From Candidatus Nomurabacteria bacterium (lineage in GTDB: Bacteria > Patescibacteriota > Minisyncoccia > Phycocordibacterales > UBA9973), in assembly GCA_031425235.1 (NCBI GenBank), contig JANPIZ010000001.1, forward strand, positions 27,731-91,730: 64,000 nucleotides of DNA, given 5' to 3'. Position 1 is the first letter of the stretch. Each line of letters begins with the position of its first letter. Below, in pieces: positions 1 to 64,000 of the stretch. A model generated the notes under the pieces. That model saw only the letters and a list, made by a program, of their open reading frames with translations. It did no database searches and was not told where the DNA came from. The position numbers were made by a program, and so were the translations under genes.

Positions 1-3000
1 ATTGGCAGCAGGAGCTGAGCCAAAACTTGTTCCTCTTAGCAATACCCCTGCTCCAGCTGTACGAGAGAAACTAGCAAAGGTCATGGTAGTTGATCCCCCA
101 GCCCCTGGAGTGACTGTGACTACATTACGACCAGATGCAAGAGTGAGGGCGCCCGTTGTTTCAGAAGAAGCCCCCGCAGTATTACCAATGAAATTAAAGT
201 TCCCACCATTCATGGTCAGAGCCAGAGCATCACCGAGACGACTCGCGACAGCAGTAGAAGTGTTGTCGAGAGTAAGTGTGCCGCCCAAGTTGACAGTAAT
301 AGTTGTAGTAGTGGCTGAGCCCGAACCACTCAAAGTGAGCGTACCAGCATTGATTGTCGTTGTGCTACTAATAGTATTCACGCCGGTTAAAGTCACAGTA
401 TTGTTTGTATTTTTTACAACTGCAATTGCACCAGCTAAAATTCCACTAACTGTGCCACTTTCTAAAGTATAAGCAGTGCCTGTCAAAGCTGCTGAGTTAG
501 TAATAGTTCCGCCAACAAGTGTAACCGTACCAATAGTATCGGCATTTGCACCACTATTAAAAATACCTCCATTAACAACTAAGTTTGTACCAACAAGTGT
601 TGTAGTAGCTGCGTAAGCAAACGTACCAGTATCTACTCTTGTGGCTCCGGTATATAGATTCGCTCCTGTTACAGTTAAAGTTCCAGCACCTTGCTTCGTA
701 ATTCCGAGGGCAACCGCAGGGAAAACAGCACTGGTCGTGATGTTGCCTGCCCCACCAATATATAGTAAAAATGCACCACTCACAGCCCCTGTGATTGTCA
801 TTGTTCCAGAAGCATTTGTAATACGAGAATCAGTACCTTGAGCAATTGTGCCACCAAAAGTACCACTGCTACCGATAAGAGCCCCACCATCATTGATTCC
901 ACGTCCGTTTATAGTCAATGCCTCAGTTGTAGGCATTGTAAAACTATTAAAATCTAACACTGCACCAGTGTAAACAACCGCACCTCCGGCATTGGTACCA
1001 AATGGTGTGTTTGTTGCTCCACCAGTCGCACCAAGTTTATATGTTCCAAGGTTTACTGCAGTAGCTCCTGTATAAGTGCTTTGTCCAGAAAATGTCCAGG
1101 TACCAGTACCAATTTTAGTAACAGTGCCAGCGACAGTACCTACGATACTTGAGAGAGTTCCGACACCTGATCCCCCTAGAGTTAGACCGAATCCAGATCC
1201 TGTTATTGTCCCTGCAGCAGTCAAATTTATATCTCCGTAATCGGCCTTAATAGTAGAAGCTGCACCAAGTGTGATCAGTCCAGTAAATGTCACCGCAGAG
1301 CCAGAACTATTCATAAGTGCTCCAGAAGCAAAGTCCCCGAGTCCGTATCCAACTCCATTTATAGTAAGAGGTTCTGCTATACCCAAATTAATTCCATTTA
1401 AATCAAGCCGAGCACCAAGAGCAACAGTAGTTATACCTCCAGTTGTACCAAGTGGTGAGTTTGTACCACCAACTGAGGCTACACCAATCTTCACCGTACC
1501 CACACTGATAGTGGTTGCGCCTGTATACGACGAGCTACCATTAGACAGGGTTAGTACCCCGATTCCGTCTTTTGTTAGAGTGCCGCTAGTTGTCCCAATA
1601 ACTCCAGAAAAAGTACTGTCACTAAATCCTCCAATAGTTAAACCAATTGTTGCCCCCGAAATTGCACTACTTATAGTCAAAGCTCCATAGTCAGCATTTA
1701 TACGAGACGCTGCAGCAAGAGTGATCGCTCCACTATAACTTGCCGGAGTTCCTGAGGTATTCATGAGCGCTCCCATGTTACTGTTACCATTGGCAACAGT
1801 GGTACCCGGGCCAAATCCGAGCCCGGTCATAGATGTTATCCCTTCAGCGGTTCCTAAAGTAAAACCATTCAAGTCGAGTGCTGCGCCGGCGGCGATAGTA
1901 GTACCAGCAGCAGTCGTACCAAGCGGAGTGTTCGTTCCCCCACCAGCCGCGCCGAGTTTCAAAATACCACTCGTGATAGTAGTTACGCCAGTATAAGTAT
2001 TGTCTCGAGAGAGAGTAACAGTAGCATTGGCAGGTGCATTTGTTGCGACCACTGTAACAGCAGACGCACCATTGATAATTGCGCTGACAGTCCCCTCTCT
2101 TAAACTATATGAAGTTCCAGATAAAACTCCTGTTGATCCAGTAATAGTTCCGTTTTGTAAGATGACAGCACCAACTGTATCTGAGCTTCCATTTATATTT
2201 AACGTCCCACCATTTACCGTTATCCCACCACTCGAAAGTGCATTACTAATTCCATAAGTCAGAGTTGCGCCGTTTACGGAAGTAAGACCAGTATGAAGGC
2301 TGGCTGTGCTGAGGGTGACATTCCCTGTCCCACTTACTGTAAGTGATCCTGCTGCAGCTGTTCCAATGACCGCAGAGATAGTGGAGTTTGCTGTAGCGTG
2401 AATATTGAGTTCACTAGTAGTGATACCAAGAGTAGTACTAGCCCCCGCAATATCTGTAGCCGAATTTATTAAAATGTTTCCTGCGAGCGATCCTCCATTA
2501 GAAATGGTGATGGTAGCCGCACCATTTGTAATGCCGAAACCATTTAGTATTAGAGAGTTGACGCTCACCGTGCTTGCGGCAACATTTGCAGCGAGTTTTA
2601 CATTTGTATTAGTTGTGAGAGTTGTAGAATATTCTCCTGAAAATCCAGCGCCATTTAACAATCGCAGACCATTAGTATTACCAAGGTTGTAAGTCACCAT
2701 ATCAGTACCTGTACCACTAAGCGAATTGTCACCAAAAGCTCCTTTGAGTATACTTGCTGTTGTGGTCCCCGCTGCACCAGCTGCACCAGCTAAAGCTGGA
2801 GATACAGGAGCAGTTGTGAACATTAAAGTAGAAACGTTAGGACCAGGAGTGGAGCCTAAGCTCGTCCCTCGAAAGAGCACACTCGCGCCAGCAGTACGAG
2901 CAAAGCTTGCAAAAGTCATAGTAGTAGACCCCCCTGCGCCGGGAGTAACAGTGACAACGTTATGTCCCGTAGAAAGAGTGAGAGCTCCGGCTGTTTCCAT

Positions 3001-4857
3001 AGATAAACCAGTAGTATTACCAATGAAATTAAAGTTACCACCGTTCATAGTCAGAGCGGCTGAATCACTAATACGGTTATAAATTGCGATAGAAGAATCA
3101 TCGAGGGTGAGTGTTCCACCAGAATTGATAGAGATAGTAGAAAGAGGAATGGCTCCAGCACCGCTTAGTGTGAGAGTACCCCTATTAATAATAGTAGTTC
3201 CAGTGTAATTACTAAAGGATTGGATTGTTAACGTACCTGTATCATTTTTCGTTAGAGTGGCTGATGTACCATAGATAGGTGCTGATGAAGTAAAAGTAGT
3301 ATTCCCCGCACCACCTATTGTAAGCCCTACAGCTGCTGCAGAAAGACCTTTAGCGTCAATAGTCAAAGTCGTTCCAGTGTCTGACATGATCATAGGCACT
3401 GTACCGAGAGTAAGTAAACCTGTGAGAGTATTGTTACCTGTTCTATTTCTAATAGCTCCAGTATATAGGTGTCCAGTTCCAGAAAAAGTTATATATTCAG
3501 GTATAGAGAGTCCACTACCATTTATCTGAAGTGTAGCACCAGCAGTGACTGTGGTAATACCATCGATAAGACCGAGGGCAGTGCTGTTTTGAATTTCTAA
3601 AATACCCAAGCTCACAGTCGTAGCACCAGTGTATAAATTCGGCCTCGTAAGTACCACAGTCCCCGGCGTGCTTTTTGTTATTGCTCCACCGTCACCAGCA
3701 ATAATTGCACTAATAGTACCCGCATACACTGTCCAAGTAGCACTAGAAAGTATTCCAGAAGTACCGGTAATAGTTCCGCTTGCTAAGTCTAGTGTACCTA
3801 AAGTAACTGGTCCGACCATGTCTGAAAAGGTCGCAATGTCTAGTGTTCCGCCAGTAACTGTGACCGCACCTGAAAGAATGGCATTATCTACTCCATACAC
3901 AATAGTACCAGCGTTAATAGTCAATAAGCCTGTGTTTGTATTTGGAAAATTATAAGTGACAGTACCGGCACCATTTTTAGTAATTGTGCCGCTACCCGCG
4001 AGTGGGGCCGTAGAAAATACCATGTTTCCTGATCCATCAAAAATTAATGGTGCGTTTCCTGTCGTACCACCAGTAATAGTTAGCGTTCCAGAGTCAGAAG
4101 CTATTTCAGTACCACCAGCTGAACTTAAAGTAATAAGTCCACCAAAAGTATTTGTACCACTTATATTTCTTAGTGCACCGCCAGTACCCGAGACACCCCA
4201 ACCACGCAGAGCCAAAGCTTCGTAACTGATATTTATGTTTCCTTGTAGTTCTAAGGCAGCACCGCCGACAACTTCTGTCCCTGCAAGAATTGTTCCGAGC
4301 GCTGTCGCATGCCGGGCATTAACTACACCTACGTTTATTTTTAAAATTCCACCGAAAGTATTACCACCAGATAGCACTAATGTCCCTGTACCTTCTTTAT
4401 TCATACCACCAACTCCACTAATCCTACCGCTGATAGTCAAATTTTCGGCTGTGTTAGTAACAACAATATCTCGAGTAGCATCCACACGAATATCGAGTGC
4501 GATAGTATTGCCACCAGAAGCGACACTATCAGTAATACCCGCTAAGCCTGGCCCGAGAATAATTGCGTTACCAGACAGAGTATAACCACTACCTGTGAGA
4601 GTGATGGAGTTTATGATTGTATTTTCTGTTAAGTCGTTGGTGTTGGAAAGATTTGAGGCACCAGATGGAAAAACTAAATCGTCCCCAGTGACGGGTACAG
4701 TGCCTCCCCAGTTACTGGCTACGGACCATGAGCCACTCGTGGTCCCCGTCCAGGTTCTGGTTGCAGCTTCTGCCTTATTTGAATTTACAAAAAATATTAA
4801 TCCAAAGATAAAAAATATTGTGGAAAATTTTATTATTTTTTTAAAATTAATTTTCAT
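1..4857 (-). CDS. Giant secreted Gly/Thr-rich beta-helical surface protein, N-terminal part (at least 1618 aa). Its C-terminus and stop lie beyond the window start. It carries autotransporter-associated (PATR-like) beta-strand repeats.
   Basis: It is not in the ORF track because no stop codon falls inside the window. All 11 plus-strand ORFs listed in 2..4882 sit in frame 2, the typical antisense shadow of one long minus-strand gene. Hand translation from the ATG at 4857 gives MKINFKKIIKFSTIFFIFGLIFFVNSNKAEAATRTWTGTTSGSWSVASNWGGTVPVTGDDLVFPSG...NKEGTGTLVLSGGNTFGG...TKNGAGTVTYNF, i.e. a signal peptide followed by GTGTLxLSGxNTF repeats. A spot check of the minus frame at 2701-2760 gives TASILKGAFGDNSLSGTGTD with no stop. 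The start lies 8 nt downstream of the preceding gene's stop. Confidence 0.7.
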   Translation of the reverse strand, partial: MKINFKKIIKFSTIFFIFGLIFFVNSNKAEAATRTWTGTTSGSWSVASNWGGTVPVTGDDLVFPSGASNLSNTNDLTENTIINSITLTGSGYTLSGNAIILGPGLAGITDSVASGGNTIALDIRVDATRDIVVTNTAENLTISGRISGVGGMNKEGTGTLVLSGGNTFGGILKINVGVVNARHATALGTILAGTEVVGGAALELQGNINISYEALALRGWGVSGTGGALRNISGTNTFGGLITLSSAGGTEIASDSGTLTITGGTTGNAPLIFDGSGNMVFSTAPLAGSGTITKNGAGTVTYNFPNTNTGLLTINAGTIVYGVDNAILSGAVTVTGGTLDIATFSDMVGPVTLGTLDLASGTITGTSGILSSATWTVYAGTISAIIAGDGGAITKSTPGTVVLTRPNLYTGATTVSLGILEIQNSTALGLIDGITTVTAGATLQINGSGLSIPEYITFSGTGHLYTGAIRNRTGNNTLTGLLTLGTVPMIMSDTGTTLTIDAKGLSAAAVGLTIGGAGNTTFTSSAPIYGTSATLTKNDTGTLTIQSFSNYTGTTIINRGTLTLSGAGAIPLSTISINSGGTLTLDDSSIAIYNRISDSAALTMNGGNFNFIGNTTGLSMETAGALTLSTGHNVVTVTPGAGGSTTMTFASFARTAGASVLFRGTSLGSTPGPNVSTLMFTTAPVSPALAGAAGAAGTTTASILKGAFGDNSLSGTGTDMVTYNLGNTNGLRLLNGAGFSGEYSTTLTTNTNVKLAANVAASTVSVNSLILNGFGITNGAATITISNGGSLAGNILINSATDIAGASTTLGITTSELNIHATANSTISAVIGTAAAGSLTVSGTGNVTLSTASLHTGLTSVNGATLTYGISNALSSGGITVNGGTLNINGSSDTVGAVILQNGTITGSTGVLSGTSYSLREGTVSAIINGASAVTVVATNAPANATVTLSRDNTYTGVTTITSGILKLGAAGGGTNTPLGTTAAGTTIAAGAALDLNGFTLGTAEGITSMTGLGFGPGTTVANGNSNMGALMNTSGTPASYSGAITLAAASRINADYGALTISSAISGATIGLTIGGFSDSTFSGVIGTTSGTLTKDGIGVLTLSNGSSSYTGATTISVGTVKIGVASVGGTNSPLGTTGGITTVALGARLDLNGINLGIAEPLTINGVGYGLGDFASGALMNSSGSAVTFTGLITLGAASTIKADYGDINLTAAGTITGSGFGLTLGGSGVGTLSSIVGTVAGTVTKIGTGTWTFSGQSTYTGATAVNLGTYKLGATGGATNTPFGTNAGGAVVYTGAVLDFNSFTMPTTEALTINGRGINDGGALIGSSGTFGGTIAQGTDSRITNASGTMTITGAVSGAFLLYIGGAGNITTSAVFPAVALGITKQGAGTLTVTGANLYTGATRVDTGTFAYAATTTLVGTNLVVNGGIFNSGANADTIGTVTLVGGTITNSAALTGTAYTLESGTVSGILAGAIAVVKNTNNTVTLTGVNTISSTTTINAGTLTLSGSGSATTTTITVNLGGTLTLDNTSTAVASRLGDALALTMNGGNFNFIGNTAGASSETTGALTLASGRNVVTVTPGAGGSTTMTFASFSRTAGAGVLLRGTSFGSAPAAN

Positions 4858-4864
4858 GTATTTA

Positions 4865-5899
4865 CTATTGTGCGTCACTTGAAAACTTATCAACGCCATC
4901 ATAAATTATTTTTGAGATTTTTTGAATCTGTAACTTTTCAGAGTTAAGATCGCCGCCCTTGGTCATAATACAAACTATGTAGGGAATATTTGGATGGTAC
5001 ACAATACCACAATCATGCAACTCAATTTTTTTCTTTCGTCCCGTTTCAATTAATTCTCTTTCTCCAAATTTATGACTAACTACAATATTACTAGGTACTC
5101 CAGCCACTATGCCATCTTTGAAAACAGCTTGTGATAATATTGTCAAAGCCTCTTCAGAATTTTCCCTACTTAAATATGAAGCATTATATAAAACCAATAA
5201 AAAACGACCAATATCTCGAGTAGTCACAAAATCTTTCTCAGCTATTTCTCCATCAGTGGCTGGCAGTGAAATTTTCATATCAGTAAATATAGATTTCAAA
5301 GAGTCTTGGCGATATTTATATAGTAGCTGAAGTGCGTTATTGTCGGAATTAATAATCATTTCTTTCATCAGCTCTTTGACTGTATACGTCTGCCCGGGAA
5401 CAATAGTCCCATTGCCGAGATTTTTTACTCTATTAAAATTTTTACCTTGATAAGTAATTTTTTGATCAAGCAAATCTTTTTCAGTTTCTTGAAGTTTGTA
5501 ATAAGAAATCAGCATCGGTAACTTTAGTAAACTAGCTGGAATAAAAGTGTCTGCGGCATTTATACTAAACCAGCCCGAGTTATTTAAATTTAGAAAAAAT
5601 ACTCCTACTTTTATATCAGGCCTCTCAGCTACAACATCTTCGACTAAATTTTTTAATTTACGTTCTGCTGGAAACCATTTTAATGTTTCCTCTTCATTAC
5701 CATAACCAGAATTTAATAATGGTTTGATGAATTTATACTGACCGGTATCCAAACGACTATCGCTCGCAAATGGACCAACATTAAAAACACTACTGACTAC
5801 CGGAAAAATCCTAGTATACAATATACCTATTACTACGAGACCCCCCATAAAAAAACCAATAATTAGAAGAGCTATGTGTTTATATACGTTACTTTTCAC
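4865..5899 (-). CDS. Membrane-anchored serine hydrolase of the class A beta-lactamase / penicillin-binding fold
   Basis: 344 aa with an N-terminal TM helix. It has the S-x-x-K motif (ASLLK), the SDN motif (INSDNNALQLL) and a KTG-like HKFGE motif. It ends 8 nt before the start of the giant gene, so the two look like an operon. Confidence 0.6.
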   Translation of the reverse strand: MKSNVYKHIALLIIGFFMGGLVVIGILYTRIFPVVSSVFNVGPFASDSRLDTGQYKFIKPLLNSGYGNEEETLKWFPAERKLKNLVEDVVAERPDIKVGVFFLNLNNSGWFSINAADTFIPASLLKLPMLISYYKLQETEKDLLDQKITYQGKNFNRVKNLGNGTIVPGQTYTVKELMKEMIINSDNNALQLLYKYRQDSLKSIFTDMKISLPATDGEIAEKDFVTTRDIGRFLLVLYNASYLSRENSEEALTILSQAVFKDGIVAGVPSNIVVSHKFGERELIETGRKKKIELHDCGIVYHPNIPYIVCIMTKGGDLNSEKLQIQKISKIIYDGVDKFSSDAQ

Positions 5900-6050
5900 T
5901 TAAGTTTTATTTTTAAAATTTTCTTACTTAAATTATACATTAGTTACACATTGATTTCTATACTATTTTTGAATGTTTTGCTCAGGCCAATACGGCAAAT
6001 TAATTTGTTTAAATTATACGTGTTGGTATATACTGTATACATAAAAACAC

Positions 6051-6593
6051 ATGGAACAAGTACCTAGTAAAAAAATAAAATTTGATAACATACGTAAAAA
6101 ATGGGATGAAGACAACCAAAAATGGTATTTTTCTATTGTAGATATGGTAGGGTTAGTAACGAAAAGCAATGATGCTAGAAATTATTGGAAAGTTTTTAAA
6201 AATCGTTTAAAGACAAAACAAAATAAGTTGGTTACAAGTTGTAACCAACTTAAACTAGAAGCTTCTGATGGTAAATTTTACTTGACAGACGTTGCAGATA
6301 TTAGCACTATAACTGAACTACTAAAAATCATCTCTCCAGAAAATATATTTGGCTTTAGAGCCTGGGCACTTGGTTTGAATGAAGTAAAATTCGAAAAATC
6401 TCTCCCCCAACCTACTAAAAAAATAATGAATGATATTTCTTTCGAGCCGAAGAAAAAAAGTTATCCACAAGTGACTTACACTTTAGCAAATTTGATAAAG
6501 AAAAATCCTGAATCTTCAAACACAGAACTTTCAGAAAAAGAAGAGTCACGAGAGAAAAAATTTAAGAAAATTACAAAGATGCGAACTATCTAA
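6051..6593 (+). CDS. Bro-N / DinD-like (phage antirepressor N-terminal domain) protein
   Basis: 180 aa. The N-terminus FDNIRKKWDEDNQKWYFSIVDMVGLVTKSNDARNYW fits the Bro-N/KilA-N pattern F..IR......WF...DV..LG. The C-terminus is Lys/Glu-rich. Confidence 0.45.
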   Translation: MEQVPSKKIKFDNIRKKWDEDNQKWYFSIVDMVGLVTKSNDARNYWKVFKNRLKTKQNKLVTSCNQLKLEASDGKFYLTDVADISTITELLKIISPENIFGFRAWALGLNEVKFEKSLPQPTKKIMNDISFEPKKKSYPQVTYTLANLIKKNPESSNTELSEKEESREKKFKKITKMRTI

Positions 6594-6596
6594 AAT

Positions 6597-6630
6597 AAAA
6601 AATTCTCGTTTTAAACGAGAATTTTTTATT
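6597..6630. terminator. Bidirectional rho-independent terminator between convergent genes
   Basis: aaaaattctcgttt-taa-acgagaatttttt forms a perfect stem flanked by an A-run and a T-run. Confidence 0.7.
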
Positions 6631-9600
6631 GCGCTGGAGTTGTATCTGGTTCTGGACCTTCGCTTGGAGCTGTCTCCGGAGGTGCGGTAATTTCTGGTGG
6701 TGTATCTTCTGTTGTTGTGTCGGGTGGTGTTACATTTTCAGTTGGTGTTTCTTCGGGTGTAGAAGTTTCACCTCCACTACCTCCAGAACTTTCGTCAGGA
6801 GTTTGTGTGCTTCCTCCATCTTCATCTCCACTATTGTCGACATTGATAACTTCGAGTCCATCCCCAAGGCTCTCGAAAACTTGCACGTCTTTTACCCCAA
6901 GGGCAATCCATGAGAAGCGAATATTTTGTGGTGCTTTTTTGTTGAGTATGATCGTGAATCCAGTTTCATCTTTTTCTATCACAAGTGATGTTATATTTTG
7001 TGCAAGTAAATCATCGATTGAAGTTTCATCCATGTTGTCGGTAGTTTCAAAAGATATGGACGCAGTCACTACTGGAGTTGTCGCATACGGTTCTTCAAAT
7101 TCGACTCGTACAAATTTATCTCCTTCTTTTACGAGAGCAAACCCTGCGGTATCTTTGTTGAATATTGGCGGAAGATTAAATTCAACCTGAGAATCAAAAC
7201 TAATTTTTGCCGGTAAGTCCGGTGTGCCTTTTAGTATTGTAAGCCCCGCAAATGTCGCATCACCAGATACGTTTAATGTATCAGTGCTAACGACTTGAGC
7301 TGTTAAGCGAGGAGTGACGACTTCAAGTCCGGCCACGATACGATCAGTAAGTAATTCAGAAATACTGAATGCTCCTTCTGTATCTTCTTGGTCACTCAAT
7401 AATTTAGCGAGTATTGAAGCTGAGTCTTCTACTGAACCATTCAATGTAAGTCCGGTATAATTATTTAAACTCTCCCCATTAAAATATCCTTGTTCAACGT
7501 ACACCATCACAGTTGCTTTGTTTGAGCCAGAAGTCCAAGACTCTATCGCTTTACCGATAACAACTCCAGCTTTTGTAGCTTTTGTCGCTTTACCCGGTTC
7601 GCCAGACGTAGTAACGTAATCACCAGGGAAAATAGATGCTGAATTTGAGGCAACTTTTACAGGTACGCGTCCGTTTAGAGCAACTGGCATTGGATTGTCT
7701 ACATCTTTTATATTGTGCCCAGCAGAAGTAAAGTCTCCGTAGTTATCAGAAACAATACCGATTGTATTTGTTTGATATGCTTTTGAAGTTTTTTCTAATT
7801 TAGTTATCTGGCCTTTTACTTTATTCCAATCAATATTGCCATCAGTAACATCATATGTAGTCACCATTTCATTACCTGTCGCCACGATATCTCCAAATTC
7901 CACGCCATTTTCTACGGGGTACATTTCTGCATAGTCAGCAGCTGGAGCAGCGTTACAATCCCGTATTTCATATGCCGTACCAGCCGTAGGGCCAGTAGCA
8001 TTTGCTAGACTAGAACAAACAGCGTTTGTAGAGGCCGTTCCCGAAAGACCCATACTCACCACACCTGCGCTTGTAACTTTAAATTTCTGGACACTCGCAT
8101 TTTTGAAATCAAGGAAATCTCCCGTGAATGAAGTTGAGCCTCCACTTACTGCCATGTCTATCAAAATAGCGTCCCCAGTAAATGCAGATGTATCATGATA
8201 TACGCTTAGCATTGATGCTGCAGAAGTCATCGAACCGGTATAGAACCTCGCTACATCTCCTTGGGTTGTACCTGTATTTTCTGCATATAAACCAGCCGGA
8301 ACAGCAACACCTCCAGCCGTACCCGCTGTGATAGCTTGTACACCATATGTTCCAGCAATAGCACGAAGCCCAGTATTAGTACCTGCCGTATTACTTCCAG
8401 CGTTTGATGTGATATCAATACCACGAACAAGATTTGCGAGAGATGTGTTGTCAACTGTACGTATGGTTTCCCCTACCATTGTGTTCGAATTTGTTGTCGG
8501 CGCGTTATTGAAAACAAAACGATTACCGACTTGAACAAATCCAGCGGTTCCTCCGTTGTTAAAGGTATAATCACCATGGATACCAGCTATGGCAGTAGTA
8601 GATCCATTCGAAGCCATAGTGCTGACTATGTTTAATTTTGCAAGTGTTCCAGATGTGAGTGTAGTACCGCCTATCAATACTTGACCACCATCTACATTCA
8701 AACCAATGTTTGCAGTAGTTGCTCCTGAAGCATTTACATATAACCCAACGTTTGTTCCCGAAGTTGCGTTTGTATGAGTATTAGAAATTCGTGCTCCGTA
8801 TGTAGTAATAGCATTTGTAGCCGTTGCGCCGGTTGTCAAAATATTTAATGCTGTTTGAGAAGCTGCGGCCGCTGTACCTGAAACTTGGAGATCTACTAAT
8901 TTTCCTGTTGTTAGTGTTGAAGATGCAGCATATAATCCTGTTCCTGTAGTTAGCGAATTAGCGTTCAAAGCTAATGCAGATGTTGTGGTTGTCCCCGTAA
9001 TAACACCCGAAGTAATCTGAACTGAGCCTGTAGTGTTCGGAGTTAAGGTTATGTTATTACCAACTAAAGCCAAGTCTGCTGCAGTCGCAGTAATTGTTAG
9101 CCCGGCAGCAGCAGTAAGAGCAGTACCGAGACCAGTTATGTTATTCGAGTTCATTCCAAGAGCTAAGTTAGAGAAATTGTATTCATCAGCTCCTGCAATT
9201 TGAACATTCAAAGTTTTACCAGTAACTGTATTAATGTTCATGTCTCCAGTGTTATCACGGAAGATTGAGTTGACTGTTCCTGCTGGAGCACTCGCATCAT
9301 CTGAGGTGAAAGTTAAGGCATCATTAGTAGTGTCATCAACCTCTCCAGAGAATGAGCCGCCGCCACAGCCAGTACAAGTTCCGCTAATTACTACATCACC
9401 ATCAAACCGAGCTGTGCCTGCATCTACCCAGAGAGCATACGCGTTTGTTAAGGCTATATTTGCACCCCCGTCAGCAGGAGCCCCTGCGATATAAACATTC
9501 GCTGCATTGGTAATGGTAACGGCATTAGTGGAATCAAAAGTAGGAATACCAAATGAGTTGGCGACTCCATTAGTACGGGTGCCTGCCCCGTCGCTATCGG

Positions 9601-11389
9601 TATAAGTAGCAGCTGTTGCTTGCAATTGAATTCCGTTTAAACCCCAAGCTGCCTGAGACATGTTACCAGCTAGTTCAAGACGGGCGTCTGGAGAAGCTTG
9701 ACCAATACCTACACTACCACTAGCAAGGATTCTCATAACTTCATTAGTGCCACTTGCCTGCAAGTCTCCGCCTCCATTAAAGGAAAAGTGAGATGCAGAT
9801 GGTACATAGAACTGAGTTTGAAACGCATTTATTCCAATACCATAATTACTACCCGCACCGCCGTTATACAAACTGATTCTGTCCCCCACACTAGAACCGT
9901 TAAAAGAGAGTGGGGATCCTGGAGTTGCATTACCAATGCCGACATTACCGCCATTATCTAACACTAGCTGGTTTGAAACTCCATCTACATTCATCACTAA
10001 GTCACCATTAGAAGTCATTTGGAAATCTGTATAGACAGTTCCATCAGCTTGTGTTAAGCGCAGTTGCGGATTGGTCGCGTCCAATATGTCTAACTTGCGG
10101 TCTGGACCGGTGGTATTAATACCGACATTGGCTCCACCAGTAGATTGCAAAATTAGAGCAGTTCCATTTCCTGTTATTTCGTTTGAAAGAGATCCCCAAG
10201 GAGAGTATGCGCCCATACCAATATCTCCACCACGAACCCCGCCAGACGCTAACACATCCCCTAATACTTGTAACGCGACTAGTGGACCAGCAGTATTAAT
10301 ACCTACTCTATTATTAGTAGCATCTATAGATAGAACGTCAGTGTCGAAAGACAAACCGTTCACGCCACCACTTAACACAATGTTGGTGTCGTTTGAGAAT
10401 GTCCATGTCCCTGCATTAGAAGAAGTAAGGTTTCCGTTTGATGCTACCTGGAACAAGTCACCAGAACCCACTGTCAACAGCGCCGCAGGAGTTGCGTCGC
10501 CGATACCGACGTTACCACCATTGAAAATGGCAGCATAGTTAGCAGTCGTACCACCAGATGCTGTAACATACAAACCTACGTTAGTGGAAGTGGTGCCAGT
10601 ATGAGTGTTAGAAATTTGAGCACCATATGTTGTAATACCAGAAGTAGCGTTAATGCCTTGCAAAGAAATATTCAAACCAGTTTGAGAAGCGCCAGCCGCC
10701 GTACCGTTTGAAGAAAGATTTAGTAATGTTCCGGTAGAAAGTCCGTTTCCATTAACACTAGCCAGGATGCCACTCGTCGCACTGTTAGCCGTCAAATTTA
10801 ATAACCCAGTACCAGTATAAATTCCAGTATTAGTAAGTGCGATATCTGCACCGCTCGTGTTAGTTGTGCCGACAAAAACTTTTCCATTACCATACACACC
10901 ATTTGCTGTGATCGCGAATGCTGATGAAACAATTTGTGGGCGAGGAGAAAGGCTTTCAAAACTTTCTGCTCCATCCCCTGGTGCACACGTAGCTCCAACC
11001 TTTGTTGCAACTTGCACATCTACAAAAGCTTGGTCGTCAGTAAATGTGAGGTCAAGAGTATCGCCACCCGCTGCTACATCGCCGATACTTCCATCAAATA
11101 CTCCAAGACGCGTGACGATGGTCATCGTAGACGGAGAACCTGTTGGCCAAATTTTTGAGCCACCTGTCGTTGCATCATAAATAGAAAATTTATAACAATA
11201 ATCTGTACCCCCGGAAGTCCCGAGCAAGTTACCACTTGAATCCATAAGTCGTCCTTGGAAATTTATTATCTTTGGAACTCCAGCTGTTGCATGCAGTAAC
11301 GTGGGAGATAAAAAAGCAGAAATTATAAAAATTAAAATAAAAATAGAATAGAGAGAACGTATTTTTTTGAAAAAGGAAAAGGTTTTCAT
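6626..11389 (-). CDS. Giant secreted surface protein (1587 aa) with a signal peptide, long Gly/Thr/Asn/Ser-rich beta-strand repeats and a C-terminal Pro/Thr/Glu-rich tail
   Basis: Intact ORF in the track. The N-terminus [36 protein letters not shown] is a signal peptide. Low-complexity TGT/NGN/SGG repeats run throughout. The C-terminal 120 aa are acidic and Pro/Thr-rich ([44 protein letters not shown]). No LPXTG motif is present. Confidence 0.85.
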
Positions 11390-11787
11390 TAAAATTTTAA
11401 TTCTTTAAATTCTTCTGTCTCTCGTTCGGTAAAGTTAGCAAATTGGGTATGTTCTGCTTTTGCCTGAGCTTGGATTCTGCTATTAAAAGTTTGTTGATTG
11501 TAAAAATACATCCCGACTGAAAAAAGAAGTACGCAAGCAAATGCATATACATAGCTTTTATTCATCCTTTGACAGAAAAGCAGGAAATTTCTCATAATCA
11601 AATTTTTATTCCGAATTTTTTGTCTAAAAATGTAGCTTTTAATTTCTTCTTCAGTGGTAACCCAATTGCGCCCCATCTTGTCCCCTTTTATTTCTTTTTT
11701 TCGTATGAGTGAACTCAAATAATCCTGGTGGTAGCCAGAAATTTGTGCCGCTTGGTGTAATGAGATTACTTTTTTTAAGTTTGGCAT
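11389..11787 (-). CDS. Small HTH (excisionase/MerR-like) DNA-binding domain protein with a C-terminal transmembrane segment, translationally coupled to the giant surface-protein gene
   Basis: 132 aa. The N-terminus [47 protein letters not shown] is HTH-like. A TM helix follows ([18 protein letters not shown]). Its stop overlaps the start of the downstream gene as TAATG, a 1-nt overlap. Confidence 0.6.
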
Positions 11788-11975
11788 TTTTATAAAGAAA
11801 TATAAGGATATCTCGGATAGGCGATATATTCTTTTATGGGTATATTATAATATTATGCGAGCACAATAACCAGCAGTTATCCACAGTTTTGCAGGAAAAA
11901 GTTACCAATCTGAAAAATTTTGAAATTAGACCCATTTGATAGCTTTTTTATACTTACAAATGATATAATCAGCTC

Positions 11976-12965
11976 ATGGAAAAAATAGATTTTTTAGCGA
12001 TTGGGGATATTGTAATAGACGCTTTTATTAAATTGAAGGACGCAGAAGTATCAGGTGAGCCTGATACTGAAAATTATAAAATATGTGTACCTTTTGGAGA
12101 AAAAGTACCCTATGAGGAGGTGGATATTTTATATGCTGTGGGTAATGCCTCAAATGCCGCTATTTCAGCTGCTCGCCTGGGTCTTACCTCAGCACTTGTG
12201 ACAAATCTAGGAGAAGATAAAGATGGAGGGCAGTGCTTGGATACGCTCAAAAAAAATAACGTAGTGACTGATTTTGTAAAAATAAATCCTGGAATGAAAA
12301 CAAATTATCACTATGTACTATGGTACGGAGCGGAGCGTACTATTTTAATAAAACATGAAAAATATCCATATGAATTACCTGACGTAGGTGAACCAAAATG
12401 GATTTATTTTAGCTCTGTGAGCGACACGGCATTCCCCTTCCACAATATAGTTTCAGAATATTTAGAAAAACATCCCAATATAAACTTGGCTTTTCAGCCT
12501 GGTAAAAATGAAATAAAACTAGGCAAAGAAAAATTAGAAGGGCTTTATAAAAATTCAAAAGTTTTTGTATGTAATGTTGAAGAAGCAGAAAAAATACTTG
12601 GTGTCCAAAGTCTAGACATAGAAAAACTTTTACAAGGAATGCGTGAGCTTGGCCCTCAAATAGTACTCATTACAGACGGACCAAAAGGAGCCTATGCCTC
12701 AGATGGCAAAGATACATGGTTTATGAAGCCATATCCCGACCCAAAACCACCAGTATCAAGAACTGGTGCTGGAGATGCATTTGCTTCTACCTTTGTATCT
12801 GCAATAATTCTCGGCAAGGATCTACCTGAAGCAATGGCGTGGGCAGGAATAAATGCTATGGCTGTGGTCCAGCACGTGGGAGCAAATGTAGGACTACTTA
12901 CTAAAGAAAAACTCGAAGAATATTTAAAAACTGCTCCAGAAAATTACAAGCCTAAAAAAATATAG
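11976..12965 (+). CDS. PfkB-family carbohydrate/nucleoside kinase (ribokinase-like)
   Basis: 329 aa with the PfkB signature TGAGDAF and a Gly-rich N-terminal motif (AIGDIVID). Confidence 0.8.
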   Translation: MEKIDFLAIGDIVIDAFIKLKDAEVSGEPDTENYKICVPFGEKVPYEEVDILYAVGNASNAAISAARLGLTSALVTNLGEDKDGGQCLDTLKKNNVVTDFVKINPGMKTNYHYVLWYGAERTILIKHEKYPYELPDVGEPKWIYFSSVSDTAFPFHNIVSEYLEKHPNINLAFQPGKNEIKLGKEKLEGLYKNSKVFVCNVEEAEKILGVQSLDIEKLLQGMRELGPQIVLITDGPKGAYASDGKDTWFMKPYPDPKPPVSRTGAGDAFASTFVSAIILGKDLPEAMAWAGINAMAVVQHVGANVGLLTKEKLEEYLKTAPENYKPKKI

Positions 12966-12978
12966 TTCTTAAACTTCT

Positions 12979-12997
12979 ACATAGGAGTTTCCTATGT
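12979..12997. repeat. REP-like palindrome copy 1 (ACATAGGAGTTTCCTATGT)
   Basis: A 19-bp near-perfect palindrome with an 8-bp stem. It overlaps the stop codon of the RAYT gene. Confidence 0.8.
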
Positions 12998-13627
12998 ATT
13001 GTCAAAATTGAGCCATTCAAACAACTCTTTTTTGTGATCAATTGGATTTTTGAAATAAGTTGGAAACTCTTTTGGGTTTATGATTTTAAATTTTTTGTTA
13101 ATATATTCTTTTAAACTCGAATACCTATAATTAAAAATGTATTCTGATAAATTGTTAGTTTTTCTATTTTTTGTCTCTCTCCAATTTTTATCTATTAGTT
13201 TTGCTGGATTTAAATGTATGTATGAATAAAGATATTTTAAATACGTATCTTTACTTACATGACTTGATTTAAATACCCCTTCATATAATTTCCCTGTTCT
13301 TTCGTACTTTCTATTAAAGTACATAGAATATCCAGTTAGTAACTTGCGCATATATGTAGAAATACCATTTTCTATTTTTTCATGAGCCAATATGTGAAAA
13401 TGATTTGGCATTAAACAAAAAGCTCCTATATCAACAATTGTCTCTCCTCGCTCAAAAAACTCGTCAATATCTCTCAATATAATACTTTTTTTAGTATTAC
13501 AAATATCCATCAAAAACAAGAAGTGCTGGTAATCTTGTTCATCTAGAAATATTATTCTTTTCTCTGTGCCACGATTATATAAATGATAATATTCTCCTGG
13601 AACAAAAACTTGTTTTCTTAGAGCCAT
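12992..13627 (-). CDS. REP-associated tyrosine transposase (RAYT) / IS200-IS605-like Y1 HUH transposase
   Basis: 211 aa. It has the HUH motif (MPNHFHIL) and a catalytic Tyr region (YLKYLYSYIHLNP). The N-terminus GEYYHLYNRGTEKRIIFLDEQDYQHFLFLM fits the Transposase_17 pattern. Confidence 0.75.
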   Translation of the reverse strand: MALRKQVFVPGEYYHLYNRGTEKRIIFLDEQDYQHFLFLMDICNTKKSIILRDIDEFFERGETIVDIGAFCLMPNHFHILAHEKIENGISTYMRKLLTGYSMYFNRKYERTGKLYEGVFKSSHVSKDTYLKYLYSYIHLNPAKLIDKNWRETKNRKTNNLSEYIFNYRYSSLKEYINKKFKIINPKEFPTYFKNPIDHKKELFEWLNFDNT

Positions 13628-13641
13628 CTTTTAAGCATAAC

Positions 13642-13670
13642 ATTTCACATAGGAGTTTCCTATGTGAAAT
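13642..13670. repeat. REP-like palindrome copy 2 (extended: atttcACATAGGAGTTTCCTATGTgaaat)
   Basis: It has the same 19-bp core as copy 1, extended to a 13-bp stem. It lies about 25 nt upstream (minus orientation) of the RAYT start. Confidence 0.8.
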
Positions 13671-13675
13671 AAAAA

Positions 13676-14254
13676 TTAACCGAGTAATTCAAATTCTGTG
13701 TAGCCAAGTTTGCGCATCTCTATATAAACATTTTGAATTAATTTTATATGTCCAGTCATAAGTTTGAGCTCATTTTCTTCTTCTTCATTTAAATTATTCT
13801 TTGTTTCTAGTTCAAAAAACCTCGTACTATAATTTCGAAGATTCCATTCTTCCAATGAACCAAAATCATAGCCCAATTTTTCTATTACTTCATCAAAAGT
13901 ATTATGTAATTTTTTTGCCTTATCTGATTGCTTTTTCCTTTCTGGGTCATTTTGTATATCAACTACTGCACGAGGATCTAACAATTTTTCATCCCACTCT
14001 CGTCGTTTAAATCCTCCGGGAAAATGTCCAAGAAAACTATTTTGAAAACTTAGGAAATAAGCTGTGTCACTTGCCTTTGATAAGAATTCGATTTGACGCT
14101 TATACATATTTTCATAAAAAATGTCTCCTTTTTTTATTTCTAGTTCTTTTTTGGCATAGTTAAGGCTTGTTTCTCTTGAAGAGCGTAAATCATTTGTAAG
14201 TGAATCCGGACTGTAAACCTCACTTGCTTCGTTTATGGATCCTTCTATTGGCAT
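13676..14254 (-). CDS. Hypothetical protein (192 aa, cytoplasmic, charged) carried between REP copies 2 and 3
   Basis: Intact ORF in the track. I recognise no motif in it. REP palindromes flank it on both sides. Confidence 0.5.
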   Translation of the reverse strand: MPIEGSINEASEVYSPDSLTNDLRSSRETSLNYAKKELEIKKGDIFYENMYKRQIEFLSKASDTAYFLSFQNSFLGHFPGGFKRREWDEKLLDPRAVVDIQNDPERKKQSDKAKKLHNTFDEVIEKLGYDFGSLEEWNLRNYSTRFFELETKNNLNEEEENELKLMTGHIKLIQNVYIEMRKLGYTEFELLG

Positions 14255-14271
14255 ATAATTTAGTTTTAATT

Positions 14272-14304
14272 ATGGTTTACATAGGAAACTCCTATGTAAA
14301 CCAT
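14272..14304. repeat. REP-like palindrome copy 3, inverted core (atggtttACATAGGAAACTCCTATGTaaaccat)
   Basis: A 33-bp near-perfect palindrome whose core spacer GGAAACTCC is the reverse complement of GGAGTTTCC in copies 1 and 2. It contains the TAG stop and the last two codons of the transketolase C-terminal subunit gene. Confidence 0.8.
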
Positions 14305-15344
14305 GTTTTTCTTGCTGAAACTTTCTTCACTGCGCCTTTGATGCTTTCTTTTCCCATACCATAATGTTCTATGAGTTCATCAGGGGTACCACTTTGACCA
14401 AATATATCTTTGACTCCTATAAATTCTATTGAAGCTGGGAAGTTTTGCGCGAGAACTTCAGCGACTGCGCTCCCCATCCCCCCTGCTATTTGATGTTCTT
14501 CGACAGTAACTATTTTTTTAGTTTCTTTTGCGAGGGCGATGATCGCCTCGCTGTCGATTGGCTTAATACTCGCAAGATTTAATACCTTTGTTTTTATACC
14601 TTCCATTTCGAGTTCCTTCGCGGCAATAATCGCTCGATATAAAAGCCCACCTGTAGCAATAATACCAACTTCGGCAATTCCTACGTCTGGCATCCAATAT
14701 ATTTCTGCCTTACCCAAACTAAAAGGAGTTTCTTCTGTGGTTATAATTGGGGTTTTTTCTCGTGCCAAGCGTAGGTATGCTGGCTTCCCTGTTTTTGCTA
14801 AAGCAAGTGTCGCCTTTTTTGCCTCGATAGCATCACATGGGGATATAACATCCATGTTGGGAATTATGCGCATCAAAGCTATGTCTTCGAGTGCCTGGTG
14901 AGTGCCACCATCAGGACCGACAGAAATGCCCGCATGTGAACCCACTATCTTTACCGGCCTGTCGTTGTAGGCAATAGTCGTACGTATCTGCTCCCAGTTT
15001 CTACCAGGCGAAAACATCGCATAGGAAGAACAAAAAGGAATTTTCCCCATCGCCGCCATACCTGAAGCAACTGTCGCTAAGTTTTGTTCCGCGACTCCGA
15101 TTTCAATAAAACGCTCAGGAAATCTATCTTTGAAAAAATTCATCTGGGTAGACTCAGTAAGGTCAGCACACAAAGCAACAACATTTTTATCAGCTTCTCC
15201 AGCCAGCAGTAAGCCCTGCCCAAATCCCTTTCGTATTGGTGCTTGCTCAACATCGTCGTTGAAAAGTTTAGGATTTAATTTTAATTTTGGGTTTAACATT
15301 GATTTTATTAACTCACGCCGTATAGTCATTTTGACGCGGCGCAA
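14292..15344 (-). CDS. Transketolase, C-terminal subunit (pyrimidine-binding and C-terminal domains)
   Basis: 350 aa with the motifs FIEIGVAEQN, GPDGGTHQALEDIA and KPID. Confidence 0.85.
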   Translation of the reverse strand: MRRVKMTIRRELIKSMLNPKLKLNPKLFNDDVEQAPIRKGFGQGLLLAGEADKNVVALCADLTESTQMNFFKDRFPERFIEIGVAEQNLATVASGMAAMGKIPFCSSYAMFSPGRNWEQIRTTIAYNDRPVKIVGSHAGISVGPDGGTHQALEDIALMRIIPNMDVISPCDAIEAKKATLALAKTGKPAYLRLAREKTPIITTEETPFSLGKAEIYWMPDVGIAEVGIIATGGLLYRAIIAAKELEMEGIKTKVLNLASIKPIDSEAIIALAKETKKIVTVEEHQIAGGMGSAVAEVLAQNFPASIEFIGVKDIFGQSGTPDELIEHYGMGKESIKGAVKKVSARKTWFT

Positions 15345-15346
15345 AC

Positions 15347-16228
15347 TTACTCGTGTTCACTCTTAATCTTACCTCCGAGGGTTCGGAGTTCATGAAGTGC
15401 TCTTTTCCCTTGTTCTTTGTCAGGAATACCTACTCCTGGAGCGCCTCCATGCCATTTATAATTCCTCTCAAACTCATGCACTCCTTTGCCAGGTATCGTA
15501 TGCGCAATAATGACTATCGGCTTCCCATAAATCGCCTGCGCTTCTTGCACAGCTTCGTTTAAACCTGTAAAATCATGCCCCCCCACTTCTATTACATGCC
15601 AATTAAATGCACGCCACTTGTCTGCCAGCGAATTAAGAGGCATTATATCCTCCGTAAACCCATCTATCTGAATATTATTTCTATCAACAATTGCAATCAA
15701 ATTTCGTAATTTATTTTTACTCGCGAGCATAATTGCTTCCCAGTTATTTCCTTCATCGAGTTCGCCATCGCCAAGGAAACAATAAATAAATCTATCTTTA
15801 TCTTTCTGGTCAATTCTATCTGCAAGTGCCATGCCGACTGCTTGTGAAAGTCCGGAACCAAGAGGCCCTGAACTATTTTCAAGCCACGGCATGTATTCAC
15901 GATGTGGATGACCTTGGAGACGTGAGCCGAATTTTCTTAGAGTTTTTAATTCTTCCAGCGGAAAATAACCCGCATGAGCCATCGCGGCATACAACACTGG
16001 ACAAATGTGACCATTTGAAAGCACCAGTCTATCGCGTTCTTCCCACATTGGATTTTTAGGATCATGTTTTAGTACGTGAAAATAAAAAAGTGTGAAAATG
16101 TCAGCCATACCGAGTGGCCCCGCAGTATGTCCACTCCCCGCTGCAAGCAACATTTCAATAATACTCTTCCGAATATCATTTGCTTTCAGTTCCAACTCTT
16201 CTATTTTTTTATCAGATAAAAATGCCAT
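15347..16228 (-). CDS. Transketolase, N-terminal subunit (TPP-binding)
   Basis: 293 aa with the motifs GSGHTAGPLGMADI, GHPH and GDGELDEGNNWEA. It lies 2 nt upstream of the C-terminal subunit gene. Confidence 0.85.
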   Translation of the reverse strand: MAFLSDKKIEELELKANDIRKSIIEMLLAAGSGHTAGPLGMADIFTLFYFHVLKHDPKNPMWEERDRLVLSNGHICPVLYAAMAHAGYFPLEELKTLRKFGSRLQGHPHREYMPWLENSSGPLGSGLSQAVGMALADRIDQKDKDRFIYCFLGDGELDEGNNWEAIMLASKNKLRNLIAIVDRNNIQIDGFTEDIMPLNSLADKWRAFNWHVIEVGGHDFTGLNEAVQEAQAIYGKPIVIIAHTIPGKGVHEFERNYKWHGGAPGVGIPDKEQGKRALHELRTLGGKIKSEHE

Positions 16229-16270
16229 TCCTTATATTATACCATTGATACAGAAAGAATATAAGTAAGT

Positions 16271-16516
16271 TTATCCTAATTTATCTAGATTTGGTTTCTT
16301 GTTTATTATTCTTCCGTAAGGCGCATTAGACATATTCCCGTTTTGATCTACTTCATCAGTTGTTATTAATTTTTGATTAGTCTCGCGGTCAAATTCATCC
16401 TGAATCGCACATCCTGTACAACGTGCTCCGGTTTCCGGAAAGACAAGAACTTTTCTGCAATTTAGGCAAACCTCCTTTGTTTGTTTTTCATTACTTGGGA
16501 ATTTATTTTCTTCCAT
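16271..16516 (-). CDS. Small zinc-ribbon protein (two CxxC pairs)
   Basis: 81 aa with CLNC...CTGC. Confidence 0.45.
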   Translation of the reverse strand: MEENKFPSNEKQTKEVCLNCRKVLVFPETGARCTGCAIQDEFDRETNQKLITTDEVDQNGNMSNAPYGRIINKKPNLDKLG

Positions 16517-16527
16517 ATAACTTTATA

Positions 16528-17268
16528 TTATTGAATAATCTCAAATTTTTCTATCGTGCTTATTATATCATCTGTGTTAAAAATTGCAGAACCTATAACG
16601 AGCCGGTCTGCGCCTAGAGCGATAAGCTTCGGTGCTGTTTCCATATTTACTCCGCCATCAACTGAAACAATCAAGTCGGAAAATTTTTCTTTTAATTTTT
16701 TTATTTGATCCAAACATTTTTCGTCAAACTCTTCGCCTTGTGACCCTATACGTGCAATGCCCATAACTTGTATAAAATCTACAGAATTTACTAATGGGAA
16801 AATCTTCTCCACTTCTGTATCTTGATTGAGAGCTATACCTATCTCTATCACATCGCGTACATAACTATCTATTCCCTCTAAGAAATTTTTGAATTCTTCT
16901 ATCCGACCCACTGCCTCTAAGTGAAAAACTATTCTTCGTGGCCCAAGCTTAGTATATATATCAAAATTCTGCACTGCGTCATGTACCATGAGGTCGAGTT
17001 CGAACTCCACATCTTCCCAAAAGGGCATACCTTCTTGCTCATTTAAAATTGCTGCAAAATGGTGCTCCAAACTATTTTCCAAAAAAACTTCCTCATCATT
17101 TTTCCCCAAAAAGGGCCAGGTGGTACTTTTTACAAATATTCCATCGCATATATCAACTTGCACCACAGGTACAATTCCACGAACAAGTGAGATTTTATTT
17201 TTTAAGTCTTCGTAGTTTCTTGGCAATATTGCGGGTATTATTTCAATCATAGAATTAGTATTTTGCAA
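16528..17268 (-). CDS. rpe: Ribulose-phosphate 3-epimerase-like (TIM-barrel) protein
   Basis: 246 aa with IIPAIL, VQVDICDGIFV, HLEA and VDGGVN...GADRLVIGSAIF. It is longer than canonical Rpe. Confidence 0.65.
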   Translation of the reverse strand: MQNTNSMIEIIPAILPRNYEDLKNKISLVRGIVPVVQVDICDGIFVKSTTWPFLGKNDEEVFLENSLEHHFAAILNEQEGMPFWEDVEFELDLMVHDAVQNFDIYTKLGPRRIVFHLEAVGRIEEFKNFLEGIDSYVRDVIEIGIALNQDTEVEKIFPLVNSVDFIQVMGIARIGSQGEEFDEKCLDQIKKLKEKFSDLIVSVDGGVNMETAPKLIALGADRLVIGSAIFNTDDIISTIEKFEIIQ

Positions 17269-17743
17269 TACGTCGTTCGTGTCGTTTATCGCCAGAAAAT
17301 TCAGTTTTTAAGAAAAGCTCTGTGGCAAATTTCGCTTGATCCTCCAATACAAACCGTACGCCGATAGATAAAATATTTGCATCATTATGCATACGTGCAA
17401 GCTTGATTATTTCGAAAGGATCGCCACTTTGTTCTCCTTTCACATCAATTGAGCTTTGCGGTAACATTTCTCCGTAAAATACCGCGGCTCTTGCGCCAAG
17501 AATTCTATTTACAGACATAGCTTCACCTTGACCAGAACCACCTATGACAATACCAAAGCTTCCTTCTTCATTTGCCACACTTTTAGCAACCTCAGAACAA
17601 AAATCCGGATAATCATCATCAGCATCGTATGTGAAAGCACCTTTGTCTATAACTTCATAACCCAAACCAAGCTCAGGTAAATAAGCTTTTAGTTTTTCTT
17701 TTAATTCGTAACCTGCATGATCTGCTCCAATGTAAATTTTCAT
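17255..17743 (-). CDS. rpiB: Ribose-5-phosphate isomerase B
   Basis: 162 aa with MKIYIGADHAGYELK and GIVIGGSGQGEAMSVNR. Confidence 0.85.
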   Translation of the reverse strand: MKIYIGADHAGYELKEKLKAYLPELGLGYEVIDKGAFTYDADDDYPDFCSEVAKSVANEEGSFGIVIGGSGQGEAMSVNRILGARAAVFYGEMLPQSSIDVKGEQSGDPFEIIKLARMHNDANILSIGVRFVLEDQAKFATELFLKTEFSGDKRHERRIAKY

Positions 17744-17784
17744 ATTATTATTATTATATCACGCCTAAATACTAATTATAAACT

Positions 17785-20700
17785 TTACTTTTCCCAAATA
17801 ACGGACAAATCTTTTTGAAAAACATAATTCCCTCCTAGGGCATGAGGGTTTGTAAGGCTAACCTTTTTTGGAAGATTGTCTTTACCTCGAAGCACAGATG
17901 CAGTAAGTGTTTCTTGAAATTTCCCTGGTCGGTTTGTGCTGCGTCCATGAGTCGTATCTACCAAAACACCGTTAAATCCATTTTCTTCTGCAAAATTCGT
18001 AACTTGTTTTGTTATCCATTGATATAATTTTCCTGCTGACACTTTACTAACAATATCAGTCGATGGATTTGGACAATATAATAAATATTTTTTACGCTTT
18101 GATTCCTCCATTTTCAGCAGCATAACTGTGCCGATATTCTTCTTTCTGTCTTCATCAAAAAGTACGAATTCAAAATATTCTTTCTTTTCAAGCATCTTTA
18201 GGTCGGCTGCAATACAAACATCTGCAACCATTCTCGCATGCGCATTCTCACGATTTTTACTAAAATACCCATGAATAGAACGTTTTTTGAGTGACTTCTC
18301 TTGTTCACCAAATTCTTTTTTAAGTACTTCAGTTTCCATTACCTCTTCGTACTTTTCTAGTTCTTTGGAAATCTCTGTGTAGCATTCATTTTGTATTTTC
18401 TCTATTTTCTTATTACTGATATCACCGACGACAGAGTCATCAGACATTTTTTCCATTACTTGCTGAAGAAGCTCGGCAGGAACTGAAGCGAGATCAGTTG
18501 TTTCAAATTTTGCAGATATTTCTTGAGCCATTTCTCGCATGTGTGGAAGGTGTTGAAAACGATTTATCAATGATATCAATACTTTTTTTCGAACAACATC
18601 AATAGTGATTCTTTCTTTAGGAATTTTTTGCAAATCAGTTACAATTTTATTCCCCAATTCTTTGACGTCTGCCTCAGAAATTCCTGTGGACAAGTACTCA
18701 AAAAAAGATTTATCAGGACTTTTCACAACTTTTTGTAAAATCTCCCTGATGGTTTCTTTCAATCGATCACCAAATCTTTCGGCCAGCTCAGAAAGCATTA
18801 TATAATTCTTTTCTATATGGGAACTATCGTCAGTAATTCTATCTCTAGTGCCTTGTACAAATGCTTCGTATTCACCTGAGAGTTGATATGAAAACAAAAT
18901 GTCGGCTATTTCCTCATTTGACTTCTCTTCTAAATACATCAAAAGTTTTCCTTCAAGAGTTTTGGGTGAATCTTCTTTTTTTTCTATTTTTTCATCTAAG
19001 AATTTCTCTAAACTTTCAGGATTTGCTAAAGTACTTAGCTTTTGTAAGCGCCCCGAATATTTTTCTAAAATTTTTAAATCAAGTATTTGCCCTTCTTTCA
19101 CGCGATATTCTGAGACTCCATCTAGTTGAACCCCGTAACCGGTTTTATTGTATTTATAATTCTCAAGGTCAGCGGACCTATCTTCATATTGATCTAAATA
19201 TGCATACGTATCATAATTTCTTTTCGAGTAAACCATTTCACAAGTAATACGATATTCATCTCCTGTTGCGTCAATGGGTTGATTATGGGCAAGTTTTTCT
19301 GCGTTGGTTTTTATATTTTCTAGATATTGATCACGTTTGTCTGTGGAGTTTTTATCTAATACATCTTCATCTAAAAATGTATGCATATAAAGTAATTTTA
19401 AATTCTCTTCGTATGGTGCAACCTCATTCAAAAGTACTTTGACTTTTTCACTCACTATTTTGGCTTGTTTACTATCTTTTGTAACCGCTACCTCCCTTAA
19501 AACACCTTTTATATCACCACTTGAAAATTCTTGTTTAGTTAATGATTCGTTTAATTCTGATATCACACCTATAATACCACTCATTTCAGCTTGAGTAATA
19601 TTTAGTTTGATAATAGGAAACATGTCTTTAGGGGTACCATCGATAAGATTACATAAAGCATCTAAGTTCTCGATATACTTTTTAGCGGCTACTTCATCAT
19701 CTTTCAATAAGTCGAATAAGACGTGGCTGCCTAGTGTTGACTGTGTGAGTGATCTAAGAATCGATGAACGTAGTTCCTCACTTTTATCAACTACTAATAT
19801 GTTTTTAAGAGATTTAAAAACAACAAGCCATTGATCAAGCTCCTCATCAGTAAGTTCTTTGAATTTGCTAAAATATATTGGACTTTCCCGCCACATTGAT
19901 TTCAATCCATCGTTTCCAAAAAGTAAAGTTTGATTTAATTTTTGGATATAATCCTGATACTTTTTTTCTAATTCAAATCCCACCTTACTAAAATCGAAGC
20001 TATTAATTAATTTATATATTGTCTGATCTTTGGTATAGTCAGAATAATCAGCCTCCTTTTTCATTTCAGCTTGATATATTTCAGGAGAAAGATTTTTAAA
20101 CTCTATAAGTTTTACATTATTAGGTGAAATGATTTCAGTTAAATTGGTATATATTTTTTCATCAAATTGTTGGGGTTGAAAAGTGGAATCTTTATGACCT
20201 TTAAAAAGAGCGTTGAGTGTCCTCTTGTCTTTTTCTTTAATCAACCTCTCAACATAGGCTACTTTTGTCTCCGCCTTCATTTTAAACAATAATAAATGTT
20301 CTTGCTTAAATTGTACTGCTTGTTCTATAAGCCAATCATATTCATGTTTTATGATCCAATCTAAAAGATCTCTTCGGGAATCTAAAAATCCTAAATTACC
20401 TGATGTAATTAATTCACGCGCTATATCTAAGCTCTTTATAATACCAAGATCAAGCTCCTCTGAACCTGTAGGAATATATTCCGCCCTGAGATTCATTTTA
20501 AATGGCATTGAGTCTAGTTGAGCTAAGGCAGCCTTACAGTTCGGATCGTCTTTAGGAATTTCGAATTCACCGCTATGTGAACTTTTTGTGACCCAGTTAT
20601 TTTTTATAATTTCTTTGATGACTTCAGGTGTATCAAGATTCAGACTCTGCACTATATTCAATTGATCTTTTACTAGATTCGGATATTTAACGTTTTGTGA

Positions 20701-21519
20701 ATTTTTAACTACATCTCTGATATCAGCACCATCGAAAACCTGAAAAAAATTAAATGCATAGTAAGAATATGGGCTCTCCATTATGAGATCAAATATTTTT
20801 TTGGAATACTTTTCACCCTCTTCAATTGCATTACGTAAAATTGGCTTCAATGTATAATTATTAAATACCTCTTGAGTTAGATAAAATTCTAATAATGATT
20901 CTGGGACAAATTTAGGAATCTCCTCTCTTTCAAAAAAAGCATTGACACCTAAAGCTTGAGTTAGAGGTTCTCCGTAACCAGCAGAAACCAAAAGATCTAC
21001 CTCTTTTGTTGAAAGAGGGCTTTGGTCATTCCAATGACGAACTCGAGACAATAAAGCTCTTAGGCTTTTTTTGTTTATGTCTTCTGCGTAACCTCCACCC
21101 ACATAATTGTCGTGCTCAACCATAAGAGCAAGTTTCGTGCGTCGTAGGAGTCCCGCATCAAGACGCTTAAAGGAATTTTTCTTAAGAGAATCGTCGATGG
21201 TAGCATGGAGGCGATGGAGTAAAACTTCCTTTGCCTTTTCATAAAAAGTAAGTGGTGGAATCAGTATATGGCCTCGCAATTCAAAATGCTTTTTTGTATC
21301 AGCAAAAAGTGAGTCGATGAGTTCTTTTTTATTATCTTCTTCTTCCATCTGCAACTCCATATTCTGAGGAGCGAGAGCATCAGCTATCCGATCAATTTCA
21401 ATTAAAATATTGTCGATCTTTTTTTCAATTTCAATATCGTCAACTTGTTTTTCAGCTGGTTTTTTCTTTTCTATATTTTCCTTGGGTTTAGTTTTCGAAA
21501 GCCGTGATTCAAATCCCAT
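17785..21519 (-). CDS. Large uncharacterised cytoplasmic protein (1244 aa), Lys/Glu-rich
   Basis: Intact ORF in the track with no TM helix or signal peptide. I recognise no catalytic motif in it. It starts 3 nt after the gap stop and is followed by rpiB, so it looks embedded in the gap-PPP operon. Confidence 0.7.
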   Translation of the reverse strand: MGFESRLSKTKPKENIEKKKPAEKQVDDIEIEKKIDNILIEIDRIADALAPQNMELQMEEEDNKKELIDSLFADTKKHFELRGHILIPPLTFYEKAKEVLLHRLHATIDDSLKKNSFKRLDAGLLRRTKLALMVEHDNYVGGGYAEDINKKSLRALLSRVRHWNDQSPLSTKEVDLLVSAGYGEPLTQALGVNAFFEREEIPKFVPESLLEFYLTQEVFNNYTLKPILRNAIEEGEKYSKKIFDLIMESPYSYYAFNFFQVFDGADIRDVVKNSQNVKYPNLVKDQLNIVQSLNLDTPEVIKEIIKNNWVTKSSHSGEFEIPKDDPNCKAALAQLDSMPFKMNLRAEYIPTGSEELDLGIIKSLDIARELITSGNLGFLDSRRDLLDWIIKHEYDWLIEQAVQFKQEHLLLFKMKAETKVAYVERLIKEKDKRTLNALFKGHKDSTFQPQQFDEKIYTNLTEIISPNNVKLIEFKNLSPEIYQAEMKKEADYSDYTKDQTIYKLINSFDFSKVGFELEKKYQDYIQKLNQTLLFGNDGLKSMWRESPIYFSKFKELTDEELDQWLVVFKSLKNILVVDKSEELRSSILRSLTQSTLGSHVLFDLLKDDEVAAKKYIENLDALCNLIDGTPKDMFPIIKLNITQAEMSGIIGVISELNESLTKQEFSSGDIKGVLREVAVTKDSKQAKIVSEKVKVLLNEVAPYEENLKLLYMHTFLDEDVLDKNSTDKRDQYLENIKTNAEKLAHNQPIDATGDEYRITCEMVYSKRNYDTYAYLDQYEDRSADLENYKYNKTGYGVQLDGVSEYRVKEGQILDLKILEKYSGRLQKLSTLANPESLEKFLDEKIEKKEDSPKTLEGKLLMYLEEKSNEEIADILFSYQLSGEYEAFVQGTRDRITDDSSHIEKNYIMLSELAERFGDRLKETIREILQKVVKSPDKSFFEYLSTGISEADVKELGNKIVTDLQKIPKERITIDVVRKKVLISLINRFQHLPHMREMAQEISAKFETTDLASVPAELLQQVMEKMSDDSVVGDISNKKIEKIQNECYTEISKELEKYEEVMETEVLKKEFGEQEKSLKKRSIHGYFSKNRENAHARMVADVCIAADLKMLEKKEYFEFVLFDEDRKKNIGTVMLLKMEESKRKKYLLYCPNPSTDIVSKVSAGKLYQWITKQVTNFAEENGFNGVLVDTTHGRSTNRPGKFQETLTASVLRGKDNLPKKVSLTNPHALGGNYVFQKDLSVIWEK

Positions 21520-21522
21520 TTT

Positions 21523-22569
21523 TTATTTTATAGTATTACCTGTTTTTATAACATGGTCCACGAGTGTATATGTATACCCCATTTCATTGTCATACCAAGC
21601 CATGACTTTTACCAAGTTTCCTCCCACTACTCGAGTCATCTGTAAGTCTGCGATCGACGCATGTGATTCACCTAAAATATCCGAAGACACAAGATCATCT
21701 TCGGTTACAGCGAAGACCTTACTCCATTTTTCACTTGCTGCTGCTTTCTTTAAAATTTCATTCACTTCCTCAGCGGTAGTATCTTTTTTAGAAATAAATG
21801 TCACGTCTACTATAGACCCTGCTGGCACAGGTACTCGAATAGATATACCGTCAAAAAGTCCAGTTAAGTCTGGAAAAGCTTTAGTGACAGCAATGGCCGC
21901 ACCGGTAGAGCTCGGCACTATGTTTTGCGCAGCTGCCCGGCCTTCACGACGATCCTTTTTGCTTGGTCCATCGACGAGGGCTTGCGAAGCAGTATATCCG
22001 TGCACAGTATTTAAAATCGCTTTTTCAATACCAAGTGCTTCGTGAAGAATTCCGATAAGTGGTGAAGCAGCGTTAGTAGTACATGATGCATTTGAAGTAA
22101 TATCGCAGGTACCGAACTTATCTTCGTTCACTGCCATAAGAATAGTTTCCCCTTTCATCTCCACTTGTCCTGAGCTTGTCGAAGGGTCATCTCCTTTTGC
22201 TGGTGCTGAAATTACAACTTTTTTTGCTCCAGCTTTTATATGCGCATCTGCTTTTGCGTAAGAAGTAAATAGCCCAGTGGATTCTACTACGACATCTACA
22301 CCCATATCTTTCCACGGTAACATAGCCGGATCTTTTTCAGCCAAAACTTTTATTTTCTTCCCATCAATGATTATTTCTTGTCCTTCTGCCTTAATGTCGT
22401 GTTTCCATTCTCGGTAGACAGTATCGTGTTTGAGTAAATACGCCATATTAGCCACGTCACCAAGGTCGTTCACTGCTACTATCTCGATTTCAGGTCGCTC
22501 CCAGGCTATTTTCAAAAAAGCCCGACCGATCCGTCCAAATCCGTTGATTCCTACTTTAATTGTTTTCAT
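21523..22569 (-). CDS. gap: Glyceraldehyde-3-phosphate dehydrogenase, type I
   Basis: 348 aa with INGFGRIGR, the catalytic-Cys motif SNASCTTN and WYDNEMGY. Confidence 0.95.
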   Translation of the reverse strand: MKTIKVGINGFGRIGRAFLKIAWERPEIEIVAVNDLGDVANMAYLLKHDTVYREWKHDIKAEGQEIIIDGKKIKVLAEKDPAMLPWKDMGVDVVVESTGLFTSYAKADAHIKAGAKKVVISAPAKGDDPSTSSGQVEMKGETILMAVNEDKFGTCDITSNASCTTNAASPLIGILHEALGIEKAILNTVHGYTASQALVDGPSKKDRREGRAAAQNIVPSSTGAAIAVTKAFPDLTGLFDGISIRVPVPAGSIVDVTFISKKDTTAEEVNEILKKAAASEKWSKVFAVTEDDLVSSDILGESHASIADLQMTRVVGGNLVKVMAWYDNEMGYTYTLVDHVIKTGNTIK

Positions 22570-22685
22570 ATTTTCATTGTATCAAATCAAATTTCCCTTA
22601 TCAATTTTTTCAAAACGCGGCATAAAAATCTGTACCGAAAAAAGTTGATATTTTAGAGATTGCTTTAATATGCTAACATAGAGAA

Positions 22686-25600
22686 ATGGCAGCAGAAAAA
22701 CAGGCACAATTCGTGCATTTACATACACACTCGCATTATTCCCTTCTTGATGGGCTTTCAAAGCTCGAGGATTTGGTCGCTCTTGCCAAGAAATTCAAAA
22801 TGTCTGCTCTCGCTATCACTGACCATGGCAACATGTACGGAGCTATTGAATTTTATAAACTTGCCAAACAGGCTGGAATAAAGCCTATCATTGGAGTCGA
22901 AGCATACGTGGCAAACAGAGGCCGCCTCGACAAAGAGCCCGGTATCGATAACAAGCGGTATCATATGATACTGCTCGCTAAAAATTTAGAGGGGTATAAG
23001 AATTTAATAAAACTTGTTACGCTGTCGCACCTCGAAGGCTTTTATTATAAGCCCCGAATGGACAAAGAAATTTTGCGAAAATACCATAATGGAATAGTTG
23101 CTCTGTCAGGATGTATGGGTGGTGAACTTGCCAAAGCTCTGATGGATAAAGACCTTGAACGTGGTGAAAAAATAGTAGCCGAATACCAAGATATTTTTGG
23201 TAAAGAAAATTATTTTCTTGAAATACAGGACTATGGAAATATTACTGGAGGTACGAAACTCCGCGAGGGGTTGATCGCTCTCAATAAAAAAACTGGTATT
23301 CCGCTTGTAGCCACTATCGATTCTCATTATTCTCATAAAGACGATGCAAAAGCTCACGACACACTTTTATCTATCCAAACAAATTCCGACATCAAAGACG
23401 AGAACAAATTCTCTTTTGGTGATGGAGATTATTCTTTTAAAAACGAAAAAGAAGTAAAAGAAATGTTTAAAGATATCCCTGAAGCAGTGTCAAACACGGT
23501 AAAAGTGGCAAACATGTGTAACCTCGAGCTCGAGCTCGGTAAATGGGTGTTCCCTGATTTAGAAATTGAAAAAGGAAAAACATATAATGAAAAATTGCGT
23601 GAACTTACGTATGCAGGCCTCAAAAGTCTCAACGTCGAAGAAACAAAGGAAGTAAAAGAAAGAGTGGAATATGAACTTGATGTTATTTTTAAAAAAGGAT
23701 ATTCACCCTACTTCCTCGTTGTGGGAGATTTATTACGCTATGCAAAAGAAAATGGAATTTTAACTACAATTCGAGGCTCCGTAGCTGGATCGATGGTCAC
23801 ATATCTTATCGGTATTACCAATGTAAATCCACTCGAATATAAAATTCCATTCGAAAGATTCTTGAATCCATTTCGTCCTTCCGCCCCTGATATCGATATG
23901 GACTTTGCTGACAATAGGCGCGACGAAATGATCGAATATGTAAAGCAAAAATATGGCGAAAATAACGTCGCGCAAATAGGAACATTTGGCACCATGATGG
24001 CTCGTGGAGCAGTGCGTGATGTCGCACGTGCACTCGCTCACCCATATGCGATTGGTGACAGAATTTCAAAAATGATTCCAATGGGTTCTCAAGGCATGCC
24101 AATGACCATAAGCCATGCGATGAAAATAGTTCCTGAGTTAAAAGAAGCATACAATAAAGAAAAAGATACGAAAGAAATAATAGATATTGCTAAAAAACTA
24201 GAAGGTTGTGTGCGACATGTATCAGTGCATGCTGCTGGAGTCGTGATAGCACCACTACCTATTTCCGAATATTCTCCTACACAGTTTGATCCGAAGGGTG
24301 GAAAAATAATAACTCAATACGACATGTATAGTATTGAAGAAGCAGGACTTTTAAAATTCGATTTTCTTGGTATTCGAAACTTAGCTATCCTTGCTGATGC
24401 GGTAAGTTTAGTAAAACGATTTTATAATATTGATATTAATATTGAACGTATACCTCTCGACGATAAAAAAACATTTGAACTCCTCGCCAGTGGACAAACC
24501 GAAGGCTTATTTCAGTTAAACGGTAGTGGCATGACGAGGTACCTCAAAGAACTCAAACCTACTTCCATCCACGATATCAACGCGATGGTAGCCTTATACC
24601 GACCCGGACCTATGGAATCCATCCCTGAATACATCAAACGTAAACACAATCCAAGTCTGATAAAATATATGGATCCGAGAATGAAGAAATATCTGACCGA
24701 ATCATATGGTCTTATCGTCTACCAAGACGATCTGCTGCTCTCGTCTATCGAACTTGCAGGCTACAACTGGGAAGAAGCGGATAAATTCCGAAAAGCGGTA
24801 GGTAAAAAAATCCCTGCGGAAATGGCCGCTCAACGAGAAAAATTAACCAAAGGTATTATTGCAAATGGACAAACACCGGCATTCGCAGAAAAACTCTGGA
24901 AACTTTTTGAACCTTTCCAGGCCTATGGATTCGGTAAGGCACACGCCGCCTCATACGGTAAGGTTGCATACCAAACTGCATACATGAAAGCAAACTATCC
25001 GGTAGAATATATGACTGCTATTCTCACTGCGGAATCCGGCGATGTTGAGAAAATATCTGAAATTATCGACGAATGTAAACATATGAACATTTCTGTGCTT
25101 CCTCCACATATCAATGAAAGTCAGGGAGGATTTACTTGCTTACCGGAAGAACAAGATACAATAATAAGCTTGGAAAATAAAAGTAAAACTATTCGTTTTG
25201 GGTTTTACACAATAAAAAACTTAGGTACCGACATATCGGACGCTATAGTTCGAGAGCGGATGGAACATGGTAAATTTAAATCGATCAGTGATTTTCTGGA
25301 CCGAATCAAACATAAAAATTTAAATAAAAAATCAATGGAAGCCTTGATAAAGTCAGGTTGTATGGATGACTGGGGCGACAGAGGAGTGTTACTCGCAAAC
25401 CTTGAAGGCATGCTCGCCTATAATCACGAAAAAAATAAGCAAAATGAAAACCAGGTTTCACTTTTCGGAGAGTTAAAAGAAGACGTAACATCATTTAAAA
25501 TGAAAGAAGCCAGTGAAGCCACTCAAGCTGAAAAGCTTCTGTGGGAAAAAGAGCTGCTTGGTCTCTACATTTCCGGGCATCCACTTGATCGCCTACGTGA

Positions 25601-25901
25601 AAAATTAGAAAGTAGACAAGTAAACATTAAAAAAATAAAAGCGGAAGGTGAAAACGATATGAAAATTACTATTGCCGGTATTATCGAATCAGTGCGACAG
25701 GTAGTCACTAAAAAAAATGAACGAATGGCTTTCTTGAAAATTGCTGACCTCACTGACTCCATAGAAGCGGTAGCATTTCCTTCAATATTCAAAGAATCAA
25801 TAGATATACTCATACCAGAAAAATGTATAGCTCTGTCAGGAAAAGTTTCAAACCGAAATGGTGAAAAAAGTATTATAATAGAAGCGTTAAAAGAAATTTA
25901 A
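22686..25901 (+). CDS. dnaE: DNA polymerase III alpha subunit
   Basis: 1071 aa. An N-terminal PHP domain (HLHTHSHYSLLDG), the polymerase core and a C-terminal OB fold are present. Confidence 0.95.
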   Translation: MAAEKQAQFVHLHTHSHYSLLDGLSKLEDLVALAKKFKMSALAITDHGNMYGAIEFYKLAKQAGIKPIIGVEAYVANRGRLDKEPGIDNKRYHMILLAKNLEGYKNLIKLVTLSHLEGFYYKPRMDKEILRKYHNGIVALSGCMGGELAKALMDKDLERGEKIVAEYQDIFGKENYFLEIQDYGNITGGTKLREGLIALNKKTGIPLVATIDSHYSHKDDAKAHDTLLSIQTNSDIKDENKFSFGDGDYSFKNEKEVKEMFKDIPEAVSNTVKVANMCNLELELGKWVFPDLEIEKGKTYNEKLRELTYAGLKSLNVEETKEVKERVEYELDVIFKKGYSPYFLVVGDLLRYAKENGILTTIRGSVAGSMVTYLIGITNVNPLEYKIPFERFLNPFRPSAPDIDMDFADNRRDEMIEYVKQKYGENNVAQIGTFGTMMARGAVRDVARALAHPYAIGDRISKMIPMGSQGMPMTISHAMKIVPELKEAYNKEKDTKEIIDIAKKLEGCVRHVSVHAAGVVIAPLPISEYSPTQFDPKGGKIITQYDMYSIEEAGLLKFDFLGIRNLAILADAVSLVKRFYNIDINIERIPLDDKKTFELLASGQTEGLFQLNGSGMTRYLKELKPTSIHDINAMVALYRPGPMESIPEYIKRKHNPSLIKYMDPRMKKYLTESYGLIVYQDDLLLSSIELAGYNWEEADKFRKAVGKKIPAEMAAQREKLTKGIIANGQTPAFAEKLWKLFEPFQAYGFGKAHAASYGKVAYQTAYMKANYPVEYMTAILTAESGDVEKISEIIDECKHMNISVLPPHINESQGGFTCLPEEQDTIISLENKSKTIRFGFYTIKNLGTDISDAIVRERMEHGKFKSISDFLDRIKHKNLNKKSMEALIKSGCMDDWGDRGVLLANLEGMLAYNHEKNKQNENQVSLFGELKEDVTSFKMKEASEATQAEKLLWEKELLGLYISGHPLDRLREKLESRQVNIKKIKAEGENDMKITIAGIIESVRQVVTKKNERMAFLKIADLTDSIEAVAFPSIFKESIDILIPEKCIALSGKVSNRNGEKSIIIEALKEI

Positions 25902-25912
25902 GATCTTAAACT

Positions 25913-26143
25913 CTACATAACTTGTTCTGAGTCGGGTTCCAAAGGTGGTCTTGCTATATCTTCTGCCATTTGCACTGCCTCTACTGGTGATTCAATCCTA
26001 CCATTCAATAATTGTTCTAAAACTTTCCTCACCTCTGGAATATCATACTCTCGGTCGCTCTGCTTAAGTTGCATTATTATCCCTTCAATCTCGTTTACTG
26101 CATCTTTAAAGGGGTTATTAATATTTCCGTAATGATTTTCCAT
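25913..26143 (-). CDS. Small hypothetical protein (76 aa)
   Basis: ORF lying between dnaE and pth with no recognisable motif. Confidence 0.35.
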   Translation of the reverse strand: MENHYGNINNPFKDAVNEIEGIIMQLKQSDREYDIPEVRKVLEQLLNGRIESPVEAVQMAEDIARPPLEPDSEQVM

Positions 26144-26153
26144 AGGTTTTTAA

Positions 26154-26681
26154 TTAATTATACAAACTCATAGTTTTTCCGAGTCCTTCGGAGTAAAACA
26201 TTTCTACAGCTTCAACTATTTTCTTTGAAAGTTTTTTTATTTGCTCGAGTTCTGGTTTTTTGAATTCTCCGAGCAGGAATTTCATGACCGCTTGCTCCCC
26301 TTTTGGTTTTCGTGTCTTACCTCCTGGCGTGGTCGGCGCTATACCTATCCTGATCCGGGTAAATTCCCTTGATTTTACATGTTTTATTATTGACTCGAGT
26401 CCATTGTGTCCGCCGGAGCTTTTATCAAAGGATATTTTTATTTTCCCAAGTGGTAAATCAATATCGTCGTACACCACGATGAGCTGCTCCAAATCTTTTT
26501 TGGTTTTTATAAATGGCTTTACTGCTTTTCCAGAATTATTCATAAACGTATCTGGAGTTATATATTTGATTTTGAGGTCCTCAATTTTTTTTTCCAAAAT
26601 CTCGACGATTATTCGCCCCGCATTGTGCCGAGTATGTTCGTATTCTTTCCCTGGGTTTCCTAATCCGACAATTAATTTCAT
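26154..26681 (-). CDS. pth: Peptidyl-tRNA hydrolase
   Basis: 175 aa with GLGNPG and HNAGR. Confidence 0.9.
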   Translation of the reverse strand: MKLIVGLGNPGKEYEHTRHNAGRIIVEILEKKIEDLKIKYITPDTFMNNSGKAVKPFIKTKKDLEQLIVVYDDIDLPLGKIKISFDKSSGGHNGLESIIKHVKSREFTRIRIGIAPTTPGGKTRKPKGEQAVMKFLLGEFKKPELEQIKKLSKKIVEAVEMFYSEGLGKTMSLYN

Positions 26682-26786
26682 AGTTAAATACTAACACTTC
26701 AGAAGAACTAAAGGCAAATAGTGAAAATATTATTAAAAAACAAAATTTGATATGCTGTCAAGGATATTGTGTGATATATTATAGCC

Positions 26787-27359
26787 ATGGAAGAACAAAA
26801 AGATGAACAGAAAACTCTCGGACAGTCATTTTGGGAGTTAGTCCGATTTGCGGCCATAGCTCTCCTCATAGTCATACCAGTACGGATGTTTGCCATAGAG
26901 CCATTTGTGGTATCGGGTTCTTCTATGCATCCTACCTTTGAAAATGCAGACTATTTAATCGTGGATAAAATCTCATATTCGCTCGGAACTCCGAATCGCG
27001 ATGATGTAGTCATATTCAAATACCCAAATGATACAAAAAAGTATTTTATAAAAAGAATTATCGGCTTGCCAGGTGAGACGGTCGACATAAAAGGAAGTGA
27101 CATCTTTATTACAAATGCAGAACATAAAGAAGGTTTCAAGCTCGATCAACCGTTTATCAAGGACCCTGCAAGTAATCAAACTCATGTCGAACTAAAAAAT
27201 GATGAATATTTTGTCATGGGGGATAATAGGAATGCGAGTTCCGACTCGAGGTACTGGGGGCCAGTAAAAAGAAATTTGTTAGTCGGTAAACCTCTCGTGC
27301 GATTATTACCACTAAACAATGTAAATATATTACCAGGTAGTTATACGCAAGCAGAATAA
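26787..27359 (+). CDS. lepB: Signal peptidase I
   Basis: 190 aa with SGSSM and the GDNRNASSDSRYWG box. Confidence 0.9.
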   Translation: MEEQKDEQKTLGQSFWELVRFAAIALLIVIPVRMFAIEPFVVSGSSMHPTFENADYLIVDKISYSLGTPNRDDVVIFKYPNDTKKYFIKRIIGLPGETVDIKGSDIFITNAEHKEGFKLDQPFIKDPASNQTHVELKNDEYFVMGDNRNASSDSRYWGPVKRNLLVGKPLVRLLPLNNVNILPGSYTQAE

Positions 27360-27361
27360 AT

Positions 27362-28666
27362 ATGAAAAAAGCAACAAAGGATGGAAAAAATAAAGCGAAA
27401 GAGATAGCCTCACCAAAAGGTATGAGAGATCTCATGAGTGAAACCTACTACAATTTTCAAGGCTTCTTTGAAAAAGCCCAGGAGGTTGCCGTTTATTATG
27501 GCTTCAAGCCAATAGATACTCCCATGCTTGAGCATGAAGAAATATTCACCACGAGCATTGGTGAAGGTACTGATATCATTGATAAAGAAATGTATACACT
27601 TAAAACGAAAGGTGGCGACCATCTCGCGCTTCGTCCGGAACACACAGCCCCACTTATGCGTTCATATATAGAAAATGGTATGCAAAACATGCCACAACCA
27701 GTACTTTTTTATCAGTATGGCCCGATTTTTAGACATGACAAACCACAAAAGGGGCGTTACCGACAATTTTGGCAATTTGACCTAGATTCTTTAGGTAGTG
27801 ATAAAAGTATCATGGATGCACTTGTTATTAAAGCAGGTATGAGCATCCTCGAAGAAGCTGGAGCTACTAATATATCTATAGACATAAATTCTATTGGTGA
27901 CAAGGAGTGTAGAAATGGATATATAAAAGAGCTTGTAAGTTACTATAAAAAACACATTAGCAACTTACCTCCTGTCGACCGAGAACGACTCAAAATAAAC
28001 CCCCTCAGGATACTCGATTCTAAAGAAGAAAAAACCAAGGAAATAAACGTAGGTGCTCCAGATTCAATCTCATTTCTCTGTAGCTCTTGCAAAAAACACT
28101 TCAAAGAGGTGCTTGAGTATCTAGAAGAAATCGGTGTACCTTACAATGTTAATAAAAACTTAGTACGTGGACTTTCCTACTATACTCGTACTGTATTTGA
28201 AGTGTATAGTGAAAGTGAAGAGGAGGGTGGATTACCGGTGCAAGTCGCGTCAGGTGGACGATATGACTATCTCGCGAAGCAAATCGGAGGAAAGAAAGAC
28301 GTACCTGCAGTTGGTTTTTCTATGGGTGTAGACCGCATAGTCGAAGCAAAATGGTATAAAAAACTAAACCCGCGTATTATAAAAAAACCGAAAATTTATT
28401 TTATCCAACTTGGCTCCGAAGCAAAATTAAAAAGTTTAAATATTATAGAAATACTACGAAAAGCTCACATTCCTATCGCGCAATCACTTTCCAAGGATTC
28501 ACTAGGCTCCCAACTCGCCATAGCTGAGAAACTCGCTATACCTTATGCACTTATTTTCGGAGTCAAAGAAGCATTGGAGAATTCTGTTATAGTGCGAAAC
28601 ATGAGCAACCGCTCACAAGATACAGTAAAACTACCAAAACTACTTGAATACCTAAAAGAGTTGTAA
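27362..28666 (+). CDS. hisS: Histidyl-tRNA synthetase
   Basis: 434 aa, class II aaRS. It has the HisRS motifs LRPEHTAPLMR and GGRYD and a C-terminal anticodon-binding domain. Confidence 0.9.
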   Translation: MKKATKDGKNKAKEIASPKGMRDLMSETYYNFQGFFEKAQEVAVYYGFKPIDTPMLEHEEIFTTSIGEGTDIIDKEMYTLKTKGGDHLALRPEHTAPLMRSYIENGMQNMPQPVLFYQYGPIFRHDKPQKGRYRQFWQFDLDSLGSDKSIMDALVIKAGMSILEEAGATNISIDINSIGDKECRNGYIKELVSYYKKHISNLPPVDRERLKINPLRILDSKEEKTKEINVGAPDSISFLCSSCKKHFKEVLEYLEEIGVPYNVNKNLVRGLSYYTRTVFEVYSESEEEGGLPVQVASGGRYDYLAKQIGGKKDVPAVGFSMGVDRIVEAKWYKKLNPRIIKKPKIYFIQLGSEAKLKSLNIIEILRKAHIPIAQSLSKDSLGSQLAIAEKLAIPYALIFGVKEALENSVIVRNMSNRSQDTVKLPKLLEYLKEL

Positions 28667-28682
28667 GACAATAGATAATACT

Positions 28683-29258
28683 ATGAAGAAAATTTTTCAA
28701 GAACCCGAAGAAGTACTCCGTGCCGTAGCCAAGGAAGTTCAGCTAGAAGACATAAAAGGCAGTAAAATAAAAAAAATACTAAAAGAGATGTCAGCCTCTC
28801 TCGCTGACCAAGATGACGGAGTTGCTATAGCCGCTCCGCAAATAGGCTATTCACTCCGTATATTTGTGGTGTCAGGTAAAATATTTGATAAAGACTTCGG
28901 CAAAAAAAGAACGGAAAGATTGCTACAAGAAAATAAGTTGTCGGACAGTGGAATAAATAAAAAAATAAAAATCCCAACCCCCGTCTATCCAGATATAGTA
29001 TTTATTAATCCAAAAATTTCAAAACTCTCGAAAGAAAAAGAATGGCTCCCTGAAGGCTGCCTATCTGTGAGATGGCTGTATGGAAAAGTTCATCGATCTA
29101 AAAAAGCTACAGCTACAGCTTACGATGAAAATGGTAAAAAGTTCACCAGGGGCGCCTCTGGATTACTCGCTCAAATTTTCCAACACGAGACTGATCATCT
29201 AAACGGAATACTTTTTATCGATCAGGCAAAAGACATAAAAGAAGAATTGCCAAAATAA
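28683..29258 (+). CDS. def: Peptide deformylase
   Basis: 191 aa with GVAIAAPQIG, EGCLS and HETDHLNG. Confidence 0.9.
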   Translation: MKKIFQEPEEVLRAVAKEVQLEDIKGSKIKKILKEMSASLADQDDGVAIAAPQIGYSLRIFVVSGKIFDKDFGKKRTERLLQENKLSDSGINKKIKIPTPVYPDIVFINPKISKLSKEKEWLPEGCLSVRWLYGKVHRSKKATATAYDENGKKFTRGASGLLAQIFQHETDHLNGILFIDQAKDIKEELPK

Positions 29259-29264
29259 CACGCC

Positions 29265-30125
29265 ATGCAACAATATATACCTAAAGAAATAAATTTTGTA
29301 TTTTTTGGCACTTCGGAAGAAGCCACGTATGCTCTTAATGCCCTTCTCTTGAAAGGATTTATCCCATCATTAATTGTAACTGCTCCTGATAGACCGGCTG
29401 GAAGAAAACATGAATTAAAATCACCACTGGCAAAAATATGGGCAGTAGAACATTCTGTTCCCTTTTTACAACCAGAAAAAATTAATTCTGACATAATAGA
29501 AAAAATTGCAGAGCAAAAAGCTGATATTTTTATAGTTGTTGGCTATGGTAGAATACTGCCTCAAAAACTCATCGATATACCCAAATACAAAACTATCAAT
29601 GTACACACTTCCCTTTTGCCTCTCTACCGAGGACCTACACCAATAGAAGGACCCATACTCGCGGGTGATTCGGAAACAGGTATCACCATCATGGTTATAG
29701 ACAAAGAAGTCGATCATGGACCGATTATACTCCAAGAAAAATATACGCTCACCGGGCATGAAACCACTGCCGAGCTCACAAAAATATTATTCACCCGTGG
29801 TGGTGAAATGTTGGGAGAGATAATCAATGATTGGATAACGAGGAAAATAACACCACAAGAACAGGATCATTCCAAAGCAACATATACTCAAAAACTTAAA
29901 AAAGAAGATGGCTTGGTACATTTAGATGAAGCCCCGCTTATCTTGTATAACAAATTTAGAGCGTATTCTTCGTGGCCTCGAATTTTCTTTTTCAAGAATA
30001 ATAAGAGAGTAATAATAACTGATGTCGTACTCGAAGACGGAAAATTTATAATAAAAAAAGTATTACCCGAAGGTAGAAAAGAAATGACCTGGAGGGAGTT
30101 TGAGAAAATTAATACTTTCCAGTAA
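29265..30125 (+). CDS. fmt: Methionyl-tRNA formyltransferase
   Basis: 286 aa with NVHTSLLPLYRG. It sits directly after def. Confidence 0.9.
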   Translation: MQQYIPKEINFVFFGTSEEATYALNALLLKGFIPSLIVTAPDRPAGRKHELKSPLAKIWAVEHSVPFLQPEKINSDIIEKIAEQKADIFIVVGYGRILPQKLIDIPKYKTINVHTSLLPLYRGPTPIEGPILAGDSETGITIMVIDKEVDHGPIILQEKYTLTGHETTAELTKILFTRGGEMLGEIINDWITRKITPQEQDHSKATYTQKLKKEDGLVHLDEAPLILYNKFRAYSSWPRIFFFKNNKRVIITDVVLEDGKFIIKKVLPEGRKEMTWREFEKINTFQ

Positions 30126-30507
30126 AAGGGTTTCTTTTTGATAGCCCTTTCAACATTTTTTTGACACTGGAGGCTCCTCTTTTAAATAATGTTTGTTTCC
30201 TGTCTTTATTTTTACTTATTTCCCGAAAAAGATTATCCTTGACTACATCAATTGCAGCATAGAGATCTTCTTCATCGGCGCTCGAATAAAATTCTTTCCC
30301 ATCTATTGTAATCAAGCAATCAGCAATAAACACATCGCCGCCCTTGTGATGATGTGTACTTTTCCCAACTTCAAAATTCACGATTACTTCACCGCCTTTT
30401 TTTTCAATACCAGAAAGGATTTTCTCGAGATTAGTAAGCCTCTTTAACACATAGTTTTTAATAGGCTTTGTAAGCTCTATATTTTTAGCGTGTAAATTAA
30501 CTTGCAT
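30109..30507 (-). CDS. hpf: Ribosome hibernation promoting factor (RaiA/HPF family)
   Basis: MQVNLHAKNIELTKPIKNYVLKRL. I chose the internal Met (132 aa) rather than the track's longer ORF because a TATAAT box immediately precedes it. Confidence 0.8.
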   Translation of the reverse strand: MQVNLHAKNIELTKPIKNYVLKRLTNLEKILSGIEKKGGEVIVNFEVGKSTHHHKGGDVFIADCLITIDGKEFYSSADEEDLYAAIDVVKDNLFREISKNKDRKQTLFKRGASSVKKMLKGLSKRNPFTGKY

Positions 30508-30556
30508 ATATACATTATACCAAGAAATGAACCCTGTAAGCAAATTTATTTTATTT

Positions 30557-31159
30557 TTACATTTTACGAGAGAGCTTTTTTTTAATAGATGATTTAATTA
30601 TAAATATAACTAACACAATAAGCAGCAGGAACCCAATCGCAGTATATAAGCTGTCGAACACAGAAGTGAGGTATGTAAAACCGTAACCTGAAATAAAACC
30701 AAATGGCAGTATCACAAGTAGTGATAGGATGATTGCATATGACTCATAATACATAAACCTTCTGAAACTAATGTTTGTTTTATTTACATACATCGTCAGT
30801 ATAAGAGGAGTGCCTACTATGAACTTAATAAGAATAAGGGCAACTAAATGACTCCCATTACTCATCGCTGTCACGGCTTCAGTGATCGATGAAGTCGTAG
30901 TATTAGCATAACGGTGTAAGTATATGTTGCTCATAGTTTTTGTTTTGCCAATAAAAAACCACAAAATATTTGGAAGAAATGCTCCTAAAAAACTAACCAC
31001 AATAACAGGTACAACACCGAGAGCTCCCTGAGCAGCTAAAAACCCAAAGGTGAATAAGGCAAATTCTCCCCCGAGCGCGGCTCCTAAAAATATAATGACA
31101 TATTGAAAAGTCTGATGATTCAGTATAAATAAGCGCAGCCACTCGATGGATTCGATCAT
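30557..31159 (-). CDS. DedA/VTT-domain membrane protein
   Basis: 200 aa, multi-TM, with a SNARE-associated-like hydrophobic profile. Confidence 0.6.
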   Translation of the reverse strand: MIESIEWLRLFILNHQTFQYVIIFLGAALGGEFALFTFGFLAAQGALGVVPVIVVSFLGAFLPNILWFFIGKTKTMSNIYLHRYANTTTSSITEAVTAMSNGSHLVALILIKFIVGTPLILTMYVNKTNISFRRFMYYESYAIILSLLVILPFGFISGYGFTYLTSVFDSLYTAIGFLLLIVLVIFIIKSSIKKKLSRKM

Positions 31160-31197
31160 TCATACATTTTATCACTTAAACATGTTAGAATAAAGCG

Positions 31198-32442
31198 ATG
31201 AAAAATCAGGTAAAAATAGTAATTATAGGAAATGGCTTTGGTGGCATCTATACCCTGCAGAATCTACATCGACTCTTCCATAAAAATCCCCATATTGACA
31301 TCACGTTAATCGGTGAGAAAAACTACTTCCTCTTTACCCCACTTCTTCACGAAGTGGCAACAGGGGGCATCAATGCTGAAAATATAATCCAACCAATACG
31401 TACTATCTTGCGATGCTGTCTGAAAAATTTTTATCTTGGTAAAGCAGAGCACATAAACCCTATAGAAAAAACAGTTACAGTGCATGGTTACACACTCCCA
31501 TATGATTATTTGGTGCTCGCTCCAGGGGCAGAAACAAATTTTTATAATATTCCTGGCGCCGAAGTACATTCGTTCACCTTAAAATCAGTGGAAGATGCCC
31601 GCAAGATAAAGAACCACGTTATTAATCAAATGGAATGCGCTATTCACACTAAAAACGAATCTGAGCAAAAAAAGAAGCTCACCTTTACCGTAATCGGTGG
31701 TGGACCGACTGGTGTCGAACTTGCGACCGAACTCCAAGAACTCATTCAAGAAAACTTTTCTCATTTTTATAAAAAAAATATCATTCACAATACCTCTGTG
31801 GTTTTAATCCAAAGAGATAAAGATCTTGTACCTCAATTTAGTAAAAAAATGCGCTCCAAAAGTTTGGAGATTTTACAAAAAGAAGGAATCACGGTATTAC
31901 TAAACGCGGAAGTAAAGGAAGTAGGTAAAGAATATGTACGCCTCGCTGACCAGACCACTATAGAAACACAGACAGTCATTTGGGTAGCGGGTATCAAGCC
32001 AGTCATGTTGCAGTTCGACACTGAAATCGAACATTCAAAAATGGGCCAGTTATACGTAAATGAATACTTGCAATTAAAGGAACATCCTGAAATATTTGCC
32101 CTCGGCGACACCATTGCTTTTGAAGAAAATTTACAAAAATTCGCCCCAGCTCTCGCCCAAGCAGCTGAAAAAGAAGCCCACGTGGTTGCCGAAAATATCC
32201 AGGCACTTATCAAGCATAAATCCCTTAAACCCTTTACCTATCGCTCAAGTGGCACACTTATGTCACTCGGGCAGTGGAAAGCTATTGGAGAAGTTTTCAA
32301 TATAACATTTTCAGGAAATATCGCCTGGTGGATTTGGCGAACGATATATCTCTCAAAACTTATTTCACTACGAAAAAAGGTTGAAGTCGCTATCGATTGG
32401 ACCATCAACCTTTTTTCACCTCGAGACATTTCGCAGTTCTAA
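31198..32442 (+). CDS. FAD/NAD(P)-binding oxidoreductase, type II NADH dehydrogenase (NDH-2)-like
   Basis: 414 aa with two Rossmann motifs, IVIIGNGFGG and TVIGGGPTGVELA. Confidence 0.8.
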   Translation: MKNQVKIVIIGNGFGGIYTLQNLHRLFHKNPHIDITLIGEKNYFLFTPLLHEVATGGINAENIIQPIRTILRCCLKNFYLGKAEHINPIEKTVTVHGYTLPYDYLVLAPGAETNFYNIPGAEVHSFTLKSVEDARKIKNHVINQMECAIHTKNESEQKKKLTFTVIGGGPTGVELATELQELIQENFSHFYKKNIIHNTSVVLIQRDKDLVPQFSKKMRSKSLEILQKEGITVLLNAEVKEVGKEYVRLADQTTIETQTVIWVAGIKPVMLQFDTEIEHSKMGQLYVNEYLQLKEHPEIFALGDTIAFEENLQKFAPALAQAAEKEAHVVAENIQALIKHKSLKPFTYRSSGTLMSLGQWKAIGEVFNITFSGNIAWWIWRTIYLSKLISLRKKVEVAIDWTINLFSPRDISQF

Positions 32443-32465
32443 ATTCATAACATATTAACTTTTCT

Positions 32466-33146
32466 TTATTTTAATAGAAACCTTAAACTTGAAACTACCC
32501 GGATTTTTTTGAATTCAGGAGACCCTGGATCTTTGTCAGTAATGTCAAATACGCCTTGATTCCCTCTCGATATTCCCCCAATTTTTGAACCGGACTCGGT
32601 CGCAAACTGCTGGGCCGAGTCCTTTGCATTTTTTATCGCTTCGGCCAACATTTCCGGCTTCACGCTATTAATATCAGAAAATTGAAATTCAATTGAATTT
32701 TGATTTAACGTCACACCTTGTTTTACCAGTGTAAGTGTATCTGTGGAAGCAGATTTGACTAGGTCAACTTTTTTTGTGTATACCGAAAGCTGAGTAGTTG
32801 AATTGTATCTAAAGAGTGAACCGCTATATGTATCCTGGTAGATATTTACCGGTGCTATGTTTATTTCAGATACTTCAAACCCCTTAGCAGTGAGGAACGC
32901 TTGTACCGCTTTTGTATTTTTGTCTATCTGGGCATAGAGCGAGTCAACATCGTTCGATTTAACTTCAAATGTCATAGACCAAATAGCAACATCGGCTTTC
33001 ACTATCCTCTCGGACAAGCCTTTTACTTCCACGTAGGCACCTTGATCAGAAAAATTACCTGCCGCAATATAAAATGCAATTGAGAAAACAAGTATTCCGG
33101 CCGCGATAGCCACTTTTCCATAATATTTTAAATCTTCTTTTTGCAT
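32466..33146 (-). CDS. SIMPL (DUF541) domain secreted protein
   Basis: 226 aa with an N-terminal anchor and a GISRGNQGVF-like motif. Confidence 0.5.
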   Translation of the reverse strand: MQKEDLKYYGKVAIAAGILVFSIAFYIAAGNFSDQGAYVEVKGLSERIVKADVAIWSMTFEVKSNDVDSLYAQIDKNTKAVQAFLTAKGFEVSEINIAPVNIYQDTYSGSLFRYNSTTQLSVYTKKVDLVKSASTDTLTLVKQGVTLNQNSIEFQFSDINSVKPEMLAEAIKNAKDSAQQFATESGSKIGGISRGNQGVFDITDKDPGSPEFKKIRVVSSLRFLLK

Positions 33147-33152
33147 ATATTA

Positions 33153-33275
33153 TTATACTCGCTTTTTAGCAGGCTTTTTTGCAAGCATCGCCTTTTTTAC
33201 TGTTAAGCGCTTTTTGGTTTTGTGGGAACGCCTCGATTTTGGTCGCACACTTAGAGTTGTATTTCTTTTTGCCAT
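33153..33275 (-). CDS. Small highly basic protein (40 aa), possibly ribosomal bL34-like
   Basis: It is not in the track because it is shorter than 60 aa. Hand translation gives MAKRNTTLSVRPKSRRSHKTKKRLTVKKAMLAKKPAKKRV. An AGAGG Shine-Dalgarno-like sequence lies 10 nt upstream and a TACAAT box further upstream. The bL34 call is tentative because the HGFR motif is absent. Confidence 0.35.
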   Translation of the reverse strand: MAKRNTTLSVRPKSRRSHKTKKRLTVKKAMLAKKPAKKRV

Positions 33276-33463
33276 ATACTTGACCGCCTCTAGCGGTAAT
33301 TTTTATGTTATTTGTAATGTATGCCTATTGTAGCATGAAACTACAGTTTTGGATACCATTTTAATACCTCTATGAGTTTTTTCTTCTTTTCCGATTTTTC
33401 AGCTTGCTGTTGTGTTCAATCTTTATCTAAGATAAGACCTCCTTTTTCAAAATTCGTCATATT

Positions 33464-34021
33464 TTATCCCTGCTTTTTCAACCACGCCACCATTTTAGTA
33501 AAGGTTGCTTTTCCCGCTTCGCCGCTTGCAGTCAAGCCTTGAGCTTTTTGGAACGCCGCAACAGCTGTTTTGGTACTTGCTCCATAATCGTTATCAATTC
33601 TCTTTGAAGTTTTATTGTATAAGTTCAAGAACTTTTGTACGCTACCCACGGCAGGGCTCGCTGTTTTTAATTTTAACACCGTGCCTGCGTTCGCGAGTTT
33701 TTGTAATTCATTGATGAGAGTTTGATTTTTATATGTTGTCAGTGTGGTAGGTTTTTTAACTGGTGGAGTTGCAGTAGCAGGCTTTTCGGGTGTTTTGACA
33801 GGTTCTGTGGCAACGGGAGTCGTAGTGGGAGTTGCTACGAGCAGGGTGTTTAATTTTTCTACTTGTTGTTTAAGTTCTTCGTTCTCGGTTTCTAATGTTT
33901 TGATTTTTTGAATATTCACATGATCACTACCTGATTGCATAGTAATAAGGGCCCAATACCCTCCTAGCCCAACAACGCCAAGGGCGAATACTGAAATTAA
34001 AATAAATTTTAAGTTATCCAT
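33464..34021 (-). CDS. Membrane-anchored protein with a coiled coil, a Pro/Thr linker and a C-terminal peptidoglycan-binding (PG_binding_1-like) domain
   Basis: 185 aa. The C-terminus reads GSVQKFLNLYN...DNDYGASTKTAVAAFQKAQGLTASGEAGKATFTKM. Confidence 0.55.
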   Translation of the reverse strand: MDNLKFILISVFALGVVGLGGYWALITMQSGSDHVNIQKIKTLETENEELKQQVEKLNTLLVATPTTTPVATEPVKTPEKPATATPPVKKPTTLTTYKNQTLINELQKLANAGTVLKLKTASPAVGSVQKFLNLYNKTSKRIDNDYGASTKTAVAAFQKAQGLTASGEAGKATFTKMVAWLKKQG

Positions 34022-34101
34022 ATATCTATCTATTATAGAAAAATTTTCAACTATTGTCTACAAGTAAACCTAAACGTAAGAAATAGTTTATATTTATTTG
34101 A

Positions 34102-34590
34102 TTATTTTAGGTAAGTATCGAAGTATATAGCATGACAAGTATAGCCACTTGGATTTTTTACTAAATAATCTTGGTGATATTCTTCCGCTGGATAGAATTT
34201 GGTCAGTGGCTCGAGAGTAGTTACAACAGGATTCGGCCACCTCTTTGAATCATTTACTATGATTATAAATTCTTCAGCTTCTTTTTTTTCTTCTTCGTCA
34301 GCGTAAAAAATAGCTGACCGATATGAAGTACCTTTGTCATTTCCTTGTTGATTAAGTGTTGTAGGGTTATGTATTTGAAAGAAAAAGTCGAGCAATTTTT
34401 TATATGAAGTTTGTTCAGAATTATATTCTATCTCTACTGCTTCCGCATGCCCATCATGATTATGATACGTAGGATTTTCCACACTACCACCTGTATATCC
34501 AACAGTTGTATTGATTACTCCCTCTTGTTTTCTTATAAGGTCTTCGAGCCCCCAAAAACATCCTCCGGCAAGTACTATTTTTTTTATCAT
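34102..34590 (-). CDS. msrA: Peptide methionine sulfoxide reductase A
   Basis: 162 aa with the GGCFWG motif. Confidence 0.9.
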
Positions 34591-34750
34591 ATTTTTATTT
34601 TACAGTATATTACTTTTTATTTAAACCTAGTTGATACAAACTTTTCCTGATTATTCTTAAGTGGCTGCATAATGCATAAAATGCAAAAGTGAAAGCCGCA
34701 TCAAAATTTTTATATCGTGATGCGGCAAGTCATAATAAAATTATTACGAC

Positions 34751-35206
34751 TTATTTCTTAAATTCTGAAGAACAAAGCTGTTCTTCCACTAAAAGTACTT
34801 TATTGTCTATTCCACAATACACAAGGAAAAAGCACTTACCTACCAATACCTCATTTTTCACAAAAAAGATAGTTTTTTGATCCCACTTTAAAGTAAAAAT
34901 CTTTTCGCTTGGATTCTTTCGATTTAGCGAAAAATACTTTATTTCAAAGACGGGACCTGATAGCAAGAATGAAATTTGAACATTGTCATATTTCATCCAC
35001 TCCCACCAGTCTAACTTTTTATGTAAATTTCTGTGAATAACCAAGGGGTCTTTATTTACAACTGTCGATATTGGTTTTTGTTTTGTTTTTTTAGGTACGA
35101 CTTTGATAGTCCTATTTTTCTTTAGCGTGAGAGGCTTTTGAGCTTCAGCGACTAATGTTAAAGAAAAGAAAACAAAAAATAATATAAGTAGCTTGGCGAC
35201 ACGCAT
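34751..35206 (-). CDS. Secreted hypothetical protein
   Basis: The signal peptide is MRVAKLLILFFVFFSLTLVAEA, taking the internal start. It has no recognisable domain. Confidence 0.4.
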   Translation of the reverse strand: MRVAKLLILFFVFFSLTLVAEAQKPLTLKKNRTIKVVPKKTKQKPISTVVNKDPLVIHRNLHKKLDWWEWMKYDNVQISFLLSGPVFEIKYFSLNRKNPSEKIFTLKWDQKTIFFVKNEVLVGKCFFLVYCGIDNKVLLVEEQLCSSEFKK

Positions 35207-35311
35207 CGCCAAGTTTTTAGCCTTGGACATATTGTATGCCACCTCCATTTACGACTATATACCTATTAGCTAAAAAGTAAATACTTCCTATTATTTTGGT
35301 ATAATAACCCT

Positions 35312-35569
35312 ATGTCTAGTAAGGAAATAAAAAATAGCACGGTGCACAAAATACCGCCAGACTTACAAAAAGCCCTTATATCTACAAAAACTGCTTTTTC
35401 GATATGGGAAGACATAACACCACTCGCACGTAATGAGTGGATATGTTGGGTTACCTCTCCTAAAAAGGAGGAAACAAGAATTATTCGTATAGAGAAAGCT
35501 ATTTCAAAACTTACGGGTGGAATGCGTCGCCCTTGTTGCTGGGCTGGGTGCACTCACCGTACAAAATAA
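35312..35569 (+). CDS. YdeI/OmpD-associated family protein
   Basis: 85 aa. IPPDLQKAL...AFSIWEDITPLARNEWICWVTSPKKEETRIIRIEKAISKL fits the YdeI pattern. Confidence 0.5.
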   Translation: MSSKEIKNSTVHKIPPDLQKALISTKTAFSIWEDITPLARNEWICWVTSPKKEETRIIRIEKAISKLTGGMRRPCCWAGCTHRTK

Positions 35570-35617
35570 TTATAACCCAAAAGTAATTATTCCCTTTCCC
35601 GTTCGTCTATAATATAT

Positions 35618-36247
35618 ATGAAAATACAGACACAGCTGAAACAAGGCAAAGCTCTTATTTCTACGGATCGCATTGAGATATATGTTTTAGCCCTTGTAAA
35701 TCTTTTCTTAATTCTTGCAATAAGCATTGGAGGGAATGGCTTTTTTCACAGTGCTTTTGTTTCTATCGGACTTATAACTAATATTACTGCATTCAGCATT
35801 ATTTTTTTTACCAACACCCCATCGTTCAAAAAAATTTCAAAAAAAGAAATACCTATACTTACAATACTAGCTATGGAAATAATTTTATTGTTGGGAATAC
35901 CGCTTTTACCCTTAATAAAGGGTCCTCTCTTTTTACAATTTCTCATTGTTGCGAGCATGCAACTTTCAGTTTCATTTTTCTTTTGGAAAATATATGAACG
36001 TGAAGTAAGTGAACTTAGTAGATTTTTTATATTTAATATTTCTCTACTCTACGAATATGTCTCCCCTCGACTTGTATATACACACTTCATACCTCACATT
36101 TCTCGATTAAAACTTTTCATCATTCTTAAATTGGAAAAATTCCAGCAACTATTGGTATATATGACGAATGGTATCTGGACACGCATTAGTCATATACTGC
36201 CTGAGTGGTTATTTTTAAAGAAGCAACAAACAAGAAGTGTCAGGTAA
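35618..36247 (+). CDS. Hypothetical integral membrane protein
   Basis: 209 aa with several hydrophobic helices. Confidence 0.45.
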   Translation: MKIQTQLKQGKALISTDRIEIYVLALVNLFLILAISIGGNGFFHSAFVSIGLITNITAFSIIFFTNTPSFKKISKKEIPILTILAMEIILLLGIPLLPLIKGPLFLQFLIVASMQLSVSFFFWKIYEREVSELSRFFIFNISLLYEYVSPRLVYTHFIPHISRLKLFIILKLEKFQQLLVYMTNGIWTRISHILPEWLFLKKQQTRSVR

Positions 36248-36430
36248 GTTCCCATACTAAGACTAAGAACATCCCTACTCTGCTTCAATTTTTTTATTCA
36301 CTACATCACGATGCGCTTTAGACTTATACGTTATCCAAGAAAACACCACTGTTTTCATCGCTATAATATTATACCATAAAACTTCTATATAAGGAAAAGA
36401 AACGTCTTGTTTAGAATTTTGAAAAAGTAA

Positions 36431-37252
36431 TTATCGCCCTAACATCCTTACAGCTCGGACGAATAAAGTCTGCCACCACGGAGCAGAATAACGCAATCTC
36501 GGTTTTTCATCTTCGACTGCTTTAACGATTTTTTTAACAATAGAATCAGTACTTTGAAGCTCAAATGATTTAAATAGCCTATCTTCCCTGTTTTTTATCT
36601 TATTAATTATTTTAAAAAAATGAGATGTATTGTCTAACCATTCATACTTGGTAGCGACAACCCGTTGGTTAAATCCAGTGTGGTATGTGCCTGGTTCTAT
36701 TACCGAAATAAAAACTTTATTACTGATCTCTTTGATTTCTTGTCGCATTACATCAGCGGCGGCGGATAAAGCGAATTTCGTCATGTTGTATGTTCCCCAG
36801 TACGGCATAACCATTCTCCCCGCCAGAGAACTAATAAAAATAACCCTACCAGAGCCTCTTGCTATCATTGCTTTTAAAACAGTTTGAGTCAATTCTAAAG
36901 TACTAAAAACGTTTACCTCAAAATTATTCCTAACACGCTGTATGGGAATTTCTGACAAAGGACCCGATTCTCCAATTCCAGCATTATTTATAAGGATATC
37001 TATTTGTACATTTTCTAATTTCTGCACATCTTCTTTGGAAGTGATGTCTAATTTAAAAACTTCAAAAGACACATTGTGCTTTTTGGCATACTCTTTGAGG
37101 TCTTCGACAGATTCGTCAAGGTGAACCGTAGCGATAACTTTGTGTCCCCTCTTAGCCAAAGCAACAGCAGCATCACGGCCGATGCCACCTCTTGAGCCTG
37201 TTATCAAGATTGTTTTAGTATATATGGAATTTAATTTTATTCCTTTCGCCAT
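36431..37252 (-). CDS. Short-chain dehydrogenase/reductase (SDR)
   Basis: 273 aa with TGSRGGIG, NNAG and YNMTK (the YxxxK motif). Confidence 0.85.
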   Translation of the reverse strand: MAKGIKLNSIYTKTILITGSRGGIGRDAAVALAKRGHKVIATVHLDESVEDLKEYAKKHNVSFEVFKLDITSKEDVQKLENVQIDILINNAGIGESGPLSEIPIQRVRNNFEVNVFSTLELTQTVLKAMIARGSGRVIFISSLAGRMVMPYWGTYNMTKFALSAAADVMRQEIKEISNKVFISVIEPGTYHTGFNQRVVATKYEWLDNTSHFFKIINKIKNREDRLFKSFELQSTDSIVKKIVKAVEDEKPRLRYSAPWWQTLFVRAVRMLGR

Positions 37253-37485
37253 TTTATCTGAAATTCAAGCTCTTCGTTATTTTTATCCTTTTCATGTTCT
37301 ATGTTTATGAGTGCATTTTTAGGAACATCTATTTTAGCCCCTGCGACTTGAATGGAAAACTTCTTTCCTTTTTCTAAAGAATCTGCCAAACGACGTAGTT
37401 TTTTAATAAACTCGCTTTTTGTATAGACTTTCTCAATATCTCTTGTCTTTATTTTTCTCATAGGTATATTATAGCATAATTTCAC
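37237..37485 (-). CDS. amphi-Trp domain protein
   Basis: 82 aa. LRRLADSLEKGKKFSIQVAGAKIDVPKNALINIEHEKDKNNEELEFQIKW is present. It overlaps the SDR gene by 16 nt. Confidence 0.5.
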   Translation of the reverse strand: MKLCYNIPMRKIKTRDIEKVYTKSEFIKKLRRLADSLEKGKKFSIQVAGAKIDVPKNALINIEHEKDKNNEELEFQIKWRKE

Positions 37486-37517
37486 ACTCTTAAATTAGAT
37501 AAAAAATTCATTAGTAT

Positions 37518-38063
37518 TTATTGACAAGATCCTTCCGTCCAAGAATCCGCGGATTCAAGAGCTTTTTTTATTTTTTCGTTTCCTGGATATTTATTTAATA
37601 AGTTCAATTTATCATTTTCAATCGTATAACATTGGTCTGCCTCAATACCCTGTTCAACTTGAACCTGTCTTTCTGGACCACCATAACCAGATTCTTCGCT
37701 CCAATGATTACATATCATAATTCTGTTGACTATCGGCTCAAGATCGCTTGGTAGGCCTTGAGTTATATTTTTTGAAAATTCCCCGTCTGTGCAAGAAGAT
37801 TTTTTAATAACAATACTTGAGTCAATAAGAGTGTTGAACTGACCCCCTGTTGGTCTTTCATTGCTCTTTGAATCTTCCCCAGTTGGGATATCGCCATTTT
37901 GAAATGTATCCTTGAGGCCTGTCTGTTGAACCTCGATAGGTTTATCTCCTTTTTCAAAATAACTTTTTAATATATTGCGATTAACAACTGCAAATGTTCC
38001 ACCGCCGACTAAAACTACAATTAATATAATAATTAAGGGAGCAAATCCTTTTTGATTTTTCAT
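37518..38063 (-). CDS. Secreted/anchored hypothetical protein with 4 Cys
   Basis: 181 aa. The N-terminus MKNQKGFAPLIIILIVVLVGG is hydrophobic. It is pilin-like but lacks the Glu at position +5. Confidence 0.45.
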   Translation of the reverse strand: MKNQKGFAPLIIILIVVLVGGGTFAVVNRNILKSYFEKGDKPIEVQQTGLKDTFQNGDIPTGEDSKSNERPTGGQFNTLIDSSIVIKKSSCTDGEFSKNITQGLPSDLEPIVNRIMICNHWSEESGYGGPERQVQVEQGIEADQCYTIENDKLNLLNKYPGNEKIKKALESADSWTEGSCQ

Positions 38064-38065
38064 AT

Positions 38066-38185
38066 ATAAATTTTATCACAAAAGAGAAGACCCAGCTACT
38101 CCAAGCTTGAGGTAGACAAGCCATCAAGGCGTTTTCACTTTCTTTACTATTATTTTCAATTTTTATCACCAGTGCATGCACTTTT
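38066..38185 (-). pseudogene. marR remnant (internally deleted copy of the MarR gene at 42271..42753)
   Basis: 38101-38185 matches 42341-42425 at about 85% nucleotide identity. The residual translation MHALVIKIENNSKESENALMA compares with MarR GHAFVIQIEKIISKESEKWLDG. The MarR start-codon region is also retained near 38195-38215. Confidence 0.5.
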
Positions 38186-38273
38186 TTGTATTTTAAACAT
38201 GTTTAAGATGTTTATAGGTATCCTTATATAAACTTTTCCACAGGTAGTTTATAGTACTTTTTTTTCGGGTGTG

Positions 38274-38298
38274 ATATACTTAAGTGAGTTAAGTATAT
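38274..38298. promoter_or_regulatory. Predicted MarR operator copy A (ATATACTTAA-gtgag-TTAAGTATAT) upstream of the DUF4331 gene
   Basis: 10-bp inverted-repeat arms. They are near-identical to the perfect palindrome at 42808..42830. Confidence 0.5.
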
Positions 38299-38380
38299 GG
38301 TCGATGTGTAATATTATAAAATATGTGTAAAATATTATTTTCAAATAATATTTAATTATTAACTAATAAAAAATAAAAAC

Positions 38381-39997
38381 ATGATAAATAAAAAAATAAT
38401 TTTTGGATTTATTGCAGTGGCGCTCGTGATCTCAACTACTTTCCAAGTATTTGCTTCAAGCCACCGAGAAGCACCACTTATTAGTGGTGATCCAAAAGTT
38501 GATGCTACAGATCTATATGCATTCGTAAGTCCCGACAACAAAGAGATGGTGACACTTATCGCAAATTATATCCCATTTGAAGAACCTGCAGGAGGTCCAA
38601 ACTTTGATTCTTTTGATGATAAAGCTCTGTACGAAATAAAAATAGATAATGATGGTGATGCAAAACCAGACATTGTATACCAATTTAGATTCAAAACAAC
38701 AGTTGGTAATAAAGATACATTCCTGTATAATACCGGAGCTATAAATTCTCTTTCTGATACAAATTGGAACGTTAAACAAACATATACGTTAACAAAAGTT
38801 GAAGACGGAGAAAGTGTAATTTTGGGAACTGATTTAAAAATGGCTCCTGTAAACATAGGACCTAAATCAACCCCTAATTACGCCGCACTTCAAGCACAAT
38901 CTATCAACTCTATACCGGGCGGCGGAAAAGTATTTGCAGGACAAAGTGATGATCCATTCTTCGTAGACCTTGGAAGTCTTTTTGATCTTCTTACTATACG
39001 AAAACTTCCTGGAAATAATGGAGGTGGAGTAAACACTACTCAAGGATCAAATGTTCATTCATTGGCACTTCAAATTCCAACGAAAGAACTTACGAGCAAT
39101 AAAATTATGCCGACAGATCCAAAAGATCCAAAAGCAGTGATTGGGGTTTGGACTACTGCATCTAGGCAAGCAACAAGAGTCCTTGGATCATCTGGCACTC
39201 AAAATGATTCAGGAGATTGGATCCAAGTTTCAAGACTTGGCTCTCCACTCGTGAATGAAGTTGTAGCTCCTTTAGGTGCTAAAGATTTATTTAATTCTTC
39301 AAAGCCAGAAAATGACGCTCAGTTCGCAAATGCAGTAACTGATCCTGAGGTTGGAAAACTTCTAAAAGCTTTATATGGAATAAAAGTTCCTCCTCAAGGC
39401 GTGTTTGGTTCACCATCACAGAGAGATGATCTTATAGCTATATTCCTAACTGGAATTCCAGATCTTACAAAGTCAGAAATAGGAACTCCGGCAGAAGAAC
39501 TTAGATTGAATGTAGCTATCCCTCCAACAATAAACCCAAACAAAATGGGAGTATTAGGAGGTGACATGCAGGGATATCCAAACGGGCGAAGACTTGGTGA
39601 CGATGTAATAGATATTTCTTTGCAAGCAATTGCAGGAGCAGCATATCCCCTTTTTCACCCAGATTTTGTTGTTGACCCAACTGGAGCAAAACTCGGTGAT
39701 GGAGTAGACACCAATGATGTTGCATTTAGAGGATCGTTCCCCTATTTAGCAATCCCAAATCAAGGATATGAAAGTGTGCCGCATGCAAAAAATGGTGTGG
39801 CGCAATGCGGAATCGGTAGGACTCTCACACGAGGCACTAAAGGCGAAGATGTACGATGTCTCCAAAGATATTTAATCCTTAAAGGCTTTCTAGGAGCAAA
39901 TGGAGCTGATGGTAATTTTGGACTTATGACACAGAAAGCTGTAATACAATGGCAAACAAGTTCTAATATGTCACAAACTGGATCAGTGACGAACTAA
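38381..39997 (+). CDS. DUF4331-family secreted protein with a C-terminal peptidoglycan-binding domain
   Basis: 538 aa. After the signal peptide comes the hallmark SSHREAPLIS. The C-terminus RGTKGEDVRCLQRYLILKGFLGANGADGNFGLMTQKAVIQWQ is PG_binding_1-like. Confidence 0.7.
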   Translation: MINKKIIFGFIAVALVISTTFQVFASSHREAPLISGDPKVDATDLYAFVSPDNKEMVTLIANYIPFEEPAGGPNFDSFDDKALYEIKIDNDGDAKPDIVYQFRFKTTVGNKDTFLYNTGAINSLSDTNWNVKQTYTLTKVEDGESVILGTDLKMAPVNIGPKSTPNYAALQAQSINSIPGGGKVFAGQSDDPFFVDLGSLFDLLTIRKLPGNNGGGVNTTQGSNVHSLALQIPTKELTSNKIMPTDPKDPKAVIGVWTTASRQATRVLGSSGTQNDSGDWIQVSRLGSPLVNEVVAPLGAKDLFNSSKPENDAQFANAVTDPEVGKLLKALYGIKVPPQGVFGSPSQRDDLIAIFLTGIPDLTKSEIGTPAEELRLNVAIPPTINPNKMGVLGGDMQGYPNGRRLGDDVIDISLQAIAGAAYPLFHPDFVVDPTGAKLGDGVDTNDVAFRGSFPYLAIPNQGYESVPHAKNGVAQCGIGRTLTRGTKGEDVRCLQRYLILKGFLGANGADGNFGLMTQKAVIQWQTSSNMSQTGSVTN

Positions 39998-40115
39998 TAG
40001 ATATATGTTGCTAAAAAATAAATCAGCAAGTAAGCATTAAGATTTATTTTAAGTGCTATCATGAAAACATAAAATGAGCATGATAGCACGATCAAATAAA
40101 CCTTTATAAATAATT

Positions 40116-41414
40116 ATGCAATCATTTTTCAAAAAAAAATATTTGATATCACTTATATTGTCTATCACGCTCGGCGCCGTCATAGTGGTTGCTAATATAT
40201 GGTTTGCCCATAATAGATCGTCTGCTCCCGAAAATGGGAATCTAGACCAAACTACACTCGATGGTCAAATAAATGCTTTAACTCTAGCAATCGAATGGAG
40301 TCCGGAGAATGTTAAAAATTATATCGATCTAGGTAGCTTGTATCTGCAGAAAGTGCGTGAAACTGCCGACACATCTTATTATCAAAAAATAGATACGCTC
40401 ATGGATAAAGCCTATAAGATTGATCCTTTCCATCCAGATATCCCAGCTATTCAAGGAAATATGAATCTCGGCAAACATAACTTTATTCAAGCAAAAACTG
40501 ACGCAGAAAAAGCTATTCTCTTAAACCCTGCTAATCATTTATATTACGGACTACTTGGTGATGCTGAAATAGAACTAGGACATTATCAAGAAGCCGTAGA
40601 GGCATTCCAAAAGATGGTGGATATCAGGCCATCATATTCTTCTTATATACGTATCGCCTATGTTAGGGAATTATATGGTGATATTAAAGGTGCTGAGGAA
40701 TTTTTAAATCTCGCAATAAACTCTGGCAGCAGTTTTAAGGAAAATATAGCTTTTGCTTATGTTGAACTAGGGAAAATCCATATGCGAGATAATTTAACCG
40801 AGGGAGCCTCAGATTTTAACATAGCACTTACTATATTGCCTGGTTACGCTCCTGCCCTAAGCGGTTTAGGTAAAATATATTTTTTTAAAGGGGATTTTTT
40901 AGAAGCAGAAAAATATTTTAAACAAGCATACAATGCAATTCCTAGTGCAGAACATGCTACCAATTTGGCTGACTTCTATTTCAAACAAGGAGAGCAAAAT
41001 ATGTCTACTCAATATCTTACACTCGCACAGGTAGCATATGACAGTTCGAGATCAAGTGAAGTAAATGCTGACCTTGAAGAATCGCTCTTTTTGAGTGATC
41101 ATGATATTTCTCTTGACCGAGCTGTCGCTATGGCTCAAAATACATATGCTGAAAGAAAAGGAATCTATGTAGCCGATACTCTATCATGGGCTCTATATAA
41201 GAGTGGAAAAACAGAAGAAGCTTTACGTTATTCCAAAGAAGCTTTACAATTAGGTGAGACAGATCCTCTCATACTTTTCCATCAAGGAATGATTGCATTT
41301 AAAAGTGGTAACATGAAAACAGCTAAAAAATACCTCACTAAATCTCGTGATATTAATCCAAATATTTCAATTATTAACGCATCCATACTAAAACAAACTC
41401 TTTTGAGCTTGTAA
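40116..41414 (+). CDS. Tetratricopeptide-repeat protein with an N-terminal TM anchor
   Basis: 432 aa with repeated A/Y/L TPR-like helices. Confidence 0.6.
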   Translation: MQSFFKKKYLISLILSITLGAVIVVANIWFAHNRSSAPENGNLDQTTLDGQINALTLAIEWSPENVKNYIDLGSLYLQKVRETADTSYYQKIDTLMDKAYKIDPFHPDIPAIQGNMNLGKHNFIQAKTDAEKAILLNPANHLYYGLLGDAEIELGHYQEAVEAFQKMVDIRPSYSSYIRIAYVRELYGDIKGAEEFLNLAINSGSSFKENIAFAYVELGKIHMRDNLTEGASDFNIALTILPGYAPALSGLGKIYFFKGDFLEAEKYFKQAYNAIPSAEHATNLADFYFKQGEQNMSTQYLTLAQVAYDSSRSSEVNADLEESLFLSDHDISLDRAVAMAQNTYAERKGIYVADTLSWALYKSGKTEEALRYSKEALQLGETDPLILFHQGMIAFKSGNMKTAKKYLTKSRDINPNISIINASILKQTLLSL

Positions 41415-41437
41415 GCATTTCTTAAAAAGATCGTAAT

Positions 41438-42232
41438 ATGAAAAAAATTATTATTGCGTTATTCTTATTATTATCTTTCTTGCCCCCCGTATTGGCAGAT
41501 GCCCACGAACTTATTCCGAAGGCACTACAAGAATATATAGCGGCAAACCCAAATGCTACCCCTCAAGAAATAAAAGCATTTGCAGACAATCAGTCTCCAG
41601 AATTTGCGGAAAAATTCAAAGATGGTGCAGAGATTCTACAGATAGTAAGACAGCCAGATACTTCTTTTTTTGATAACTTTAAAGATTTTTTTAAAATCGG
41701 CGTTAGTCATATTTTAGCTGGCTTAGATCATATTTTATTTGTTCTTACTTTATTGTTTGTGTTTAAGAATTGGAAAGAAATCCTAAACCTTACTGGAACA
41801 TTTACGATTGCACACAGTATTACTCTTGTCTTAGCTGGCTCCGGTATTCTTACCTTAAGTCCTTCTCTTGTGGAGCCGCTCATTGCCCTCTCTATAGCAT
41901 ATATGGCTATTACAAGTGTATTTTTAAAGGGAACTCGATATATTGGCGAGCAAAGTGGCAAAATAGCCTCAGTTTTCTTTTTTGGGCTCTTCCATGGACT
42001 CGGTTTTGCTGGACTTATTCAAGAGATCAGCATCCCCACAAACTATGTAATATCTTCACTTGTTGCTTTTAATTTTGGTATAGAAATCGGACAACTTGTT
42101 ATTGTTGGACTTGTTTTCCCTGTTGCTTACTACTGCAGAGATAAAACCTGGTACCCTCGAAGTATAAAAATATTAGCTTTTTTTATAACGACAATTGCTC
42201 TCTTTTGGTTTATAGAAAGGATAATAGGATAA
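41438..42232 (+). CDS. HupE/UreJ-family (Ni/Co transporter-like) membrane protein
   Basis: 264 aa with the motifs HILAGLDHILFVL and FTIAHSITL. Confidence 0.7.
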   Translation: MKKIIIALFLLLSFLPPVLADAHELIPKALQEYIAANPNATPQEIKAFADNQSPEFAEKFKDGAEILQIVRQPDTSFFDNFKDFFKIGVSHILAGLDHILFVLTLLFVFKNWKEILNLTGTFTIAHSITLVLAGSGILTLSPSLVEPLIALSIAYMAITSVFLKGTRYIGEQSGKIASVFFFGLFHGLGFAGLIQEISIPTNYVISSLVAFNFGIEIGQLVIVGLVFPVAYYCRDKTWYPRSIKILAFFITTIALFWFIERIIG

Positions 42233-42270
42233 AAAGTTGTATTCAGTCGTTCCGATAATTACAAACAAGA

Positions 42271-42753
42271 CTAATGAAGACTGTTCGCGCTAAATCTAGA
42301 TTTTTCAGTAAGTTTTTTTAAGACTTTTACAAATGTACCCACTTGAGAGATAGACAAACCATCAAGCCATTTTTCACTTTCTTTACTAATTATTTTTTCA
42401 ATTTGTATCACAAACGCATGACCTTGTTTCGTTAAAGTAATTTTCTTCATTCTTTTGTCGGTGGGGTTTTTGCTATATACTACAAATCTTTTCTTAACGA
42501 ATTTTGAAGCAAGAATTGTCACAAATGGGGCCTCAACCCCGAGAATATCTGCAAATTTTTTTAGAGAAACTGATTCTTTTTGATCGTGAAGCATCCCCAA
42601 AAATACCCATTCAACAGCAGATATCCTAAATGGCTTGAGTAGTAAGCTCGTTTTTATATTCACTGTTTTGTAGGCTTTGTTCTGCAATAGGCCAAGTGCG
42701 TAGGTCTTTGCATATCCTTCTCTTTGTATATTTTTGAACATGTTTGTAGGCAT
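42271..42753 (-). CDS. MarR-family transcriptional regulator
   Basis: 160 aa with a winged-HTH profile. It is divergent from msrB, and a perfect palindrome lies in the shared intergenic region. Confidence 0.7.
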   Translation of the reverse strand: MPTNMFKNIQREGYAKTYALGLLQNKAYKTVNIKTSLLLKPFRISAVEWVFLGMLHDQKESVSLKKFADILGVEAPFVTILASKFVKKRFVVYSKNPTDKRMKKITLTKQGHAFVIQIEKIISKESEKWLDGLSISQVGTFVKVLKKLTEKSRFSANSLH

Positions 42754-42790
42754 CCCTTAAGTATACTTTTCCACAGGTAGCTTGCAATAC

Positions 42791-42830
42791 CTATGTTTTT
42801 AGTGTACTATACTTAAGTAACTTAAGTATA
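42791..42830 (+). promoter_or_regulatory. msrB promoter (TTGCAA-17-TACTAT) with an overlapping perfect 23-bp palindromic operator TATACTTAAG-TAA-CTTAAGTATA (42808..42830)
   Basis: All elements read directly from the sequence. The operator overlaps the -10 box and the +1 region, the classic arrangement for MarR repression. Confidence 0.55.
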
Positions 42831-42859
42831 TGATCAATACATACTATTGTCAAATTAAA

Positions 42860-43456
42860 AAAATGAAAACCAAAAAAATAATTTTTATTTCAATTGTAAT
42901 AGTTGCACTAGGTTTATTAATATACGCTGTCTCAAGAACAAGATCTAACACAACTGACTCAACTATTTCTCGAAACGAAACCAAACAATGGATCCTACCA
43001 ACAGAAAGCTCTCCATACATAAAACCATCAGAGGATGCGCTCCGCAAAATACTTCCACCTCTTGCATATAACATTACCCAGCAAAATGCTACAGAAATCC
43101 CCTACTCAAACGAGTATGTTAAAAAATATGAAGCAGGAATATATGTCGACATCGTATCGGGTGAACCACTCTTTTCTTCAAGCGACAAATACGATTCTGG
43201 CACAGGCTGGCCTTCATTTGTGAAACCTATAACACCTGACGCGATTACCTCTAAAATCGATAAAGAATTGGGAATTGAAAGAATAGAAGTCAGGTCAAAG
43301 TACGCTGATTCTCATCTTGGACATATCTTTGACGATGGCCCCGCGGATCGAGGAGGAAAAAGATACTGCATTAATGGTTTTGCTCTTCGCTTTGTTGCCA
43401 AAGACCAAATGGTCGCGAGCGGATACGGAGAATACCTAAAATATGTATCGAAATAA
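42860..43456 (+). CDS. msrB: Peptide methionine sulfoxide reductase B (SelR domain), membrane-anchored
   Basis: GIYVDIVSGEPLFSSSDKYDSGTGWPSFVKPI...HLGHIFDDGP...RYCINGFALRF. I prefer the internal start MKTKKIIF; the track ORF begins at 42830. Confidence 0.85.
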   Translation, partial: KMKTKKIIFISIVIVALGLLIYAVSRTRSNTTDSTISRNETKQWILPTESSPYIKPSEDALRKILPPLAYNITQQNATEIPYSNEYVKKYEAGIYVDIVSGEPLFSSSDKYDSGTGWPSFVKPITPDAITSKIDKELGIERIEVRSKYADSHLGHIFDDGPADRGGKRYCINGFALRFVAKDQMVASGYGEYLKYVSK

Positions 43457-43793
43457 AACGCTTTTAAACAAGATTTTACATCAATTTCTACGTATATAAA
43501 ATATCGACTTACCCTAAACGGAATAAAAAATTCTACAGAGTTAGTACTTGACTATGCATATACGGTAGAGGGATCTAGTAATACTGAACAAAAAATTTAT
43601 AAACTTACAGATAAGGGTATAGAGAGAATCCAATATCCTTTGATTGAGAAAAAAAAGCTTATTCCCGACCGCACCTCTGTGGGTAAAAAAATTCCGTATA
43701 CCTCTTTCTCTTGCACTGGTTTTTCTAGAAAAATCCCGCAATAATTTTGCTCCAAACGTGGGAGGATGTTCGGAGGGCTATTCTAAAGGAAAG

Positions 43794-44303
43794 TTAAGAA
43801 TTTTCCTTAGTTGAATCACATAAAAATACAGGAATAGGTTTATACTTATATCCTTCTTTTAGTAAAAGAGAAAGAGCAATCATCCTATGAAGTCCATCAA
43901 CGTGTTTTAGGGTTCCATTTATTACTACTAAAACTACACTAAGATTGAACTCTTTTTGTCTAATTTCTTCTTTAAGATAATTAATTAATTCTTTACAATC
44001 TCTCGCATAATCAGTATCAAATTTATTTAGAAGCATAAAAGCATCTTTTACTGGTGTATCAATAGGGAAAAATAGATTCTCTTTAACTAATGAATGAGGA
44101 TGACTTGGTAATAGAATGTCTAGAAAAAATTCTTCTGGCAAAAACCCTTGATACCAGCAATCTCCATATACTTCAGCTAAATGAATGACATAATCTATAG
44201 CGAACTGATTTGTCTTTTCTGCCCAATTTGTTCCAAATTTTTGAGCAAGTAAACTATTTGTAACTTCTTCCACTGAAGCTTTCTTTTCATCTATTAAATT
44301 CAT
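43794..44303 (-). CDS. Hypothetical protein with a possible ParB/Srx-like DGxHR motif
   Basis: 169 aa. VVLVVINGTLKHVDGLHRMIALSLLL resembles the ParB/sulfiredoxin-fold motif. The match is weak. Confidence 0.4.
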   Translation of the reverse strand: MNLIDEKKASVEEVTNSLLAQKFGTNWAEKTNQFAIDYVIHLAEVYGDCWYQGFLPEEFFLDILLPSHPHSLVKENLFFPIDTPVKDAFMLLNKFDTDYARDCKELINYLKEEIRQKEFNLSVVLVVINGTLKHVDGLHRMIALSLLLKEGYKYKPIPVFLCDSTKENS

Positions 44304-44338
44304 TTACAAAATTATATCACAGGTTCAAACTTCCTAAG

Positions 44339-44725
44339 TTAGATAAGAAAAACTTTATTATGAAATAAGGTTACTTTGCTGGCTCCGAACCTGGGACAAT
44401 GTTTGTCTGCTAAAACTGACATGCCGTAAAACCACAATATATCAATTGTAAAATTAAAAAGACTAAATTCAAAATCAGGAATAAGAATAAACAAGGAACT
44501 TTTTGAATGTAAGTAACTAAGAGGAAAACCTATACCTAAATTATTGCCATGAATAAAAATCTGTATGGCTTGAAAAACAAGAAATAAGCCTATAGTTATC
44601 AGTAACTTTTTAGGAGTGGGTAGAAGTTGTTTAAACGTAAATGTTTTATTAAGAAATTTATTAATCAAAGGGATCGTAATCGCACAAACGTACATCTCCT
44701 TGCCAACATCCTCCAAAATATTCAA
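44339..44725 (-). CDS. Hypothetical small membrane protein
   Basis: 128-aa ORF from the track. Its true start is uncertain because a 52-aa signal-peptide ORF overlaps its 5' end. Confidence 0.35.
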   Translation of the reverse strand: MNILEDVGKEMYVCAITIPLINKFLNKTFTFKQLLPTPKKLLITIGLFLVFQAIQIFIHGNNLGIGFPLSYLHSKSSLFILIPDFEFSLFNFTIDILWFYGMSVLADKHCPRFGASKVTLFHNKVFLI

Positions 44726-44993
44726 ATGAATTTATTTTTGTAGTGCCAAAAATATTCGTATCTGACCAAACACGCAAAAAACCAACACTGATCAATAGAG
44801 CAATAAACACTAAAGAAATAAGGTTCTTCATATTTTTATTATACTAAATCTTGGTGATTTTTGCTGGCTCCGAGGGTAGGATATCTCGGCTTACAGCCGC
44901 CGTATACCTTTTCGATGAATTTACAATTCATAACGAAAAGCTTTTCGCTCCCTACACAGAAGTGAAGCAGTTCACTTCTTTCCCGGAGCTCAC

Positions 44994-45019
44994 AAAATCA
45001 AAAGCCGCCTTTCGGCGAC
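44994..45019 (-). terminator. Rho-independent terminator downstream of tRNA-Asn
   Basis: On the minus strand: GUCGCC-GAAA-GGCGGC followed by UUUUGAUUUU. Confidence 0.6.
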
Positions 45020-45035
45020 TTAAGATTTTTACGAG

Positions 45036-45107
45036 CTCCGGGGGTAGGGATCGAACCTACGACCAATCGCTTAACAGGCGACCGCTCTACCACTGAGCTA
45101 CCCCGGA
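45036..45107 (-). tRNA. tRNA-Asn (anticodon GTT)
   Basis: Hand-folded cloverleaf. The acceptor stem is TCCGGGG/CCCCGGA, the D-arm GCTC-AGTGGTA-GAGC, the anticodon loop CTGTTAA and the T-arm GTAGG-TTCGATC-CCTAC. No CCA is encoded. Confidence 0.8.
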
Positions 45108-45185
45108 ATGTATTTTTATATTACCAGAAATTAGGAAAAATACAATGAGTTTGTCTTTGTTCTGTAATTGATTTAAAATGATTAG

Positions 45186-45701
45186 GTGAGCAAAAAACTA
45201 ATTATTTTAATATCAGTATTTGCTGTTTTAGCACTTGTGACCGCAGAAGTTTTTTATTTTAGGTTTCATACTTATTTTCAAAATACCCGAATAGAAGAGT
45301 CATTACCTGTAGCCACACAGAAAACCCTTGAGGTTGAGAGCGCAGAAAGCAGTGAAAGTATTATGGAACCTAAGTCTATCGTAAAAGGAAACTTCGTTGC
45401 AGTAGATTTTGTTCACAAAGGCTCTGGAACTGCACAAATAATTGAACAGGACGGAAAAAGATACCTAAGCTTAGAAAGCTTTGAGGTTACTAATGGACCC
45501 GATTTGTACATTTACTTAAGTGATTCAAAAAATCCTGGAAACTCAATAGAGAGTTTAGATAATTATGTAAGTCTGGGTATGTTAAAAGGAAATCAAGGAA
45601 ATCAGGTATATGAAATACCAGAATCTTATAAAGGAAATAATACAGCCATAATTTGGTGTAAAAAATTCGGCGTTCTATTTAGTTACGCAGTAATGCAATA
45701 A
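45186..45701 (+). CDS. DM13-domain secreted protein
   Basis: 171 aa. GNFVAVDFVHKGSGTAQIIEQDGKRYLSLESFEVTNGPDLYIYL is present. Confidence 0.6.
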   Translation: MSKKLIILISVFAVLALVTAEVFYFRFHTYFQNTRIEESLPVATQKTLEVESAESSESIMEPKSIVKGNFVAVDFVHKGSGTAQIIEQDGKRYLSLESFEVTNGPDLYIYLSDSKNPGNSIESLDNYVSLGMLKGNQGNQVYEIPESYKGNNTAIIWCKKFGVLFSYAVMQ

Positions 45702-45707
45702 AACAAA

Positions 45708-46295
45708 TTAGTCTCCGGCAAGGTAAAACACCCATTTGCCATCCTCCATAATGCCGAGGCGATAATATGCATACGCTCCGAACTGTCGATACCCTTCTAT
45801 CTCTTCTTCAGTTAAAAGAATTCGCATTTGGGCAATGTCTTTTTCGGTCCAGTCCTCGCTCGCCTTTGTAAATACTTCTGGCCATGTATACATGTCATAT
45901 TGTTTCGCATATGGCATTTCTAGAAGTTTTATACTAATATCAAATGATTTTTCATTATCATTTGAATCTTCCATTTTCAAATATTCAGCCAAGCCTTCCT
46001 CCGATCCTCCATAACTATACTGAAAATTTTCACTCGCCTCATCAGCAAGTAAATCATAATCACGAGCCAGTGCGGCCTGATAAATTGCTTGGCGTTTCTT
46101 TTCGACAGCTTCTGGCAAGCCTGGCTGTGGTGCAAGAGTTTTTGCTACTTCAATTTCCTTCTCTTCTTGTTTTGGCTGATTTTCGTCAACTATTACTGTA
46201 TTGTCGGCTGCCCTTTGATCTTGATAAAAAAAAGCTAATGCGCCGAAGGCGGCGACAATTAGTACTATTATTAATCCTAAAAGTTTTTTATTCAT
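45708..46295 (-). CDS. Membrane-anchored acidic hypothetical protein
   Basis: 195 aa with an N-terminal signal anchor. Confidence 0.45.
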   Translation of the reverse strand: MNKKLLGLIIVLIVAAFGALAFFYQDQRAADNTVIVDENQPKQEEKEIEVAKTLAPQPGLPEAVEKKRQAIYQAALARDYDLLADEASENFQYSYGGSEEGLAEYLKMEDSNDNEKSFDISIKLLEMPYAKQYDMYTWPEVFTKASEDWTEKDIAQMRILLTEEEIEGYRQFGAYAYYRLGIMEDGKWVFYLAGD

Positions 46296-46464
46296 ACTTA
46301 GTATTATGACGTATGAGGAGTAGATTTACTACATAACCCTACAGAAATCTCGGTCATTACATATGTTTTACTGTGGCTACAAATAATTTCTCGCCGCCGC
46401 TCGAAATTTTCGCAGCCCGCCCCTCGTGGTTTTGCGTACTCGCAAAACATCACTGCGTTCTCCA

Positions 46465-46493
46465 CAAAACGCAAAAATTCCCAGCAGTGGGAA
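46465..46493 (-). terminator. Terminator downstream of tRNA-Ala
   Basis: On the minus strand: TTCCCA-CTGC-TGGGAA followed by TTTTTGCGTTTTG. Confidence 0.55.
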
Positions 46494-46508
46494 TTATTTG
46501 TGTTTTGT

Positions 46509-46581
46509 GGACCCTACAGGACTCGAACCTGCCACCTCCTCATTGCAAATGAGGCGCTCTAGCCAGATGAGCTAAGGGCCC
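46509..46581 (-). tRNA. tRNA-Ala (anticodon TGC)
   Basis: Hand-folded. The acceptor stem is GGGCCCT/AGGGTCC with one G-U pair. The D-arm is GCTC-ATCTGGCTA-GAGC, the anticodon stem-loop CCTCA-TTTGCAA-TGAGG and the T-arm GCAGG-TTCGAGT-CCTGT. Confidence 0.8.
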
Positions 46582-46624
46582 AGACTAAAATAGTGTATCG
46601 TATTCTGGTAAAAATGCAACTGTA

Positions 46625-47473
46625 TTAATAGTATATCTCTATATTTTTCTTGTGTTGTTCGTAAGTCTTCGAGCAATGAATTTTACTATTTTTGTCGTGT
46701 AGGTAAAATATACACTCGGTCTTTTGTGGATTATACGCAGCAGCGATAGCTGCAAGTCCTGGGTTTGCTATTGGGCCTGGTGGGAAACCATTATGTTTAT
46801 ATGTGTTGTACGAGGAATCTATTTTTTTGTCATCCGAATACACCTTACCCCACCAACCTTCTTCTTCAGTCCCCTTTGCATATTGAAGCGTGGCATCCAT
46901 TTGGAGTTTCATTCCGCTAAAAATACGATTCCAGATAATGCCCGAAATAAGATTCATATCATCTTTGCCGTTTGACTCACGTTGAATAATAGAAGCAATG
47001 GTTATTATCGCGTCTTTGTTGAGTATTTTTTTTGATTTATTTTCTTTGGGATCTAAAATTTTACTTGTTTGTTTTTCAAACTCTTCAAACATCGTGGCAC
47101 TCACTTCGGACGGACCTTCGTCCTTATTAATAAGATAGGTCTTTGGGAAGTAACGCCCTTCGAGATTTGGGCTGTTCATAGCTAGATGCGCATTTATAAA
47201 ATCAATCTTTTGGTTGTCATCCCAGCCGAGCTTGTCACCCACAACTTCAGCTATTTGTTCCTTACGCAACCCTGGCACTACACGAACAATACGCATCGAA
47301 GGATTTGCTAAGTCGACATAAAAAGAAAGTTTAGCCAACAAACTCGGGTTAAATCCAAAATGGAAAATAACATAAAACAAACCCATGGCTGCGAGGGTAA
47401 ATGTGATGGATAGAACTTTAAATTTTTTATTGAAATTAGATTTTTTCTTTCGAGGATTTTTGACAGTTTTCAT
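46625..47473 (-). CDS. mltG: Endolytic murein transglycosylase MltG (YceG-like)
   Basis: It has an N-terminal TM helix. IWNRIFSGMKLQMDATLQYA and SYNTYKHNGFPPGPIANPGLAAIAAA are present. I prefer the start at M28 of the track ORF because a hairpin plus T-run lies inside the extended 5' end. Confidence 0.75.
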   Translation of the reverse strand: MKTVKNPRKKKSNFNKKFKVLSITFTLAAMGLFYVIFHFGFNPSLLAKLSFYVDLANPSMRIVRVVPGLRKEQIAEVVGDKLGWDDNQKIDFINAHLAMNSPNLEGRYFPKTYLINKDEGPSEVSATMFEEFEKQTSKILDPKENKSKKILNKDAIITIASIIQRESNGKDDMNLISGIIWNRIFSGMKLQMDATLQYAKGTEEEGWWGKVYSDDKKIDSSYNTYKHNGFPPGPIANPGLAAIAAAYNPQKTECIFYLHDKNSKIHCSKTYEQHKKNIEIYY

Positions 47474-47500
47474 GTGCTCAATAATTGTATCATACAATAT

Positions 47501-47537
47501 GAAAACATAGACAGAAAAAACAAAAGCCCGCTCGAAA
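47501..47537 (-). terminator. Strong hairpin plus U-run in minus orientation (AAAAGCCCGC-TCGAAA-GCGGGCTTTT then TTTTGTTTTTT). It is either the terminator of a small RNA or a leader attenuator of mltG.
   Basis: Perfect 10-bp stem. A sigma70-like box TTGCAT-17-TATGAT, read on the minus strand, sits at plus-strand coordinates 47605..47633. Confidence 0.5.
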
Positions 47538-47649
47538 GCGGGCTTTTGCGGCACATATATTGTTTACGATAAATGCAAGAATCACTTCTCACACTCACCT
47601 ATGTATCATAGCATACTTCACAAAAAAATGCAAGCATGCTATTGTGTGA

Positions 47650-48003
47650 GAGCAGGTGTTGGATAGCTACTCTAACGTTACGTCAGAGAGGAAAGTCCGA
47701 ACACAGTTCATTCGCCTTTGGCGGACGAAAAACAGGTAGCGGGTAACTCCCGTGCATAGCGATATATAGGTGCGAGCAGAGACGCTTCGAAGCGAAAGCT
47801 AAGAAGTATCCCAAGAGCAATCAAGGGATAAATCCTTATAGTAATATAAGGGGTGAAACGGCTAAACCCTTACCTCTGTGCAAGATCGTGCTCTGGCCTT
47901 TGGGTTAGAGAGAATCGCTTGAGTCCGACGGCAACGTCGGACCTAGATAAATTGCTATCACCCCGCTCGCGGGGAACAAAATTCGGCTTATAGATACCTG
48001 CAA
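47650..48003 (+). ncRNA. rnpB: RNase P RNA (bacterial type A, reduced)
   Basis: Conserved GAGGAAAGTCCGAACAC (the P4 region), AGGTAGCGGGTAACTCCCGTG, AAGGGGTGAAACGG and ACAAAATTCGGCTTATAG are present. The P1 helix pairs GCAGGTGTT with AGATACCTGC. Confidence 0.8.
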
Positions 48004-48010
48004 CAAAATG

Positions 48011-48045
48011 AAAACTCCGCTCTAAAGGCGGAGTTTTCATTTTAA
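48011..48045. terminator. Bidirectional terminator after rnpB and after the DUF192 gene
   Basis: AAAACTCCGC-TCTAAAG-GCGGAGTTTT is a perfect 10-bp stem followed by CATTTTA. Confidence 0.7.
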
Positions 48046-48052
48046 GGGCTAT

Positions 48053-48616
48053 CTAATTATTAATAGGTATACCTTCTTTATTTTCAAAACCCACTCTATC
48101 CCCTATTTTTAAATTATTCTTTTCTGCAAAGCCTGAAGGAACTTCTAAAACATATTTAGCATTTTCTATGCTATCTGAACTAGGCCCATACGTCTCTGGA
48201 TAAGACCCCGGTCGAGCATCTTTTTTTATATAGATGACCATATTAAAATTCTCATCTATCCATATAATATCTATAGGGAATTTCATATCCTTCATCCAAA
48301 AATTGTGTTCCCCGGGCTTATCAAAAACAAACAACATGCCTTCGTTTTCTTTTAAACTAATTCTTCCGGACAACCCTTGTGCCTGATCTTCTTTGGTTAA
48401 AGCTAATTCAACTTTTATTTTTTTTTCTCCCAACATTACATATTTTATTTCTTTCGCTTCTTTTGATATTTCTTCGTTTCTTTCTTCTATCAAAGCTTCT
48501 GTTGTTCTTTCATCTTTTGACTTAAAATCCATGGAATATCCAATCAAAAAAAATCCCATTATGAGACTCACAATAATAGTGACAAACCATGCTATAAAAA
48601 CTTTTCTAATTTTCAT
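48053..48616 (-). CDS. DUF192-domain protein
   Basis: 187 aa. GLSGRISLKENEGMLFVF...FWMKDMKFPIDIIWID...YVLEVPSG is present. Confidence 0.7.
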   Translation of the reverse strand: MKIRKVFIAWFVTIIVSLIMGFFLIGYSMDFKSKDERTTEALIEERNEEISKEAKEIKYVMLGEKKIKVELALTKEDQAQGLSGRISLKENEGMLFVFDKPGEHNFWMKDMKFPIDIIWIDENFNMVIYIKKDARPGSYPETYGPSSDSIENAKYVLEVPSGFAEKNNLKIGDRVGFENKEGIPINN

Positions 48617-48619
48617 AAA

Positions 48620-50038
48620 TTATTTATTACCTCCATTAGTCCAACCAAAAAGTTTTCCTATTGCCTCTGCACTTTCCCGTTTGCGAGCAATGGTAATTGC
48701 TCCGTCTTGAACAATTATTTTCATAGGCGCCGAAAGTAGGCAGTGATGTGATGCCAAGCCGTCTTGATATGCGCCTGTGTCAAAAATTGCTACGAGTTGA
48801 TTATCTTTGTCAGCATGAAGCTTAGGCATTAAGATATAGTTCCCTCCGGCTGTGTATTTGTCATCAGAGTCACAGGTACTTCCTGCAAACCAGGTGGTTT
48901 TGAGCGGGCTATGCATATTGTTTGCCGGAATCACATGATATTTTTGGTGGATAGCCCATGTATCTTTTAAATCATTCATAAAACTACCGTCCACAATATA
49001 CCAAGATTTAGCGTTAGCTTTTGGAATAGCTTTTTCTGACATCACAGAATATAAGGTAATCTGAGCAGGGGCTACTACATACTGCCCCCATTCTACGATG
49101 ATGTTTGGGTGCTTGATGCCGGATTTATCAGAAAGATTTTTCAAAATTTTTACTATTTGGCTCGATACGCCCTTCGCGGTATAAAACTTTTTCTTTTCAT
49201 ATGGAATACCAAAACCTCCCCCTATGTCTAATGTGTCTAAGTTTGGATGTTTCTGTTGTAATTCCCTATAGATAGAAAAAGCGTGTTTGATGCCGTCAAA
49301 AATACTTTTCTGGGTTTTGATCTGTGAACCCATATGATAGTGCATGATTTTTAAATTTTTCATTTTACTTAGATCCAGCACATCTTTCTCCGACAATCCG
49401 AATCGATCAAACTTTTTATCCCAATGTGAATCAGCTTTAACATTAAGATCAACACGTACGCCGATGTCGCCTTTGTATTTTGATAACCGCTCTACTTCAT
49501 CCATTGATTCAATAATAGGTACAATATTCATTCCCTTGCCACGAAGTTCTTCGATAAGGTCGAGATATTGGTCTGTCTTCGGCCCATTGCAAAGCACGCG
49601 GATTTTGCTGTTGAATTTTTCACCTTCCCAAAGTTTTTTAACGATCCAAAGTTCATTAGCGGAAGTGGACTCTAGGTTTGCTCCTTCGGAAATAAGTGGA
49701 AGTATAAACTCCTTATTTTGATTTACCTTCATCGGATAGTGATAGAAGAATTTACCTTTGTATCCGTATATTTTTATGTATGCCTGAAAATATCCGATCA
49801 AATCCTTGAGTCGGTCTTCGATAATAAATGGAAACACGATCTGAAGTGGTGTACCGTATTTTTTAGCAATATCTCGCAAGTTGTATACATGATGCCCTTC
49901 CGTAGCAATAAGCTCTGCATCCTTGTTTACGTCGAAAAACTGAGTGTTGAATTCATCAACCCCAAGTTTCCAAAATTTCCTCCAGTTCTTCCCTGGTTTT
50001 TTTACCTTCTTTATTTTTTTTATCTTTTTTGGTTCCAT
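48620..50038 (-). CDS. PLP-dependent Orn/DAP/Arg decarboxylase family 2 protein (arginine decarboxylase-like)
   Basis: 472 aa. YGTPLQIVFPFIIEDRL...YPMKVNQNKEFI is present, and GGGFG and a C-terminal beta-sandwich follow. Confidence 0.65.
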   Translation of the reverse strand: MEPKKIKKIKKVKKPGKNWRKFWKLGVDEFNTQFFDVNKDAELIATEGHHVYNLRDIAKKYGTPLQIVFPFIIEDRLKDLIGYFQAYIKIYGYKGKFFYHYPMKVNQNKEFILPLISEGANLESTSANELWIVKKLWEGEKFNSKIRVLCNGPKTDQYLDLIEELRGKGMNIVPIIESMDEVERLSKYKGDIGVRVDLNVKADSHWDKKFDRFGLSEKDVLDLSKMKNLKIMHYHMGSQIKTQKSIFDGIKHAFSIYRELQQKHPNLDTLDIGGGFGIPYEKKKFYTAKGVSSQIVKILKNLSDKSGIKHPNIIVEWGQYVVAPAQITLYSVMSEKAIPKANAKSWYIVDGSFMNDLKDTWAIHQKYHVIPANNMHSPLKTTWFAGSTCDSDDKYTAGGNYILMPKLHADKDNQLVAIFDTGAYQDGLASHHCLLSAPMKIIVQDGAITIARKRESAEAIGKLFGWTNGGNK

Positions 50039-50185
50039 ATTTTCTATTATTATTTCTGCCTTTTAAATGTAAAATAGTATATCAACCTCACAAAATAACA
50101 CAATGGTTTTTAGGGTAAAACCCCAACTTCTAGCACCTTATATATTCTCTCCATTATACACCTAAAATGTGCATTTGTCAATCAG

Positions 50186-51118
50186 TACGTATAGGTCCAA
50201 TAGCTTGGCACCACTTGGTGGAATATCATCAAGTATATGCCATACACAACAAACAAGAATATGCCTAAGATTAGAAGAGAAGCAGCTCGACTAGTTAAAC
50301 GTGGTTGGAGTGCAAGAAAAGTGGGTCGATATCTAGGTTTTCATCATACAGCAGTAATGGAGTGGGTTAGAAGAAGTAGAATCATTGGAGATCATCCCAT
50401 ACCCACAAAATCTTCCAAACCGAAGTCACATCCGAAACAATTGAAAGAGAAAGTAGTAAACAAGATCGTAAAGAAAAGACTGGAGCACAACAGATATGCA
50501 GAAGCAGTGCATCGAGAACTTTTAAATGATGGAATCAAAGTTTCCTTGTCATCAGTAAAGAGAACTTTAGAAAGAAAGTATCTGATCAAGAAACGAAGTC
50601 CATGGAAACGATACCATCCACCAGTAGATCGCCCATATCCCCTGAAATCAGGTGATTTAGTAGAGATTGATGCCATTCATCGCATGACAGGTAAAAAGAC
50701 AAGATTGTACGTGCTTGTACTAATTGATGTCTACTCACGTTGGATATATGCCAGAGCTTACGAACGCTTGAATGCAGCTACTGCAGTTCAGTTCGTAGCT
50801 CTAGCACAAAAACATGCACCATTTAAATTCGATATGCTACAGAGTGATCATGGACCTGAATTTGGAAAATGGTTTGTGTCTAGAATTCAAAAGAAACATA
50901 GGTATACCAGAATTGGTAAACCGAACGACAATGCACACATTGAAAGAGTGAACAGAACAATTCAGGAAGAATGTTTAGATCATTTACCTAATGATGTGAA
51001 GAAGATTAATTGCGAATTGAAAAAGTATTTGCAATACTACAATTACAAACGAGTCCACGGAGGAATTAATTACTTAATTCCTATGCAGGTGGTGTGAAGC
51101 TATTGGTTAGGATACGGT
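50186..51118 (+). mobile_element. IS481-like insertion sequence (about 930 bp) with imperfect terminal inverted repeats
   Basis: The left end GTATAGGTCCAATAGCTTGGCACCAC (50189..) matches the reverse complement of the right end GTGTGAAGCTATTGGTTAGGATAC (..51115). The transposase stop lies inside the right inverted repeat. Confidence 0.65.
50237..51097 (+). CDS. DDE transposase (integrase core, rve fold), IS481/IS3-like single ORF with an N-terminal HTH
   Basis: 286 aa with D(EIDAIH)...D(SDHGPEF)...E(HIERVNRT) and the ending YNYKRVHGGI. Confidence 0.8.
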   Translation: MPYTTNKNMPKIRREAARLVKRGWSARKVGRYLGFHHTAVMEWVRRSRIIGDHPIPTKSSKPKSHPKQLKEKVVNKIVKKRLEHNRYAEAVHRELLNDGIKVSLSSVKRTLERKYLIKKRSPWKRYHPPVDRPYPLKSGDLVEIDAIHRMTGKKTRLYVLVLIDVYSRWIYARAYERLNAATAVQFVALAQKHAPFKFDMLQSDHGPEFGKWFVSRIQKKHRYTRIGKPNDNAHIERVNRTIQEECLDHLPNDVKKINCELKKYLQYYNYKRVHGGINYLIPMQVV

Positions 51119-51148
51119 GGAGGTTTTTTAATCTAGATTCTATTTAAT

Positions 51149-51622
51149 TTATCGAGTTAAACAAAATTCTGCACTTCCAGGAATAGCATCCTCGTCGTGA
51201 AGGGGAGCACAAACCGTATAACGACTATCTTCATATTCAATAGTGTATTTAGTGTCAGTTGCACTACCTCCTTCCGGGTCAAAAGGTATAGTTGCTGGAA
51301 TGTAATCAGGTGTTAGACAATCTAAATCAACCATACCTGAACCAGTACCAATAGTTAAGGGAGTAGTACCAGGAACAGTTCCTACACCAGAACAGTTAGA
51401 AGCTGACATTGGAACACCTTTGTTGTCTACTGCGTGTTGTCCAATAGCGTTCAAAATTGTGTTTACGTTTGACTCACGTTGAGTATTACGAGCTTGCGCA
51501 AATTGCTTAGCTGGATTGATCGCGATAATTACGATTGTTGCCAAGATAGCAATGATACCAATCACAACCAAGATTTCAATAAGAGTGAAACCTTTATTAT
51601 TTACGTTTTTTAAATTTTTCAT
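51149..51622 (-). CDS. pilA: Type IV major pilin
   Basis: 157 aa. NKGFTLIEILVVIGIIAILA is the class III signal, with cleavage between G and F and Glu at +5. Confidence 0.85.
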   Translation of the reverse strand: MKNLKNVNNKGFTLIEILVVIGIIAILATIVIIAINPAKQFAQARNTQRESNVNTILNAIGQHAVDNKGVPMSASNCSGVGTVPGTTPLTIGTGSGMVDLDCLTPDYIPATIPFDPEGGSATDTKYTIEYEDSRYTVCAPLHDEDAIPGSAEFCLTR

Positions 51623-51753
51623 ATTTTTACTTATTAATAATGTATCCGCTTTCGCGAAAAATGCTTATAATTTCGACATATTTATTATTATATAATATAT
51701 TTTTTACTCTACTACGTAAAACCAAAATTGTAAGGACTGGCTGTTAATTTGGC

Positions 51754-52149
51754 TTAAATTTCATCCCAAGAATTAACAGCGAGCGTGGTAGTATTTATTG
51801 TTATTTGTAATTTTGTAATATAATTTTTAAAATCAGCTTTAGTTAGGATGGTTTTAGTTGTACTGCCGGTAATAGAAATTATTGTACAACTATCAGCCCC
51901 GATAGTTACAACTTCGTTCGTTGGGCTGTAGGATGGATTGTTGGCTAATTTTAATATTGCGGTATCCGCGCAGCCTTCGGCTAAACTCAAACTACGTTCT
52001 TTTAGTTCTGAATCTAAAATGTTGAACCGACTATAAAATCCAGTTAAGCTTACATTCGTTACTATAAGTAAAAGAATTACAGAAATAATAATTGCGGATA
52101 TTAGAGCAACGAATCCAGTATTTTTTTTTATTTTTTCACTTTGATTCAT
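51754..52149 (-). CDS. Minor pilin / pseudopilin-like protein
   Basis: KKNTGFVALISAIIISVILL is a pilin-like N-terminus without the +5 Glu. The start is taken at the internal MNQSE. Confidence 0.5.
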   Translation of the reverse strand: MNQSEKIKKNTGFVALISAIIISVILLLIVTNVSLTGFYSRFNILDSELKERSLSLAEGCADTAILKLANNPSYSPTNEVVTIGADSCTIISITGSTTKTILTKADFKNYITKLQITINTTTLAVNSWDEI

Positions 52150-52150
52150 C

Positions 52151-52630
52151 TTATTTACGAATATATTTAGTGACATTAAAATCAAGGCCGTCTATCGTAG
52201 CTATCGCTGTAACCCCCGAGGGAGTGCCGGCTATGTTGATAAATTTAAGACAGCTCACCACAACATTCGAAGTAGTAATAGGGTAGAAGACACCTCCATT
52301 CTTCCCAATCTCAATATATCTAACCCCACTTATAACATTCAATCTTAGCACTACAGGAGTTATAGAAGTGTCACTTTTTACGATCGATAAACTTTGATTA
52401 CAGCCTGAGCCAGTAATAATAGGAGCACTCCCTAAGTTTATACTCGTAAGCGCCCAGTTGAATTTTTTCATAACAAAATTTCCTTCTTCTTGAGTAGTAT
52501 TTTTTGTACTTAATTTACCGGAGCCATCAATAAGTTGAAAACATGCGACAAAAGCAGTTCCGAGCAACAGAGAAAAAAGACCTATATAAATGATAACTTC
52601 TATGAGTGTGAAGCCTGTATTTTTTTTCAT
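52151..52630 (-). CDS. Prepilin-type N-terminal cleavage/methylation domain protein (minor pilin)
   Basis: MKKNTGFTLIEVIIYIGLFSLLLG. Confidence 0.8.
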   Translation of the reverse strand: MKKNTGFTLIEVIIYIGLFSLLLGTAFVACFQLIDGSGKLSTKNTTQEEGNFVMKKFNWALTSINLGSAPIITGSGCNQSLSIVKSDTSITPVVLRLNVISGVRYIEIGKNGGVFYPITTSNVVVSCLKFINIAGTPSGVTAIATIDGLDFNVTKYIRK

Positions 52631-54165
52631 TAGCTTGAAGTGATCACTGATATATATCCCTTATTATTTGAACTTTCAGAACCAATGTACATATAATTAC
52701 CCTCACAATCACTACTGGTGCCCTGAAGCCCGCCGCCGCTTCCCGGAGGAAGCGTAAGAGGGCTTGCGTATTCAGTAATATTACTTGGATTAGCAATATT
52801 CCATATCTGAAATTGTCCATTTGAAGTAATTAAAAATGCTAAATAATTTCTAATCGTAATACCATTTATACTGCTTGCTGAATTCATGCCTCCTATCTCA
52901 GGGAGGGCAGTGTTTGAATTCGAATTATTTAAAATATGAAAGTCATTCCCTGTGTTCGGTACAGTTTTTCCAAGATAAAGCTTGTCGCCAACTAAATACA
53001 TACTTTTACCATTACCAGCTCCACTTGATGCATTAAAACTACCTGCCGCTGTCGGGTTTGATAAATTTGAAATATTGTAAATTTTTAATTCTTGACTATT
53101 TGGAGATGCAATATACACATAATTATTCCTTACAAAAATATTATTTATTCCATTACCTATCTCAATACTTGATAACACAATAGGGTTCGTAGGTGTGCCG
53201 CTACCATTTCCTCCTACATCTATAATAAAAAACTCTTTACCGCTCGTCGCATTAGCTAGACCAAGATATACTATCCCATTTTTATAAAAAACACTTGTTC
53301 CATTTGCTAATTTGTTACCAGTTGTAAAGCTGTTAATTTTAAAGTTTTTTGCAATAAATGGATTTGCGGAGTTACTCATATTAATGACTTGTAATTGTGC
53401 ACAATTATGACTTTCAGTACACGCTTGTGGTGAACTATCATAGGCATTTGCAACATATGCATATTGTTGACCATCTACTGCAACAGCAACGAGGCCTTCA
53501 CTAATGGTTCCTGGGCTATTGTCTAATTTCCCAAGCACATCACTCGGGGTTAAAACAGGGTCTGCGATATTTACAATAAAAAAAGTTTCGTCATTATTTC
53601 CATTATTATTGTTCACCGTCACATACATTTTTTTATTAAATACCTGAATCGATCTAATAGGGAAGCCACTTGAATTATCATTTAATAAATCATTACCAAA
53701 TTCATATTCAGTTTTTTGTGGATGGGTCCAATCACCAGTAAGTACAGAGCTACACGTATCGCCACCATTCACTGCGTCTTTATTTGTCAGAAGGGTAGAG
53801 AACACAGTAGACAAAGTTCTGCCTGCTGTTTGCCAGCTCACTGTCGAAGTAACTTTTTTAGTAAAGAGATCAGTTTGGATAACGTCGAGTGCTTTTGTAT
53901 ACGTAAGCCCTGCGCTTGTTTCTGTTGTAGTCGACGAATTTACTAACCCAAAATCAAACCTCGAATCAGCGCGCGCTTTTTCTAGTATTGCCTGACCTTT
54001 TGAAATTGCTTCGTTATTTGTCTGTGTATCAATAGCTAAAGATTGATTACTGAATACAACGAGGATTACAGCACCCATCGACAAAATGAGCACCGCAAAA
54101 GCTATGAGTATTTCTAAGGTTGCAAAGCCTCGTATGTGTTTTTTACCAATTAATTGTACCTTCAT
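52630..54165 (-). CDS. Large pilin-like protein with an N-terminal prepilin motif and a beta-propeller-like C-terminal domain (PilY1-like tip adhesin candidate)
   Basis: 511 aa. RGFATLEILIAFAVLIL is at the N-terminus. Repeated YVYIA/LYLG/IWNI strands rich in N, G and S follow. Confidence 0.6.
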   Translation of the reverse strand: MKVQLIGKKHIRGFATLEILIAFAVLILSMGAVILVVFSNQSLAIDTQTNNEAISKGQAILEKARADSRFDFGLVNSSTTTETSAGLTYTKALDVIQTDLFTKKVTSTVSWQTAGRTLSTVFSTLLTNKDAVNGGDTCSSVLTGDWTHPQKTEYEFGNDLLNDNSSGFPIRSIQVFNKKMYVTVNNNNGNNDETFFIVNIADPVLTPSDVLGKLDNSPGTISEGLVAVAVDGQQYAYVANAYDSSPQACTESHNCAQLQVINMSNSANPFIAKNFKINSFTTGNKLANGTSVFYKNGIVYLGLANATSGKEFFIIDVGGNGSGTPTNPIVLSSIEIGNGINNIFVRNNYVYIASPNSQELKIYNISNLSNPTAAGSFNASSGAGNGKSMYLVGDKLYLGKTVPNTGNDFHILNNSNSNTALPEIGGMNSASSINGITIRNYLAFLITSNGQFQIWNIANPSNITEYASPLTLPPGSGGGLQGTSSDCEGNYMYIGSESSNNKGYISVITSS

Positions 54166-54562
54166 TGTTTATCATTATATCGTCTGATTTTATACCGTCG
54201 GTAATGTGTATAGTGGCCCCTGTTGTCGTTCCTGAAAGCCTATTGAAAACAATGGCAGGAAACAGGGTGCCTCCGTTAGAAGAGATGTCGGTATTAGCAG
54301 GAATGGAGTCACCAGTGGTGCACGTGTTTCCTTTGAAAATCACGTAGTTTGGAGCTATGTAACACACGCCGTGATTAGTGTCATATATATTACTCATAGC
54401 CCGACTACGAGCTTTTTGCAATATGGATACTATTTTTGCTTCTTCTGTTTGAAATGTATCCCGCCTGAAAGCACTCAAATCCGTCACGACTCCAAAACCT
54501 ATGACCACTGCCACAACGCCGATCACAACTATTATTTCAATTAAGCTAAAACCTTTATTCAT
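54143..54562 (-). CDS. Pseudopilin (GspH/FimT-like)
   Basis: 139 aa with MNKGFSLIEIIVVIGVVAVV. Confidence 0.8.
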   Translation of the reverse strand: MNKGFSLIEIIVVIGVVAVVIGFGVVTDLSAFRRDTFQTEEAKIVSILQKARSRAMSNIYDTNHGVCYIAPNYVIFKGNTCTTGDSIPANTDISSNGGTLFPAIVFNRLSGTTTGATIHITDGIKSDDIMINNEGTINW

Positions 54563-54566
54563 AATT

Positions 54567-55688
54567 TTACTTTGGTGTTAGGTTTTGAGTAATACCATAG
54601 ATAGGAGTAATAATAGCGATAGCGATAAATCCGACGAGAATACCCATTATAATCATCAATATTGGTTCAACCATGCTCGAAAGGTTCTTCGTAAAATCAT
54701 CGATCTCCGCTTCATACATTTCAGAAAGATACATAAGCGAGTTGGATAAATTTCCGCTATGTTCACCGACCGACACTATCTGCGATACAATATCTGGGAA
54801 AAATTCGCGATTCTTGCTCAAGTGAGTAGATATTTTTGCACCGCGATTTACTACAGCGGCCAAGGCATGGTATTCCTTTTGATATACAAGGTTAGGCGTT
54901 GTACGTACACATATCGGTAACGCTTCACCCATAGTTACACCACTTTTGAGAAGTAATCCGAGTGTGCGAGTAAAGTTTGCGATATTATAGTCAATAGTAA
55001 TTTTCCCAATGATTGGTATTTTTAAAATAAAACGATCAAAATAAAATGCACATGTTTTACTTTTCTTTAAAGTAATTAAAAAAGCAACTAGTAAAACTAC
55101 TAAGCCTGCAAACGCGACAAGTCCCCAATTGGTAACAAATCCACTCATAGCGATAACAATTCGAGTAGAAAGTGGAAGATCATAATTCAAACTTGAGAAT
55201 ACGGGTAATATTTTTGGAAAAAGGAATACCATCAAGAATGCCACGATGCCCACAGTAGCGATGCTGACAATGATAGGGTACACCGAAGCACTGATTATTT
55301 TTTTACGAAGAGCTTGTTTTTTCTTTAACTCGTCAGCGATATATTCTAGATTTTCGGAAAGAATACCTGTTTGTTCCCCAAAACCGATTATATTGATAGT
55401 AAATTCACCAAATGTATTTTTAAATTTACTTAAACTTGTTGATAGGTTTTGACCGTTCGAAACATTCGTAATGACAGTATCTAAAATACGAATATATGTT
55501 TTCTTGCGTGTTTGCTCGCGAATCATTACGAGCGATTCACGCATCGGTATACCTGCTTTAATAAGAAAGGAAAGTCTTTTGACGAAAAAAGTTTGGTCTT
55601 TAACTGACAGACGCATCCGAGTGGACGAGATGGTTTGCAGCGATTCCATCAATGACTTTTTATTTTTTTCTTTTGTGTGTTCGGCCAT
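54567..55688 (-). CDS. pilC: Type IV pilus assembly platform protein PilC (GspF family)
   Basis: 373 aa with two T2SS-F repeats and three TM segments. Confidence 0.85.
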   Translation of the reverse strand: MAEHTKEKNKKSLMESLQTISSTRMRLSVKDQTFFVKRLSFLIKAGIPMRESLVMIREQTRKKTYIRILDTVITNVSNGQNLSTSLSKFKNTFGEFTINIIGFGEQTGILSENLEYIADELKKKQALRKKIISASVYPIIVSIATVGIVAFLMVFLFPKILPVFSSLNYDLPLSTRIVIAMSGFVTNWGLVAFAGLVVLLVAFLITLKKSKTCAFYFDRFILKIPIIGKITIDYNIANFTRTLGLLLKSGVTMGEALPICVRTTPNLVYQKEYHALAAVVNRGAKISTHLSKNREFFPDIVSQIVSVGEHSGNLSNSLMYLSEMYEAEIDDFTKNLSSMVEPILMIIMGILVGFIAIAIITPIYGITQNLTPK

Positions 55689-55693
55689 GGGTA

Positions 55694-56953
55694 TTATTCA
55701 TGGATAACTCGTAGTACCTCTTCGACAGTGGTAAGTCCCTCTTTTACTTTATTAAATCCATCTTCGAACATTGTAGTCATTCCATTTTTAATAGCTATTT
55801 TTTTGATTTCTGCTGCAGATGCCCGACGGAGTATCGCGTCTTTGATTTCTGTATCAGCTACTAAGACTTCATTTATACACACACGCCCTCGATACCCACT
55901 GTTATTGCATTTTTCGCAACCATTACCTTTATATACAAATTCATTATTCACAAGCAAATTCGCGTATGGAGTTTTCGCAAGAGCTTCTTTCATGGCATGA
56001 GTAATGACTATTTTCTCTTTACAGTCAGCACAAATTTTTCGCACAAGTCGCTGTCCGATAGCTATAGACACAGTCGAAGCCACAAGATATTCTTCAATCC
56101 CCATGTCGAGCAAGCGAGGCAAGGTAGTGGCCGCATCGTTGGTATGAAGTGTAGAAAGGAGTAGGTGACCAGTAAGTGCAGTATTCACGGCGATGCTTGC
56201 TGTCTCAGCGTCGCGGATTTCACCAACCATGATAATATTTGGATCTTGTCTCAAAATACTACGTAAGCCATTTGCAAATGTAAGACCATGCCGGGCATTT
56301 ACTTGTATTTGCTCAATGTCATCTACCGCGTATTCAATCGGGTCTTCAATGGTCAGAATAGAAACCTCGGGCGAATTTAACATTTTAATAAGAGTGTACA
56401 TAGTTGTGGTTTTACCACTACCTGTTGGGCCAGTTGAGAGGATCATTCCATTTGTTTTTCGCATGGCATCTTCTATTTTCTTTCTGTCAGTTTCACTAAA
56501 GCCAAGGTCGCCGAGTGTCGACTTTTCGTTTTTATCCGAAAGCAAACGAAGCACCGCATTTTCACCATGGTAGGTCGGCACTATTGATACACGAAAATCG
56601 ATAAATTTAGACTGGGAAGGATTTTGTTGTAATGCCTCTTCGGAAAATGCATATCTAAAGCGGCCATCCTGAGTAGCCTGATGTTCATCGGTGCGAAGTT
56701 TGGATAATATTTTTATTCGAGCGATAACTTCGTTATTTATTTCTTTAGGAAATGTGTACGCATCAGTAAGCACTCCATCAATACGAAAACGAACTCGGAC
56801 ACCTTTTACAAGTGGATCAATGTGAATATCAGAAGCACGACTTTGAAATGCTTTTTCAATTAAATTATCAAAGAGGGCGATAATAGATATCTCAGCACCA
56901 CGAGCGAGTTCTTCTTCAACTTTGTCTATTTTTTTGTTCGGAGGTGTGTCCAC
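55694..56953 (-). CDS. pilB: Type IV pilus / T2SS ATPase of the GspE-PilB family
   Basis: 419 aa. The Walker A motif is STGPTGSGKTTT, with Asp and His boxes and a C-terminal tetracysteine (CADCKE...CEKC). Confidence 0.85.
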   Translation of the reverse strand: MDTPPNKKIDKVEEELARGAEISIIALFDNLIEKAFQSRASDIHIDPLVKGVRVRFRIDGVLTDAYTFPKEINNEVIARIKILSKLRTDEHQATQDGRFRYAFSEEALQQNPSQSKFIDFRVSIVPTYHGENAVLRLLSDKNEKSTLGDLGFSETDRKKIEDAMRKTNGMILSTGPTGSGKTTTMYTLIKMLNSPEVSILTIEDPIEYAVDDIEQIQVNARHGLTFANGLRSILRQDPNIIMVGEIRDAETASIAVNTALTGHLLLSTLHTNDAATTLPRLLDMGIEEYLVASTVSIAIGQRLVRKICADCKEKIVITHAMKEALAKTPYANLLVNNEFVYKGNGCEKCNNSGYRGRVCINEVLVADTEIKDAILRRASAAEIKKIAIKNGMTTMFEDGFNKVKEGLTTVEEVLRVIHE

Positions 56954-57031
56954 GAGAGTATAGATATTTTTAATGTCTCAGAAATTACTTACAAAAACTA
57001 TACTACAAAAAATTCTTTTTGACAACATGAA

Positions 57032-57060
57032 TTGACAAAAAGGTCAAATTAACGTAAAGT
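57032..57060 (+). promoter_or_regulatory. Candidate promoter TTGACA-17-TAAAGT with an embedded TTGAC-aaaaag-GTCAA inverted repeat
   Basis: Read directly from the sequence. It lies about 60 nt upstream of the start at 57120. A hairpin (ATACGGCT-AAG-AGCCGTAT then TTTTT) follows in the leader. Confidence 0.35.
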
Positions 57061-57119
57061 CTTTTACGGATACGGCTAAGAGCCGTATTTTTCAATTAAG
57101 AAATTTGGGAGATAGAAAA

Positions 57120-58025
57120 ATGAAAAATAGTAAATTAATGAGCGCAATGGCGTTCATTTTCGTTCTTTTAACAATGACAGCTTTGTCGGCAACAACGGCA
57201 GCGGCACAGACCACAGTTGTCGTAACTGGCAACACTTCAACGGCGGAAAACGTTCCGGGTTGGTATTTTAGCCGAGACACGGCGAATGCCACTCCATACA
57301 CGTTCACAAATCGGTTCAACAGCATCGGCAACGGGAGTCTTTTTACCGGCGTTATCAGTACGGCGGCGGCAAAGAAATTCATCGGCGAGCATTTCATCAA
57401 CGTAGCGATATCGACGGTTAACAGTATTTCCGGCGATTTCAAGATCGCAGGGAACGGAACAGCAGCCTCTGCTAACCAGTTCTATTTAAACGTATATGCA
57501 AACTTCGGCGAATCGGACGACCTCAAATTCTACGACTGTAGATACGACGTTATTGCAACGACAGGAAGTACGTCCGGATTCTCCACGCTCACGTTTGATC
57601 CGACGCTACCTTATTCGGTCACTACAAGAGGCGGGGCTTCTGCATCGCCATACCCGTGTCCTTCCATACCGGCAGATATGAACTCGCTTAGTGCTGGTTC
57701 GAACATTCGAGCTTACAGCCTAAACACGGGCGATACGAGTTTGAATGACGCCGGTTTAGCTGGCTACTGGGATAATGTGGTGACGGATCTCGACTCCGGC
57801 GTGACGATTTACGATTTCGAAATGTCGGCATCCAAATGCAAAAACGGGGGATGGTCAACAATGACTGGGTCCGACGGCAACCCGTATATTAACCAGGGTG
57901 ACTGCGTTTCCGACACAGTTCGGGATCGCTCATTCTCAGTTTTGTTTATACAAACTATTCGTTTGGCGAACAATAACCGCCAAGCTAATTTAAACAACAA
58001 AATAAATCGAGAACTAATTTATTAG
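57120..58025 (+). CDS. Secreted protein of a paralogous family sharing a C-terminal CKNGGW...NQGxCVS motif; anomalously GC-rich gene
   Basis: A GGGAGA ribosome-binding site lies 8 nt upstream. The signal peptide is MKNSKLMSAMAFIFVLLTMTALSA. A 60-nt sample is 53% GC against about 38-40% in neighbouring genes, and the gene uses many CGG/GCG/ACG codons. The C-terminus reads CKNGGWSTMTGSDGNPYINQGDCVS. Confidence 0.7.
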   Translation: MKNSKLMSAMAFIFVLLTMTALSATTAAAQTTVVVTGNTSTAENVPGWYFSRDTANATPYTFTNRFNSIGNGSLFTGVISTAAAKKFIGEHFINVAISTVNSISGDFKIAGNGTAASANQFYLNVYANFGESDDLKFYDCRYDVIATTGSTSGFSTLTFDPTLPYSVTTRGGASASPYPCPSIPADMNSLSAGSNIRAYSLNTGDTSLNDAGLAGYWDNVVTDLDSGVTIYDFEMSASKCKNGGWSTMTGSDGNPYINQGDCVSDTVRDRSFSVLFIQTIRLANNNRQANLNNKINRELIY

Positions 58026-58039
58026 AACTCACATTCCAT

Positions 58040-58078
58040 GCGGAATTTTCGAAAAGAAAATTCCGCATCGCTTTTTTT
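58040..58078 (+). terminator. Rho-independent terminator
   Basis: GCGGAATTTTC-GAAAA-GAAAATTCCGC followed by ATCGCTTTTTTT. Confidence 0.7.
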
Positions 58079-58197
58079 ACTCGAATTTTCATACATTAAA
58101 AATGTAACTAACATAGTGAAAGAAAACTCACTTATGTTCGTCTTATATTAATAGATGAACTTTAAAGTTTTTTTATTAATTTAATTATAAAAAATAT

Positions 58198-58452
58198 ATG
58201 GAAATAATACTTTGGATTGTGTTTGGTGCGCTCGTAGGGTGGGTAGCTTCTCTCATCATGAAAACTGATGCGGAGCAAGGTGCTTTTCTTAACATAATAG
58301 TCGGGGTAGTCGGCGCTGTAATCGGTGGCTGGATTATGAGCAGTTTAGGTGGAGGTGCGGTAACTGGTTTTAATATAACTAGTTTTGTCGTAGCCCTTGT
58401 TGGTGCCATCATCCTAATATTTCTTGTTAAGGTACTACGTCGCACTACATAA
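58198..58452 (+). CDS. GlsB/YeaQ/YmgE-family (transglycosylase-associated) small membrane protein
   Basis: 84 aa. ILWIVFGALVGWVASLIM...IVGVVGAVIGGWI is present. Confidence 0.8.
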   Translation: MEIILWIVFGALVGWVASLIMKTDAEQGAFLNIIVGVVGAVIGGWIMSSLGGGAVTGFNITSFVVALVGAIILIFLVKVLRRTT

Positions 58453-58475
58453 AAATTTATTAGGGATTAGAACAT

Positions 58476-58510
58476 CAAAAAAACTTCGCAGTACTGCGAA
58501 GTTTTTTTGT
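58476..58510. terminator. Bidirectional terminator
   Basis: AAAAAAACTTCGCAGTACTGCGAAGTTTTTTTG. Confidence 0.7.
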
Positions 58511-58664
58511 TTGACAAAATTTTTCATCAATTTCCTAAAAATATTCATGCAATATTCCGTGGCCTCATGCGTCTACTATATTACAGGTCCATTTGAGTCG
58601 ATCATTGGATTTGTAACAAAATTATTATTAATAAAAACATTATTACATTAACCTAAACAAAATT

Positions 58665-59852
58665 ATGAAAAAAATATTCTCAATAGGAAGCAGTGTCACC
58701 GCTATTGCATTACTTCTCGTATTATCATTTGGTATGATAGCGGAAGCCGCAACTCCAACAGTAAACGTAACTGGTAACTATGTTGTAAATATGGAATATC
58801 TAGGCAGTAACTATGCTCATGATATGTCATTGACCCAAGATGGTTCTGGAAATGTAACTGGTAACGGAGGTTCTCCCTCTGGAGCAAATACATATGCCTG
58901 GAGTGTTACTTCGGGTACAGTTTCAGGAAATGCAATTGACTTCTTAGCAAATTATACAGCTACCCCAGATGCAGTAACTCCACAAACAGTTCTTCACGTT
59001 ATGGGGACTGTCGCAGCTAACGGTACAATAAGTGGAACATGGTCAGATAACTATCAAGGAGGTTCACGATCAGGTGCTTTCACTTCAACCAGTGGGACAG
59101 CAGCCCTTCTCGGATCCCTTAATGCTGAAGATTTCGGGGTTGTAAATTACGACACTGGACTAGGAATGCTAAAGGGTTACACGGCAGGATTTGGTGTTGC
59201 TAACAACACACTTGCTGGCGCCACAAATGTTCAAGTAAAATTATACGGAGCAGGGGATCAACTATTGCAAACTAATACAGCAATCCTTCCAAAGTTTAAT
59301 GCTGATATAACTGGCTCTCAGTTCTCATCACCATTTGATGTATCTGGAAACTTCGCATACGCAACTGATGGATACTGGACAAATGTCCGTGCAGCCCAAT
59401 ACGGTCAAAGTATCCCTGCTACAAAAGTAGTAGCGACGGTGACTCTCGCAAACGGTAAAATTGTAACTGCAACCAATGCAAACTTGAGTGGCGATCCAAC
59501 AACTATTTACCCAGCAGCAACTCACATGATAGTTGCTTCAGCAGGTGCTAATGGTTCAATTTCTCCATCAGGTTCAGTCCTCGTAAATAATGCTACAAGC
59601 AAAACATTTACTATCACTGCTAATAGCGGTTACCAAGTAAACGATGTTCTCGTTGACGGATCTTCGGTAGGTGCGGTTAACACATATACATTTAATAATG
59701 TGACAGCAAACCACACTATTGCAGCTTCATTCAAAGCAGAAACTACAAACCAACCAACAAATAAAGATGCATGTAAAAATGGTGGCTGGAAGACCTTCAC
59801 AAACCCAACATTTAAAAACCAGGGTCAATGTGTAAGTTCTACAAATCGATAA
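58665..59852 (+). CDS. Secreted protein and paralog of 57120..58025, with an InlB B-repeat-like domain and the C-terminal CKNGGW...NQGQCVS motif
   Basis: 395 aa with a signal peptide. The N-terminus ATPTVNVTGNY resembles QTTVVVTGNT in the paralog. The C-terminus reads DACKNGGWKTFTNPTFKNQGQCVSSTNR. Confidence 0.7.
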   Translation: MKKIFSIGSSVTAIALLLVLSFGMIAEAATPTVNVTGNYVVNMEYLGSNYAHDMSLTQDGSGNVTGNGGSPSGANTYAWSVTSGTVSGNAIDFLANYTATPDAVTPQTVLHVMGTVAANGTISGTWSDNYQGGSRSGAFTSTSGTAALLGSLNAEDFGVVNYDTGLGMLKGYTAGFGVANNTLAGATNVQVKLYGAGDQLLQTNTAILPKFNADITGSQFSSPFDVSGNFAYATDGYWTNVRAAQYGQSIPATKVVATVTLANGKIVTATNANLSGDPTTIYPAATHMIVASAGANGSISPSGSVLVNNATSKTFTITANSGYQVNDVLVDGSSVGAVNTYTFNNVTANHTIAASFKAETTNQPTNKDACKNGGWKTFTNPTFKNQGQCVSSTNR

Positions 59853-59885
59853 TAACAAAGTAGATCAATAGAATAAGCGAAAGTA

Positions 59886-59916
59886 AAAGAACCACCCATA
59901 CGGGTGGTTCTTTTAC
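59886..59916 (+). terminator. Rho-independent terminator
   Basis: GAACCACCC-ATAC-GGGTGGTTC followed by TTTT. Confidence 0.7.
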
Positions 59917-60056
59917 TTATATTATTTTTAAATTTAAGTATTTTTAGTTTTATAGAGGAGATATACTCATTTTCTGTAATATAAACACCTCTTTAGCGTC
60001 ATAGTAACTAGAGATCAACTGATGACTAGAATGTCTACATGATATCCATTCCTAGT

Positions 60057-60085
60057 TTGACAAAGTTCTGTAAATCTGTTAGATT
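60057..60085 (+). promoter_or_regulatory. Candidate sigma70-like promoter TTGACA-17-TAGATT
   Basis: A perfect -35 box. It lies about 80 nt upstream of the ATG at 60166. Confidence 0.35.
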
Positions 60086-60165
60086 GCGATTATATAGAAA
60101 AAAGTTGCAAGGTGTAAATTTATTATCAAAAGTCGTTATTTATAAGTTTAATTTTAAAAATAAGT

Positions 60166-62538
60166 ATGAAAAAAATATTGTCGTTTCTAATTATGTTTTC
60201 GATGGTTTTCTCAATGGTCGGATCTTTACCTCTTGCTGCAAGCGCACAACAAGCAGAAAATAATGCAGTTGCCGTAGAAGATATAATAAATATCTGTCAC
60301 AAAACTGGATCGAATTGGAAATTCAAAACTGTTAACGAATCATCATCCCTCAGTGCTCATCTAGGACACGGAGATTTTGCATACGAGGGTTCCTTAGAAG
60401 CAGAATTTGATAAAGATGCTTGGTGTGAATCAAATATTCCTGAGACAACACCAACAGATGTTTGCCCTAATGTAGATGGTGTGCAGACACAAAATCCATG
60501 TGCAGACACTACCTGTGAAGAAGAAGGCGGAACATGGGATTCTGAAACACAAGAATGTGATAATCCAACATCTCAAATTGAAAATTCATGTCCAGCACCA
60601 GATTCACTGACTGACGAAACAGTAGAAGTAATCAATGCAGGTTCAGAGGAAACCTTACAAAGTATTTTGAACGATGAGGGGTATGGAGTAAATGTAAATA
60701 CAAACCAGAAGCAATACCAACTTTGGAATATCCCTGCAAACTCAGAAATAAATTTTGATGCAAAATTTATCGAAGGTATATCCGGTAGCCAGATGACATT
60801 TGGTTACTACACAGATAGTAGTATGGCAAATTTCGTTCCTGTGTTTAAAACTGGAGCAAGCGCTCCTGAGGCAGTCCCCGTTGTTTCTTCAGGAAGTCCA
60901 GCTATTTCAGTAAATGTGGGTGCAGCTACCAGTGTAGGTTTCGCTATAAAAGTATATCATTCAACTGGACCACTCCTCGGTATCATTGCTACTGAAAACG
61001 CACTTTATAGTCCTGCAGAAAATGGCCCAACAGACAAAGCAATAGTATACAGCCCAGCATCAGATCAATACGTAATAGCATTTGAAGACTGGGAATTTGG
61101 GGGCTTTGATTACAATGACGTCGTAGTTGAAATAACTCTAGAATGCGAAGAAGTTCAGGGAGAGACTACATCTTCTAATATAACTTATGTAGACCCAGTT
61201 AGTATGAACGGATGGACATATTTTCCAGAAAATAATAATGGTGGACAAACTGGTCAAATGGTTGTAGGTCCAACTGGGCAACCAGCAGGAACAGGAAGTG
61301 CAGAATTTAAGCTTACTGCAAATGATCAAGGTCAAGTTTTGGGTATGACCAATATAAGAGGCACTCGTTTTAGTCAAATTAATTCTCTTACATACAGTAC
61401 ATACACTCCGACAGCAGGAGTGGCACTACCTGCACTTCAGTTTGAATTTGATAATAATCGCAGTGATGCGGATAATTCTTACAAAGGACGTTTAGTGTAT
61501 GAGCCATATTACACTCACACAGTATCTACTAACACCTGGCAAACATGGAATCCTATGGATAATAGTGAGTCAGGTGGCAATGGTAACTGGTGGTTTAGTG
61601 ATGGAACTATAGCCACAGCTTCAGGCTGCTCTATTACAACACCATGTACATGGGCAGAAATTACAGCATTATATCCAAATGCCGGTATCCGCGATGATGG
61701 TACTCCTCTTTCAGGTTTAACTCTATTTAAAGCAGGAAGTGGATCTACATTTACTGCGAATGTAGATAAATTTATTACTGTTATCAAAACTGGCAATAAC
61801 ACTCACACAGAAACTTACGATTTTGAACCAAGTACTACTGACACCCCAACTCCATCTGCTTGTTCTGATGGAATAGACAACAGCGATGCAGAAGACTCAT
61901 TAGCAGATGCTCTTGATCCAGGTTGTCACTCTGATGGAAACGTAAACAACACTAATTCATACGTATCATCTGACAATGATGAATCAAATTCATCTACTCA
62001 ATGTTCAGACGGACTAGATAACGATACCGATGGAAATATAGACTCACAAGATGTTGGTTGCCAGTCTGGAGAGGGTAATTCATGGAATCCAGATGATGAT
62101 AATGAAATCAATGAAGGTAATAACAATAGCAGTGGAAGCAGTAGTAGTGGTAGTAGTCGTCGAACAGGAAGTTCAGTAGCAGGTCAAGTACTCGGTGCTG
62201 AAACTTCATGTGGTATCTACCTCGACAAATACCTCAAGATGGGATTGAAGAATGATGTTGAAGCTGTAAAGAAAGTTCAAAAATTCTTGAACGATTTCTT
62301 CAAAGCAGGACTTGTAGTAGATGGAGTTTTCGGACCCCTTACTGATAAGCATGTTCGTGCATTCCAACTTTCTCATAAAACTAAAATCTTAGATCCGTGG
62401 GGATTAAAGGGTCCTACAGGTATCGTATATCTCACAACACAAACTGAGATAAACAATATCATATGTCCACCTCTTGACCTACCAATACCACCTCTTACAC
62501 CTTTTGAAACGAATCCAGCGGTTCCTCCAAAAGCGTAA
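60166..62538 (+). CDS. Large secreted protein with a DUF4114-like domain, Cys/Asp-rich CxDGxDNDxDG repeats and a C-terminal peptidoglycan-binding domain
   Basis: 790 aa with a signal peptide. ...VIAFEDWEFGGFDYNDVVVEI is DUF4114-like. CSDGIDNSDAEDSLADALDPGC and CSDGLDNDTDGNIDSQDVGC are present. The C-terminus ...KVQKFLNDFFKAGLVVDGVFGPLTDKHVRAFQ is PG_binding_1-like. Confidence 0.7.
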   Translation: MKKILSFLIMFSMVFSMVGSLPLAASAQQAENNAVAVEDIINICHKTGSNWKFKTVNESSSLSAHLGHGDFAYEGSLEAEFDKDAWCESNIPETTPTDVCPNVDGVQTQNPCADTTCEEEGGTWDSETQECDNPTSQIENSCPAPDSLTDETVEVINAGSEETLQSILNDEGYGVNVNTNQKQYQLWNIPANSEINFDAKFIEGISGSQMTFGYYTDSSMANFVPVFKTGASAPEAVPVVSSGSPAISVNVGAATSVGFAIKVYHSTGPLLGIIATENALYSPAENGPTDKAIVYSPASDQYVIAFEDWEFGGFDYNDVVVEITLECEEVQGETTSSNITYVDPVSMNGWTYFPENNNGGQTGQMVVGPTGQPAGTGSAEFKLTANDQGQVLGMTNIRGTRFSQINSLTYSTYTPTAGVALPALQFEFDNNRSDADNSYKGRLVYEPYYTHTVSTNTWQTWNPMDNSESGGNGNWWFSDGTIATASGCSITTPCTWAEITALYPNAGIRDDGTPLSGLTLFKAGSGSTFTANVDKFITVIKTGNNTHTETYDFEPSTTDTPTPSACSDGIDNSDAEDSLADALDPGCHSDGNVNNTNSYVSSDNDESNSSTQCSDGLDNDTDGNIDSQDVGCQSGEGNSWNPDDDNEINEGNNNSSGSSSSGSSRRTGSSVAGQVLGAETSCGIYLDKYLKMGLKNDVEAVKKVQKFLNDFFKAGLVVDGVFGPLTDKHVRAFQLSHKTKILDPWGLKGPTGIVYLTTQTEINNIICPPLDLPIPPLTPFETNPAVPPKA

Positions 62539-62565
62539 CTTAAGCTTTGATAGGGAATAGGGAAA

Positions 62566-62598
62566 CAGCCCCGACGTACGTCGGGGCTGTTTTTGTTT
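62566..62598 (+). terminator. Rho-independent terminator (perfect 23-bp palindrome followed by TTTTTGTTT)
   Basis: CAGCCCCGACGTACGTCGGGGCTG. Confidence 0.75.
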
Positions 62599-62695
62599 AA
62601 TTTTCTAGCATGATATAATTTGTCAGATAGATAATAAATTGATAAAAGGGTACGTACAATTGACATTTAGCCTTAAATATTATATAATATACAAA

Positions 62696-63814
62696 ATGCA
62701 AAAACTCGCCACATGGTTTAAAAAATATTTTATCCCGCACGAGCACAATGAGTTTAAACCTCATTTATTAAGGCACGAATCAGCGCTGATGCTACTCCTA
62801 TTAGTCCTCCTCGTGGAGCTTGTTTTCCTCGCCCAAGTATTTATCGTGTTTGATAAAACCAATTTCCTCGCCTCTGTATTACCAGGTGTATTGACCACGC
62901 TTACAAACAAAGAACGCGCTCAAAATAATGTCGAGCCTTTAGTACAAAATGACCTCCTTACTAAAGCAGCACAACTCAAAGCCAACGACATGGCTCAAAA
63001 TGAATATTTTGCTCACACAAGCCCTGAAGGTAAAACACCCTGGCACTGGCTGAATCAAGTCGGCTACAAATACAGCCTGGCAGGAGAAAACCTAGCAATA
63101 AACTTCTTTGAATCACGTGAGGTTGCGGAAGCATGGATGAATTCACCCACACATCGTGCCAATATCGTGAAGCAACATTATAAAGAAATAGGTATTGCCG
63201 TTGCAAGTGGAAGATACCAAGGTTCCGATACTGTGTTTGTAGCACAATTTTTTGGAACACCAACAGTGGTAGCGCCTCTCCCTGAAACCCCAGCTCAGAC
63301 GGAAGTACAGACACCAACACCTATCACTACCACAAAACCAAAACCCACACCTCCTGTTACTCCAAAACCAACTGTAGTTCCCACGAAAAAATCAATAACC
63401 GCCGATGGCGGGACCCCGCAGAAAGCAGTGGTACCAGAACCGACCCCGGCTCCGACAACAACGATCGCAGTTGTACCCACCACAACGCAAGTCCTAGGTG
63501 AAGAGACAAACGCAACCACAGAAAGCATTTTCACTCAGATTATTTCTGACCTAAAATCATTTACGGATAGAGTGCTAACTTCTCCAGACAAATTTGTTGC
63601 TTACACATATGGGGCGATTGCATTCGTAGTTATTCTTGCGCTCATGCTCGCTATGTTTATCAAGTCCGAAATGGGTCATCGACCAAATGTTGTCAGGGGG
63701 CTTTCGATAGTAAGCGTCATAGTAATACTTATAATTGTAAATATGAGAATATTCCACGTAGAAACAAAAGTGCCTTCGGAAAGTCTCGAAGCGAGCGTGA
63801 TTGCGTCACAATAG
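62696..63814 (+). CDS. CAP/SCP (PR-1-like, YkwD-type) domain protein with an N-terminal TM helix, a Pro/Thr-rich linker and a C-terminal TM helix
   Basis: LTNKERAQNNVEPLVQNDLLTKAAQLKANDMAQNEYFAHTSPEGKTPWHWL...GENLAINF...AWMNSPTHRANI is present. The internal start MQKLATWF is preceded by a TATAAT box. Confidence 0.7.
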   Translation: MQKLATWFKKYFIPHEHNEFKPHLLRHESALMLLLLVLLVELVFLAQVFIVFDKTNFLASVLPGVLTTLTNKERAQNNVEPLVQNDLLTKAAQLKANDMAQNEYFAHTSPEGKTPWHWLNQVGYKYSLAGENLAINFFESREVAEAWMNSPTHRANIVKQHYKEIGIAVASGRYQGSDTVFVAQFFGTPTVVAPLPETPAQTEVQTPTPITTTKPKPTPPVTPKPTVVPTKKSITADGGTPQKAVVPEPTPAPTTTIAVVPTTTQVLGEETNATTESIFTQIISDLKSFTDRVLTSPDKFVAYTYGAIAFVVILALMLAMFIKSEMGHRPNVVRGLSIVSVIVILIIVNMRIFHVETKVPSESLEASVIASQ

Positions 63815-63836
63815 GTAGTTGTTGTACAATGTAGGT

Positions 63837-64000
63837 ATGCGCAAGGAACGTATATTATTATTGTTGGGTATTTGGGTAGCTGTGTTGCCATACCTTGGAT
63901 TTCCGTATTCATGGAAAAATATATTTTTCACTGCGGCCGGACTCGGCTTGATATATGTGAGTTTTACTTTGCATAAAGAATCTAAAACAAAAGAAAAAAA
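63837..64000 (+). CDS. Small membrane protein, 3' end beyond the window (partial)
   Basis: Hand translation gives MRKERILLLLGIWVAVLPYLGFPYSWKNIFFTAAGLGLIYVSFTLHKESKTKEK... with no stop before the window end. Confidence 0.3.
   Translation, partial: MRKERILLLLGIWVAVLPYLGFPYSWKNIFFTAAGLGLIYVSFTLHKESKTKEK

Follow-up and report, generated by a model that had tools for sequence, protein, structure and literature searches.

A compositionally foreign secreted-protein gene beside type IV pilus genes and its widespread double-cysteine module

Atypical GC3 and codon usage, a signature of the type described by Lawrence and Ochman, mark the transfer of a single gene or of a small genomic islet. In monoderm bacteria, non-covalent retention modules such as Listeria GW, LysM, SLH and CWB2 are terminal, repeatable and joined by linkers to diverse secreted passengers. 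Here we describe a locus that can be compared with both, in a 64 kb stretch of DNA (64,000 nucleotides; hereafter the window). A reading made from the letters and their open reading frames (hereafter the sequence-only reading) had singled out two genes of the plus strand, gene 1 and gene 2, as paralogous secreted proteins that share a C-terminal double-Cys motif, one of them being compositionally foreign. Both ORFs exist as that reading had them (Table 1). We consider the best explanation of the locus, with a probability of about 0.7, to be that gene 1 was imported, that gene 2 is resident and that the module they have in common was shuffled.

Table 1. Features of the locus, with positions counted from the first letter of the window
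Feature	Position	Strand	Remarks
Pseudopilins	54143..54562 and beyond	-	Pfam N_methyl; type IV pilus-like operon
PilC	54567..55688	-	Pfam T2SSF; type IV pilus-like operon
PilB-type ATPase	55694..56953	-	Pfam T2SSE; first gene of the divergent type IV pilus-like operon
Promoter-like site TTGACA-17-TAAAGT	57032..57060	+	10/12 consensus match; low-GC intergenic DNA upstream of gene 1
GGGAG ribosome-binding site	~8 nt before ATG 57120	+	Putative, from sequence reading
Gene 1 CDS	57120..58025	+	ATG start at 57120; 301 aa
Gene 1 signal peptide MKNSKLMSAMAFIFVLLTMTALSATTAAA	57120..57206	+	Called from sequence pattern, not by a predictor
Compositionally foreign core	57147..57929	+	GC 0.506, GC3 0.559
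β-sandwich domain of gene 1	57207..57821	+	Ends in YDFE; AF2 pLDDT 87
Double-Cys module, copy 1 CKNGGWSTMTGSDGNPYINQGDCVSDTVRDR	57837..57929	+	21 residues between cysteines; variant typical of the donor clade
Read-through tail	57930..58025	+	31 codons and stop; GC 0.29; pLDDT 58-73
Intrinsic-terminator-like hairpin	58038..58078	+	13-bp perfect stem and T run; downstream of gene 1
Small membrane protein, Transglycosylase-associated (GlsB-like)	58198..58452	+	PF04226, E 1.8e-14; between genes 1 and 2
Gene 2 CDS	58665..59852	+	395 aa; GC3 0.263
Avidin-like barrel of gene 2	58749..59105	+	After the signal peptide; predicted structure
Second β-domain of gene 2	59106..59525	+	Predicted structure
Ig-like/InlB-B-repeat-like cassette of gene 2	59526..59741	+	Followed by a linker, then the module
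Double-Cys module, copy 2 CKNGGWKTFTNPTFKNQGQCVSSTNR	59772..59849	+	18 residues between cysteines; commonest class
Central domain of the 790-aa secreted protein (60166..62538)	61180..61830	+	Ends in TYDFEP

The GC anomaly of gene 1 held up and could be sharpened. Over the whole ORF its GC is 0.473, compared to 0.379 in the window, and exceeds that of every other 900-nt stretch there. The core stands out further still (Table 1): GC3 averages 0.30 (sd 0.058) over 58 ORFs of the window, and the next highest value after that of the core is 0.386. The parts of the ORF that flank the core have a GC of 0.29, and the rise within the gene falls at about 57180. The codons ACG, TCG, GCG, CCG and CGG are enriched 2.5- to 9-fold, and the observed/expected CpG ratio is 1.52, compared to 0.92. 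Codon usage and GC had been proposed as a check by the sequence-only reading, and the full-gene profile departs from the window average in both, with a codon-usage log-likelihood z of -4.8 compared to 46 window genes. Gene 2, with a GC of 0.417, is host-like, as is the composition of the small membrane protein gene that separates the two.

A phylogeny, likewise suggested there, places gene 1 in a clade of higher-GC relatives with a bootstrap of 1.0: by neighbour joining, it groups with P0002 (0.85), then with P0003 (0.98) and then with P0043 (1.0). The genes for P0002 and P0043 both lie between an M23 peptidase gene and a ZIP transporter gene, on contigs with a GC of 0.435-0.47 and a GC3 of 0.35-0.60. 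Because the nearest sampled homologue of the core is just 70% identical in DNA, the true donor must lie outside the sampled sequences. The ATG of this homologue aligns with position 57147 of gene 1, and the first ~9 codons of the signal peptide, which are low in GC, are without counterpart in it. At the other end, similarity to P0002 in both DNA and protein stops at 57929 (GATCGC), where P0002 has one more codon and then a stop. Module-bearing members of the gene 1 family usually end 7-16 residues past the second Cys, and the tail of gene 1 is missing from the other module-bearing members among the matches listed. The tail is the result of the loss of the native stop codon at the 3′ junction.

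Synteny across 80 related loci showed the PilB gene to be the conserved edge of a variable slot beside the type IV pilus genes, which holds gene 1 here and different secreted proteins in relatives. No homologue of gene 1 was found in 80 type IV pilus loci whose PilB is 36-85% identical, an empty-site comparison in which the closest relatives (82-85% identical in PilB) are not same-species strains. One of them (L137, PilB 82% identical) has PilB, a 1241-aa secreted protein and CAP in the same place. Neither an integrase nor a tRNA was found at the edges of the foreign segment, and no direct or inverted repeats bound it, those in its flanks being short, AT-rich and at chance level; the only tRNAs of the window are at 45035 and 46507, and the nearest transposase is at 50237..51097. 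Horizontal acquisition, as the sequence-only reading had it, is thus borne out by composition, by the tree and by absence from 80 related loci, and acquisition without a mobile-element signature is the best explanation for gene 1.

We propose that gene 1 entered, by horizontal transfer, a variable secreted-protein slot that extends from the type IV pilus operon to the CAP-domain gene of a low-GC, probably patescibacterial genome. The imported piece would measure ~750-780 bp (about 57147/57180..57929) and would stem from a lineage of roughly 44-52% GC, in which genes for an M23 peptidase and a ZIP transporter would flank the gene. It would have been fused in frame at both ends, the first signal-peptide codons and the promoter/RBS region being host-like, and upon loss of its stop codon 31 codons of host DNA would be translated, ending ahead of the host terminator. 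Like Lawrence-Ochman islets, gene 1 combines a sharp composition break, atypical synonymous codons and differently composed nearest relatives with absence from related loci. Unlike them, its segment lacks a tRNA, an integrase and flanking repeats, is smaller than a gene, and carries an in-frame fusion at each end and a read-through tail. Such a transfer is ordinary biology, yet it provides a clean worked example, in a genome of the candidate-phyla-radiation type, of a sub-gene-sized foreign segment with in-frame fusion and a lost stop codon.

The composition of gene 1 might also be explained without import. High GC could be intrinsic to its family, through amino-acid composition or codon selection for expression, since Thr, Ala, Gly, Ser and Asn abound in the protein and other Gly/Ala/Thr-rich genes of the window reach 44-47% GC. 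However, the anomaly lies at synonymous sites: GC3 is 0.56, compared to 0.28-0.29 in those genes, and the other high-GC stretches used as controls (the gene at 1..4905, and 6626..11389) have a normal GC3 in that same range. Within the ORF, moreover, the composition shifts sharply near either end, and family members in low-GC hosts have a GC3 of 0.14-0.28 that tracks their flanks. Across 36 loci with members of the family, the GC3 of the gene minus that of its flank is -0.03 ± 0.064 (maximum +0.126), compared to ~+0.26 here. Since GC3 follows the host in these loci, the family as such does not carry the bias, and we find this explanation hardly credible. An assembly or binning artefact, i.e., a contig made chimeric by reads of a higher-GC organism, seems very improbable to us. 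The DNA evidently stems from a metagenome-assembled genome. Even so, a chimeric origin would call for two joins no more than 800 bp apart, each of which keeps the reading frame, and for low-GC host DNA to resume beyond both. Furthermore, the 295-aa product, junction-spanning tail included, is recorded from both NCBI and Logan, and the Logan contig L085 is a 100% match to the adjacent part of the window (58480..62852).

The paralogy of genes 1 and 2 did not withstand comparison. The two neighbours are read from one strand, encode secreted proteins and share an end motif, as they might if a local duplication had produced full-length paralogues and gene conversion from a higher-GC source had then overwritten one of them. 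However, both full-length BLASTP (E 6e-7) and hhalign (E 5.5e-20) align the ~33-residue module alone, the bodies being unrelated, and comparison of the profiles of the two families aligned nothing outside it. Each gene has a large family and an architecture of its own, and the folds predicted for them are unlike, with one CBM-like sandwich in gene 1 and an avidin-like barrel and two further β-domains in gene 2. The N-terminal strings taken as similar, QTTVVVTGNT and ATPTVNVTGNY, are present, but their similarity is not beyond chance; at the position of the latter, the consensus of the gene 2 family is PTWDxTGxYV. The module copies are themselves unlike in length class and in DNA. Since they differ in length class and the gene 1 copy resembles the donor-type copy at the DNA level, not that of gene 2, gene conversion between them is not indicated. 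We judge descent by local duplication highly unlikely. Gene 2 would instead be a resident gene unrelated to gene 1, and the common end module a mobile domain shuffled among many extracellular proteins.

The double-Cys motif itself is common to both genes far beyond chance, as the E-values above attest. It reads CKNGGW-x12-NQGDC in gene 1 (57837..57905) and CKNGGW-x9-NQGQC in gene 2 (59772..59831), and these are its only two occurrences in a six-frame translation of the window. The module is Lys-rich, with a conserved Gly-Trp, putatively exposed aromatics and two invariant cysteines, and AF2 models it in both proteins as short helices and a hairpin (pLDDT 82-89). Its description as uncharacterised was upheld. 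No Pfam-A or NCBIfam family matched gene 1 or gene 2 at E<=1, and no curated family covers the module in the multi-copy proteins P0241-P0251 or in 11 module-bearing proteins of other phyla. The best hits of the module profile among PDB chains (E 0.45-0.81) are at chance level and without the cysteines, and no match for the module was found in the literature.

The motif search in public databases that had been suggested revealed a widespread module. A 36-position profile retrieved 7,065 cluster representatives at E<=1e-3 (1,144 at E<=1e-10) from about eight phyla, the hosts including Patescibacteria, Chloroflexota, Dormibacterota, Actinomycetota, Acidobacteriota, Gemmatimonadota and Binatia. 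Its passengers include DUF642, β-helix/NosD, TSP3, He_PIG, pentapeptide repeats and a Gly-rich domain. By profile search a protein carries one to four copies, some of them internal or N-terminal (the latter in P0275 and L063), and a regular-expression count found two or three copies in 30/150 representatives. Of 148 representatives, 96 have the module within 20 residues of the C-terminus and 12 have more than 80 residues after it. One protein is a 67-aa lipoprotein with a single module.

A sorting or anchoring role, as offered by the sequence-only reading, is possible. As regards sorting, one could picture a C-terminal signal of the LPXTG, PEP-CTERM, MYXO-CTERM or T9SS CTD kind, removed or covalently attached by a dedicated machine, given the C-terminal placement in 96 of the 148 representatives, the Pro/Thr/Lys-rich linker ahead of the module and its junction to many unrelated secreted passengers. 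However, no hydrophobic helix or basic tail comes after it; the residues past the second Cys are polar (VSSTNR, VSYVNTGK, His/Asp-rich tails), and what follows can be a long acidic or His-rich tail or an entire domain. The multiple copies, the N-terminal ones and the 12 proteins that run on for more than 80 residues fit such a signal poorly as well. In the neighbourhoods of 80 loci no sortase-like or other conserved partner gene recurs beside the module, although a processing enzyme could be encoded elsewhere in the genome. Because the module can be repeated in tandem, lie internally or stand at the N-terminus, and because no membrane-spanning stretch comes after it, we consider a classical signal that is cleaved upon sorting unlikely. 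A structural cap or oligomerization knob of β-rich extracellular domains, with no binding role, is doubtful but somewhat easier to entertain. Almost every conserved residue (C, GGW, F, NQG, C) appears to have a structural role, and the module comes directly after β-sandwich domains that end in YDFE, but flexible linkers part it from passengers, tandem arrays are joined by long acidic or Thr/Pro linkers, and in the lipoprotein it stands alone, thereby suggesting an independent unit rather than a cap.

The module is thus probably an autonomous, disulfide-stapled extracellular mini-domain, which fits better than a cleaved sorting signal. On its own it may fold into a small knob (helix-turn-hairpin-helix) that a single disulfide closes, and its extracellular role may be that of a tag for retention or for ligand binding/docking, one that could, for example, fix its passenger to a polymer of the envelope or to a partner. 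More tentatively, and with considerable reserve, it could be an unrecognized widespread surface-targeting or docking domain that tethers lectin-like and ligand-binding passengers to the envelope or, in episymbiotic Patescibacteria, to the host cell. Like GW, LysM, SLH and CWB2 modules, the double-Cys module is terminal, repeatable and linker-attached and occurs chiefly in lineages whose envelopes are atypical or monoderm, its binding being putative; unlike them, it is much smaller (~33 residues), has one cysteine pair and shows no detectable homology. With LPXTG, PEP-CTERM, MYXO-CTERM and T9SS CTD signals it shares a mostly C-terminal place on many unrelated secreted proteins. Unlike the first three, it has no transmembrane helix with a basic tail and occurs in tandem, internally and at the N-terminus. 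Unlike the T9SS CTD, a β-sandwich of 70-100 residues in Bacteroidota, it has ~33 residues forming helices and a hairpin, and belongs to other phyla.

This module is the more useful product of the analysis, as an unnamed mini-domain that thousands of protein clusters share across several phyla of which little is known, and that is attached there to domains of lectin-like, β-helix, Ig-like and avidin-like kinds. A definition of the module would sharpen the annotation of many "hypothetical" secreted proteins and give a handle on surface decoration in these organisms. If the docking reading were true, module-bearing genes like gene 1 would be swapped between lineages as ready-made surface adhesins, the hosts being phyla of soil and groundwater that have received little study (Patescibacteria, Chloroflexota, Dormibacterota, Acidobacteriota, Actinomycetota).

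The product of gene 1 is predicted, from its sequence and model, to be a secreted β-sandwich protein that ends in the C-terminal double-Cys module. Alternative starts are TTG at 57105 and ATG at 57138; translation from the latter yields P0001, a database protein of 295 aa. Promoter-like sites such as that in Table 1 are no more numerous than expected from shuffling, and this one is consistent with expression of gene 1. Columns of the family alignment reveal two invariant Cys in the β-sandwich domain (FYDCRY and CP motifs). Foldseek searches of the PDB gave sandwiches of the CBM4/16/22/27/28/35 type as best matches, headed by CBM4-2, a mannanase CBM, CBM22, CBM16 and CBM28, at weak TM-scores (0.23-0.34 by query, 0.2-0.54 by target). 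As in β-sandwich CBMs with a galactose-binding-domain-like fold, the AF2 model is a jelly-roll, with modest TM-scores, and the protein is secreted; DUF642-type relatives bear the same C-terminal module. Unlike CBMs, gene 1 has low TM-scores and stands outside all Pfam CBM families, none of which its sequence matched in a Pfam search. From the model we infer that the sandwich may bind carbohydrate.

In gene 2, residues 29-147 are predicted to form an eight-stranded β-barrel of ~115 residues, of the avidin type, for which Foldseek returned rhizavidin, streptavidin and shwanavidin (probability 1.0, target-normalized TM 0.55-0.68). The modelled fold resembles that of the avidin/streptavidin family (rhizavidin, shwanavidin, agroavidin); unlike avidins, the barrel is only 15-19% identical to them and lacks a Pfam Avidin match, and no PDB sequence matched at E<=1. 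Residues 288-359 form a β-domain in the model. Several close homologues of gene 2 have precomputed matches there to PF18998 (Flg_new_2, InlB B-repeat), and the window protein has none at E<=1.

A motif scan of the 790-aa protein encoded downstream found no double-Cys module. Its central domain matches a family designated B (hhalign Prob 99.1, E 5.5e-19), which the gene 1 family also matches after trimming of the module (Prob 98.2, E 3e-14), and by these profile comparisons the domain is a distant homologue of the gene 1 β-sandwich.

The double-Cys motif had been noticed near the C-terminus of two secreted-protein genes (referred to here as gene 1, which is GC-rich, and gene 2). A six-frame translation of the window contains exactly two occurrences of it, at 57837..57905 and 59772..59831. 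The elevated GC content that the sequence-only reading had described for gene 1 is also real, and GC3 and codon-usage analysis placed it at synonymous sites. Where gene 1 is homologous to other family members (57147..57929), its GC content is 0.506 and its GC3 0.559, compared to a mean GC3 of 0.30 (sd 0.058) for the 58 ORFs of at least 100 aa in the window, among which the next highest value is 0.386. By leave-one-out synonymous-codon log-likelihood, gene 1 lies 4.8 sd below the 46 confident genes of the window. ACG and TCG occur at 57.5 and 30.7 per 1000 codons in gene 1, compared to 6.3 and 5.7 elsewhere, respectively, and the observed/expected ratio of CpG is 1.52 compared to 0.92. As a control we used the other GC-rich stretches of the window, two surface-protein genes in which 43–47% GC results from a Gly/Ala/Thr-rich composition. 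Their GC3 is normal (0.28–0.29), indicating that amino-acid composition alone is insufficient to produce the signal of gene 1.

Features of the window that bear on genes 1 and 2
Feature	Position	Strand	Remark
Very large secreted repeat protein, >1635 aa	1..4905	-	runs off the window start
Very large secreted repeat protein, 1587 aa	6626..11389	-	
IS-type transposase (rve/rve_3 integrase core + HTH)	50237..51097	+	beyond the pilus operon, ~6 kb from gene 1
PilC-type T2SSF protein and N-methyl pseudopilins		-	upstream; rest of the type IV pilus-like operon
PilB-type T2SSE ATPase	55694..56953	-	upstream; part of the type IV pilus-like operon
Gene 1	57105 (TTG)/57120 (ATG)..58025	+	ORF
Transglycosylase-associated (GlsB-like) membrane protein, 84 aa	58198..58452		between genes 1 and 2
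Perfect palindromic terminator, 30–34 nt	58476..58509		3′ of the GlsB-like gene
Gene 2	58665..59852	+	ORF
Predicted avidin/streptavidin-like 8-stranded β-barrel	58749..59105		gene 2 residues 29–147; model match
Secreted protein with PG_binding_1 domain, 790 aa	60166..62538		downstream of gene 2
CAP-domain protein	62639..63814		downstream

Such a composition could be a property of the family to which gene 1 belongs. However, in 36 family loci from species-representative genomes the GC3 of the gene tracks that of its flanks (gene minus flank, −0.03 ± 0.064, maximum +0.126), and members in low-GC hosts have a GC3 of 0.14–0.28, whereas the difference for gene 1 itself is about +0.26; we thus rejected a family-intrinsic bias. 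The anomaly is also unlikely to reflect an assembly chimera, as this would require two junctions, both in-frame, inside 800 bp, and the protein spanning the junction is on record from two sources. Strain polymorphism was suggested by the independent Logan contig L085, which matches 58480..62852 at 100% identity and stops 185 nt upstream of gene 2. Since its end falls inside the perfect palindrome of the terminator, we read the break as an artefact of k-mer assembly rather than as strain variation, and set this possibility aside.

Horizontal acquisition of gene 1, as proposed earlier, was supported by synonymous-site composition together with phylogeny, gene context and absence from relatives. 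In the family tree, gene 1 groups with its nearest homologue P0002 (bootstrap 0.85), then with P0003 (0.98) and P0043 (1.0). Two derived characters unite these four: a short linker (YDFE-M/R-S/A...) and a variant of the motif-bearing module with a loop of 21–23 residues containing GSDGNPY. The genes for P0002 and P0043 are each flanked by one for an M23 peptidase and one for a ZIP transporter, on contigs with a GC content of 0.435–0.47, and all three genes of the P0002 contig have a GC3 of 0.52–0.60, which argues that the gene is native there and out of context in the window. The M23 peptidase/family gene/ZIP transporter arrangement is conserved in the donor-type clade (loci L001, L082, L083 and L084). 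L082 carries a gene set like that of the window in another order, with a pilus cluster (PilM/T2SSE) and a gene for a CAP-domain protein a few kb downstream. Family members with 52–53% identity also occur at loci L021, L007 and L016, on MAGs labelled Woesearchaeota (archaeon) and Gammaproteobacteria; these are either mis-binned Patescibacteria contigs or the product of very wide transfer.

None of 80 metagenomic loci anchored on PilB (36–85% identity) carries a homologue of gene 1. In several of them, the genes upstream of PilB include related secreted-protein and CAP genes; in L137, whose PilB is 82% identical, PilB is followed by a 1241-aa PG-binding protein and then by CAP. The region separating the pilus operon from the CAP gene is a slot whose secreted-protein genes vary. 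For locating an empty site, this PilB-anchored search was more informative than one through close relatives of gene 2, whose loci (L086, L088, L090 and L091) had differing upstream contexts or lay on contigs that were too short.

The boundaries of the foreign segment are sharp. In 30-nt windows, GC climbs from 0.23–0.40 to 0.60–0.63 at about 57180 and drops from 0.53 to 0.27 immediately past 57929. The start codon of the nearest homologue aligns with an ATG at 57147 of gene 1, and composition is host-like in the preceding codons (MKNSKLMSA), in the ribosome-binding site (GGGAG) and in a promoter-like site. At the other end, DNA similarity to the P0002 gene (70.4% across 741 nt) stops at 57929, where the latter reads AAC TAA and the window reads TCA TTC...; gene 1 thus has a tail of 31 residues (SFSVLF...RELIY; GC 0.29), absent from the other module-bearing family members, which usually end 7–16 residues past the second Cys. 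Past the stop codon lies a perfect 13-bp hairpin with a T run. Gene 1 is a foreign, intact and apparently expressible gene coding for a secreted β-sandwich protein.

The foreign segment is not marked by a tRNA, an integrase or convincing flanking repeats, and the nearest transposase gene, 6 kb off, is host-like in composition and was not found to be linked to it. Comparison with the 80 related loci returned short chance matches only for the host-like flank 56954..57146 and no matches for 57930..58200. Phages were considered as a vector, and the gene 1 family is absent from the 2.9 million viral contigs of IMG/VR. The transfer is a standard compositional islet lacking mobility hallmarks, and the segment probably entered by illegitimate or short-homology recombination.

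The gene 1 family consists of secreted proteins of about 270 aa (370 matches, the 120 listed being 52–71% identical), none of which is named; few have a Pfam match, an unrelated one (TSP_3). The body of the gene 1 protein (database entry P0001, 295 aa) is a β-sandwich in the AF2 model (pLDDT 87), with best PDB matches, at modest TM-scores, to CBM4-2, a mannanase CBM, CBM22, CBM16, CBM27, CBM28 and CBM35. It can be likened in function to a CBM-type lectin domain, although it lies outside every curated CBM family, and it may bind carbohydrate. With the module trimmed, the family shows distant homology (Prob 98.2, E = 3e-14) to a second family ending in ...YDFE(P), to which the central domain of the 790-aa protein (61180..61830, '...TYDFEP') also belongs (Prob 99.1). 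The only other detectable relative of the gene 1 body in the window is therefore encoded by the gene after gene 2. This 790-aa protein lacks the double-Cys module; it contains near-threshold acidic double-disulfide repeats (NF033662, 39 bits compared to a cut-off of 41).

Genes 1 and 2 had been taken for paralogs, which our comparisons contradict. With BLASTP, the alignment was confined to 30 residues around the motif (E = 6e-7), and profile comparison of the two families with hhalign (alignments of 68 sequences for gene 1 and 38 for gene 2) matched no more than 43 columns, those around the module (Prob 99.2, E = 5.5e-20). The resemblance reported between the two N-termini is not above chance, as nothing outside the module aligned in the profile comparison; the gene 2 family consensus at this position is PTWDxTGxYV. 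In the 405-aa database protein P0055, an N-terminal barrel of the gene 2 type is fused to a β-sandwich of the gene 1 type and the module, providing direct evidence that parts are shuffled between the two families. What genes 1 and 2 have in common is an independently shuffled domain. The sequence-only reading was largely correct in what it observed and partly correct in how it interpreted it.

The module, a double-Cys domain of about 33 residues (CKNGGW...NQGxCVS), is uncharacterised, as had been suspected: no Pfam or NCBIfam model and no PDB sequence matches it, and literature searches with motif strings returned nothing relevant. From 40 diverse copies we built a profile of 36 positions, which at E<=1e-3 matched 7,065 cluster representatives (50% identity) and at E<=1e-10 matched 1,144. 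The C, G-W, N-Q-G and C positions are invariant, while the Lys following the first Cys and an aromatic residue two before NQG are nearly so. Among copies in P0001–P0390, the Cys–Cys spacing is 15, 18 or 21 residues, three classes that differ by steps of three; the gene 1 family includes every one of them, and the gene 2 family is almost wholly of class 18. The AF2 models of both window proteins (module pLDDT 82–89) show a short helical turn at each of KDxC and GGW, together with a small hairpin and a helix from NQGxCVS.

Hosts include Patescibacteria, Chloroflexota, Dormibacterota, Actinomycetota, Acidobacteriota, Gemmatimonadota and Binatia MAGs. Its passengers include DUF642, β-helix/NosD, thrombospondin type 3 repeats, He_PIG Ig-like domains, pentapeptide repeats and a glycine-rich ALK/LTK-type domain. 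The module lies within 20 residues of the C-terminus in 96 of 148 representatives, but may also precede long His/Asp-rich tails or further domains and is N-terminal in some proteins. Two or three copies were counted by regex in 30 of 150 representatives, and the profile search matched up to four stretches per protein, separated by acidic or Thr/Pro linkers. A further profile search with the module yielded only short fragments and mini-proteins, with little new beyond P0436, a 67-aa protein made of a lipobox signal peptide (LLAAC) and a single module, which suggests that the module can function alone when lipid-tethered. No recurrent partner gene was found beside module proteins in 80 loci. The module is essentially absent from viral contigs, with a single IMG/VR contig (L172, a high-GC phage or prophage) encoding a 194-aa secreted module protein (5533..6117) between terminase-like and capsid/protease-like genes.

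The two cysteines would form a disulfide stapling the mini-domain, and outside the cell the module could serve as a tag that retains or docks its passenger or binds a ligand. Its surface, rich in Lys and aromatic residues, would suit binding to an anionic polymer of the envelope or to a glycan. The module is less likely to be a cleaved sorting signal of the classical type, since no transmembrane segment accompanies it and copies occur in tandem and at non-terminal positions. It does not fit the definitions of LPXTG, PEP-CTERM, MYXO-CTERM and T9SS signals. Monoderm bacteria have terminal wall-binding modules that are used in a similar way, but these differ from it in sequence and size. As an alternative to such a tag, the module may be no more than a structural cap or an oligomerisation element. 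The module is an undescribed family within a known kind, that of small extracellular accessory domains, and as such a target for annotation.

The gene 2 family (>1,130 matches, the few with a named source being Patescibacteria) is distinct from that of gene 1 and consists of a conserved two-domain core, an optional inserted cassette (InlB-B-repeat-like or He_PIG, depending on the member), a linker and the module. Judging by the relatives that the searches returned, the window itself probably derives from a Patescibacteria (candidate phyla radiation) genome. In the AF2 model of gene 2 (pLDDT 85.5), the first domain matches avidin/streptavidin-type barrels, with target-normalised TM-scores of 0.55–0.68 to rhizavidin, shwanavidin and agroavidin, and has no match to avidins at the sequence level. 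Ligand scavenging by this predicted barrel would be of interest in an auxotrophic Patescibacterium. In many proteins of the family (for example P0201, P0203, P0206 and P0207), the module is followed by His/Asp/Lys/Gly-rich tails of 40–65 residues with the pattern VEHLxHG...DDDD...HGRD, which gene 2 of the window lacks; these tails may bind metal.
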